Shown piece by piece: positions 1 to 64,000 of a DNA stretch of 64,000 nt (the first letter of the stretch is position 1; every line of letters starts with the position of its first letter). The translations under genes were made by a program, and so were the position numbers. The notes beneath the pieces are model-generated. The model made no database searches. It was given only the letters and a program-made list of their open reading frames with translations, and had not been told where the DNA came from. The stretch lies in contig CM082588.2 in the NCBI GenBank assembly GCA_040954595.2, forward strand, positions 10,090,844-10,154,843, written 5' to 3'. This stretch comes from Balanoglossus misakiensis (taxonomy: Eukaryota; Animalia; Hemichordata).

Positions 1-3000
1 CTGTATTTGGAAGCAACCATGAACATTTTACAACTATCCGTCGATCTACAGAGTCTAGTGGAAAACGTTCTTATGCGCATAGGCCTATATATGTGTTCTG
101 CGCATCACAACAGAATTCGGTAAACAAACGAGGTTGTTTGGAAGCAACCATGGAAATTTTACAACTATCCGTCGATCTACAGAGTCTAGTGGAAAAATGT
201 CGTATGCGCATAGGCCTATCATGTGTTCTGCGCCTCAAAACAGAATTCCGTAAATAAACAAGGCTGTTTGCAAGCAAACATGGAAATTTTACAGCTATCC
301 GTCGATCTACAGAGTCTAGTGGAAAACGTTCTTTTGCGCATAGGCCTATATATATGTTATGCGCATCACAACAGAAATCGGTAAATAAACGAGGCTGTAT
401 TTGGAAGCAACCATGGACATTTTACAACTATCCGTCGATCTACAGAGTCCTGTGGAAAACTTTTTAATGCGCATAGGCCTATTACGTGTTCTGCGCCTCA
501 CAACAGAATTCCGTAAATAAACGAGGCTGTTTGGAAGCAACCATGGAAATTTTACAACTATCCGTCGATCTACGGAGTCTGGTGGAAAACTTTCTTATGC
601 GCATAGGCCTATTACGTGTTCTGCGTCTCACAACAGAATTCGGTAAATAAACGAGGCTGTTTGGAAGCAACCATGGAAATTTTAGAACTATCTCTCGATC
701 TACAGAGTCTAGTGGAAAACGTTCTTATGCGCATAGGCCTATATATGTGTTCTGCGCATCACAACAGAATTCGTAAACAAACGAGGTTGTTTGGAAGCAA
801 CCATGGAAATTTTACAACTATCCGTCGATCTACAGAGTCTAGTGGAAAAATGTCTTATGCGCATTGGCCTATCATGTGTTCTGCGCCTCACAACAGAAAT
901 CAGTAAATAAACGAGGCTGTTTGGAAGCAACCATGGAAATTTTACAACTATCCGTCGATCTACAGAGTCTAGTGGAAACGTTCTTATGCGCATAGGCCTA
1001 TATATGTGTTCTGCGCATCACAACAGAATTTTGTAAACAAACGAGGCTGTGTTTGGTAGCAACCATGGACATTTTAGAACTATCTCTCGATCTACAGAGT
1101 CTATAGTGGAAAACTTTCTTATGCACATATGCCTATCTATGTGTTCTGCGCCTCACAACAGAATTCGGTAAATAAACGAGGCTGTTTGGAAGCAACCATG
1201 GAAATTTTACAACTATCCGTCGATCTACAGAGTCTAGTGGAAAACGTTATTATGCGCATAGGCCTATATATGTGTTCTGCGCATCACAACAGAATTTTGT
1301 AAACAAACGAGGCTGTGTTTGGAAGCAACCATGGACATTTTAGAACTATCTCTCGATCTACAGAGTCTATAGTGGAAAACTTTCTTATGCACATAGGCCT
1401 ATCTATGTGTTCTGTGCCTTACAACAGAATTCGGTAAATAAACGAGGCTGTTTGGAAGCAACCATGGAAATTTTACAACTATCCGTCGATCTACAGAGTC
1501 TAGTGGAAAACGTTATTATGCGCATAGGCCTATATATGTGTTCTGCGCATCACAACAGAATTTTGTAAACAAACGAGGCTGTGTTTGGAAGCAACCATGG
1601 ACATTTTAGAACTATCTCTCGATCTACAGAGTCTATAGTGGAAAACTTTCTTATGCACATATGCCTATCTATGTGTTCTGCGCCTCAAAACAGAATTCCG
1701 TAAATAAACGAGGCTGTTTGGAAGCAAACATGGAAATTTTAGAACTATCTCTCGATCTACAGAGTATAGTGGAAAACGTTCATATGCGCATAGGCCTATC
1801 TATGTGTTCTGCGCATCACAACAGAATTTTGTAAACAAACCAGGCTTTGTTTGGAAGCAACCATGGACATTTTAGAACTATTCGTCGATCTACGGAGTCT
1901 AGTGGAAAACTTTCTTATGCGCATAGGCATATGTATGTGTTCTACGCATCACAACAGAATTCGGTAAATAAACGAGGCTGTTTGGAAACAACCATGGAAA
2001 TTTTAGAACTATCCGTTGATCTAAAGTTGAAAAGTTTTTTATGCGCATAGGCCTATCTATGTGTTCTGCGCCTCACAACAGAAATCGGTAAATAAACGAG
2101 GCTGTTTGGAAGCAACCATGGAAATTTTACAACTATCTCTCGATCTACAGAGTCTATAGTGGAAAACTTTCTTATTCACATATGCCTATCTATGTGTTCT
2201 GCGCCTCAAAACAGAATTCCGCAAATAAACGAGGCTGTTTGGAAGCAAACATGGAAGTTTTAGAACTATCTCTCGATCTACAGTGTATGGTGGAAAACGT
2301 TCATATGCGCATAGGCCTATCTATGTGTTCTGCGCATCACAACAGAATTTTGTAAACAAACGAGGCTGTGTTTGGTAGCAACCATGGACATTTTAGAACT
2401 ATCTCTCGATCTACAGAGTCTATAGTGGAAAACTTTCTTATGCACATATGCCTATCTATGTGTTCTGCGCCTCACAACAGAATTCGGTAAATAAACGAGG
2501 CTGTTTGGAAGCAACCATGGAAATTTTACAACTATCCGTCGATCTACGGAGTCTGGTGGAAAACTTTCTTATGCGCATAGCCCTATATATGTGTTCTGCG
2601 CATCACAACAGAATTCGTAAACAAACGAGGTTGTTTGGAAGCAACCATGGAAATTTTACAACTATCCGTCGATCTACAGAGTCTAGTGGAAAAATGTCTT
2701 ATGCGCATTGGCCTATCATGTGTTCTGCGCCTCACAACAGAAATCAGTAAATAAACGAGGCTGTTTGGAAGCAACCATGGAAATTTTACAACTATCAGTC
2801 CATCTACAGAGTCTGGTGGAAAACTTTCTTATGCGCATAGGCCTATAACGTGTTCTGCGCCTAACAACAGAATTCGGTAAATAAACGAGGCTGTTTGGAA
2901 GCAACCATGGAAATTTTACAAAAATCCGTCGATCTACAGAGTCTGGTGGAAAACTTTCTTATGCGCATAGGCCTATTACGTGTTCTGCGCCTCACAACAG

Positions 3001-3804
3001 AATTCCGTAAATAAACGAGGCTGTTTGGAAGCAACCATGGAAATTTTACAACTATCCGTCGATCTACGGAGTCTGGTGGAAAACTTTCTTATGCGCATAG
3101 GCCTATTACGTGTTCTGCGTCTCACAACAGAATTCGGTAAATAAACGAGGCTGTTTGGAAGCAACCATGGAAATTTTAGAACTATCTCTCGATCTACAGA
3201 GTCTAGTGGAAAACGTTCTTATGCGCATAGGCCTATATATGTGTTCTGCGCATCACAACAGAATTCGTAAACAAACGAGGTTGTTTGGAAGCAACCATGG
3301 AAATTTTACAACTATCCGTCGATCTACAGAGTCTAGTGGAAAAATGTCTTATGCGCATTGGCCTATCATGTGTTCTGCGCCTCACAACAGAAATCAGTAA
3401 ATAAACGAGGCTGTTTGGAAGCAACCATGGAAATTTTACAACTATCCGTCGATCTACAGAGTCTAGTGGAAACGTTCTTATGCGCATAGGCCTATATATG
3501 TGTTCTGCGCATCACAACAGAATTTTGTAAACAAACGAGGCTGTGTTTGGTAGCAACCATGGACATTTTAGAACTATCTCTCGATCTACAGAGTCTATAG
3601 TGGAAAACTTTCTTATGCACATATGCCTATCTATGTGTTCTGCGCCTCACAACAGAATTCGGTAAATAAACGAGGCTGTTTGGAAGCAACCATGGAAATT
3701 TTACAACTATCCGTCGATCTACAGAGTCTAGTGGAAAACGTTATTATGCGCATAGGCCTATATATGTGTTCTGCGCATCACAACAGAATTTTGTAAACAA
3801 ACGA
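1..3804. repeat. Tandem satellite, ~130-133-bp monomer, left block (runs off the window start)
   Basis: GAAGCAACCATGG...CCGTCGATCTACAGAGTCTAGTGGAAAA...TATGCGCATAGGCCTA...CACAACAGAA...AAACGAGG recurs every ~131 bp. Identical translated ORFs at 616 and 3110 give a 2494-bp higher-order period. Confidence 0.98.
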
Positions 3805-3837
3805 AGTAGTATAGGTTGGAGCCGTAGCACTCTCATT

Positions 3838-4190
3838 TGGGGAGGAGGAGCTGAGGAGGAGCTGAGGAGGAGCTGAGGAGGAGGAGCTGAGGAGGAGCTG
3901 AGGAGGAGCTGAGGAGGAGCTGAGGAGGAGCTGAGGAGGAGGAGCTGAGGAGGAGGAGCTGAGGAGGAGGCGGAGGAGGAGGAGGAGGAGGAGCTGAGGA
4001 GGAGGAGGAGGAGGAGCTGAGGAGGAGGAGCTGAGGAGGAGGAGGAGGAGGAGGAGGAGGAGGAGGAGGAGGAGCTGAGGAGGAGGAGGAGGAGGAGGAG
4101 GAGGATCAGGAGGAGGAAGTGGAGGTGATGTTGGGAGGAGGCAGAGGAGGCAGTGGAGGTGATGTTGGGAGGAGGTGATGAGAGGCGAAG
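3838..4190 (+). repeat. (GAG)n / GAGGAGCT low-complexity tract inside the left terminal repeat (shorter mirror at ~17890-18137)
   Basis: Read directly; it produces the spurious poly-S/L/P ORFs. Confidence 0.95.
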
Positions 4191-4222
4191 GAGGCCTATC
4201 ACCCATGGCCGAGTTCGATTGT

Positions 4223-4350
4223 GACCCGAGTAGCGACCCGAGTAGCTGCCGCTGACGTCATCCCATTCTAGTTCGCATGCGCATAAGCGTAACCCGGGAG
4301 ATTTCAAAAGAACGATACTAGCGTAGCAACCCATGTAAACAAATATGGCG
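4223..4350 (+). promoter_or_regulatory. Putative promoter of the Harbinger transposase (mirror copy ~17730-17860)
   Basis: CpG-rich patch with GACCCGAGTAGC x2 (4223-4246), CRE TGACGTCA (4253-4260), NRF1-like CGCATGCGCA (4274-4283) and YY1-like AATATGGCG over the ATG at 4345. Confidence 0.5.
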
Positions 4351-6865
4351 ACTGAGTTCGAAGATTTCTTGTTTTTGCGTACTTTTTTTGAGGATTTTGA
4401 TGAATCTTTAGATTCTGCGGCAGTTTGGCAACTCCGAATAAATACTGCCATCATTGCCTCTCTGAGCTGTTTATTTTTGCGCCGAAAATACGTCCCGAAG
4501 ATACAAAATTTTGCCGAAGATATCGTACCTCAGTATTCTTTGCAGGATTTTTGCATCCATTTCCGTATTTGCAAAGATATCTTCACGTTTGTTCTGGGTC
4601 GCATCGCCCACAAACTGGCAATAGAACAATGCGGTGGCCGCCCTCAAGTGCCTCCAGAAAAACAATTATTGGTATGGATTTGGTACATGGTAAACCAGGA
4701 ATCCATCAGAGAAGTTGGTCACATTTTCAATCTCTCCAAATCCACAGTCCATTCAACAGTAAAGCGTGTCACAAAAGCTATCATTGCTGTGGTGAAAGAT
4801 GTAAGTACATTGTAAAGTACATTTTCTAGATTATCTTCATGGATTATTTTTGAATACAAATATATTTCAACATTTCAATAATATACAGTTGGTGATGCAT
4901 AATTTCAAGCTCTGTTTAATTATTGCTATCAAAGAACATATTAAAGGGGACAGTTAAAAATTATCCTTTAGCATTTTCTTTTAGTATTATGGTTCTCTGT
5001 GTCAACATTTTTTTTTCTACTGCACTCTGTATAGCAAGCTGAAATGTCCAATATTATGTTTGTCATAATTGCAGGTATGTGTAAAAATTAATGTTGAAAA
5101 ATGACTTATCAATATTTGTAGGTTATCAGGTGGCCAACACAAGAGCGACAGAGGGAGATTTCAAAAGAACGATACTAGCGTACGTAGCAACCCATGTAAA
5201 CAAATATGGCGACTGAGTTCGAAGATTTCTTGTTTTTGCGTACTTTTTTTTGAGCATTTTGATGAATCTTTAGATTCTGCGGCAGTTTGGCAACTCCGAA
5301 TAAATACTGCCATCATTGCCTCTCTGAGCTGTTTATTTTTGCGCCGAAAATACGTCCCGAAGATACAAAATTTTGCCGAAGATATCGTACCTCAGTATTC
5401 TTTGCAGGATTTTTGCATCCATTTCCGTATTTGCAAAGATATCTTCACGTTTGTTCTGGGTCGCATCGCCCACAAACTGGCAATAGAACAATGCGGTGGC
5501 CGCCCTCAAGTGCCTCCAGAAAAAAAAACAATTATTGGTATGGATTTGGTACATGGTAAACCAGGAATCCATCAGAGAAGTTGGTCACATTTTCAATCTC
5601 TCCAAATCCACAGTCCATTCAACAGTAAAGCGTGTCACAAAAGCTATCATTGCTGTGATGAAAGATGTAAGTACATTGTAAAGTACATTTTCTAGATTAT
5701 CTTCATGGATTATTTTTGAATACAAATATATTTCAACATTTCAATAATATACAGTTGGTAATGCATAATTTCAAGCTCTGTTTAATTATTGCTATCAAAG
5801 AACATATTAAAGGGGACAGTTAAAAATTATCCTTTAGCATTTTCTTTTAGTATTATGGTTCTCTGTGTCAACATTTTTTTTTCTACTGCACTCTGTATAG
5901 CAAGCTGAAATGTCCAATATTATGTTTGTCATAATTGCAGGTATGTGTAAAAATTAATGTTGAAAAATGACTTATCAATATTTGTAGGTTATCAGGTGGC
6001 CAACACAAGAGCGACAGAGGGAGATTTCACAGAGTTTTCAGCTTGATTGTGGTTTACCAGGTATAGTGGGCATTATTGATGGCACTCACATTAGACTGGC
6101 TGGTTGTATTGGTGGAGCTCAAGACTATATAAATAGGAAAGGTTATCCATCCATGCAACTTCAGGTAAGAAAATTCATTTTTTTAATTTTATAGAGAAAA
6201 ATTTATATCTTCCATCATGACATGTGTCATTCTTGAATTTAAAAATAAAACCTGTTGAAATGTTGGTTAGTCTCTGCCATTGAGAATTTTATCAAGTTAC
6301 ATAAATGTAGGAGATTCTTGACAAAAAGTGTCCTTTTTTTCAGGTCATTGTTGATGATAATCTATTAATCACCAATGCATACACTGGATGGCCTGGTTGT
6401 ACACACGATGCCCGTGTCCTTCGAAATTCTTCCCTGTACACAAGACTGGAGACTAATGAAGTAACTATGGGTCCTGGGAGATACATCATTGGTGATTCTG
6501 CATACCCTTTGAGAGAATGGCTTATCACTCCCTTCAGAGACAATGGATTTTTAACCATTCAGCAGCGCAGGTTCAATCGCGTCTTTTCATCCTGCCGTCA
6601 AAATGTTGAACGATCAATTGGGCATTTAAAGGGTCGTGTTAGGAGGCTCAGAGAATTGCCTATGCATAGTCCTGAAGATGTGTGTGAGACTATAATTTCT
6701 GGCTGTATTCTTCACAATCTACGTATTATCCATCATGATGATGTGGAAAACTATATTGATTTAGATCCACAGCATATTGATGATCCAAACCAATATCCAA
6801 ATGTTCATGTGAATGCACCTGGGGGTATTGCCAGAAGACAGCAACTCATGAATCATTTACATTAA
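4345..6865 (+). CDS. PIF/Harbinger DDE transposase (HARBI1-like, DDE_Tnp_4), left arm. Exons 4345-4800, 5988-6164 and 6344-6865 give 384 aa if the duplicated segment is spliced out
   Basis: Motifs VIRWP, GIIDGTHI, YINRKGYPS, WPGCTHDARV, GDSAYPL, RQNVERSIGHLKGR and CILHN; N-terminal HTH (SIREVGHIFNLSKSTVH); phase-0 GT-AG introns. Confidence 0.88.
5153..6018 (+). pseudogene. Tandem duplicate of transposase 5' UTR, exon 1, intron 1 and start of exon 2; frameshifted
   Basis: Near-identical to 4296-5152, with GGGAGATTTCA at all three junctions. An extra T in the poly-T (~5244-5251) and extra As (~5520-5528) break the frame. Confidence 0.9.
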
Positions 6866-7823
6866 GAGTGTCAACATCATTAGGTATCTTAATGGATTGC
6901 CTTTCACACATGAAAATGAAACCTTTTTCTTGATTTAGTTATAAAAATAAGTTATGCACTGGGATAAATGTTTTTTTTTATCATCTTGTTATGCATATTG
7001 TGTATTTGAAGTGTTAAGTGTGACTCTGGACATGAAATATTTATTGATTAAAATATATATGGTTAGGTCGACATTGAAGGATTCAAAGCCTGACTTTCTA
7101 TTGCTGGTAACATTTTAAATGTACAATCTTACCTGGATAAAAAAAAAAAACACACTTTATGTTTGTATATGATATAACAATTTATTGTAAAGGTTCAAAT
7201 GTTTTTTAAAGATAAAGAATTCACTTTTATCCATCAATAATAATAATAGAATAAATATTATAGACAATAAATACATTCATAAGTTATGCAATAATTACTT
7301 AATAAATAAAGAGTATCAATATATTAACTATAAACATTGAAAATGACTTTGCATTTTTACATTTGTTTTTCATAAGTTATGATGTAATAATTTCTAGTAA
7401 TAAATAAAAAGTATCACATATTATTAACTATAAACATTGGTAATGACTTTTGAATTTTTACATTTGTTTTTAAAGTTCAACGTCTTCATACATATAATAC
7501 ATACATACCATACATACATAAATGCCAACAGCAATGCTAATAAATTATTTGAGATTTTCAAAATATTTTTTTAAGGTTATCATGTGTACATGGAATAATT
7601 CTGATTAAAAATTGAGTTTGTCAAATAAAAAAAAAAGAATCATCACGAACATGTAGTATGAACATATAACACTCCAATAAAATTTTAACAATTGTCCAGA
7701 AATTCAGATACTTCTACAACTATAACAGTATCAATGAAAACGTTTAGTAACAATAAACTTTATGAAATATTTCATTTAGATAAAACATTTTTGAATTTTG
7801 TCAAATTTATTATACGGTAATCT

Positions 7824-8639
7824 TTAGTTCTTATTGACAGACTGCTCGTATAAATCCAACATTCTATCCATTCTTCTCATTTTCTCTGTATGTTGTTTTT
7901 CCATCATCCCAAACAAATCATCATTTTTCTTTTCCATTTGTGTAATTGCAGCCATCAATTTATCTTGTGGGGATACTCTGTCGGATATTTTGTTTCTTTT
8001 TCTGTGTGTACGTGGTGTTGCATGTGTGTCAGATGTGCTTGGTGTTATCTCTGTAGGTTCTGTAGTCGTCATTTCTGTTGTTGTTTCTGTCACTGTGTCT
8101 GTGTTATTTTTACTTTTGTCGGTCGTCAAATCAAGCGAATCCATCGTACATGTGGGCTGTGTCGATTCCTTCATCCCATATAAATTATCAAACTCATTGA
8201 AATGTCGACACGTTTTCCTTTCTGCTCCAGTTTTCTTTCGGTTATCAATCACTTCCATATAATTTTTTTTTTAAATTTTTCCATTTATCCCTTGCCTGTG
8301 TGACAGACACAGAAACCCCCGCCTCTCCCATTTTAGACACAATGGACTGCCACAACTTCTCATGTCTAACACTAGTTTTAAATAAATCTTCCATGTCAGA
8401 CCTCAACACTACAAGTAAATTTTCTTCTCTATCATTCCAAATGTGAATTCTAGCTACGTTTTCTGTGCTGTGTGATGTTGTTCCTGCTTTACTTCGTTCA
8501 TGTGGTTGCTGAGTGTTTGTGTTCTTTTCACCTTGTCCTTGACTGCTTTGGTTCTGGTCGAGGTCTTGTACCTTTTCCTTTTGTTTTCCGTTGTGTGCTG
8601 CAATAGCTTGTGAAATGATAGCTTGTTTGATGTTAGAGT
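7824..8639 (-). pseudogene. Myb/SANT-like (trihelix) DNA-binding protein, Harbinger partner ORF, last exon, left arm; +1 frameshift
   Basis: Mirror of 14189-15030 with the WNDREENLLV...LWQSI...QARDKWKNLKK signature. A 10-A run stands where 9 would keep the frame. Convergent with the transposase. Confidence 0.85.
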
Positions 8640-9599
8640 CTGTTAAATATAAGAATGGGTATAGTCAAGACAAGTTTATTTCTATTTGCTCACCAAAACA
8701 TGATTCTATCAGATTAATTACTGTTGAACTTGAATCCTTAGTACATAAAACCAAAAATGAAATTATTTAATTATAGTTCAGCTTTGTAGAGATATTTAGA
8801 CATTTTACCACTTTTAGATGACCAACACAGAAAATATTTGTTTATAAACATAAGTGACGTGAGCGGACAATGCCTTAGACACACAGTTTAGAAATCATGC
8901 ACTGGGCCTCGTAATTTATGCAAATTAGACCATGAGCCAGTAGGGGTTTACCTCCCCCCACCCCCCCGGGGGAATTTTTGAGACAATGTTTTTTCTGAAA
9001 GCCTATCATATACTGAGTAAAATTCACTTTGTTTGCCATCTGGGCACCGGGGCGTTTTCGAGTTATTGGCTTCTAAATTATATTGGGTAACGTATGAAGA
9101 AAAGCCTAAAAGTGCATATAAATTGACGTAGGCGGGGGGGGGGGGGGGGGGTAAATTAGTCTTGTAAAATACTGTCTCTCTGAATGTATACCTAGAACAA
9201 CAGGGAAGTATTTGGTATCAAAAGAAAGCTTAATAAACAAGCTTTCCATTAATTACAAAATTAAAGTGATATGACAAATCATGACATCATAGTGACGTCA
9301 TAAGTCAAAATACCCTTACGAAAATGGTGTTCTGTTCACCTATAATTTGTATAAATGTGAGGTTTTGCAAAACACGTCTCTGAGCAATTGTACTGATGAA
9401 AACTGTGATGTGTTTGGTATCAACAGAAAGCTGATTGAGTAAAGTATCTAATTATTGCAAAATATTGATATAATAATCAATTACGTCATCATTACGTCAT
9501 ACTTCCAAGTACCCTTACCAATTAGTGACTATGATGACAAGTTATTACCCTAGGAGATAGGTGCCTTTAAAAAAAAAAAATTGGTAAGGAAGGTTTGTG

Positions 9600-11900
9600 A
9601 AGTCCATTCTATGTAAAAAATGGTGCTGATTCCAAAAAAAAAAAGCAGTCTTATTGACCCCACCCAAGACAAAATTGCCATTTTGGCACTTTTTAATCCA
9701 AAAAAAGGTCATTTTTAGAAAACACTAAAAACACACTGTTTTCGTCACATTCGAAGATCTGATGACATATGATATGCCTATTCTATGTAAAATTTGGTTG
9801 ATATTACGAAAAAAGCAGTCTGATTGACCCCAAACGAGACAAAATTGCCTTTTTGACCATTTTTTGCCCAAAAAGGTCATTTTTAGAAAACACTAAAAAC
9901 ACACTGTTTTCGTCACATTCGAAGATCTGATGACATATGATATGCCTATTCTATGTAAAATTTGGTTGATATTACGAAAAAAGCAGTCTGACTGACCCCA
10001 AACGAGACAAAATTGCCTTTTTGACCATTTTTTGCTCAAAAACGTCATTTTTAGACAAAACTGAAAAACACACTCTTCTCTTCATATTGATTGATTTGAT
10101 GATATATGGAAAGTCAATTCTATGTGTAAAATGGTGACTATAAAACATAAAGCAATCTTTTTGACCCCAATCAATACAAAAATGCCATTTTTGGCCTCAA
10201 AAATATGGCCAAAAATGGCATTTTTACAAAAAATAAAAAAATAAAAACAAACTGTTTTCTTCATATTCAGAGATCTGATTATGTATGAAAAGTCCATTCT
10301 GTGTATAAAAAATCTGATTGACCCCATTCTAGTCAAAATTGCGTTTTTGGCAATTTATTGCCTAAAAAGACCTATTTAAGACAAATTTATCATTTTAAAC
10401 ATTTTCTAGAGAAAAAAATGTTTGCATTTGGAGATAGCCCAAATTGAACTCATAATGATGATGACACAGCGACGACAGTAAAAGAAGTTATACGAATTGA
10501 ACCAAAGTCGCGTCGATGAATCTAAACACGTCGCCCAGGACCAAGCATTAAACATGATACAGGCGACAAAAAGACAGGCACTGCACATGGCAAAGTCCCA
10601 AATATTCACTTAGAGCATCTCCAAATTGAAACGTCAAGGAATTTAAGAGTTTTTATTATATTTATTAGGTTTAAACCCACATTGATATTACGAAAAAGGC
10701 AGTCTAACTGACCCCACCCAAGACAAAATTGCCGTTTTGGCACTTTTTAACCCAAAAAACGTCATTTTTAGACAAAACTGAAAACACACTCTTCTCTTCA
10801 TATTGATTGATTTGATGATATATGGAAAGTCAATTCTATGTGTAAAATGGTGACTATAAAACATAAAGCAATCTTTTTGACCCCAATCAATACAAAAATG
10901 CCATTTTTGGCCTCAAAAATATGGCCAAAAATGGCATTTTTACAAAAAAAATAAATAAAAACAAACTGTTTTCTTCATATTCAGAGATCTGATTATGTAT
11001 GAAAAGTTTATGCTATGTAAAATAGTTCTGATTCCAGAAATAGCAGCCTTATTAACCCCCACTCAAGGCAAATGTGCCATTTTTGCCACTTTTTGCCCCA
11101 AAAATGTCATTTTTAGAAAACACTCAAAACTTATATATTTTCTTCACTTTCGGAGATCTGATAATGTATTGTATACCCACCTTGTGTAAAATTTGGTAGG
11201 TATTCAAAAAAAGTAGGTTTATTGGCGCCACTCAAGATTAAAGTGCGTTTTTTGGCAAGTTTTTGCCCAAAAAGGCCATTTTAAGAAATAAGCAAACGTT
11301 TTTCTTTGTATTTGGAAATTTGATCATGTATGAAAAGTCCATTTATTGAAAAATTGCTGTTGACTCTAGAAAACGCAATCTTATTGATCTCAATGAAGAT
11401 GAAAATACTTTTTGCCCAAAAAGGGTCATTTTTAGAAAATACTAAAAACAAGCTATTTGTTTCCCTTTGGTGATCTAATAATAAATAAAAGTCCATTCTA
11501 TCTTAAAATTAGCGATTTTTCCAAAAAAGCACTCTTACTGACTCCACAGAGGGAAAAAATGCCATTTTGGCCACTTTGCTCAAAAAAGGTAACTGTTTGA
11601 AAACTTCTTTCTTTATTTTTCAGATCTTATGATGTACGGAGAAGGTCCATTTTTGTTGAATGGGAGCCGATTCCAAAAAAAAAAAAAAAAATCTTTTCAG
11701 CCCTACAAAATTGTCATTTTGGCCATTTTTGGTCAAAAAGGTCATTCCAAGAAAAAAAAAAATGAAAAACAAGCTGTTTTCTTTGTATTTAAATGTTTGA
11801 TTATGAATGGAAAGTCCATTTTTTGCAAAAAAAAAATATGCTGATACCAACGCAACAGTCTTATTAAGACCCCACTCAATACAAAATTGCCACTAAGCCA
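9600..11900 (+). repeat. ~168-170-bp tandem repeat array within the element, interrupted by unique 10380-10683; inverted copy ~12650-13420
   Basis: GCAGTC..TTGACCCC..GACAAAATTGCC recurs at 9645, 9815 and 9983 and again from ~10700, becoming degenerate. Confidence 0.85.
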
Positions 11901-13904
11901 TCTTCTAGTCAACAATTGTCTTTTTCAGAAAACAAAATAATTGGTGGTTTTTTTTGCCTTTTGAGTTTTGATGTTATATTTGCATATTTAAAATGTCATA
12001 CCATATGATATCAGTTGAATTGATGATATTGAAAGGCAGAGTTGCCACAATTTGGCACATTTAGCCCAAAATGGAACTCAACAATAAAACGAGACGATCC
12101 ATGTATTCACACTGTATACTATAAGTCGGTTATACATGGTATAATTGTTTTAAGTACATCTATACCAGCTCCGGATAGATTGTTAACATTTATCCTCTTC
12201 GTTCTGAATACAAAATCAGAAATTATATTATATCATGATACCTCCGTCATTTTGATTGGACAGGGGTGCAATCCCACGATGCTAAATACTCAATAGAGCT
12301 AAAACTGGCCCCTGAACTAGCACACAACGGGAAAATGTGGGTTTAAACCTAATAAATATAATAAAAACTCTTAAATTCCTTGACGTTTCAATTTGGAGAT
12401 GCTCTAAGTGAATATTTGGGACTTTGCCATGTGCAGTGCCTGTCTTTTTGTCGCCTGTATCATGTTTAATGCTTGGTCCTGGGCGACGTGTTTAGATTCA
12501 TCGACGCGACTTTGGTTCAATTCGTATAACTTCTTTTACTGTCGTCGCTGTGTCATCATCATTATGAGTTCAATTTGGGCTATCTCCAAATGCAAACATT
12601 TTTTTCTCTAGAAAATGTTTAAAATGATAAATTTGTCTTAAATAGGTCTTTTTAGGCAATAAATTGCCAAAAACGCAATTTTGACTAGAATGGGGTCAAT
12701 CAGATTTTTTATACACAGAATGGACTTTTCATACATAATCAGATCTCTGAATATGAAGAAAACAGTTTGTTTTTATTTTTTTATTTTTTGTAAAAATGCC
12801 ATTTTTGGCCATATTTTTGAGGCCAAAAATGGCATTTTTGTATTGATTGGGGTCAAAAAGATTGCTTTATGTTTTATAGTCACCATTTTACACATAGAAT
12901 TGACTTTCCATATATCATCAAATCAATCAATATGAAGAGAAGAGTGTGTTTTTCAGTTTTGTCTAAAAATGACGTTTTTGAGCAAAAAATGGTCAAAAAG
13001 GCAATTTTGTCTCGTTTGGGGTCAGTCAGACTGCTTTTTTCGTAATATCAACCAAATTTTACATAGAATAGGCATATCATATGTCATCAGATCTTCGAAT
13101 GTGACGAAAACAGTGTGTTTTTAGTGTTTTCTAAAAATGACCTTTTTGGGCAAAAAATGGTCAAAAAGGCAATTTTGTCTCGTTTGGGGTCAATCAGACT
13201 GCTTTTTTCGTAATATCAACCAAATTTTACATAGAATAGGCATATCATATGTCATCAGATCTTCGAATGTGACGAAAACAGTGTGTTTTTAGTGTTTTCT
13301 AAAAATGACCTTTTTTTGGATTAAAAAGTGCCAAAATGGCAATTTTGTCTTGGGTGGGGTCAATAAGACTGCTTTTTTTTTTTGGAATCAGCACCATTTT
13401 TTACATAGAATGGACTTCACAAACCTTCCTTACCAATTTTTTTTTTTTAAAGGCACCTATCTCCTAGGGTAATAACTTGTCATCATAGTCACTAATTGGT
13501 AAGGGTACTTGGAAGTATGACGTAATGATGACGTAATTGATTATTATATCAATATTTTGCAATAATTAGATACTTTACTCAATCAGCTTTCTGTTGATAC
13601 CAAACACATCACAGTTTTCATCAGTACAATTGCTCAGAGACGTGTTTTGCAAAACCTCACATTTATACAAATTATAGGTGAACAGAACACCATTTTCGTA
13701 AGGGTATTTTGACTTATGACGTCACTATGATGTCATGATTTGTCATATCACTTTAATTTTGTAATTAATGGAAAGCTTGTTTATTAAGCTTTCTTTTGAT
13801 ACCAAATACTTCCCTGTTGTTCTAGGTATACATTCAGAGAGACAGTATTTTACAAGACTAATTTACCCCCCCCCCCCTACGTCAATTTATATGCACTTTT
13901 AGGC

Positions 13905-13941
13905 TTAGGGTTAGGGTTAGGGGTTAGGGTTAGGGTTAGGG
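13905..13941 (+). repeat. Interstitial telomeric tract (TTAGGG)6
   Basis: TTAGGG TTAGGG TTAGGGG TTAGGG TTAGGG TTAGGG read directly. Confidence 0.97.
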
Positions 13942-14188
13942 ACTGTGTGTCTAAGGCATTGTCCGCTCACGTCACTTATGTTTATAAACAAATATTTTCT
14001 GTGTTGGTCATCTAAAAGTGGTAAATGTCTAAATATCTCTACAAAGCTGAACTATAATTAAATAATTTCATTTTTGGTTTTATGTACTAAGGATTCAAGT
14101 TCAACAGTAATTAATCTGATAGAATCATGTTTTGGTGAGCAAATAGAAATAAACTTGTCTTGACTATACCCATTCTTATATTTAACAG

Positions 14189-15030
14189 ACTCTAACATCA
14201 AACAAGCTATCATTTCACAAGCTATTGCAGCACACAACGGAAAAACAAAAGGAAAAGGTACAAGACCTCGACCAGAACCAAAGCAGTCAAGGACAAGGTG
14301 AAAAGAACACAAACACTCAGCAACCACATGAACGAAGTAAAGCAGGAACAACATCACACAGCACAGAAAACGTAGCTAGAATTCACATTTGGAATGATAG
14401 AGAAGAAAATTTACTTGTAGTGTTGAGGTCTGACATGGAAGATTTATTTAAAACTAGTGTTAGACATGAGAAGTTGTGGCAGTCCATTGTGTCTAAAATG
14501 GGAGAGGCGGGGGTTTCTGTGTCTGTCACACAGGCAAGGGATAAATGGAAAAATTTAAAAAAAATTATATGGAAGTGATTGATAACCGAAAGAAAACTGG
14601 AGCAGAAAGGAAAACGTGTCGACATTTCAATGAGTTTGATAATTTATATGGGATGAAGGAATCGACACAGCCCACATGTACGATGGATTCGCTTGATTTG
14701 ACGACCGACAAAAGTAAAAATAACACAGACACAGTGACAGAAACAACAACAGAAATGACGACTACAGAACCTACAGAGATAACACCAAGCACATCTGACA
14801 CACATGCAACACCAAGCACATCTGACACACATGCAACACCACGTACACACAGAAAAAGAAACAAAATATCCGACAGAGTATCCCCACAAGATAAATTGAT
14901 GGCTGCAATTACACAAATGGAAAAGAAAAATGATGATTTGTTTGGGATGATGGAAAAACAACATACAGAGAAAATGAGAAGAATGGATAGAATGTTGGAT
15001 TTATACGAGCAGTCTGTCAATAAGAACTAA
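14189..15030 (+). pseudogene. Myb/SANT-like (trihelix) protein, last exon, right arm; frameshifted
   Basis: Acceptor TTTAACAG at 14181-14188. ORFs 14225-14578 and 14545-15030 join across an 8-A run. In-frame 27-bp duplication (PSTSDTHAT) and C-terminal coiled coil. Confidence 0.85.
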
Positions 15031-16083
15031 AGATTACCGTATAATAAATTTGACAAAATTCAAAAATGTTTTATCTAAATGAAATATTTCATAAAGTTTA
15101 TTGTTACTAAACGTTTTCATTGATACTGTTATAGTTGTAGAAGTATCTGAATTTCTGGACAATTGTTAAAATTTTATTGGAGTGTTATATGTTCATACTA
15201 CATGTTCGTGATGATTTTTTTTTTTTTTTTATTTGACAAACTCAATTTTTAATCAGAATTATTCCATGTACACATGATAACCTTAAAAAATATTTTGAAA
15301 ATCTCAAATAATTTATTAGCATTGCTGTTGGCATTTATGTATGTATGGTATGTATGTATTATATGTATGAAGACGTTGAACTTTAAAAACAAATGTAAAA
15401 ATTCAAAAGTCATTACCAATGTTTATAGTTAATAATATGTGATACTTTTTATTTATTACTAGAAATTATTACATCATAACTTATGAAAAACAAATGTAAA
15501 AATGCAAAGTCATTTTCAATGTTTATAGTTAATATATTGATACTCTTTATTTATTAAGTAATTATTGCATAACTTATGAAAAACAAATGTAAAAATGCAA
15601 AGTCATTTTCAATGTTTATAGTTAATATATTGATACTCTTTATTTATTAAGTAATTATTGCATAACTTATGAATGTATTTATTGTCTATAATATTTATTC
15701 TATTATTATTATTGATGGATAAAAGTGAATTCTTTATCTTTAAAAAACATTTGAACCTTTACAATAAATTGTTATATCATATACAAACATAAAGTGTGTT
15801 TTTTTTTTTTTATCCAGGTAAGATTGTACATTTAAAATGTTACCAGCAATAGAAAGTCAGGCTTTGAATCCTTCAATGTCGACTTAACCATATATATTTT
15901 AATCAATAAATATTTCATGTCCAGAGTCACACTTAACACTTCAAATACACAATATGCATAACAAGATGATAAAAAAAACATTTATCCCAGTGCATAACTT
16001 ATTTTTATAACTAAATCAAGAAAAAGGTTTCATTTTCATGTGTGAAAGGCAATCCATTAAGATACCTAATGATGTTGACACTC

Positions 16084-17736
16084 TTAATGTAAATGATTCA
16101 TGAGTTGCTGTCTTCTGGCAATACCCCCAGGTGCATTCACATGAACATTTGGATATTGGTTTGGATCATCAATATGCTGTGGATCTAAATCAATATAGTT
16201 TTCCACATCATCATGATGGATAATACATAGATTGTGAAGAATACAGCCAGAAATTATAGTCTCACACACATCTTCAGGACTATGCATAGGCAATTCTCTG
16301 AGCCATCTAACACGACCCTTTAAATGCCCAATTGATCGTTCAACATTTTGACGGCAGGATGAAAAGACGCGATTGAACCTGCGCTGCTGAATGGTTAAAA
16401 ATCCATTGTCTCTGAAGGGAGTGATAAGCCATTCTCTCAAAGGGTATGCAGAATCACCAATGATGTATCTCCCAGGACCCATAGTTACTTCATTAGTCTC
16501 CAGTCTTGTGTACAGGGAAGAATTTCGAAGGACACGGGCATCGTGTGTACAACCAGGCCATCCAGTGTATGCATTGGTGATTAATAGATTATCATCAACA
16601 ATGACCTGAAAAAAAGGACACTTTTTGTCAAGAATCTCCTACATTTATGTAACTTGATAAAATTCTCAATGGCAGAGACTAACCAACATTTCAACAGGTT
16701 TTATTTTTAAATTCAAGAATGACACATGTCATGATGGAAGATATAAATTTTTCTCTATAAAAAAAAAAAATGAATTTTCTTACCTGAAGTTGCATGGATG
16801 GATAACCTTTCCTATTTATATAGTCTTGAGCTCCACCAATACAACCAGCCAGTCTAATGTGAGTGCCATCAATAATGCCCACTATACCTGGTAAACCACA
16901 ATCAAGCTGAAAACTCTGTGAAATCTCCCTCTGTCGCTCTTGTGTTGGCCACCTGATAACCTACAAATATTGATAAGTCATTTTTCAACATTAATTTTTA
17001 CACATACCTGCAATTATGACAAACATAATATTGGACATTTCAGCTTGCTATACAGAGTGCAGTAGAAAAAAAAATGTTGACACAGAGAACCATAATACTA
17101 AAAGAAAATGCTAAAGGATAATTTTTAACTGTCCCCTTTAATATGTTCTTTGATAGCAATAATTAAACAGAGCTTGAAATTATGCATTACCAACTGTATA
17201 TTATTGAAATGTTAAAATATATTTGTATTCAAAAATAATCCATGAAGATAATCTAGAAAATGTACTTTACAATGTACTTACATCTTTCATCACAGCAATG
17301 ATAGCTTTTGTGACACGCTTTACTGTTGAATGGACTGTGGATTTGGAGAGATTGAAAATGTGACCAACTTCTCTGATGGATTCCTGGTTTACCATGTACC
17401 AAATCCATACCAATAATTGTTTTTCTGGAGGCACTTGAGGGCGGCCACCGCATTGTTCTATTGCCAGTTTGTGGGCGATGCGACCCAGAACAAACGTGAA
17501 GATATCTTTGCAAATACGGAAATGGATGCAAAAATCCTGCAAAGAATACTGAGGTACGATATCTTCGGCAAAATTTTGTATCTTCGGGACGTATTTTCGG
17601 CGCAAAAATAAACAGCTCAGAGAGGCAATGATGGCAGTATTTATTCGGAGTTGCCAAACTGCCGCAGAATCTAAAGATTCATCAAAATCCTCAAAAAAGT
17701 ACGCAAAAACAAGAAATCTTCGAACTCAGTCGCCAT
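16084..17736 (-). pseudogene. Harbinger transposase, right arm. Exons 17736-17282, 16960-16784 and 16605-16084; -1 frameshift near codon 14
   Basis: Mirror of the left copy without the tandem duplication. Poly-T is 6 nt rather than 7, making exon 1 455 bp. Confidence 0.88.
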
Positions 17737-18172
17737 ATTTGTTTACATGGGTTGCTACGCTAGTATCGTTCGTTTGAAATCTCCCGGGTTACGCTTATGC
17801 GCATGCGAACTAGAATGGGATGACGTCAGCGGCAGCTACTCGGGTCGCTACTCGGGTCACAATCGAACTTGGTGATGGGTGATAGGCCTCCTTCGCCTCT
17901 CATCACCTCCTCCCAACATCACCTCCACTGCCTCCTCTGCCTCCTCCCAACATCATGCTTTGCAGAAAGTCCACCAATCAAAGCACGTTCCATATATACT
18001 TAGCCATATCTCAATTTTCCACCAACTTAGGGGACCATGTCTGCCTCCTCCTCCTCCTCAGCTCCTCCTCCTCCTCAGCTCCTCCTCCTCCTCCTCCTCC
18101 TCAGCTCCTCCTCAGCTCCTCCTCAGCTCCTCCTCCCCAAATGAGAGTGCTACGGCTCCAACCTATACTACT

Positions 18173-21100
18173 AAACGAGGCTGTGTTTGGAAGCAACCAT
18201 GGACATTTTAGAACTATCTCTCGATCTACAGAGTCTATAGTGGAAAACTTTCTTATGCACATAGGCCTATCTATGTGTTCTGTGCCTTACAACAGAATTC
18301 GGTAAATAAACGAGGCTGTTTGGAAGCAACCATGGAAATTTTACAACTATCCGTCGATCTACAGAGTCTAGTGGAAAACGTTATTATGCGCATAGGCCTA
18401 TATATGTGTTCTGCGCATCACAACAGAATTTTGTAAACAAACGAGGCTGTGTTTGGAAGCAACCATGGACATTTTAGAACTATCTCTCGATCTACAGAGT
18501 CTATAGTGGAAAACTTTCTTATGCACATATGCCTATCTATGTGTTCTGCGCCTCAAAACAGAATTCCGTAAATAAACGAGGCTGTTTGGAAGCAAACATG
18601 GAAATTTTAGAACTATCTCTCGATCTACAGAGTATAGTGGAAAACGTTCATATGCGCATAGGCCTATCTATGTGTTCTGCGCATCACAACAGAATTTTGT
18701 AAACAAACCAGGCTTTGTTTGGAAGCAACCATGGACATTTTAGAACTATTCGTCGATCTACGGAGTCTAGTGGAAAACTTTCTTATGCGCATAGGCATAT
18801 GTATGTGTTCTACGCATCACAACAGAATTCGGTAAATAAACGAGGCTGTTTGGAAACAACCATGGAAATTTTAGAACTATCCGTTGATCTAAAGTTGAAA
18901 AGTTTTTTATGCGCATAGGCCTATCTATGTGTTCTGCGCCTCACAACAGAAATCGGTAAATAAACGAGGCTGTTTGGAAGCAACCATGGAAATTTTACAA
19001 CTATCTCTCGATCTACAGAGTCTATAGTGGAAAACTTTCTTATTCACATATGCCTATCTATGTGTTCTGCGCCTCAAAACAGAATTCCGCAAATAAACGA
19101 GGCTGTTTGGAAGCAAACATGGAAGTTTTAGAACTATCTCTCGATCTACAGTGTATGGTGGAAAACGTTCATATGCGCATAGGCCTATCTATGTGTTCTG
19201 CGCATCACAACAGAATTTTGTAAACAAACGAGGCTGTGTTTGGTAGCAACCATGGACATTTTAGAACTATCTCTCGATCTACAGAGTCTATAGTGGAAAA
19301 CTTTCTTATGCACATATGCCTATCTATGTGTTCTGCGCCTCACAACAGAATTCGGTAAATAAACGAGGCTGTTTGGAAGCAACCATGGAAATTTTACAAC
19401 TATCCGTCGATCTACGGAGTCTGGTGGAAAACTTTCTTATGCGCATAGCCCTATATATGTGTTCTGCGCCTCACAACAGAAATCAGTAAATAAACGAGGC
19501 TGTTTGGAAGCAACCATGGAAATTTTACAACTATCAGTCCATCTACAGAGTCTGGTGGAAAACTTTCTTATGCGCATAGGCCTATAACGTGTTCTGCGCC
19601 TAACAACAGAATTCGGTAAATAAACGAGGCTGTTTGGAAGCAACCATGGAAATTTTACAACTATCCGTCGATCTACAGAGTCTAGTGGAAAAATGTCTTA
19701 TGCGCATTGGCCTATCATGTGTTCTGCGCCTCACAACAGAAATCAGTAAATAAACGAGGCTGTTTGGAAGCAACCATGGAAATTTTACAACTATCAGTCC
19801 ATCTACAGAGTCTGGTGGAAAACTTTCTTATGCGCATAGGCCTATAACGTGTTCTGCGCCTAACAACAGAATTCGGTAAATAAACGAGGCTGTTTGGAAG
19901 CAACCATGGAAATTTTACAAAAATCCGTCGATCTACAGAGTCTGGTGGAAAACTTTCTTATGCGCATAGGCCTATAACGTGTTCTGCGCCTAACAACAGA
20001 ATTCGGTAAATAAACGAGGCTGTTTGGAAGCAACCATGGAAATTTTACAACTATCCGTCGATCTACAGAGTCTAGTGGAAAACGTTATAATGCGCATAGG
20101 CCTATCTATGTGTTATGCGCATCACAACAGAAATCGGTAAATAAACGAGGCTGTATTTGGAAGCAACCATGAACATTTTACAACTATCCGTCGATCTACA
20201 GAGTCTAGTGGAAAACGTTCTTATGCGCATAGGCCTATATATGTGTTCTGCGCATCACAACAGAATTCGGTAAACAAACGAGGTTGTTTGGAAGCAACCA
20301 TGGAAATTTTACAACTATCCGTCGATCTACAGAGTCTAGTGGAAAAATGTCGTATGCGCATAGGCCTATCATGTGTTCTGCGCCTCAAAACAGAATTCCG
20401 TAAATAAACAAGGCTGTTTGCAAGCAAACATGGAAATTTTACAGCTATCCGTCGATCTACAGAGTCTAGTGGAAAACGTTCTTTTGCGCATAGGCCTATA
20501 TATATGTTATGCGCATCACAACAGAAATCGGTAAATAAACGAGGCTGTATTTGGAAGCAACCATGGACATTTTACAACTATCCGTCGATCTACAGAGTCC
20601 TGTGGAAAACTTTCTAATGCGCATAGGCCTATTACGTGTTCTGCGCCTCACAACAGAATTCCGTAAATAAACGAGGCTGTTTGGAAGCAAACATGGAAAT
20701 TTTACAGCTATCCGTCGATCTACAGAGTCTAGTGGAAAACGTTCTTTTGCGCATAGGCCTATATATGTGTTATGCGCATCACAACAGAAATCGGTAAATA
20801 AACGAGGCTGTATTTGGAAGCAACCGTGGACATTTTACATCTATCCGTCGATCTACAGAGTCTTGTGGAAAACTTTCTAATGCGCATAGGTCTATTACGT
20901 GTTCTGCGCCTCACAACAGAATTCGGTAAATAAACGAGGCTGTTTGGAAGCAACCATGGAAATTTTAGAACTATCCGTCGATCTACAGAGTCTAGTGGAA
21001 AAATGTCTTATGCGCATAGGCCTATCATGTGTTCTGCGCCTCACAACAGAATTTTGTAAACAAACGAGGCTGTGTTTGGAAGCAACCATGGAAATTTTAG

Positions 21101-24100
21101 AACTATCTCTCGATCTACAGAGTCTATAGTGGAAAACTTTCTTATGCACATATGCCTATCTATGTGTTCTGCGCCTCAAAACAGAATTCCGTAAATAAAC
21201 GAGGCTGTTTGGAAGCAAACATGGAAATTTTAGAACTATCTCTCGATCTACAGAGTATAGTGGGAAACGTTCATATGCGCATAGGCCTATATATGTGTTC
21301 TGCGCATCACAACAGAATTTTGTAAACAAACGAGGCTTTGTTTGGAAGCAACCATGGACATTTTAGAACTATCCGTCGATCTACAGAGTCTAGTGGAAAA
21401 ATTTCTTATGCGCATGGGCCTATCATGTGTTCTGCGCCTCACAACAGAAATCGGTAAATAAACGAGGCTGTTTGGAAGCAACCATGGAAATTTTAGAACT
21501 ATCCGTCGACCTTCAGCGTCTAGTGGAAAACTTTTTTATGCGCATAGGCCTATCTATGTGTTCAGAGCCTCACAACAGAAATCGGTAAATAAACGAGGCT
21601 GTTTGGAAACAACCATGGAAATTTTAGAACTATCCGTCGATCTACAGAGTCTAGTGGAAAAATGTCTTATGCGCATAGGCCTATCATGTGTTCTGCGCCT
21701 CACAACAGAAATCGGTAAATAAACGAGGCAGTTTGGAAGCAACCATGGAAATTTTACAGCTATCCGTCGATCTACAGAGTCTAGTGGAAAACGTTCTTAT
21801 GCGCATAGGCCTATATATGTGTTCTGCGCATCACAACAGAATTTTGTAAACAAACGAGGCTGTGTTTGGAAGCAACCATGGAAATTTTAGAACTATCTCT
21901 CGATCTACAGAGTCTATAGTGGAAAACTTTCTTATGCACATATGCCTATCTATGTGTTCTGCGCCTCAAAACAGAATTCCGTAAATAAACGAGGCTGTTT
22001 GGAAGCAAACATGGAAATTTTAGAACTATCTCTCGATCTACAGAGTATAGTGGGAAACGTTCATATGCGCATAGGCCTATATATGTGTTCTGCGCATCAC
22101 AACAGAATTTTGTAAACAAACGAGGCTTTGTTTGGAAGCAACCATGGACATTTTAGAACTATCCGTCGATCTACAGAGTCTAGTGGAAAAATTTCTTATG
22201 CGCATGGGCCTATCATGTGTTCTGCGCCTCACAACAGAAATCGGTAAATAAACGAGGCTGTTTGGAAGCAACCATGGAAATTTTAGAACTATCCGTCGAC
22301 CTTCAGCGTCTAGTGGAAAACTTTTTTATGCGCATAGGCCTATCTATGTGTTCAGAGCCTCACAACAGAAATCGGTAAATAAACGAGGCTGTTTGGAAAC
22401 AACCATGGAAATTTTAGAACTATCCGTCGATCTAAAAGGTCTAGTGGAAAACGTTCTTATGCGCATAGGCCTATCTATGTGTTCTGCGCATCACAACAGA
22501 ATTTTGTAAACAAACGAGGCTGTGTTTTGAGGCAACCATGTATATTTTAGAACTATCTCTCGATCTACAGAGTCTAGTGGAAAACTTTCTTATGCGCATA
22601 GGCCTAGCTATGTGTTCTGCGCATTACAACAGAATTTTGTAAACAAACGAGGTTGTGTTTGGAATCAACCATGGAAATTTTAGAACTATCCGTCGATCTA
22701 CAGTGAAAAAGTTTCTTATGCGCATAGGCCTATCATGTGTTCTGCGCATCACTGCAGAATTTTGTAAACAAACGAGGCTGTGTTTGGAAGCAACCATGGA
22801 AATTTTAGAACTATCCGTCGATCTATAGAGTCTAGTGGAAAACGTTCTTATGCGCATAGGCCTATCTATGTGTTCTGCGCATTACAACAGAATTTGGAAA
22901 TAAACGAGGCTGTGTTTGGAAGCAACCATGGAAATTTTAGAACTATCCGTCGATCTGCAGAGTCTAGTAAAAAACTTTCTTATGCGCATAGGCCTATCAC
23001 GTGTTCTGCGCCTCACAACAGAAATCGGTAAATAAACGAGGCTGTTTGGATGCAACCATGGAAATTTTAGAACTATCCGTCGATCTACAGAGTCTAGTGG
23101 AAAAGTTTCTTATGCACATAGGCCTATCTATGTGATCTGCGCATCACAGCAGAATTCGGTAAATAAACAAGGCTGTTTGAAATCAACCATGGACATTTTA
23201 GAACTATCCGTCGATCTACAGAGTCTAGTGGAAAACTTTCTTATGCGCATAGGCCTAGCTATGTGTTCTGCGCATCACAAAAGAATTTTGTAAACAAACG
23301 AGGCTGTGTTTGGAAGCAACCATGGAAATTTTAGAACTATCTCTCGATCTACAGAGTCTATGGAAATTTTAGAACTATCCGTCGATCTACAGTGAAAAAG
23401 TTTCTTATGCGCATAGGCCTATCATGTGTTCTGCGCATCACTGCAGACTTTTGTAAACAAACGAGACTGTGTTTGGAAGCAACCTTGGAAATTTTAGAAC
23501 TATCTCTCGATCTACAGAGTCTAGTGGAAAACTTTCTAATGCGCATAGGCCTATCACGTGTTCTGCGCCTCACAACATAATTCGGTAAATAAACGAGGCT
23601 GTTTGGAAGCAAGTATGGATATTTTAGAACTATCCGTCGATCTACAGAGTCTAGTGGAAAAATTCTTATGCGCATAGGCCTATCATGTGTTCTGCGCATC
23701 ACAACAGAATTCATTAAATAAACGAGGCTGTTTGGAAGCAACCATGGACATTTTAGAACTATCCGTCGATCTACAGAGTCTAGTGGAAAAATTTCTTATG
23801 CGCATAGGCCTATCATGTGTTCTGCGCCTCACAACAGAAATCGGTAAATTAACGAGGCTGTTTGGAAGCAACCATGGCAATTTTAGAACTATCCGTCGAT
23901 CTACAGAGTCTAGTGGAAAACTTTCTTATGCGCATAGGCCTATCACGTGTTCTGCGCCTAACAACAGAATTCGGTAAATAAACGAGGCTGTTTGGAAGCA
24001 ACTATGGAAATTTTAGAACTACCCGTCGATCTACAGAGTCTAGTGGAAAAATTTCTTATGCGCATAGTCCTATCATGTGTTCTGCGCATCACAACAGAAT

Positions 24101-25006
24101 TCGGTAAATAAACGAGGCTGTTTGGAAGCAACCATTGAAATTTTACAACTATCCGTCGATCTACAGAGTATAGTGGAAAACTTTCTTATGCGTATAGGCC
24201 TATCATGTGTTCAGCGCCTCACAACAGAAATCGGTAAATAAACGAGGCTGTTTAGAAGCACCCATGTAAATTTTAGAACTATCCATCGATCTACAGAGTC
24301 TAGTGGAAAACGTTCTTTTGCGCATAGGCCTATCTATGTGTTCTGCGCATCACAAAATAATTTTGTAAACAAACGAGGCTGTTTGGAAGCAACCACGGAA
24401 ATTTTTGAACTATCTCTCGATCTACACAGTCTAGTGGAAAAATTTCTTATGAGCATGGGCCTATCATGTGTTCTGCGCCTCACAACAGAAATCGGTAAAT
24501 AAACGAGGCTGTTTGGAAGCAACCATGGAAATTTTAGAACTATCCGTCGATCTTCAGCGTCTAGTGGAAAACTTTCTTATGCGCATAGGCCTATCTATGT
24601 GTTCAGCGCCTCACAACAGAAATCGGTAAATAAACGAGGCTGTTTGGAAACAACCATGGAAATTTTAGAACTATCCGTCGATCTAAAAGGTCTAGTGGAA
24701 AACGTTCTTATGCGCATAGGCCTATCTATGTGTTCTGCGCATCACAACAGATTTTTGTAAACAAACGAGGCTGTGTTTTGAGGCAACCATGGATATTTTA
24801 GAACTATCTCTCGATCTACAGAGTCTAGTGGAAAACTTTCTTATGCACATAGGCCTATCTATGTGTTATGTGCCTCACAACAGAATTCGGTAAACAAACG
24901 AGGTTGTTTGGAAGCAACCATGGGCATTTTGGAACTATCCGTCGATCCACAGAGTCTAGTGGAAAACGTTCTTATGCGCATAGGCCTATCTATGTGTTCT
25001 GCGCAT
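18173..25006. repeat. Same ~131-bp satellite, right block; diverges towards its edge at ~25006
   Basis: Same monomer. It resumes in exact register with the unit interrupted at 3804 (18179 onward matches 1311 onward). A 790-bp (6-mer) duplication gives identical ORFs at 21287 and 22077. More substitutions and indels appear after ~22400. Confidence 0.98.
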
Positions 25007-25084
25007 TTTACTTTTGCCACTCCACTCAAAGTAAGCATCGGTGTGGTGGTGTGGCAAGTAGTCTGCCCTTGTACACTAGACAAA

Positions 25085-25353
25085 CCAGGCAATAAATGAA
25101 ATGTAGCGAAGAATGGAGGGGTGGGTGTGGGATGGGGTGTCCCCCTCCCATATTAGAAAATCTTGTAAAATTAAGGGCGCGAAACTGCAATTTTGTGGAC
25201 TCAAAGCAAAAGTTTTGCGGCAAAAGTATGTGACCCCCTAAACGTTTAAAAAAAAAAGATTACCCCCACTTTCGGACTTCAAAATTTAAGTGACCCCCCC
25301 CCCCCCCTGGATTTTGCCGCCCCACCCGGCCGTAAAAACTGAATGGTCCCTTA
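25085..25353. mobile_element. Probable right end of a non-autonomous DNA transposon (Harbinger-like terminus ...GAATGGTCCC|TTA)
   Basis: Poly-C subterminal tracts ending CCC followed by TTA; partner end not seen. Confidence 0.35.
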
Positions 25354-26630
25354 CCCATATACGCGACTTCCATTAATAAATTTGAAGAATAAGAGATCCT
25401 CTCCGTAAATAGGCCTTATTGGGGGTCAAAACTACCGAAAGAAGACCCTGCCCCAACTCCCCTTTAAACCAACTAATTCACACCGGGTTAGTTTTGTTTC
25501 TTTCATATTTGAATGAGAATTAAAATGCCGCAGGAAATTCTGCTGCCGTCCTTAGGATACGAGATCGGGAACTTTCAAAAGTTCCGCAGAATATACCCCA
25601 AGAGGGCGCTGTTGCTGACCTTCGACCCGTTTCCTTTGACCAGTTCTGTGTCTTCGTTGTAAACACATGTGTGACACGCAGGCTAGAGAATCTGCCAGTT
25701 TTTTCTGTCGTCAACTCCAATGTCGCCTTTTCTATGGACGTTAGTTGGCCAGTGTTTGTTACACATCCAGGACGGTGTCATATTTCTCTGAAAGAATAGC
25801 GGAAAACATGCAAAGCCAAGGAGCGAGCAAGTACCAGCTGTTTTCTGCAAGTCATGGGTTCAGGCCCCCCACACTGTCCACCATCATTATTCCTATATAC
25901 AGATTTGGCGGAGTGAGTATTGAAACATTACAGTATTTAGTGTGTTTTAAGATATCACTGATAGTTTTCACGACTTAATGTGTGGGTAGAATCACATTCA
26001 TCGCGATAACGTTACTGTAGTCCCCTGATTCAGTCCGTAAACAAGGTAAGCTTGAGACATGGACGATCGACAATCAGTTTCCGCTGTTGATTTCGCCCTA
26101 TCGCAACTTAGTAACTGGGGCCGAGTGATGCTCCATTATTTAAAGTTCATGACTATTGACACCAATTGCAAAATATCAATGTTAAGGCGTGCTTTCAGAG
26201 AATATTCAACCAGAAAACCGACAACAATTGATGACCTCATGTGACCTTTACTGGTTGAATCAGGCGACCACTGCAGTGTGATTCCAACGTTTGTGGGAAG
26301 ACCACAGGGAGCTCTTCCTCCTGCTTTGCAGTGTGTGTGTGTGTTTGTTTAATATAAAAATGTGTGACAAAAATATGTATGTTTACAAATATTGTCAAGA
26401 TTGTTTGTTTGTTGAGAGGTTAAGGGGAGTAACCCTTTCTGTTCAATATACCCACAAAGGTGAACAAATTTGTAAACAAACATATTTTTCACAGAGTAGT
26501 TTTATTATATCCGCATTGCATCCAGCATGATCGCAGAAAACATCACCAATAAACCAAAATTGGAGTTGATGGCTTGGCTTTATTTGGGACTATCATTGTT
26601 TGGTTATAGTCCATGGGCCAGAGACCGACA

Positions 26631-28234
26631 TGTAGTCATGCAGAATTAATTTTATGTGTTCTAAATAATTATTTTAGCTTATCTTTGTTGGAAATAATTT
26701 TGCCAACATCTCGAATTATTTTTACGTGTAGACTCGAATTAATTTCAGGTGTAGTGTCGAATTAATATCACGTGTTTTGTCGAATTAATTTCACGTGTTG
26801 TGTCGAATTAATTTTACATTGTGTCAAATTAATATTGCCCCCACAATCCTTTGCGCTTAAATCAAGATGGCGGCGGCTGAGCATGTCTTTCTCGCCGCAT
26901 AAAGTTCGAAAAAGGGGCCGTTGTACAAGTTGTGAGACGTTTTGGGGGGAATTCAATGTTTTTAATTATTTTTTGTAGTCATGCAGAATTAATTTTATGT
27001 GTTCTAAATAATTATTTTAGCTTATCTTTGTTAGAAATAATTTTGCCAACATATCGAATTCTTTTTACGTGTAGACTTGAATTAATTACAGGTGTAGTGT
27101 CGAATTAATATCATCTTTTACAAGATAGATAGGTGATGTGTTTTGCTCTGTGAAAGAAAATGGAGGGGGAGGGTGTTTAAAATTTTGGCAGTTCGGAAGG
27201 GGGATTTGTAAATATTTCGGGTTGTGTCGGGGGGAGGGGGGGGGCATGTGAAAATTAGCGGTAAAATTTTTTAATTCTCTCGCCCACCCCCCCCCCCCCC
27301 ACCCTCCAATGGTGTTTGTGAATGCAGCCTACAGAGGAGGTGGAGACTTCGGGGTCTGCCCCTTTACTATCTATGCCCCACACCCTATCTTATCAGTTGT
27401 AAATCTAGAATGCAAGCTATCATTAAATATGGTTATGTAGAGAGAGACTTTGTCTTTTTAATTTAAATTTATTTAAACAAAACTTGAGTTTACAAGGAAA
27501 TTTTAAGGAATATTTTATTCGCCGTTTCCTGGGATCTGGGCCCTACAGCTATTTCTTAGTTCTGAAAATAACAAATTAACACAATTTTTGTATGTTCAGA
27601 TGTCAAAATTTATTCAATCAAGGCGAATTGGCAACGCGGGGCAACAGCTTGCTCTGTGTACAGGTCTGTGTGTTCCCGCCATGACACGGCCTCCACGCCA
27701 AGAACACTGTACGCAGAGCTGGGCTATACCATAGCAAGGCTGGCGATTACACCAACTGGTAGTGGTTTTGAGTGGTTTGACTAGAAAATTCTGTCTGTAG
27801 ACCAAAACTCGTGGACCGATCGCCGTTTTCGAGCACACTGCATTTATATTGGACAGCAAATCGCCCCAAAACGTTTCACAACTTGTACAACGGCCCCTTT
27901 TTTAACTTTATGCGGCGAGAAAGACATGCTCAGCCGCCGCCATCTTGATTTACGCGCAAAGGATTGTAAGGGCAATATTATTTGACAACGTGAAATTAAT
28001 TCGACACAACACGTGAAATTAATTCGAGTCTACACATAAAAATAATTCGAGATGTTGGCAGAATTATTTCTAACAAAGATAAGCTAAAATAATTATTTAG
28101 AACACATAAAATTAATTCTGCATGACTACAAAAAAATAATTAAAGCACATAAAAAATAATTCTATATACTGGTAAAATTAATTCTAACATGTTTTATTAA
28201 TAAACTACAATTTTGACCAGAACGGGCCCTCATA
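26631..28234. mobile_element. Foldback non-autonomous DNA transposon with ~300-bp inverted arms made of short AATTAATT repeats; left end truncated
   Basis: 26631-26947 is the reverse complement of ~27862-28130. 26631-26770 is repeated at ~26974-27112. Right end ...GGGCCCTCATA. Confidence 0.75.
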
Positions 28235-29345
28235 GATACCGGTAGTACATGTAACTTTGGGTGTTTTTCTCAATGTTTATAATGTGTTTTGATTGCCTGT
28301 TCTACTTGTTTCTGAACATAGTTAAAGCTTCATTAGCTGTAACTTTTCACTTTGTTTTCAGTATTTTTGTTTTAAGTATTTACTGCAGTGTCTTCTTCAG
28401 ATCCCTGAATCATGATGAAATATAGGTGTGTCTGTTCAGTATTGTTATTGTGAATTTGAATTCAAGTCTGGACTAGAATTCATTTCAATAGCCGTTACAC
28501 ACATACAGGTTATGCTGACAAGTGGAGTTCTGTGTAGAGCATGTGTAACAGTTAATGTCCCTTTAAATATCACATACATACATCTGTCTAGTTTTGTACA
28601 TGCAACTCACACGTATGTTATATTTATTGATTGACTGTCAAATATCATCCTGTTGTTTGATTAAATGTAAATGTTGTATGTTGTAGAATAGAAAGCACAA
28701 TTCTTCTAGTTCCATAGATATCAGTGCTCATTTTAAAGCTGAAAGTGACATTTTCAACACTAAATGCAAGGAAATGTAACTAAATATTTTAATTTTGCAG
28801 TCAAAATGCAACACAGTCAGCTCCGAACTGCATTTAAAATCCAAACACATGGTGTTATATTCTTGGTAATAAGCAAAGATCTGTATCCTATCCACAAAGT
28901 ATATATCATACACACAGTATTATCTTAATAACTATAATACAGCTATGAAATTGCTAGAAACATTGTAATATTTGGATGAATTTAAAGAAAAATAATTATA
29001 TTTATATTAACAGTATGTAAAAGTTACGAAGATTTAGCGTTGAATGATGTTGTGATGTCTGTAAGAGCTGTTCCAATACAAGGTGAACGAATTTCAAAAC
29101 CTTTTGTTCAATCAACCTTTCTACTGACCTGTGATTCCAAAAGTTATTGAAATATCATTACACATTTACCTGTATATAGTGCAGACTATAAATAGAGCAC
29201 ACTCTGGAAAGGAGTTATGTAATTAATATCTCTATCATGTGAGTGACATCATTTTAAGGGCCACTGACCACCCCACCTGTGACAATTTGCTAGGGGGTGC
29301 GAACATCTCAACAGGAGGTGAATCCCTCCATGCCATGTCTGGGTA

Positions 29346-29346
<1 letters not shown>

Positions 29347-29380
<34 letters not shown>

Positions 29381-29441
29381 CTTTCATTCATTCATTCAGT
29401 GAGTCAGTCAGTTAGTCAGTCAGTCAGTCCGTCAGTCAGTC
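29347..29441. repeat. Compound tetranucleotide microsatellite (TTGA)n(TTCA)n(GTCA)n
   Basis: Read directly. Confidence 0.9.
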
Positions 29442-29764
29442 ATATTAATTAATTCATTAAGGCATATAAACGATATAGCTAGCCTATTGTGATAGGAATG
29501 GGCTAACACCCTTGTCATATAAACTTTGGCGAAGCGATCCCAAGCTCAGCTAAGGTAGATGGGAGGGACCTGAATCACATGTGCCCATCATAATGAAAGC
29601 TGCCAACCCTCTTAGAATGATACTACGGCCTATACGTTGATCACCTGATCGCATCGCCCTGTCACACTTGGCTATGGGCTACTGTTCATGTATGATAAAG
29701 GGGTTATTACACTAAGTTTGGTCGATAACGTGACGCATCCTCGTGATGTCCATAATATGGACAT

Positions 29765-30044
29765 CCCTTACGAAAAAAGGGCCTGCTGCAAACTCCTCCC
29801 GCAAATCTGCAGCAGGATTCTGCGAACTCACTGCAAACTGCTGCTGCAAAGTGGCAAACAGTCCTGATTTTACCATGCAAATTAGGGGACTTGCAAATTT
29901 GTTGCAAACTTCCAGCAACAAGATTTTGAATACTGCAGTGAGTTCACAGGAATTTGAATACTGCAGTGAGTTCACAGCAATCAAGATTGCCACCTTGAAA
30001 ATTTGAACATTGCAGTGAGTTTGCAGCAAGACAATTAACTAGGG
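29765..30044. mobile_element. Small MITE (CCCT...AGGG) nested in the 2.4-kb element
   Basis: Inverted TGCTGCAAACTC / GAGTTTGCAGCA subterminal motifs and internal CTGCAG repeats. Confidence 0.55.
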
Positions 30045-30169
30045 GTACCATTGAACCACCCACCCCCACCCCCCATAAAACCTCAGAGACAAGCAAACTA
30101 TAATTAACAGTTTTTATTTTTAAAATAATCTATTTTAATCACAGGGTTAAGAAATCTAAAAAATCAACA

Positions 30170-30410
30170 TGGTAAAACTACACACTACAAAAATTGGTTT
30201 TCAAAAAATAAAAAAGCTACACTACAAATATAAACACCACAACTTGCTCCTCTGCAAAAAATGTTTTTCCAATATAAAAAACTACACTACAAACAACTTG
30301 CTACTCTAATTTTTTTTCAATATAAAAAAAACTACACTACAAACTTGCTACTCTACAATTTTTTTCCAATATAAAAAACTACACTACAAACTTCCTACTC
30401 TACTACACTC
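30170..30410. repeat. Minisatellite AAAAACTACACTACAAACTTGCTACTCT
   Basis: About five degenerate tandem copies. Confidence 0.75.
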
Positions 30411-31143
30411 TGTTTTTATTTAAGACAGCCCGTTTGCATGTGGCGCATTTCGCGTTGAATGCATGGATCAGCTCTTTTGTTGACATCTTCAGTTTGTTGA
30501 CACCAAATACTGAAAAAGAGAAGAATAAACACATATCAGTTACACCATGCAGTAATAAGGAGAAGATTGCCAAGCATAATTGTTACATATGCAGTTGCCC
30601 AATACGAGTAATTTCCACCAACCGGAAGTCACACAATTCAACTAAAATTCAGGAAAAAAACTTAATATCATTCAGGTACAAAAACTGTTGACCTAACTGA
30701 TAAATTTCATCGAGTGTATTTGTAGTAGATGGTCAGAACAAATAAAATGAAATGTATAAGGATGAGATGCACCTTTATAATGATATTTATTTTGAATCCA
30801 GTGAATATGGGATAGCCAATCAAAGAATTTCACTCCAGGGACATGCAAAAAATGTCATTATCATAGAATACAATCATTTCGACATTTTAAAGAAACCTTT
30901 TACTTACAAGTCAGTGCCGTTACAACATGCTGGTAGGGTGTTCCAATAAATGCGCTGGTATTCTTCCCGCTCAGTTGTTCGGGTTTTAAACAACCCATCC
31001 ATCAGCTTTTTTATGACGTAAGATGGCGGCTTGTTCTTGCATCTACCTAAAGTTATGCTCAACCAGGCAGATGGAATCGCTACGTTGGAGTTGGAAAGCC
31101 GTTCATATTGCAGTGGCAGAGGCTCGCCCTCGTCTAGAATCAC
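30403..31143 (-). pseudogene. BEN-domain-like protein, two 3' exons (31143-30908, 30509-30403), one frameshift
   Basis: Removing one A at ~30985 and splicing GT-AG gives SYVIKKLMDGLFKPEQLSGKN...HVVTALTLFGVNKLKMSTKELIHAFNAKCATCKR, matching the BEN pattern (L...LF..E.L / I...N.KC...R). Confidence 0.6.
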
Positions 31144-32145
31144 CTGATTGAAATTAAAAAGAGTACCAATAATTATTACATTGGTGTGAAAGTCATTTAG
31201 TACTCACAGAAATTCAATCCCCACTTACTTACAAAGAGAAGGCTAAATGATTGCATTCAGAATAAACATGACCTATGTCAACAAATTCATTGAGAAAAAA
31301 AAATGTTTCCCTGTTAAAAGCAACAAATTTACATAATTAAACTGTGTATTAAAATGCAAGCATGGGATAACATGAGGTACTAAAGAGAAGGGGTGTATTA
31401 TGCATGTATATACTGACGTGGACTGGGGGGATGCAGAAGTGTGAGCGATGGCGTGCTTACATGAAGAACTGACACTTACATAGTTTGCCCTGGGAATGAT
31501 TTACCCTCGTTTGGGCGTGTAATGACTATCCTCAGAGAAGCCTTTTGATGCACAGGTGTGTACACAGCACTGGCGTGTTTTCTCAGCTTCTGCAAAATAA
31601 TAGTAACAAATTGAGTCGCACAAATGCACCCACTATTTCTTGCTATTTCATATTTCATTCAAATGTCTGCAACAACATATACTGTGCACATAACAGCCCC
31701 CCCCCCCCCCCCCCCCCCCATGCACTGTTCCAATTACAAGACCTACCCCAATTCTTACTGGCACCATGGACTTATACCACTTATACAATGATGCAACAGG
31801 CTTATCTTTTTATAGACACCTGACATTAGAAAGACCTTGTATGTATACCACTCTATTCTGACAAAAATGCAAGTTAATCAACATCACATATAAAATAATA
31901 TAATATGAATAGAATAAAACCGATTCACAAAATATCAAATAGCTACTTGTTAGGCATTTGATTTTAAGTTGGATGGTGTTTGTGTATTGCAGAGGGATGT
32001 TTGTGTGCAGTAATCACGCTGTACATACCATGCAAGTTTGGCATACTATCACTCAAATATGACGCGTTATCGACCAAACTTAGTGTAATAACCCTTAAGT
32101 AACACCCTCTTATTTTAAAGAAAACTCATTATTGAAGCCCATTAA

Positions 32146-32230
32146 CCCTTTCACAACCAAGGTTCAGTCTAAACCCATTGTTATCTATGAAAAGGTTCGA
32201 CCTGTATAGAAGGAACTGGGGGTGAAAGGG
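32146..32230. mobile_element. 85-bp piggyBac-like MITE; related fragments at ~53211-53290 and ~58400-58470
   Basis: TTAA|CCCTTTCAC...GTGAAAGGG|TTAA. Confidence 0.75.
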
Positions 32231-32641
32231 TTAAAGGGACAAAGTCTCAGTTTTGTCCTTTGACTCACTGGCTTTTATTAGAGGTTCCTACCTTTAAATG
32301 TTTCATAAAATGTTTAATCAAATCTGTCTACAATCAGAGTAGACATTGTTTACATACACCTTTTGTTAAATAATTGTACTGTGTTGTATTTCAGATTTTT
32401 GTCAGGAGCAGGTGAGAAATACGGTATGATTTCTGAAGGTCTGAGTACTGCATTGCAGTTATTTGACGATATGAAGACTTTGCGATTTTCAAGGTAATTA
32501 TGGTAAAATTGTGAGGTTAAAAACCATTCTCTAATTATGGGCCCCACTTTTTGAGGTGGTTTATCTGTTTATGTAAAGCTCACCATGTCAACCAGGAAAT
32601 GATTCGATACCGACAGTGGAGTACAACTGATGTGCGAAGTA

Positions 32642-33167
32642 CATTGAAACCTGCCAAGTAAGGGCACCTCTGGGATCACACAACATGTCCTTTAAGGGAT
32701 ACAGGCTCTCTCTCTCGCTCGCTGCCCCTTATTCCATTAATTATATTTGATACAAGACACCATTTATGTTTTTTCTACATGTGGATATATGGTGAATCAA
32801 TATTCAACCACACACAAAGTCCATCCTGCTTGTGGACATGAGAGTGAAAAAAATCGCCAAAATGAATAATCAGTCTCTACCATTTATTCGTTTTGGGTGA
32901 GTTTTTACTCCCATATCATACACGCGGGATGGAAGTTGTGTATGGTTGAATGTTCATTCACTACATATACACATGTACATTAACATAAACAGTGTCTTGT
33001 ATCAAACATTATTAATGGAAAAAAGGGCAGCGAGAGAGAGACTTTGTCCCTTTAAAAGAGAGGTGTCCTTAAAAGAAATGTGCATGTAATATTCTATTCA
33101 AGCCATTACTTTTGTCTTGAACAATCTGTCCTGATTAGAGAGATGTCTGTATTGACAGGTTTCACTG
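32642..33167. mobile_element. Tc1/mariner-type MITE carrying a nested TTAA-flanked TIR element (~32696-33051)
   Basis: Outer TA|CATTGAAACCTG...CAGGTTTCACTG|TA. Inner inverted arms CTCTCTCTCGCT..GCTGCCC / GGGCAGCGAGAGAGAG and GATACAAGACAC / GTGTCTTGTATC. Confidence 0.65.
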
Positions 33168-34195
33168 TATTATCAACATTTTCAGTTTCATAATCCTTCT
33201 GTGTTTGCCAGAGAATTTTGACAGCAGTCAAAAGCTTTCTCTGCCATACCCATAATAAAAGAAAGCTTGCACCTGTGTTTTACTGTTTTCAAAGGGGAAA
33301 TCCGGTCCAGCTGATTTTCTACATAATTTGGTAGCTTTGAGGTCACTCTTTCAGAAAAAAAAACATATTCGTCAAGTATAAGTCGTCAGGTATTTTACAA
33401 AATCGAGGGAAAGTTGGCAGAATTTATAATATGGCCTTAACTGTAATTTGAATCATGGGAAAAAAAGCGCCAGGACCAACTTCCATCCACCTTGGTGTGG
33501 GTGATACCATTTTCCAATGGGTGTAACTGCGTGACGGCTTGGGTATCTGTTGCTGAGCAAATATTTGAAATCATACAATCCAGATTCTAAAGTTCACAGG
33601 ACAAATATACAACATGTTTACATGGCCATTTACAACCAATTCATCCTATTGTGGTGATGTACAAAACCTTTTTTGTGGTTTGTTAAAGTTTTCATTACTC
33701 TAAATGGGTACTTCCATAAAATGGTAGTAATATATTTATTAATATTTATTACACATCACATATTATTATTCGCTCTGGCTTTTTTGTCAAATTTTCAAAT
33801 AAAAAAGGCAGTTATAACTTTGATGGGACCAAGAAAAGATTTTGCCATAGGATATCAAAAGGACACTTTCATTGTTTTTATGAACTGTTGTTTTTCTGTT
33901 CTATAAAAGATGCAAATTGTTCTACTCCATTTTTGGGTCAAAAAATATTTTCATCAGATTGGTTTGAGGGTTAGATGTTGTAGCTAATAGTGTAAAGGCC
34001 ATGATTGTTTTTGTTCACAAATATATTCAATTACAATGTATCATTATTATGCAGTTTTACCAATGTTGAGAGGCTTTCCTTGTCAACTGGCCTGTGTGTA
34101 TGCATCAAATCCTTCATGTAAAAGGTCAAAGCAGAAAGTATTTCTAACAATGATTAGACTAAAGCAGGAGACTTTTGAGGAGAGTTTGAGGAGAC

Positions 34196-34330
34196 ATCAT
34201 GGCCTTGTGGTGAGGGCACAGGGTTGTGGGTTCAAGAACCAGACCTGGACATGGCCGTGGGTTTTGAGGATGGTGACTTCATGACCGCGATATTGTGCCC
34301 TTGAGCGCAGCACTTTACCTCTCATTGTTT
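34196..34330 (+). mobile_element. tRNA-derived SINE remnant
   Basis: A-box-like TGGCCTTGTGG and B-box GGTTCAAGAACC, followed by CORE-like TGTGCCCTTGAGCGCAGCACTTTACCTCTC. Confidence 0.5.
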
Positions 34331-34649
34331 TGGAGGAACTGGCTTTGTATACTAGTGATCTGCACCTGTTCCAGTCATTCTATCCTAGGTAGACATATTT
34401 TCTTTGTTTGCAATAGATGAATTACTGTCAAACAGGAAATTATTGTGAACTTCGCGAGAACCAAAAAATGCAAATTAAAAGTCACGTAAAAATGTTTTTC
34501 AGGGATATTGGTGCAGTTAGTGAAATATAAGAAAGCAAAATTTAAGTGTAGCATAACAGTTGTCTCTATTGATATTGCAAACATTTCCTGTCACAGAAAT
34601 TTCCCGTTTTACAGTATATAAATAAATCAACTAAATATTTTTACTACAG

Positions 34650-34911
34650 GTGCCGCACCAACAAGTCATCTGTCACTTGGACAACCAAGTCAAATTGGAA
34701 GTCAGTCTCCACAACAACTGTCATCCTCTCAACAGTAATTGACTCAACCAAGTCAGCCCCAGATGCAGGGCCAAGGTCAAAGGTCATCAATGCCTTTTGG
34801 TCAGCCTACCAGTTTACCCAACCAACCAGTATCCGCTGTCACAGCAAACAGGACACAACAACCAAATGTGACTGTTTCATTTATCCCATTGAGACAATTT
34901 TCATCACCCAG
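34650..34911 (+). pseudogene. Gln/Pro/Ser-rich exon with in-frame stop
   Basis: TACAG| acceptor and |GTAC donor; GAAPTSHLSLGQPSQ...SQQ*LTQPSQPQMQGQGQ with TAA at 34736-34738. Confidence 0.6.
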
Positions 34912-35337
34912 GTACAGTTGTGGTCTACCTTCTACTTTATTATATAATAAAATAGCCGTTTCTAGTTACCCATCCTGTGAATTGAAAGCTTTTTATGACT
35001 GTTTCACATAGCCTTGTCTAACCATTATCTTTACAGTTGACTATTGTTTCAAAACAAATTCAAAACTTCTGTTTTGGTTGCTAGAAACCCACTCTGTAAA
35101 TGCTAAGACTTTTTTGGATAATGCCACAGACTCAGTAATCAAATTCAATTTTTAATGTGATTAATGTTGATAAGCCCTAAAACTCAATACCATCCAAATG
35201 TGTGTTGAAAATAGGACTTTGAGAGTTGCAAGCTCAACATCGAATCAAAAATTGCAGTCATGAATTAAAAATGGGGTTTTGAATACTGGCCTTGATAATG
35301 CTCCATATTAACTAGGTTTGTTAATCTTTTTGGACAG

Positions 35338-35521
35338 GCAACTTCACCACCAACGATGACTTCCCAGCATGTGCCAGCTGCTGCACTGAAAGCCACAGAG
35401 GGTGTCATGCAAATGGCAAATGCTAGTCAGTTCAGTAAGATGCCACCAATTGCTGCTGTGAATTCTATCAACTCACAGCCACAGGAGAGATGGCCAGGTA
35501 CAGATTCACAGCCACAATGAG
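35338..35521 (+). pseudogene. Probable further low-complexity exon of the same gene
   Basis: GACAG| acceptor; ATSPPTMTSQHVPAAALKATEGVMQMANASQ...; frame continuity with the previous exon is unclear. Confidence 0.4.
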
Positions 35522-35528
35522 GTAGGTA

Positions 35529-35861
35529 CAGTCAAACCTGTCTATACTGGCCAGACAGGGGACTTTCCTAACTGGCCTTTATAGAAAGGTGGCCTCTACA
35601 GTCAGGTCATTTAATGTGCAATGTGTAATATATTGCTATATTATTGTGGGCTTATACCAGAGTGATTAGACGACACAGGACATGTGTGTACAAACTAGAC
35701 AGCCATGCTGTTTTTTTATTGCCAACTGCACATGCTCACTCGTTCAGCCTCGTACACTGCAAATTTATACATAACAGTAAATACCAATACCTAACACAAT
35801 GTATATGGACTGTAACAGAGTAGCCACTATATAGAGGTGGCACCTAACACGGGTTTGACTG
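35529..35861. mobile_element. Tc1/mariner-type MITE
   Basis: TA|CAGTCAAACC...GGTTTGACTG|TA. Confidence 0.75.
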
Positions 35862-36111
35862 TAACATCTGTTATGTTGCCATGGCAGTCATTTACTGTTA
35901 ATTTGATTATACAGAGGAAAAAATATTCCAGTTCCCTTTCTTATATCCTCATATCAGTGGCAGAGTACGCCAGTGTCACTGTAAAATTTTGTCGACATTT
36001 TTGCTAAGTTAGCTGTAGTAGCTGTTGGCTATTTTTTCTGTATTTTTAATCCAAGGAATTAAAGTGAATTCAATGCTTGTAAATAATTTCTAATTTCTTC
36101 TTACCCTCCAG

Positions 36112-36234
36112 ATATGAATGAATGTCACAGTGGTGGATATGCATGTCAACACTATTGTCAGAATACCCATGGTAGTTATCTCTGCACTTGCAGACCAGGA
36201 TTCTATCTGCTGGAGGATGGCCATGCATGTGCCG
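36112..36234 (+). CDS. Calcium-binding EGF exon, phase 1-1, intact
   Basis: (D)MNECHSGGYACQHYCQNTHGSYLCTCRPGFYLLEDGHACA; six Cys; AG/GT boundaries; 123 bp. Confidence 0.85.
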
Positions 36235-37489
36235 GTATGTAACTGTGGATATTGATATCTTCTGTGGCTACATTGTTTGGGGATTGTATATTGCTACGGT
36301 TACAATCAGCTAAACACACATCCTGTCTGTCCATTGCACACATTTTAAAATTTGAAATCAACCGCACACTCGTACTGAACACATGTTTGTTGAAATTGTA
36401 TCTCAGAATGTTTCCAATTATAATTATGCATAATATAAACAAATTAACAAATGTGAAAACTTATCTTTGAAAATTTGTTTGCAAGGGAGAAAAAGTAATC
36501 TGTATTTTAAAAATCAGACAAAGTTTTGCTGACAGGGTACACAAGTTTCAGGGGATTTTGTTAAAATGAGAATGATAGAGAGTGTTAAAATTCCTAGAAA
36601 GGGATCGCCATGGATATTGAGGACTTTGGTGTAAAAACAATTAATTGATCAAGAAATATGTGGTTAAGAATATGTGTCATCAACCTCACACGATACTATA
36701 AGACTGTCTGATATATTCATGTACAAGTATTTTCACTACTTATTTGCATAATTTAATGAAATTAGCATAAATTATCAACCTATAGCTAAATAAATTACCT
36801 CTGCAAAGAATAAATATACACTTAGAAAATTCATATAGTTTTCATCTCATTTTAAAGACATTACAAAATGCTTCTCTGAGGGTACAGTAATTTTTAACGG
36901 GTATATTCTTGATAACTCATCACCATGAATGAGCATTTCAAAACTTAACAAGGCCAGTGTACGAAATAAAGCCTGTCCGACAGTCCGAGACTGGTTGTTT
37001 TTCTGTAGGACTGGTAAAAATAAAATGTTACCAGTCCGACAGACAGGTTGAATTTAGCGTGGGAGTTGACTAGTGGTATCATGGCATCTTTTAGACTTTC
37101 CCAGGTTCATGTATTGCAATTAAAAGAAACAATGACTGCTTGATATTTCCTATGAATTTCGAACACTGACAAGGCATATGGCTAAATAGGATTCAGTGTT
37201 TGTGCACCTTCTATCCACAATGCTGGATCTATTGACAGTTTTCAAAGGGGTTTAAAGACTCGTCTTTTTATTCAGCACTATTTCATTCCATTGCTTTTTT
37301 GGTTTATAGGGATTGTCTTTCAGAACTGTTTCTGTTTGTTTGGGGTTTTTAAGTGTAATTTTTTATCCTTTAAGCTTTCACTTGTTTTCTAATTTTATTA
37401 TTTTCTGTAGAAGATGTATGTGTATTACATTTGTTAGGAAATAAATAATAATAAAATAAATAAATAATAATAACTATCTTTGATTTCAG

Positions 37490-37606
37490 ATGTCAATGAA
37501 TATATGGAGAGAGCAGATCTTTGTGAAGGCCAGTGTGTGAATACAGCAGGCTCTTTTTATTTCACTTGTGCTGTGGAATATTGATTGGTCAATGGAGAGT
37601 GTACAG
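37490..37606 (+). pseudogene. Degenerate calcium-binding EGF exon
   Basis: (D)VNEYMERADLCEGQCVNTAGSFYFTCAVEY*LVNGECT; two Cys lost and an in-frame TGA. Confidence 0.85.
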
Positions 37607-40537
37607 GTAAGATCAACACAATATAGAAATAATGCACGACGCCATGACCATTAATGTTTGTTTATGGGCAAGGGCGAGGGGAAAGCCAAAAATTCATGGG
37701 CGAGGCTTCCGAGCCCATTAATTTTAGCTTAGCTAGAGCCCGAGCCCTGCATTTATTTCCATTACATTACCAACAATCTCAAGAAAACCGTCAATATTTC
37801 TGAAAATGTCCCACACACAAGACTTGGGGCCCCGGAACTTGTGTTATGCAAAATGTTGTGTTCACTGAACTGTTTGCTAATATTACTATTCAGATTTACG
37901 GGCATGTAAACAAACCATTACTGGGTATTTGTGGTCAGTGATGTCGTTCATCTTGACCAATTAAAATGCGACGCACAGACCACGGTAATATAATATGTGG
38001 GCAACGAAAGGTCCTGTATCTGTAATTTTTGAATTTTTATTCAGTATTATTCTGGTTGTCAACGATCATTTCAGCTCGGTGAAGCTGGGTAAGCAATGTT
38101 GTTATTGTTTAAACATTGTATTCAAGCCTGTGTCTGGACTTGGATGCAATTTGTCAATAATAACAGTGATTGGTAACTGCATGTTTACATAACTGGCTAT
38201 CTGTTAAAGAGACCATTTGCTGTGTGTACAGTACACATGCCATTGGCCGCTTATGGGTCAGCCAGTGTTTGCCTGTTAATCTCTCGATGTGTGTTATTCT
38301 GTCTGTACAGTCAGATCGCACGGTACTCATTAACATATGTTAATGAGGGAAAGTACTTCAAACCATGTAGCTGTTAGAGTGGGCCCCGCTGAAGGGTCGC
38401 AAAATAGGCCATTTTTTACGCGACATTATAGAGCTGATTTCAGGCGAGGAGGACTGTGTACAAAATTGAGTATAGACAACTCAGGTTTTAAAGGATGTTT
38501 CATCATTTCCACTGTGTCAACGTCACTACATCCTTGCTATGAGAAAAAGCCATCCCTTGTGTACTTCGTGCTTATCACGGGCAAACAATTTGTTTAAAAT
38601 CCCTGATTTTGAAATGGTGCAAACATTTCACCAACAAACTAACACACCATTTGCCCTTACTCAAGACAGCCTGATTTGTTTGAAATGTTATAAAACATTT
38701 GTTGCTTTAGCGGAAAAAGCCAGGTGTAGTATTCAACAAGGCTTAATTATGTCGAGTGATATAGCACTTGCTGAAGAAATTAAAAAATATGTCACAATGC
38801 TACAATAAAGGATGCAGCTGTGACGACGACTTGGTGAATTTTGCATGCTGGAAAACTGTTGTCTTTTTAGGAGAAGTGCTCCTCAGAAAACATGCCATTC
38901 TATTGTTTGATGTCAGGCAATATTTCAATGATTGTTTAGACAATGAATATCAGACTTTGCGACCCAATGTCAAGTTACAACGAGTGGAATTCCACAGAAA
39001 ACCTAATAGCTGGCTTATTCGGGAATTGCTATGTGTGTATTTTCCAATTCACCTTTCTGTTGTATCAAAAGTGAGTAGAAAGTTCTCCACCTTTTTGTAC
39101 CGAACAGGTTCAGATCTCACTATTGCCCTCCAAAATGCACTTGTCGAACATCCTCAGTATGTTGTGCAAGCTGAGAAACAGATAGAGAGGCTTGAAAAGC
39201 AAGTAAGAGACTTGAGTAAAGTTGACGTTGACTTTTTCAAAATGCTTGATTTGGTGGCTGTGAAATTAAATGCCAGCATTTATCAGCAATCTCAAGAATT
39301 CAGTAATTACTGCAAAACAAACAATGTTGATCTGAGTACACTTGATGTTGAATATATTGTCAGTGAGGTTGACCCTATGTTATGGAACACTGTTGTATAT
39401 TTAACGTTGAACAACAGTGAACGCAATAAATTAAAAAGCTCCAACTTTGTATGGAATAAACACAACTATGGATTTTATGACCGGCACTCTATGGAGAGTA
39501 GAGCATGATTCCTCAGGCGTTTCTTTTGTGTGTATGCTATTGTTCATTTGTTCTGATCATTGTACTTACCCATTGCATACTTACCTGGCTGACATTGTTG
39601 AAGGTTATAGTAAGTCATCTACTCTAGTGAAAATTCTAAATTGATTTGGTATTATTTGTTCTGGAGATACATTGCATAGATACATGTTGGGAGTGATCAA
39701 CAAAAGAACATCAGCTGATTTCACAGAGGAAAATATTGCAAATAATGCATTTTGTTTAACTTCCATTGACAATATTGATAAATCAGCTAAATATGCAGCT
39801 GTTAGAGCTGATCCAAAGGACAGAGGTTTCCACGGTACTTCTTATCGAATGGTCCAACCAAAATCAAAGTCAATTCTGAACAGTATTGATGATATTGTTT
39901 TTGGCAGTCATGACAAACATTCAACTGTCAAAGATTTTCAGCTAATCAACATTTATGGTGATGGAAGGTGCTTTTTCAGGAGCATCTCTGTGAGAAATGA
40001 TTTTGCATTACGAAATTGTGATCGTCTACTTAATGGACTCCCTTCTGACCCAATTTTAGCTGACCGAGAGAAAATATTCACAGACAAGTTAAGAGCAGAT
40101 ACAGTAGACATAATGCGTGCCAATCATATATACTTTGAAGGACATATATACACCAAGCAGAATGATATATTTGCAAGAGGTGATGGTGATGTGTTCTCCA
40201 AGACTGAGCCTGTCTGTCTCTTGTACACACCAGACAGGCCAGGTCAACCAGGCCATTATGATTTGCTTCTTAACAGGCAGTTAATTAAAAGAAAAGATAG
40301 TCTGGTGAGTGAAAATGCAAAGAATTCATTTGAACAGTGTCAGGAATTAAACAGTGGCTTTTGTTCACAAAATACAGTAGACTCTGAAATGAATAAAATT
40401 TTGGCCAATTTTCCTTGTGGAAATAATACTAAAATCATGGTTGACAGATCTATCTCAAAAAATACTGGTACAGGTTTGAGTGCACCTGTGAGTAAAGCCT
40501 GTACATTTACGGAGAAAAAATTCAATGATACTGTTCA

Positions 40538-42253
40538 TTTTTTTTTTTTTTTTTTATTTCCATTCATTTAATCTTACATGTATCATAAAGATAAATCGTG
40601 TTTTGATGAAATAAATAAATAAATAAATAAATAAAAAATAATACTATATAAAAAGAGATTCGCCAGGTACATTTGTTTAACAAAATAATTACATCTCAGA
40701 CGGAAGCAAGGATTTTCTTCCAATAATGGGTGAAATCTAGATTATTATTCCTTTTGAGTATTTGGTGCATAAATTGTAGATATCTGTAAAATATATCGAA
40801 ATTGGTTTTTGCTCTAATGCTGTTAATATCATGTTGTAAATGGACCCATGAAGCGAATACACAATACTTTGCAATAGTAATGACAATGTTTACAAATCTA
40901 TAAAGAGGATGACTGTACATAGTTTTGTAACCAAGAATAATAGTTTCTAAGTCGACCTCATGACATATGCCAAGTTTGCTGAGCAAAGCAGATAAACGCT
41001 GCCAAAAATCCCCTAAACGTTGACATTTTAAAAATAGATGCTCATAAGAATCAGTTACATTTCAAAGACAACATAGATCATTTTTACTAATTTTCCATCT
41101 TAAAAGATTGATGCCACATGGCAAAATGTTATGCATAATCTTAAAGTTAAATTCAGCAAGTTTCCTATCACAACACAATCCAGTCGTTTGGTTAACCCAT
41201 ATAGTTCTCCACTGTAGTGGAGTAGTCATGGTCAAACGACGATTCCATGTATTTTCACAATATGGACGAATAAAACGATTTTGCACAAAAATACTGTAAA
41301 AAATTTTGAAGTAAGGCGAGACAGATCATTAGGTAAAACAAAAACTTTTCCATTGACATGAAGAAAATTCTTTTCTCTACGCATCTGATGCAACTGAGTA
41401 CCTTTCAACACAGACTTCCATTCTCTGGGAATAAGATTCCGCAACTTCATCCATTCAACTATCCAATTTGACTTATTCTCGAGTTTTTGTAACAACAGTG
41501 TAGGTGGAAGAAAATCGCCGTTGGTATCGACAATGTCCTGGACATAGATAATATTTGAGTGAATCCAACCAGGGAAAAAAAGAGTCTTACCATTATCTGA
41601 AATGTTGACATTACCCCAGATAATTTGATTACGCACATCTAAATTACTGAGTTTGGAGAAAGTGACGCAACCACCTTTTGCACTATGCCAAGCTGAAATT
41701 ACTTGTTTATAGAAAAAGGGAATTCTCTCGAGAAATGGGAAACAGGAAATGTTGCTAAAATTGAAATGAAAAATAAGAAAATCTGGACCATAGTGCCCGA
41801 GCCAATGCAGTGGCAAGGCCTTCCATTTGGCAGAGGAATTGTCACATAATCTACGAACCCATGATGAACAAAAGGCGTCATGGATGGCAAAAATGTCAGG
41901 CATGTTTAGTCCCCCGCAATCATAAGGGGCAATGAGTGTGAGCCTTTTGATTTTGTCTGGCTTGTCATTCCACAGAAATTTGAAAATAAGACGGTTGATA
42001 TTCGTGAGCCACGTTTCAAAAGCACCAAGATTAAGCATAAGGTAGTAAATTGTGGGCAGTGCCAAAGACTTTAAAACCGTAATTTTGCCATAAAGGCTCA
42101 GCTTACGTCGTGACCAGATGTTGAGCACGCTTTTAAGCCTTTCAATTTTCTTTTCCCATTTCAAAAGTAGACATTTCAGTCGATCGTATCCAAAGAAAAC
42201 CCCAAGGGATTTTATAGGCTGTTGCTCCCACATAAAACCCCCAGGTTTATCAT
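40538..42253 (-). mobile_element. 5'-truncated L1/Tx1-clade LINE (ORF2 C-terminal part)
   Basis: IKSLGV..WSRRKLSLYGKITVLKSL..FLW..GGLNMPD and a C-terminal C..C..H..C knuckle. Poly(A) tail (T18 at 40538-40555). TSD ATGATACTGTTCA at 40525-40537 and 42254-42266. Confidence 0.92.
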
Positions 42254-42780
42254 ATGATACTGTTCATGATGATGTAGTATTTAATTAAACCACCTCTACT
42301 GAGACAACATCAACCACAGTCATCAATTTCGCTGTCAGATTTTGACATTAAACAAGAAGAAGCCATTGCTTGGTCAGAACTGTTTTCTGACGCATTCATT
42401 TTTGCTCTACAAAAAATACAATGCACAGAGCTGATATAGAAACAGTATTTGGGGATTTTAAATCAACATTAGCAACAACTGCTAACAGTAATGACAGTGA
42501 ATGCTCAAATGTCATTTATTTGGGCATATCAAGTGAACACGCAGACTCTATTGAAACTGTCCATAACATTATCAATAAGCTGTATATGTTACATTCAGAG
42601 TTGGTGTAAGAATAAAATACCTGGTTGTGGTTGGTGATGGGAAAACTTTCCATCACCTGATAAAGTTAAAAGACATGTATGGTGCAGATTTAGACTGGTT
42701 GCAGCCTTTTATCGGAGACTGGCATACTCTAAAAAATTACCAACCAGTCATCATGAAAATATTCTGGGATGCTGACTTAA

Positions 42781-43576
42781 GATGGGTCCCTGGGATCTTT
42801 TTGCTCGTTGCTATGGGCCTTTATAGGACATTACACCCCGATTTGGACTAAGCCGTTTTCAGAGTCTAACAAGGGGCTGGTAACTAGTTGAAAATCTGCA
42901 CGATTGTGTGCACACCCCATGTCCGAGTATGTTTACGGCAGCTACCGCCCGGCCATAGGCCGCCACGCTAATACGGCAAAGCAGCGGTCAGCGATAGCGT
43001 GCGCGTCCTGTAACCACAGTAACTGGATCGAACGCTAAAAATCTAATGTTTTGTACACAGAGATTTTGTACCGTTCACGAAAATCCCTAAGGCTTTTTTC
43101 ATAGGCCACGTACGCCAGTCAAATTTGACCTGCTTGTTGAGAACGTACTTCCGCACAGTGTGACGGATCGTTTTTTTCTGTTTTCGTCGTGCTAAGAAGC
43201 GATACCGGTGGAAGAGTGCGTCCAAAAACACCCAAAATCGATGACTTTTTCAGATGTGGTACGGGTATGCTGAAATCGTAGGATACAACGATAATATTCG
43301 AAAACAAAATCCGTCACGATCTTCCCTGGTTCAAGCAACTAATGAATACGTATCAAGTTCGTTTTTGAGGTCACGGAATAAAAAGCCTTAGGCTTTTGAA
43401 ATTTGACCTAGCTAATTTGCATATCAATGGCGTCAGGGGGCGCGCGCTCACAATCGTGCAGATTTTCAACTAGTTACCAGCCCCTTGTTAGACTCTGAAA
43501 ACGGCTTAGTCCAAATCGGGGTGTAATGTCCTATAAAGGCCCATAGCAACGAGCAAAAAGATCCTAGGGACCCATC
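42781..43576. mobile_element. 796-bp non-autonomous TIR element, Kolobok-like
   Basis: ~128-bp near-perfect TIRs starting GATGGGTCCC; TTAA TSD at 42777-42780 and 43577-43580. Removal restores ..WDADLKHLAG. Confidence 0.85.
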
Positions 43577-43910
43577 TTAAAACATCTGGCAGGGTTCAAT
43601 CATAAAGGGGGAACTTCGGAAACCCTAGTTCAGTGTACAAATTTCAAGCTAACTCATCGCTTCCCAACACAAATTTGGGAACGTATGTTTAGATGTCTTG
43701 TCAATTCCTTTTTGAATCAGAGGGGTGAAACCCATAATACCCAGCACTGTCCCTTAGATACAGAAACAGTCCAAAAATGTTTACTAGAAGCTGTCACAAA
43801 ATGTTTGGAATGTACTGAAGATAAAGCTGATCATATTGACAAAATTAATGGTGACCTTAAGGCTCAACTTACTGGCTTGCAAGAGGAATTTCAGATTTTT
43901 TGTGACAGAA

Positions 43911-44525
43911 CATAGTACGATATTTTACCCACAAGTCTCCGTTATTTGTATCATCGAAGGTTGCCCATTTAATAACTTTTTCTGTTTTAGATACTAACAA
44001 TGATATGAAGTACATATAAATCTATTTATTTTTATCTAGGAAAAGTACGTTGAGGAATTAGAATGTAAATTTCAAAATCAAAATTTAAAAGCCATAGAAA
44101 TCAAAGTATCAATGTACTGCAAATGTCACACTTTAGGGGAAACAAGCAATGACTAACTGAGGTGGCCAGTCTCTGTTGAAAGTTAACATGTAAATTTCCA
44201 TTGTTCTGTCAATAGAAAAAATCAATATCTTTTTGTTTGATTAAACAGGTTTTACAAGTGACCCTGTTTTACTCCAAACTTTTTTGTATGGCTGGCTATG
44301 CAATTGCTTGATTATTTTATAAAATTCGTATCTCCTCTCTCAATAATGCATAATTTTCTAAATCATTTGAAATGGTAATTGACAATAAGATTCACCTTAA
44401 AAGTAAGATCTCAAAATTTATATTAGTGGTGTACAATTCTCTCTACACATGTTAACTTTGCCTGGTTTGACTGAGTAAATGATTGTACAAATCAGAATGA
44501 ATCATGGGATATTTCACGTACTGTG
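43911..44525. mobile_element. 615-bp non-autonomous Transib-like element
   Basis: Ends CATAGTACG / CGTACTGTG; 5-bp TSD CAGAA at 43906-43910 and 44526-44530. Removal restores ..FCDRRANTDKTFKFW. Confidence 0.8.
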
Positions 44526-45111
44526 CAGAAGGGCAAATACAGACAAAACTTTCAAATTTTGGGTTAGATTTATAGAGGACGATTTGTTTGCATACATGTC
44601 TTTGTACATTGCAATAAGGTCAGGAAATTGGAACCTTCGAATATTGGCTTTGAAACAAATGAACCCACTGTTCCATGCATATGACCGATCCCTGTACTTG
44701 AGGTTAATTCCCAGACATCTCGCTGACCTTCTGAAGATGCCAAACTCTCTGTTGTTACATTTCAAAGCAGGTGGTTTTGTTTGCAATTTGTCAGGCTCAA
44801 CTTGGGTTAATGTAGCACTAGATGAAGCCCATGAAATGTGTGTCAATAAAGATGTTAAAGCTGCATTGCATACTTCTACAGGTGGGTTAATGGAGAGAAT
44901 AGCAATTTATTTACCCTATAGAGCTATGGCTGCCAAGAATCTAAAAGATCAGTTATTTCCTTTCCAAAATGAAACCCATAATTCAGTTAGCGTACATAAA
45001 ATAAATGAGTCAAACTGCAGGTTGTATATCAATTGTCTTGAAGGTGCTGATGTATTTTCACCACTTAATACCGCCAGGGAGCTAACTAATATATTTTCAG
45101 ATGACACAGCG

Positions 45112-46190
45112 AAAAATAGCGTCAAGGACACTGTGGTCCCATTTGAGGATTATGTAGAAACAGTGACACACCAGAATAAAAATTACAGGTGACATTGCAA
45201 GCAGATATGATCTTACGATATAGAAATATGGAATGTAAAAACATTAACAAGGAACATGCCCAAAAATTGACCAAAAATTGTCTGTACAAACACATATGAG
45301 AAGCAACTTCTTTCAGTCAGCCCTGGAACAGACAGACAGACAGACACACACACACACACACACACACACTGACCTGCCACTGGTAATTAAAAATTTAATA
45401 GCCCATGGTCTCTCTGACAGCTGGCTTATTGAAGTTATGTAAACATGTCTAAGTTGGGGGTAACGACTCCTTGTAAACAGTAACTTTCAAAACAACTGGA
45501 TAATTGGTTAAGGAGAAGATTTGCTAACCAAAAACAAAGAAACTTTCATAAAAACTCGCTAAATATTGAATATTTCTGATATCAGAATTGAATAAAAGTT
45601 GCACATATACATGTATGTGTTATGAAATTATATCCCAAATTTCAAAGCAATCAGAGAAAAAACAAATTTCAAAGCAATCAACAAGCAGTTTCACAAAAGA
45701 TATTTGTTCAAAAGTGGCAAAAACACAAAATTGTACAATACCTTACCTCAATCACTACAAGGAACATGCTGCCAAAGTTCTATGCAATATGACAAACAGT
45801 TTCAGGAAAACAATTTTTGACAAAAATTGCAAAAGTTTCCCCGATAACACATTTATGAAAATATCACATTTTTTACAACATATTACTTGACTTACACCTA
45901 CGAACATGCCTACCAAATTGCAAAGCAATCTGGCATGCGGTTTTAAAGAAAAATAAATTGACCAAAAATGGCAAATATTGCTCAAAATTATAAATATGCA
46001 AATTTTGCAACAATTTGAACAAAACTATGGTTACTCAGACAACCATTAGGAAGCTTCATGCTAAATTTCAAAGAAGTAAGCCCATCACTTTCAGAAATGA
46101 AGACTTTTTACTAATAACATGGAAAAATACAAAAAAATGCATAAAAAATAGGTAATCAATAATATTAGCTCAAAACATACATCAATTGTA
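45112..46190 (+). mobile_element. Unclassified interspersed repeat inserted in the Academ ORF, with a (CAGA)n(CA)n microsatellite
   Basis: Head AAAAATAGCGTCAAGGACAC also occurs at ~50440 (+) and ~49320-49338 (-). The body resembles the reverse complement of repeats at ~59440-60900 and ~63070-63540. Confidence 0.55.
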
Positions 46191-47779
46191 AGCCAAACAA
46201 GAGAAAACTAGTGAACTTCTTGTCAGCCACATCTTTAAAAATAATTGTGCCGGCTCTGCAAGGTGATCAGGTCCTCATTACAGCAGGTGGCTTTGATGGA
46301 GAAAATAGGGACAAGAATCTTTTCGTTGGTAGTAATGGAATTGTGTCTGAGTGGGAAGCCAAAAGTTGTCATGAAGAAGCTGACAGTAGATGCATCCTTC
46401 ATGCAGTTCAGTCCTCTTACAAGAAAGGTGTTATTTACTCCCCTGATACCGATACTTATCATGTTCTCCTCCCAGTACTATATCAACATGTTCAAAAGGA
46501 GATATTTGTACAACTTGATAATGATTTATCAAATCTCACTTATTTAGACATGAATCAATTCAAATCAGATTTAAATTTAGACCCTGATTTGCAACATATT
46601 CCCCTCCAATATTTAGGCAAAATATTTCAAACACTGTTCATATGCACAGGTTGTGACTATACTTTGCAGGCATCGGAAGGAAATCTTTCTACAAGACATT
46701 TTTTCAATACTCTGAATTTATAACTAGTGGCACCCTTATACCTGGAACACTGATAGACACAACAGTAGACAGTGTAGGGAATGGAATTTTCGCTTTCATA
46801 CGTTTAAAAGGTAGTGTTTATGTTAAGAAACATTTCCAAGCATTTGATGCATCTCATCCTTTTGAACTTTATCGACAAGTAGCCAGTGTCACTAACAGTC
46901 TTAAAGATAACCACATCAAATGGCTTACATATATACGAGAAACAATTTGCCCACGTATCCAGTATGAGGAAGAATGTATCCCTTCCTTTGAAGCCCTACA
47001 ACTGCACTGGAAAAGATCATGCTGGGTCTCTCAGTTATGGTCCCAGGCCGATCAGTGCCATGTTACGTTTCCCTTATTCAATAATTATGGATACAGACTA
47101 AGCAACGGCGAACTTGATATTATTTAGGACAGTGATGCCAATTTAGAAAAAGTGAAAAATAATTTGGAGTTGCTAACAAAAGGGTGTGGCTGCAAAAAGA
47201 TGCCAACTTGTAATAGCAGATGTTGTAAATGTTATAAGACCCACAATGGTTGTGGCCCTGCGTGTCGATGTAATGACTGCAGTAATCCACATAATGGGAA
47301 TCCTGGATTCTGTACCACATCGAAAAAGTATGGGGTATGCCCAAAATATACAGATAAGTCACCACTATTAGAATCACCATCACCAATCACTGATACTGAA
47401 CATCATAATATGGAAAATAGCATTGATGCAATTTTACAGGAGTCACATGAATTTGACATTTTAAGAGAAGAAGAGGGAAATATTTACGAGACTGATTCTG
47501 ACTTTGACGAACTGACTGATGAATATAACTGGACGGAAGAAAAACAAACTGATTATTCAAAGAATGGTGATTGTGATTCCAATGATGGTGACTGTGATGA
47601 CATTTAATGAATCATCAAAGAAATTGATTTGGTCTTTTGGGGGTTGCAGCCCTGTTGTGGTTTCAGTCATACCTTTTCAATCGCACCCAGTGTGTATGTG
47701 TTAATTTCAGACATGGTTACTATAACCGTGTTCCAAACAATCACCATTTTATCCGCTTGACACTGCGGTAACACAACGA

Positions 47780-48465
47780 TCACTTCTTTGTCCTCTACTT
47801 TTTAATATGTACACTTCTCCATTAGGGAAATTAGTTTCTAGTCATGGATGCCTGTATATAGCTTTTATGCAGATGGCTCTTCATTGTCTTTTACCAACGA
47901 GAATGCTCCCAGAATGCTTTATGCGGTACTGGATGTCTGAAAATGTCTTGTGTTTAAATAACGATAAGACTGAATTTGTTATTTTTTCTGCTACTTCGGG
48001 TAATCTATCTGCCAGAGGGATTACAGAAATTCATGTGATGCTCTGAAACCTGTTCATTGTCTGACAATGATTGCACAGATCTGCCATTCAGTCGCTTTTC
48101 ATTTGCAGCATATTGCACTTGTCTGTAAATATTTATCTCAAGCCGCCACAGAGCAATAAAGTTCCTGCTTTTGTTGCATTTCGAATAGATTTGTGTAATT
48201 CACTTTTATTTGGGCTCCCTAAGTACGAGATCAGTCGTATTCAAGTTCAAAATATTGCTGCTAGTTCCAAAATCACCTTTTACATCAATGCAATTTCAGT
48301 TGCATTGGTTACCTGTGTCTGATCGTATTGTTTTCAAGATGTTATTTCTTATTTTTGAATTCATTCATAGACTTGGACCATCATATCTGTCTGATATGAT
48401 CAAATTATATGTTCCAAATCGAAACTTGAAGTCAGCTGATCAGCTCAAACTCTGTCATGTTCAGC
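47780..48465 (+). mobile_element. Degenerate L2/CR1-group LINE reverse transcriptase 3' fragment
   Basis: YTSPLG, FYAD, WMSENVLCLNNDKTEF, RIDLCNSLLFGLP and LHWLPVSDRIVFK across frames. Confidence 0.85.
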
Positions 48466-49424
48466 CCAATGCAATGATGACAACAAAAGTCAAAACAAAA
48501 TTGCTTGCCTTCAGACACAAATATTTATTGCACATATCATCAGCGAATAAAGGGAAATGGTTTCGAAGTTACAGTTGGCATTTTGCATATTCGAAACATC
48601 TACTTATATCCCAGGCCATGATACGGAGAAAAAAAAATACACCAGCTGTGCTCCTCACACGTACGTAGTCATGTATGGTAAACCTGGCATTCTGTCCATA
48701 TGGGACCTACATTTGTAGGCGATTGATCGATGTTGTGTCGAAATCAGGCCAGTAATTAAGTTAAAACTTGGCTAATATGTTACCTTAGGGTGTTATCCAT
48801 TATCCAGTAACTGTTTTACTTAAGAATTGCCTTTCAAAGACTGTTTCCCCATGGTAAACTTATCGTTTCACGATCAATGCAACACTTCCTGTTACGCAAG
48901 CATTTCAAATTAATTTCTTTTCACGGATGTTGGGACCGATATTAGACCTCTCTATCAGGAAAGTTTGGTTACTTTCTGAGGTCGTTTTCAAATGATTTTT
49001 GACACGTTTGTGGACGTCTCTTTCGGGGTCACCAACATACCACCGAAAACACGTTAAAAACTTTTACTATTACCACAGATTTTCATAAAATTTACGTATG
49101 CAGTGAAAAATGGGAATCACTTTCGTAATTTATCCAGCTAACATGGTATTTTATTGCACAACAGAGCGTAAAAATCAAGTTGAAAATCACCTTGAAAACT
49201 GGCCTATTGCCGTCTGTTTGAAAGTTAACGGTCGCTCGCTTGATGAACTTTCATATGCAAATGAGCACCGTGCGATCTGACTGTGTATATGTACTCCGTG
49301 TAGACTGAATGGGACCACTGTGTCCTTGACGCAATTTTTTACACTTATCAGGTATATGTTGACTAACACAAGCCAAAATATCACCAACTCATCTGAGAAA
49401 TCTTATCCCAGGTCCTAAGGTTGT

Positions 49425-49838
49425 GAGATTAATAGAATCTCACACTCCCAAGGACTAGGGGTCATAATTCTGACATGAGTTGGGGATTTTATGTCCCACA
49501 CAAGCCGCAGGCGAGTGTGGGACAAAATATCCCTGACGAGTGTGGGAAATATGATCATAGGTCCTTTGTGTATGAGATTATATTTCTCACACGGGCACAA
49601 ATTAGCTAAATTCGTCTTAAAACATTGAATAAATGACTCTTGAATTGTCATCTGGCATGTAGTTTCTTTATCGTGTCATTGGATAACATTTAGCGCACGT
49701 TATTAAAAAACGCTTTGTCATCCAATCGGCGCTCGCGTCATATACAGCTTTCGATTCAGTGAGTGTGTGGGATTGATTTGTTCTCACACTCTGATCCCAC
49801 ACTCTCAGCATGCCAGGAGTGTGAGAATCTATTAAGAT
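49425..49838. mobile_element. Short non-autonomous element with inverted ends (possibly Crypton-like)
   Basis: TAATAGAATCTCACACTCC ... GGAGTGTGAGAATCTATTA; internal CCCACAC / GTGTGGG hairpin. Confidence 0.5.
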
Positions 49839-50152
49839 CTACGAGTTTGAAATCTTAGGTGAAGATTTTATCAATTTCACTGCCAACCATGTAGGGCATA
49901 CTGGGATATGTGTACATGCCAAAGCACAAACAGTTATGACCTGACAGCTCAGTTTGTAGATCATTTCTACAAATCCACAAAGAAACTCAAAGTTTAGAAA
50001 AGTCAGGCCTGTTAGAAATATTATAAATATCACTGTTAATACTAATTTCAAAGCCATGTGAATTTGTTCACTTTATGGAAATTTTTAAAGGAAGGGAGGA
50101 TTGGTATTGACTTGAATAATTACAACGGATGTTTTTTTCTCTCTATTTTCAG

Positions 50153-50272
50153 ATGTGAATGAGTGTTCAGATTCTGTTTGTGCTGGAGGTTTTCTCAATG
50201 CAGAGGGTGGATTCAGCTGTAGTTGTGGTGATGATGGTTTCTCTCTGAGTGCAGAGCATGTCAATTGTTTAG
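50153..50272 (+). pseudogene. Calcium-binding EGF exon, third Cys replaced by Phe
   Basis: (D)VNECSDSVCAGGFLNAEGGFSCSCGDDGFSLSAEHVNCL; 120 bp; AG/GT boundaries. Confidence 0.8.
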
Positions 50273-52125
50273 GTAAGTTTTTTTTGAGTGGGGAGGGGAT
50301 AGGTCAACAATGGATTTGCATTTCCTGCTTCAAAAGGGCGCTTACAGAAGTTGTAAGTGACAGACTTTACAGTCAGTCACCATGTTAAAACAGAAAATAA
50401 TTAAAAGTTATCAGGCACTTTCCATAGTTAGAAATTTAAAAAAATAGCGTCAAGGACACCTGGTGCTCTCTCAGTGTGTAGTGGCTGATGAGCAGCATGT
50501 TTGGAGAACAGTGGTTTGGTATATGGGTGAAAGGAACAATTTGCAAACACCAAGGTGAAATGCTGAACTGTTTTGCTCATGTAATATTGAATGAAGCTTG
50601 ATAAGGTGGGTGCTTGGCAGAGGGAAAAACCACTTGTCAATGGCTCTAATAACTGTTTTAAATTTAGTCTTAAAATGGCCCGCACACACAAATGGCCTCA
50701 CACAAATATATTCTGTCATTTCCCTCTCAGATTTTGTATCTTATGTTATACTGATGGAATTCATTGTGTATTGTCGTATCAAATTGCACCAGTGCAAGCT
50801 ATGAGAAATGTGTTTTGAAAAAAAAACAGTGCAAGTAGAAGCACTAGTCTAAACGTGAAAGAAATATATTTTGAAAAAAAATATCAGACAGCATTCAAGA
50901 TCAGCTTAAGTGTTTTGATAAAAAGTTCTCCATTTTCAAGTATATAGGTAATGTCATGTGCTGACTATAGTAGTGTAGGTGTTAGCAAAAAAATACATGA
51001 ATTGTTCAAACAGAAAGTTCAATCATTTAGTTTCCCCAGTTTATGGGAGCATAGCAGTTGTGAACATAGTATATGAAATAATTTTAAAAAGTCATTGCTC
51101 TCTGGTCCATCATTTTCGGTAGAAGTGACCTGATTTCACATCAATAGTTTCCCACCTGTCATTTCCAGCTAATTTCATGTAGAACAAAACTCTTATACAA
51201 CATAATGACATTTCTAGAACTTATTTTTGCTGGTTGGGCCCACAGACTAACACTAGTCGTTCTAAAAAGAAACTTCCATAACAACCTGTACGCTTGACGC
51301 GTTCAAGTCAAGGCACACCTAACCAATTCAAAATATGCAAATTAGAAAAAGACGCATATGCATTATTTGTGTCCCCAGAGACACACACAGGAAATCAAGC
51401 GAGTGCGGCCACTAGCTGGAAGAGCTGAATTCAATGTATTGCCTTACAATGTTCATGATACAGGGGGGGGGGTGATGATCAATGAACAGAACAGCGGTCC
51501 AATTTCACGCATTGTAGTGCACTGATCGTGGCAAGTTGATCATGGCAAAACAAATGACGATGTTAGATAGCAGTTCTTCACAAGTTTGACCAATTTGTAT
51601 GAAAATCGTCTCGCCAAACACAACTGTTTTCTCGCGGGTAGTGAAAACACTGCTGGCTAATCCGTTCCGATTTCTGTCACTGTTCCAATTCTTCCTCAAC
51701 ACCTCAAAGCTACACACCACCGCCAAAAACATAAAGCTACACACCCCTACTAGAAAATGGTATGAATTCTTGACGGACGGAAGTAGTTTGACAGACGGAA
51801 GTAGTAGCTCATACCCAACTTGACAGACTCCTCTGTTTACACTTCGGAGCCAAAACAATGAGTTTGTTGTCTTATGCATGATATTTTTGGCTTTCAAACA
51901 CTACCTTGTTAAATGTTATTTGGTTACTACATTGTTTGTTTATCAGTATTCAGTACTGGTACAGATAAACATATGATATGACCAAGTTGTATGCCAGATG
52001 ATATTTATTAAGTTTCACACAATTTTGCTCTCTTGTCGTATATTTTCAAATGTCCACTCAAAGACAACTGTAATTCACATGTATTCATTCTAATACATTT
52101 TATGATATTTGTGTTTTCCCTGCAG

Positions 52126-52235
52126 ATGACAATGAGTGCGATCAAGCTGGTTGGTCACCATGCCAACGAGTATGTTACAACACACCAACCAGTTACCAGT
52201 GTGGTTGCAGACCAGGATTCAACATACATGCGTTG
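52126..52235 (+). pseudogene. Calcium-binding EGF exon with frameshifting deletion
   Basis: (D)DNECDQAGWSPCQRVCYNTPTSYQCGCRPGFN; 110 bp; last Cys out of frame. Confidence 0.8.
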
Positions 52236-52376
52236 GTGAGTATCTACAATTTGGAGAGAAAGTAAGATGTATGGGTTTGTACTTAGTGTCTTATACATGT
52301 ATATGTGACACTGAAATCATATATTGTACAATCAGTCATTGGTAAATGTCGGCTATTCATGACACAAATCAACATA

Positions 52377-52561
52377 CAGTCAAACCTGTTTGAGTGGCCA
52401 CCTCTATTAGGCAGCCACCTCTATATAGTGGCCACTTTATTCTAGTCCCTGTGCAATTTACATCTACATTAATTGACTTTCTACAAGGTATAATGGCCAC
52501 TTATCTATAAAGGCCAGTTTAGAAAAGTCCCTTCACTAGCCATAATGAGCAGGTTTGACTG
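52377..52561. mobile_element. Tc1/mariner-type MITE, same family as 35529
   Basis: TA|CAGTCAAACCTG...CAGGTTTGACTG. Confidence 0.7.
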
Positions 52562-53019
52562 CTGTTGTGTTGATTTCTGTCTTTTTTACGTGTAACACAA
52601 TCATGACATTTTTCATAAAGAGGGCAGCCTTCCAAAATAAAGTGTCATCTCAATGCAGACAATGTGAAAAAGGCGGTCAGTAGAGTACTGCTCGAGCTCA
52701 TCTAGTTTGTTGTATACATGATACAAGTTGCGTGTAAAACTGACCTTACAATAAAATGTGGCTGTCGAACATAAGTCCCAACTATAGTGTTGATACACAA
52801 GACAATCAAGTTTTTACTTTGTGACCAACTGGCCTCATGTTTGCATCTTGGAAGGGTAACATGACTGCATAGCAATGTTTTATTAAAATTTGGTACATAG
52901 AGAAATGGACTACTGTGACAGTATTGACTCTGGGAACTATGTAGATGATGCCCAGCCTAAAATACTGACTCTCTGCAATTATATTTTTTAGCATTTTTGT
53001 TCAATTGCACTTTCAAGTA

Positions 53020-53189
53020 CAGTCAAACCTGTCTAACACCAAAGGGACTGAAGAAATTGTTCAGATTGCAGGTGTACAATTTAAAGAGGTTCTTTCAACA
53101 TGTGGTTCTATGTCAAAAGGTTTGAACAATGTCTTTGAAATAGACAGGTTTCCAGATTAGACAGGGTTCGGTTGAGACAGGTTTTACTG
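53020..53189. mobile_element. Tc1/mariner-type MITE
   Basis: TA|CAGTCAAACCTGTCT...AGACAGGTTTTACTG|TA. Confidence 0.7.
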
Positions 53190-54303
53190 TATTTTGATAC
53201 ATGCTCTGGCTTAACCCTTTCACCACTATGGTTCAGTCTAAACCTGTTATTTTCTATGGTAAGGTTGGATCTTTAAAGAGGAAACTGTTTTTTTCTGAGA
53301 ATCTATTTATTTCCTCTGTCACAAAAATTGCATGGGAGTTCTAATTCTAAAAGGAAAACTGATTTGATAAAAGATCTCAAAGTCAAGTTTTGGATGTGGC
53401 TCCATTTCAAGTATTGTAGGTGACTAGTTTTTCCGGAGTTCAAGTCTGTATACTTGCAGTAGAGTTTGTCACATGGACTTGGGTAATCTGAGTGAGGTCA
53501 GAAATTGAACTTACACACATTTAGTTGAGTTAAGAACATGTCTGGTGTATTACTGTAATATGACTAGATACTGCAAATGCCTTAACTATAAGTGTATGTT
53601 AAAATACAGTTTCCATGGACAAATGTGAGTGATGAAATTAAATACACATGTTCATTAAAATCCACCATGATAGAGCGCCCCCACTGTTCAGAATGTCCAT
53701 TTTGAAGTCCTACATCTATGACGTCATGCCTAGCTGTCAATGTTAACTGATGTGCACTTGTACTACTAGTAAATGGAAGTACTTTAAAGTAAAGCTCAGA
53801 TGCAAGGTTTTGTAAAATAAATATAATATTAAAACGTTGCCATCATTTTAGTCCTTTGGAACAGCTGTCCTATTGACTAATGTGATCACTCTGTGTACGG
53901 CATATGGCATATTAAGCATTTAGTATTTTTCAATCAGAAACCGTTAATCCTGTGATTAATTCTTCTTCTTGCAACATTGATTTTAAATCACCACACATGA
54001 ATATTTTTGTCCAAAGGACTGCGATGCCCAAGTTTTTTTATGATAAGATAAAAAAACAGTGAAATTCAGTGAAGAAGTGAGCGAGCACTTGCCCATTCAT
54101 TGTTCAATGAAAGGTGACCGCCAAAACAAAAGTATTGAGAAAATAACCCGAAGTTGGAGTTGCTGAGTTTTAAATTGATTTCAATAATCTCCCAAGTGAA
54201 AAGCTTAGCTTGGCTGAAGCTCCTGTAGTCATGTTACATGTAGGTAGATTGACACAGATGACAATGTTTGAATGTTTACACTTTTCTTTGTTTGATCTTT
54301 CAG

Positions 54304-54555
54304 AGGAATATTCAAGCACTGCAGAAGAATCTAGAGATGGCACAGAAAAAAGAACTTGAATTGAAACAACAGCAAGATCAACATGCCAGACAAAGTCAAC
54401 TCATAGCTCTAAGACAACAACATCAACAACAACAGCAATTACAAAGGTTACAACAAGAGAGAGCCCAACAATAACAACAACAACAACAACAAGCAGTGCA
54501 AGCACAGCCATCCAATATACAATCAACAAATCAACAACTAAAACACCTCTTACAA
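54304..54555 (+). pseudogene. Poly-Gln / coiled-coil exon with in-frame stop
   Basis: TTTCAG| and |GTAAG; 252 bp; RNIQALQKNLEMAQKKELELKQQQ...AQQ*QQQQQQ...LKHLLQ with TAA at 54472-54474. Confidence 0.75.
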
Positions 54556-56120
54556 GTAAGTTGTCATAATAATGTGTACAGTGAATATTTTGAAAACCAA
54601 GACTGGTACCAGTGGCACTTCTGGGAATTGTTATGTGGGGAAAAATGAAATCAGTTTTCTCAAAAAGGAGCTTTCTTGATGGTACAAATAACATGGTCTG
54701 TGCCATTCCCAAAATGATTTTAATGTATTGAAGACCTGACAGTCACACAGAATAAATTCAATGAACTATTTGCCCAACATGACAACTTTTCTCCACACAG
54801 ATTTAGACGTGGTGGGTATGGCTGATTTGCCTCAAATCGGCCATACGCACCACATCTATTAATATTCATGATTTTACTTTTCATGTTTATGTACACTCTT
54901 ATAACAATAGGAAATCTAGAGAATGGCTATTTCATCAAGTTGACAACCCCCGCATGTGTAAGTCATGTACATAAACAAAAATAGTCTGGTGTGTGGAGCC
55001 TCCTCCCTTTTTACAGGAAGTACTTTCGAAAAATGTTTATGCAATCAGTTCACACTCATGATCAATTTTGTGTCAGAATTATTGTCCAAGTCAGCATGCC
55101 ATAGATATATTGATGAAATAAACATTGGGACCAATAGGATTAAGGGAGGTGTGACTGGTCCAACCTGTTCAGTTTTAGTGTGGGGGGAAAAGCTGGAAGG
55201 AAAGCAGACCTAAATTACTGACAAAGAAATACAACAAATCTTGTCTCATTCTTATTTTCAATTCCTCTAGTTTTTCCATGGTACCAGTGTGGAAGCACTG
55301 ATGATAACCTCTGACAGACAGTTTTAAATGACGACAATCATCTTACTCTTATGCACATATGCGTTAATTTTGTGTGTACAAAATAACGTCCAATCCAAAT
55401 ATTCTGCACAATTTTATGTGCGTGCATTCATATAGTGGACTGCCTTCGCTTCCTTCTATATTTCTTGCATGCCAGATAAGAAGAATTTAGTTTTGTCTCT
55501 TCTTTTCACTCAATTTGCTGTCTTTTCCTAATCTATGACACAGACTATGGTTGCCGCCACCTTGTCTGTTGTTAAGACAGCACTTGTGGCATAGATAACA
55601 ATTTTGTAACTAGAGTCTCTGCTTTGGCAAATGTGTGTTAGATGAACATTACACTTTAACAAAAGTCTGCTTAGAATTTAAATCATATTCTCTTCAAAAT
55701 GTCTGCATCTGAGAACATGGTGAATTAAAGCTGCAAGCAGTGTTCACTGGGCCCAAGCAATTCCCAGGGTTCCTACAGAATGCTAAGGATTATCTGCTGT
55801 GGATACCCAAAATTTTGTCAAAAAGTTTTGATCCTAAACTGATCTATGTCCTACAAAATCTAAACTTCTAGATCTATTGGTTAGCCTAGAATTAGGAGTG
55901 TACATAATTAATTAGGTCAACAGGGGTCTTGAAACTAACCATCAATTTTAGACACAGCCTAAATCAATTTCCCATTGTACAGTAACTAACTATATGCCGC
56001 CCTAAATTTCAGTCTGATTGACAAATGTAAAGAAAATTAAAAAGAAGTGTCTCCTGATACATTGCCATTTGCTGTGAAGTGACTTTAAAAGAAAACTGTT
56101 TTGTTTGTATTTAACTGCAG

Positions 56121-56369
56121 CAGCAGCAACAAGCCAGCGGAACAAAAGCAACCATTCCACCACCACAACAACAAACATGGCAACAACAACAACAACAGCA
56201 ACAGTTATCACAACAACAACAACAACAGCTGTAACTAGGACAACAGCCACGGCCGCGACCACAGGTACCTCAGATGGACTTGGCACCCAGCATGCAACAA
56301 ACACTGCAACAATCATGTAGTAATCTGCTGGCTGTTGACATGAGTCTTTTTGATATTCCGAATCAATAA
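56121..56369 (+). pseudogene. Poly-Gln terminal exon with in-frame stop
   Basis: CTGCAG| acceptor in phase with the previous exon; QQQQASGTK...QQQL*LGQQPRPRPQ...DIPNQ*; internal TAA at 56232-56234. Confidence 0.65.
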
Positions 56370-57107
56370 ATTCTTACAGGAAACTGACTATAATGAACAG
56401 GAGACTGTTCATGCCTTCATTACCGTTGTAACTTCTATATACTAAATGAAACCCAGATGCCCAAAGAAATGTCAGAAAATTCTCAAGGTTTTTTCCAGAC
56501 AGTCAAGTATTGGGGATTTGGAATATTTATCACTCTCATTTACTGTATACAGACATATCCATTCCAAAGCTATCACCTCCACTCATTCTTCAGTGTTCCT
56601 TGATTTAAAAAAAAAAATTAAACAGATCAAATAACACGAAATTGTTATTCCAGTGTAGTAACATAATATACTCGGTCTGTACTAATTCTTGCATTAGCTT
56701 TACATTGTTTCCATCATAATGCCTTATTTCAATATAACCATATTTGTATGCTGGGAGGATGTAACTAGTTGTCAGTGTCTATTGTAATACAAAGTATGCC
56801 ATACACAAAGCAACTGTGCATTGTCTTCTGGTGTGAAAAAATGATACTTAGGATGTATGTAAAATGGGAAATTTTCATGAGAGATAAATTCGCCCGAATC
56901 ATGCAAGTGCTAAAAAAACACGAAACTAAAAAGTCGCGTAAACATGTTTTTCAGAAATAATGATGAATTGAAATTCGAGAATGCGAAAATTAATCGTTGC
57001 ATAACAGTTGCCACATTTGATATTATGAAAATTTCCCGTTGCGAAAATTTCATGTTTTACAGTATATAGCCATATTTTTTCCACTTCCAAAACTAACATC
57101 AAGAGTG

Positions 57108-57396
57108 ATGCATGCCACTGGCCCAATAAAGCCTGATAGCTCTTGCTGGGAATTGTGATGTAACTACCATCCCCCTTAAAGTCACTGACATAAACTGAAC
57201 AATGGCGATTGTGTGTAAGGTTATAGTAAAGGCAAGGCTAATTTAAATTTAAAATGGTACCAATCCTTAATCACACATATGTATCCTTTGACCAATCATT
57301 GGAAAAACAAAGTCCGTGATTGACTTCAAAGTAATGCTAATTACATCACGATTCCCTGCAAGGGGTATCATGCTTTATTGGGCCAGTGGCATGCAT
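57108..57396. mobile_element. MITE with ~35-bp TIRs
   Basis: ATGCATGCCACTGGCCCAATAAAGC ... GCTTTATTGGGCCAGTGGCATGCAT. Confidence 0.7.
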
Positions 57397-59439
57397 AGTT
57401 TTTTGAAAGCAAAGCAGATAAAATACAGCTATATACTAGACTAATACCTTATTAACTCCTGATCATTGGAGAATGTATCTCTAAAGTTACTCTCTATCGC
57501 TCCCTCAGGGAAGAGAGCAATAGACAGCTCTTTCAGTGTCAGAACTTCCAGTTGTATACCAATCATTTGTATTACCCAATCACAGACTTTGTGTTATTGG
57601 TCATTTATCTATCCAATTGAAACTCACATGTTCATTGGAGCATTACACCAAAGAAGTCACACTATAACAGTGACAATACAACACTTGCAAAAACATGGAT
57701 TGCTCAGGTCAGCCTATCTGGTTCCAGATTATGTGACCCAACTAATGCAGCTATAATGAATGTGTTTGGTTATATACAGAGAATTGTAGGTTGTATGAGA
57801 CATGTTAATATTACACTCTAGCATGGGGCAATGTATATTTATCATGTGAAAGCCACGAAGTCACTAGCTCTTGATGTTCATTTTCTATTTTTGTTGTTGA
57901 ATAATTTGTTATGAAATTGGATTGAAGCTGAACTCACAGCATATGTGTGGACATAACACGTTTATACGTCCATGTAATAATTTTTGTTAAAGCCAAACAA
58001 TTAAATATCACCATTATAACAAAATTAACAACAATCTAACCCCGGGGCTGTCACTAATTTGAATGGATACCGATCCAGAGTTAATGTTTCATTGGGAAGT
58101 CTAATAGTGTTTTGAAATGTCACATTGTAATTTGAAAGTTTGGGCTTGGGCAGTGACAATGACATTGTTTGTGTACACAATTTGAAATGGAGCTCTTTGA
58201 AAAGAGAAAAGTGGTGTGTGGAAAAGAATGAAGTCTTTGGGCTTATATCAGGTGCCTTCATTTGACTCTCAAGGAGAGTTTTGTAAAACAATTAACTTGT
58301 TGTGTGTCAGCATTATTGGGAAAGATTAAGCACACACATGTATACAGGTTAGATAAAAATGGAAAATTACCATCAGCCTTTTTTCTTAGCACTCTCACCA
58401 TTCACCCCCAGTTCCCTGTGTAGACATCCAACTTTTCCAACAGAAACAATGGATTTGGACCGAACCATTAGTTCATTTGAATACCGGTATGTATGTAATA
58501 TCTGTATTTATAACATACCTCATGCTAACACTGTGTCATGATTCGCCAGAATCCGTCAGGTGATAAGAAAATAGAATCGACTATGAATCCCTTGGGGAAA
58601 TAGCAGAAAATATATAAACTGGTCACGTGACCAAAGGGATATAAAAGAATCCCATGCATATACATAGTCAGTTCACCTCTGTAGCCAGACTGGCCATACA
58701 TATGAACTGATGATGTCCCTGTTTTAGGCATATGGCTTGTGAAACTGTTAAACCATTTTGTTGTGTTTTGTGTTTGGTGATCGGCAAAATCCGTGACAAG
58801 CATGGTAGAATCAAACTATTAGATGCATGTTAAGAAATATAGTCAATTATTAGGAAGTGACCATAGTTGCCAAACGATTAAAATCACATTTTTAATAACA
58901 ATATTCACATGTCATTGTTTCTACATTTCTAGAATTTCAGCCATTCATTTTATGTTTGTGTAAAGAATGACACCCTGAGGCTGTTGAATCATGTATAGTG
59001 CTGAAGGGAAGGGGGGACACCACTCCTCAATTTCTTTCATTTTGCAAAAGATGCTAAGTTGGTTTATTTTTTTCCGGATATTGCTTATATTGTAATGAAA
59101 GTTTGGTATGTTATGCAGTTCTTAAGAAGAGCTTTTGACAAACATTTCAGTGTACTTTCAAGACTGCTAGAGTATGTACATAGTGTATGCAGCGTTAGGA
59201 AGAAATATCTTTGATATTTTTATTCTAACAATTTTCCTATCAGGATAAACAAGTAGACAGAGATATCATGTTAGGATTTTTGCATACATAAAATAAATAT
59301 TCTGATAAAATGAGTGCTTTTGTCTGTCTCTTTGATTTCAGGTGAGGATCAGCCGCTCCAACAAATGGTCTGCTTACTTCCCTTTTTCATCTGATTAAAA
59401 TCAAATGTAGTGTTAGGCGCTGGTGATGATTTTGGCTAT

Positions 59440-60900
59440 TCTGTTCTCAGTTGTTAGCTGGGAACTACTGGTCAGATTGCTTTGAAAAGTGGTATGCATG
59501 TTTCTTATGCCAAGATCATAGAGCTATATAAGTTCTAAGCTAACATCAGTCTACTTTTTATGAATGTTTTGTCTTTTAACACAATGGTAAAATATTTTCT
59601 ATGAAAGTAATTGGCTGATTTCTTTAACATTTAGTATAAATCTTCCTATAGGTGTAATTGTTGCAAAGTTTGCACATTTGTAATTATGAGCCAAATTTTG
59701 CAATTTTTGGTCAAAAATCGTTTTCTCTGAAACCTCGTGCTTGTCAGATTGCTTTGGGAATTGGTAGGCATGTTCTCAGGGTTAAGCAATTGTAAGTTGT
59801 TTGAAAATTTTGTTGAAATTTGCTTATTTGTGTTCTTGAGGTAACTTGTGATTTTCTTGTTGAAACCACTTGTCAGATTGCTTTGAACTTTGGTAAGCAT
59901 GTTCTCATCGAAGTAAGATATTGTATAATTTTGGTGATGTTTGCATTTTTGTGTTTGGCAGTTTTGGGACAGTTTTTTTAAATTAGATCATATCTATTTG
60001 TTTGGTATTAGGTCATTAACAAAAAATTAAGTCATAGAGTTGGTCACACATATTACTTATAGCACAAGTTTGAAAAAAATGACCAGTTTGTGTCGCGTTA
60101 TCTGCTTTCATTGAGGAGTAACAGCGCCCGCAAGTCAAGTGTTTATGTCACATTTGTATTGGTATATTCCAGTGGGACCTTATGAGATCGGTACGTTGCA
60201 TCTGTATGGATGTATGGGAGTATGTCCATCCACATCAAAAACTTGAAGACTGCTACGCGTACAACCTCGATATTTGGTGTGTAGATGCATACCGGGTTGT
60301 AGATGGGAGTTTGTTCAAACGAAGTTGACATTGCCAAAAATATGCAAATTTTCTGGGAAAAACCTTAATTTGGTCAAAACTCAGAAACTCAGCAACCCCT
60401 GGTCATAATGATTCTGTATGTTTTGAGGTAATACTTTGAATTTTCTATTTTTCGCATTTGTTTGTCTTTTTCTACATTTTTGTAAAAAAACTACCTTTCT
60501 GGAATTAATCAGCCCACCTCTTTGAAATTTAGTATGGAGCTTCATATAGGTGATCTGAGTTACTAAAGTTTTGTTTAAATTGCTGCAAAATTTGCGAGCA
60601 ATTTTTACCTTTTTGATCATTTTTTAAATGTAAAACAGCTCATAGATTGCTTTGGAAATTTGCATGTATGTTTGTCAAATCAACTAGAAGAATTTAATAT
60701 TATATTTTTGGGGTGATTTTTGCCATTTTTGGTCAAAACTCTTTCTCAGAACCCTCTACTCCATTGCTTTCAAATTTGATTTAAAGGTTCCTGGGTGCGT
60801 TGTCATGATAATTTACAAAACCAATGATGAAAGTGTCAATGCTTTTTGTTGGCAATATCTTGTATTTTGGGGGCATATTTTCCAATTTTGAAAAATAATA
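59440..60900 (-). repeat. Degenerate tandem units of an interspersed repeat family (also ~63070-63540)
   Basis: Recurrent TTTTTGGTCAAAA...GTCAGATTGCTTTGAA..TGGTA.GCATGTTC every ~125-140 bp. Confidence 0.6.
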
Positions 60901-63900
60901 GTTCCCAGTGTATTACTCTAAAATTGAGTTAATAGTATTGGAATTATAATGGAATCAAATTATAGGTAATTCGGAACTTTTATATTTTGTAGGGTATTTT
61001 GTTATATACAAAAACAAAATTCATCTCCGCGACCAGCTGTTCTTTTTGGTGCATGGACAGTGTTGGCCTGTCGATTTATCTATATTTAGAAAATTTGATC
61101 AAATTCAAACTTGAATTGCATTGAATCAATTTTAATTCCCGCCAAGAACACTTTATTGACTACAAACGTTTGTTTTGTTGGATGGGTAAAATTTAAGACC
61201 TCTCGACCAACGCAGAGTGAAGTTTAATACTTTTGAAGTTGTCAAAATCGACTAAACAGAGCGAGAAAAACGGCAATTTGCGCTGTCGGCACATTTCTTC
61301 TCCTGCCTCGAATTATCGACACCAGGACCCCCCCCCCCCCCAAAAAAAAATATCAATTATGGATCATCAAATAACTAGACTGCATCGTCCATGAAATCAA
61401 ACTCGACGACAAAAAAACTTCGCCGATTCCGAGGTAAACGCATCCCGACAGGATAAGAACTCCGCTATTTGATGTCATCTGATTTCTCTGTAAACATTGG
61501 TTGGTCGTTACTTCGGGAATGGCACTTAATCTTCTCGGTTCGGCCTTTAATTTCCATGACCCCGGTTGTTTCGGCCAAGACGCAAACTGGTTCTTCACTT
61601 TGTAGTTCAGTAAAGTTGGCGAATGGGATAGTCTGTTAATGGTGAATGCAGGCCTGAACGCAGTGCTAGCGAACGGGACAAATTGACATAATAAAAGCGA
61701 GCGTGTTGTCAGATTAGTGGGACTGTCATATCATGAACACAATACGGGAGGCGTGATAAGGGCATTATAAAGAGCGAGCGTGAAACAGACATGGAAACGA
61801 TCGACAGTACGGTACAGTGGCTGTGGGTAGAGCGAGCATGTTGCTGTGCCGAACACATTCACCATGTTTGTTAAATACAACACACACCGACTTGACCTGC
61901 GGCCGCAGCTGCAGCTTCCTAACGCGCCCTAACCAAGCAGTTTACGATCTCGTGGATCGTGGTTGGACCAACAAAATGACCCAGAAAGAGAACCACATTA
62001 GGAAGTATTATAGGTCTGTTTCCTCAAAGTCGAATAGGTGCAAAACTTAACGCACATCAAAATGTTGCCCAGACAACGGAAGTTAGCAGTTTGCTTGCTC
62101 GGTTTGAAATGCGCGGCTGTGGTAGAAAATTACCCCCTGTTCTTTGGGACGTGAGCCACCCCCCTGAGACAATGGTGCACTCACACTCGAGAACATAGGT
62201 TTGCTATTTGCATATACAAATGGAATATTCCTTCGAATGCGAGCATGTTCCAGTGCGTTCTAAAATAATAAAATATGCAGCTATAGCATGTATGCATATT
62301 CATTAGTGTGTCGTAATGCTAACTATGGTCTGTGATTGGGTAACAAGTCCCACTCTCCATAACAACAGGTGATCATTGACCCGTTTCCGGTGTGCGACGC
62401 CGGGTTTCGACCACTTTCCTTCTTACTGCCGCGGGATCAAGACGTCTTTTCGGTAGGCTCATAATCCAGTCATTGCTTTTAGTACCATAGCCTATGTAGC
62501 TACGTTACCGTCGCTCGATTGTTTAGTCTGGTATTAGGTGATTTGCAGCTATCCGTTCAACACCTTGTAGTTGAACAGAAGTAGGTCTTATTCCAGAAAA
62601 AAATCCGAGCTACGGGCGTGCAGCTAGCCATGCCTCTCGGCCATTCTGTGTATGGCTTCGCTGCTGACCCTGAGGTCATAATCGAGAAAGTCTAGACATA
62701 TTTATAGGGTTATACTCTGTGAGAATTTTATTGCTAGGCCTCTTGCCTAAGCGCACGTAGAGCCAGTGTTTGCATTTTTTTTTAATTTTACGGTTTAAAC
62801 GTGGTTGGTGTATTTTCGCTTTTCTGTTTGTTTTTTCGTAACATTTTACTGTTTACATGTTGTTGGCGTATTTTCGCTTTTCTGGTGTGATTTCCACCTC
62901 ACTGTGGCATACTTAAACAATTATCCTAATTTTTATTGGGCAAACCGATAAAACCAAAACCACCACAAGTAAAGAAAATTGTAATCTGTTTGGTGATAAC
63001 CCTTTTAGCTTTGAGAGATAACCGATTTGATGTTTTAGTAAAACCAAATTTTTGACCAGGGTGACAAGCATTTTTTTCTCTGAGAGTCGTGTTGCTTTGA
63101 AGCATACATTTGGATATATGGTCCCATTTGATGAAAACCTGGTTGATGAAAAATGTGCATATTTATAATTTTGTAGAATTTTTTGTCTTTTTTGGTCAAA
63201 AATTGTTTTATCTAAAACTGCTTGTCAGATTGCTTTCAAATTTTGCAGGGTTGTTCCTTGGGAATAATTAAGTGAGATGTTTTAGAAAAATACTTGAAAT
63301 ATGCATATTTGCGTTTTGTGTGTGATAGTTTTGGAATTTTTCATTAAAAATTATTTTCTTTCAAACTGATTGTCAGATTGCCTTGAGCTTTGGTAGGCAT
63401 GTTCCCTGAAGCGATTGACGTAAGATATTGTACAATTTTGGTGAAAATACTGATTTTTCTGAAACTGCATATGGGATTGCTTTGAAATTTGATAGTATTA
63501 TTGCAATGGGTAACCCAAGTTTTGTCTGATTGTGTTGATTTCCCTATACTGAGACTCGCCAAGTACACTATATGTTTATATCACTAGAGAGTTCAGAATC
63601 CAATATGGCCGCCATACGAACTGGGACATACTGTGTAATCTGATTATTTTCTAAACTTGTCATATTTTAATTTCTCGATCTCACAAATAAAAATGAAATG
63701 CCAAAAACTTAGTAACTTTCGTTTCTTCCCGCTTGGTGTCCATTAAAGTCTTTTTCCTCCCACTGGGAAAGTGGCTAGAGTCAATATGTGCATAATGGCA
63801 GCATTATATGGCACTGAATAAATGGCAGGGGTGTTTACATCTCCTAATTTGTTTTCACTTAAACCATGATAAATATCTAACATTATATGATCATATTGTG

Positions 63901-64000
63901 TATGCAACTCGGAGATGCGTTTCACTTCAGGGTTGGAAGTTTGTTTAGTCAAGTCTGGGAAGTGACATGTCTTCAAAGTGACTGATGTTATCTGCTTAGA

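Follow-up and report, generated by a model that had tools for sequence, protein, structure and literature searches.

The window analysed here, 64,000 nucleotides of the Balanoglossus misakiensis genome, contains a 14.4-kb insertion (3805-18172) with Polinton-type ends, which is palindromic over its whole length, lacks Polinton genes and holds two mirrored, clipped Harbinger transposons. The element is probably a fold-back copy that was integrated in trans by a Polinton integrase. Directly observed were the ends with their target site duplication (TSD) and empty site, the palindromic structure, both gene pairs, an end belonging to the Harbinger itself and, in public contigs, a shell junction free of Harbinger; the coordinates of the features are collected in Table 1.

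Table 1. Features of the palindromic element and its insertion site (positions in the window).
Feature	Position	Strand	Remarks
Empty site	1305-1310	+	previous higher-order copy of 130/133-bp satellite, 2,494 bp upstream
Left TSD copy	3799-3804	+	AAACGA
Left arm	3805-10683	+	6,879 bp
Left shell end	3805-4206	+	(AGT)2 terminus, GAG/GAGCT run, subterminal unit
Harbinger own left end	4207-4218	+	GGCCGAGTTCGA, then repeated ACCC motifs
Tandem duplication of transposase 5' part	4296-6029	+	~860 bp, joined at 11-bp microhomology
Harbinger transposase, left copy	4345-6865	+	exons 4345-4800, 5988-6164, 6344-6865
Myb/SANT gene, left copy	7824-8640	-	exon 2 only; frameshift in A run
Inner non-coding segment	8888-12333	.	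two ~200-bp units; 168-bp tandem arrays at 9600-10385 and 10682-11934
Spacer, unpaired	10684-12333	.	1,650 bp: 168-bp repeat array, then ~400 bp unique
Right arm	12334-18172	-	5,839 bp; 5,618 matches, 18 mismatches (some are alignment noise around gaps)
Telomere-type patch	13899-13941	+	seven TTAGGG repeats replacing left-arm 8888-9101 (214 bp)
Myb/SANT gene, right copy	14188-15030	+	exon 2 only; frameshifts in two A runs
Harbinger transposase, right copy	16084-17736	-	frameshift in T run early in exon 1
Harbinger end, right-arm copy	17863-17874	-	3 substitutions among first 5 bases
Right shell end	17875-18172	-	terminus as on left, GAG run shorter, extra 88-bp segment 17956-18043
Right TSD copy	18173-18178	+	AAACGA

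The left terminus at 3805 opens with AGTAGTATAGG and the right one at 18172 closes with CCTATACTACT. The outer 82 bp of the two ends form a terminal inverted repeat with a match of 100% and the Polinton/Maverick end motif (AGT)2//(ACT)2 (AGTAGT...ACTACT), and the element is flanked on both sides by AAACGA, a TSD of the 6-bp length known for Polintons/Mavericks. Because AAACGA recurs 75 times in 10.6 kb of the host satellite, the proof of insertion is not the 6-mer but the empty site found in register. The satellite copy with the empty site was identical to the flanks of the element over 844 consecutive bases on the left and 1,297 on the right, with both junctions in exact register with this single copy. 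Eleven satellite positions share the local 28-mer, and only the copy at 1305-1310 matched in 300/300 positions on the left and 600/600 on the right. The perfect inverted ends, the TSD and the empty site had been described in an earlier note on this DNA and all of them were confirmed. No second copy of the element was detected within the 64-kb window.

The arms of the palindrome are ~99.7% identical and surround a spacer, the left junction of which falls in the middle of a unit of a 168-bp repeat, with a microhomology of 2 bp. Identical bases amounted to 527/531, 3,351/3,358 and 1,573/1,573 in the aligned blocks; an apparent gradient of divergence between the arms (0/1,573 inner versus 7/3,358 outer) is based on counts too small to interpret. 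The arms differ in true substitutions and in five structural features of larger size, and many of the differences are homopolymer lengths; duplications of 93 bp and 27 bp are present in the arms. The palindrome, which is the main feature of the locus, was absent from the earlier note. The length of the element is the result of the inverted duplication of a 6-7-kb half and the Harbinger is clipped on the Myb side, so the former view, in which an intact pair of genes is carried by a shell about as long as a Polinton, was not upheld. Over the outer 300-400 bp the arms diverge in structure. The right-end form with the 88-bp segment was found as a separate contig in both the X1 and X2 public contig sets and both outer-end forms are present as separate, independent public contigs, so a join of two different sister ends fits as well as a single fold-back.

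Inside the element, ~5 kb belong to a separate, repeat-rich non-coding segment, the outer ~50 bp of which may still be Harbinger intron. It is apparently a separate high-copy repeat, unclassified, with a summed X1 contig depth (which does not equal copy number) of 9,810-14,351 in comparison with 135-530 over most of the Harbinger. The TTAGGG patch is located at the junction of the Harbinger and this segment. The longest inner ORF outside both Harbinger copies codes for 90 aa. None of the 36 ORFs of at least 45 aa outside these copies reached the Pfam cut-off, the single sub-threshold match being a DNA ligase (E 0.007). In agreement with the earlier note, no Pfam match to pPolB or a retroviral-type integrase was obtained inside the element, where no space is left for such genes, and no genes for an ATPase, a protease or the major and minor capsid proteins were found there.

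The only recognizable cargo, as had been noted before, consists of a Harbinger transposase (DDE_Tnp_4, E 1.8e-24) and a Myb/SANT gene (Myb_DNA-bind_4, E 5e-12 and 2e-11); the pair is present twice, however, once in each arm. Both genes expected of PHIS transposons, a DDE_Tnp_4 transposase and a second Myb/SANT ORF, are there, the Myb being devoid of exon 1 and frameshifted. The left transposase gene is interrupted by the tandem duplication and every exon is open, with 152, 59 and 173 codons giving 384 in total. Its product is 74-87% identical to the nearest homologue, P0001, which has the same length (384 aa). The Myb/SANT gene of the left arm is convergent with the transposase gene. No match in the window was obtained for residues 1-39 of P0121, the nearest Myb protein (best E 0.13), and one X1 contig extends 633 letters beyond 13951, with no second piece listed. 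Where frameshifts coincide with homopolymer runs, as some of them do, errors of the assembly may be responsible.

No convincing second Harbinger end or short-TIR partner for the end at 4207 was found in the window, which holds no Harbinger with two TIRs and a 2-3-bp TSD, and no Harbinger TSD can be read because the second end is missing. A candidate for this end near 8921-8931 (7/12 letters like the first) was dropped, since it required an internal Myb exon 1, which is absent. In the transposase phylogeny suggested by the earlier note, constructed from exon 3 with 53 of the 60 top matches kept by coverage and no named PHIS reference families, the protein grouped with ordinary HARBI1-like proteins.

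The Harbinger and the shell were found in public contigs both apart and together. In contigs of sample S1, the Harbinger end runs into other flanks, with five loose-end rows (17787-17869, ending ...CGGCC) followed by five different triplets, two of the five being related ends with a changed letter. The Harbinger-free shell is represented by a contig in which 17 other letters, and not the Harbinger, adjoin the shell unit at 17875 (depth of 585 in X1 and 1,947 in X2), and the subterminal shell sequence exists in several forms. The Harbinger has the appearance of a nested passenger, since it possesses an end of its own at 4207, which adjoins other flanks elsewhere, and since the shell also occurs in a Harbinger-free form. 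A diverged Harbinger with an internal deletion (14145-16978 skipped) demonstrates a separate history of this family. The contigs gave no coverage of the outermost end with its flanks or of the TTAGGG patch, and the lack of X3 coverage over the Myb gene carries no meaning. The Harbinger/shell junction was bridged by 0/4 X1 and 0/9 X2 contigs. One X3 contig joined an altered Harbinger end to a shell array longer than that of the window, and the composite may be a family rather than a one-off. The X4 contigs (organism B) gave short, repeat-like pieces only. Run X3, labelled as DNA, behaves like RNA and contains dense A-to-G clusters over the transposase, the locus and strand pair of which are not assignable. 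Dense clusters of this type are a sign of double-stranded RNA.

Viral and metagenome contigs were also searched. A 20-mer of the element end had one match in viral contigs, located in a phage tail-fibre-like ORF with 22 bp shared and attributed to chance, and a 26-mer gave no match in metagenome contigs; no gene-bearing Polinton with this end emerged from these scans, which are uninformative on this point. The transposase profile produced 17 pattern matches in viral contigs, none of them confirmed. Among 352 transposase relatives from metagenome contigs, 80 were kept; their loci had no match to the non-coding DNA of the element, 14 of the 80 had a tblastn match to the Myb protein, and a Polinton domain was detected in 0/88 ORFs beside these transposases, the loci being short (mean 3.9 kb) and distant (28-48%) and the test therefore a weak one.

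The combination of an (AGT)2//(ACT)2 end with a 6-bp TSD is described as the commonest signature of vertebrate Mavericks, with (AG)3//(CT)3 as an alternative end motif, and the 14.4 kb of the element falls in the range of 12.7-24.6 kb given for intact Mavericks (PMC8097293). This likeness supports the proposal in the earlier note of an integration in trans, and a Polinton integrase is the most probable author of the outer junctions. The TSDs reported for PHIS transposases have 0-4 bp (PMC10045372), so the Harbinger enzyme did not make these junctions, as had also been implied. The element differs from Polintons/Mavericks in having no pPolB, integrase, ATPase, protease or capsid genes, in owing its length to self-duplication and in its inverted repeats of 5.8-6.9 kb, compared with 46-1,447 bp for the TIRs of intact vertebrate Mavericks (PMC8097293). 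The passenger is similar to PHIS transposons in its DDE transposase with a convergent Myb/SANT gene, its short end starting with G and its ~4-5 kb, but it is single-ended and its Myb lacks exon 1, and it is not assigned among PIF/Harbinger, NuwaI and NuwaII (PMC4482050).

Polintons without polB that carry transposon cargo, and gene-bearing TIRs of 2 kb, have been reported from butterflies (10.1101/2025.02.07.637071), so the element is not the undescribed system for which it had been taken. Common to both are a foreign transposon inside Polinton ends, genes doubled by lying in inverted repeats and the need for help in trans. The butterfly polintons have retained several polinton genes and their cargo consists of retroelements (10.1101/2025.02.07.637071), whereas in the element no such gene is left, the cargo is a DNA transposon and the palindrome reaches nearly to the centre.

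According to the proposed order of events, a Harbinger would first have entered a subterminal repeat unit of a non-autonomous shell with Polinton ends, ~400 bp from the shell terminus, and its Myb-side end would have been lost where the high-copy repeat-rich segment now adjoins, leaving a one-ended Harbinger unable to leave by itself. A template switch at 10683/10684 would then have swapped the other half for an inverted copy, which would make the origin and the integrase site the same at both ends, much as in defective viral genomes of the snap-back type. Insertion of the whole unit into the satellite would have duplicated 6 bp of the target, and the arms would later have gained a few substitutions, the tandem duplications and the telomere-repeat patch. 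The predicted consequence is a hairpin or sense/antisense transposase RNA, on which A-to-I editing and silencing by small RNAs could act. Snap-back genomes of AAV likewise have one end duplicated in inverted orientation, both termini usable, dependence on a helper and a potential for double-stranded RNA, but AAV, a virus with a genome of single-stranded DNA, uses different enzymes (PMC8235507), and a particle or helper of the element would be hypothetical. The element also contains an inverted duplication of a transposon end with the transposase gene, as does Mu killer of maize, from which a long hairpin RNA is possible; Mu killer silences MuDR and is fixed in place, whereas the element is an animal duplication between Polinton-type ends with silencing only predicted (PMC3440606).

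An origin in place is unlikely. An ordinary Polinton or shell would have integrated first, followed at the same site by Harbinger and repeat insertions, gene loss and an inverted duplication arising by break repair between two terminal repeats, and the palindrome would never have moved as a unit. The putative repair scars in the arms (telomere repeats for 214 bp, the ~860-bp duplication at 11-bp microhomology and the 93-bp and 27-bp duplications), the different outer arm ends and the decay in place of 96% of vertebrate Mavericks (PMC8097293) are consistent with such a course. However, flanks identical to the neighbouring satellite copy and arms differing by ~0.2% leave little time for a single site to undergo several insertions, lose all Polinton genes and acquire a duplication of 6 kb, and the contig with the altered Harbinger end joined to a different shell form indicates that the junction exists in a second form.

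A reading along the lines of the earlier note, in which a stable family of non-autonomous Polinton shells spreads a working Harbinger pair as selected cargo, possibly between hosts, is hard to reconcile with the fact that both arms lack the second Harbinger end as well as exon 1 of the Myb gene, and with the existence of both the Harbinger-free shell junction and the Harbinger end with other flanks. The inverted duplication moreover favours double-stranded RNA, and hyper-edited sequence was seen. Such a family seems improbable, even though all exons of the left transposase are open and together match the nearest homologue in length, the X3 contig is a second form of the composite, some frameshifts may be artificial and butterfly polintons without polB but with LINE or gypsy cargo appear to be still mobile (10.1101/2025.02.07.637071).

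It is very unlikely that the outer ends are those of an integrase family outside the Polintons that makes TSDs of 6 bp, or that the Harbinger transposase itself acted on them. The Polinton link consists only of the 6-bp end motif and the TSD length, and IS3EU/GingerRoot also give 6-bp TSDs; their termini, however, are TA..TA or TG..CA (PMC10045372), whereas the element ends with AG..CT. PHIS transposons, with their shorter TSDs, mostly start with G or A and use TWA, CWG, TNA, ANT or AT targets (PMC4482050), and the transposase clusters with ordinary HARBI1-like proteins. Least credible of all is a palindrome created by the assembly or by a fold-back read. A fold-back read would lead back, in inverted orientation, into the flank from which it came, whereas the two termini of the element continue into a single satellite copy, in register and offset by 6 bp. 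The arms are also distinguished by true substitutions and by five structural features of larger size, and both outer-end forms occur in independent contigs. Many arm differences are homopolymer lengths, however, several right-arm variants are missing from the X1-X3 contigs and no listed contig spans the element.

To our knowledge, Polinton replication has been deduced from ends and genes and never observed. The by-product expected of protein-primed strand-displacement copying with snap-back is a palindrome over the full element that lacks genes but has correct ends and a TSD, as in the fold-back copy favoured here, and such elements would therefore be a genomic trace of the copying mechanism. 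A mere product of decay in place would be an unusual but local rearrangement. Elements of this type would also map the minimal cis-acting ends, here at most ~400 bp, with 82 bp perfectly shared. It is a speculative idea that palindromic gene-less Polinton satellites form a mobile class of their own, in which a mirrored captured transposon becomes a source of hairpin RNA and a travelling transposon-killer locus, with this copy silencing its Harbinger family. The nested Harbinger would offer a natural test of whether such elements move their cargo and whether mirroring silences it.

The element at 3805–18172 was found to be a real, young insertion. As the earlier note had claimed, it carries inverted AGTAGT...ACTACT ends, of which the outermost 82 bp form a perfect inverted pair, and AAACGA is present at both flanks. 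The surrounding DNA is a 130/133-bp satellite with this 6-mer in every monomer (75 occurrences), and therefore the register of the flanks, not the 6-mer, proves the 6-bp stagger. The proposed empty site, 2,494 bp upstream in the satellite, was confirmed: identity to the flanks of the element extended 844 bases leftward and 1,297 bases rightward, and of 11 candidate satellite positions it alone matched both flanks in full. No second copy of any part of the element was detected within the 64-kb window.

The element is a palindrome, the arms of which were identical at 527/531, 3,351/3,358 and 1,573/1,573 aligned bases in successive segments. Five larger features set the arms apart, together with a few substitutions and variation in homopolymer length. 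At the spacer junction 12333/12334, the sequence continued as unique DNA, and at 10683/10684 it switched abruptly to mid-unit sequence of a 168-bp repeat, with a microhomology of 2 bp; the latter junction would represent the switch point. Since the arms are mirrored, only about 8 kb of the content is unique, and mirroring accounts for the near-Polinton length attributed earlier to the shell (the Polinton-ended part of the element).

Positions of the element, its parts and neighboring features in the window
Feature	Position	Description
Element	3805–18172	14,368 bp
Left arm	3805–10683	
Spacer		1,650 bp
Right arm	12334–18172	
Shell end, left		402 bp
Shell end, right		298 bp
Larger arm difference, left end		Longer GAG run, versus 88-bp segment on right
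Larger arm difference, left arm		~860-bp tandem duplication
Larger arm difference, right arm		93-bp duplication
Larger arm difference, right arm		27-bp duplication
Larger arm difference, right arm	13899–13941	Seven telomere-type TTAGGG repeats where other arm has 214 bp, starting at TTAGGC look-alike; presumably resembles break repair assisted by telomerase
A-to-G clusters	16884–17501	Over transposase
Satellite	1–3804, 18173–25004	Higher-order repeat of 2,494 bp; adjacent higher-order copies identical over >1 kb
Inverted arrays	26631–28147	23-bp unit, ~1.5 kb; like fold-back-type non-autonomous element
Short inverted-repeat pairs	29701–32094, 32711–33041, 57108–57396	Typical of small non-autonomous transposons
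Large DNA transposon	38765–47607	Broken ORFs, weak DUF6589 and CXC matches, nuclease-like motif; presumably Academ-type
LINE-like ORF fragments	40696–42263	Interrupt large transposon
Small inverted-repeat element	42777–43580	Interrupts large transposon

Copies of a Harbinger-type transposon, one per arm, constituted 60% of the element. Both genes of the transposase and Myb/SANT pair reported previously are present, but the palindrome, with a Harbinger in each arm, had been missed. The transposase is encoded in three exons (384 codons summed) with 74–87% identity to a 384-aa Ptychodera flava protein, and in an exon 3 tree with 53 relatives the two were sisters (100/99), placed among marine-invertebrate HARBI1-like proteins. 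On this basis a marine invertebrate, perhaps a hemichordate, is the probable host. The Myb/SANT domain lies in a gene convergent with the transposase, for which the sole homologue found was a P. flava protein; its first 39 residues had no match in the 64-kb window. Frameshifts in homopolymer runs of the right transposase copy and both Myb copies may be real or assembly errors. The inner non-coding DNA (~5 kb) contained 200-bp and 168-bp repeats, and no protein domains were found in it. The element is not an autonomous Polinton.

In one metagenome contig, a related Harbinger had an end of its own, starting with GGCTG (9770–9793 of that contig) and lying ~230 bp upstream of its transposase, in a layout similar to that in the window. 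A 22-bp match to the element end in a phage contig (10001–10022), located inside a 2,355-aa tail-fibre-like ORF, was rejected as chance.

Five public sequencing runs contained the stretch, three of which (X1–X3) came from one sample, which may or may not be the source of the window, and are not independent. Contigs were aligned to 13420–18200 and 17840–18186, where none reached the outermost end of the element. In X1, X2 and X3, contigs diverged from the window at precisely the Harbinger end, after which they read ...CGGCC and other flanks; two further contig rows represented related Harbinger ends. In a contig from X1 and X2, what followed the shell unit at 17875 was not Harbinger but 17 other letters and a further copy of the unit; the subterminal shell region thus resembles a short tandem array that received the Harbinger insertion. 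One X1 contig extended 633 letters past the Myb-side match limit, with no second piece among the matches listed, which would fit a longer, complete Harbinger elsewhere. A diverged Harbinger with an internal deletion was also present among the contigs. The summed X1 depth of the inner segment was 20–70 times that of most of Harbinger, and this contrast, although depth is no copy number, suggests that the inner segment is a separate family. An X3 contig crossed from the altered Harbinger end (three substitutions in the first five bases of the right-arm copy) to the shell free of any substitution, and its array beyond that point was longer than that of the window, which counts against a one-off reading of the composite. 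No X1 or X2 contig bridged the Harbinger/shell junction.

The commonest vertebrate Maverick end together with a 6-bp target site duplication corresponds to the outer signature of the element, and the end repeats have been linked to protein-primed initiation (PMC8097293). Duplications of 6 bp characterize Polintons and also IS3EU/GingerRoot, which have other termini, whereas those of PHIS are 0–4 bp (PMC10045372). The highest rating therefore went to a fold-back Polinton derivative without genes that integrated in trans with a one-ended Harbinger as a passenger, and this is, on balance, the probable origin; the helper, the order of events and the fold-back itself are what we infer. Remodelling in place after normal integration appears rather unlikely. 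A stable cargo family is more doubtful still. The action of another integrase is highly improbable, and an artefact even slightly more so.

Run X3 is listed as 'DNA?', and its depth was flat (2–9), with zero in the last bin, where X1 reached 72,982; this profile is unlike genomic DNA. Together, 11 A>G and 15 T>C changes made up 26/32 of those listed for it, as compared with 4/31 in X1 and 12/45 in X2. Ten A>G changes fell within 17356–17407, none of them supported in X1 or X2. By-eye comparison showed three loose ends of X3 contigs to be window sequence with adenines read as G at 9/14, 10/12 and 7/8 positions; two had no other change, and one had two others at its far end. We take such dense clusters to be what ADAR hyper-editing produces on double-stranded RNA, and X3 is likely an RNA run with such editing. 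The A>G clusters were in antisense orientation to the transposase and covered intron as well. Of the 15 T>C changes, the two places listed individually were both left-arm alleles, and sense-strand editing is suggested only by the T>C count. A transcript through the palindrome would yield both classes of change, and sense and antisense RNA from the convergent genes at any Harbinger copy would equally do so. The hyper-editing signal is a lead from one run.

In butterflies, Polintons without polB but with LINE or gypsy cargo are described, as are 2-kb TIRs in which genes are doubled (10.1101/2025.02.07.637071), so the carrying of cargo is in itself nothing new. The undescribed ferrying system suggested in the earlier note was not supported. 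Among the main texts of the mostly open literature searched, there was no description of a Polinton that lacks genes and is palindromic over its whole length, or of a Harbinger inside a Polinton of this kind. What is new is the palindromic Polinton-ended shell with a mirrored passenger. Mu killer (PMC3440606) is a functional analogue of the mirrored Harbinger element and AAV snap-back genomes (PMC8235507) are one of the element, neither being a relative. The mirrored Harbinger passenger may give rise to double-stranded RNA.
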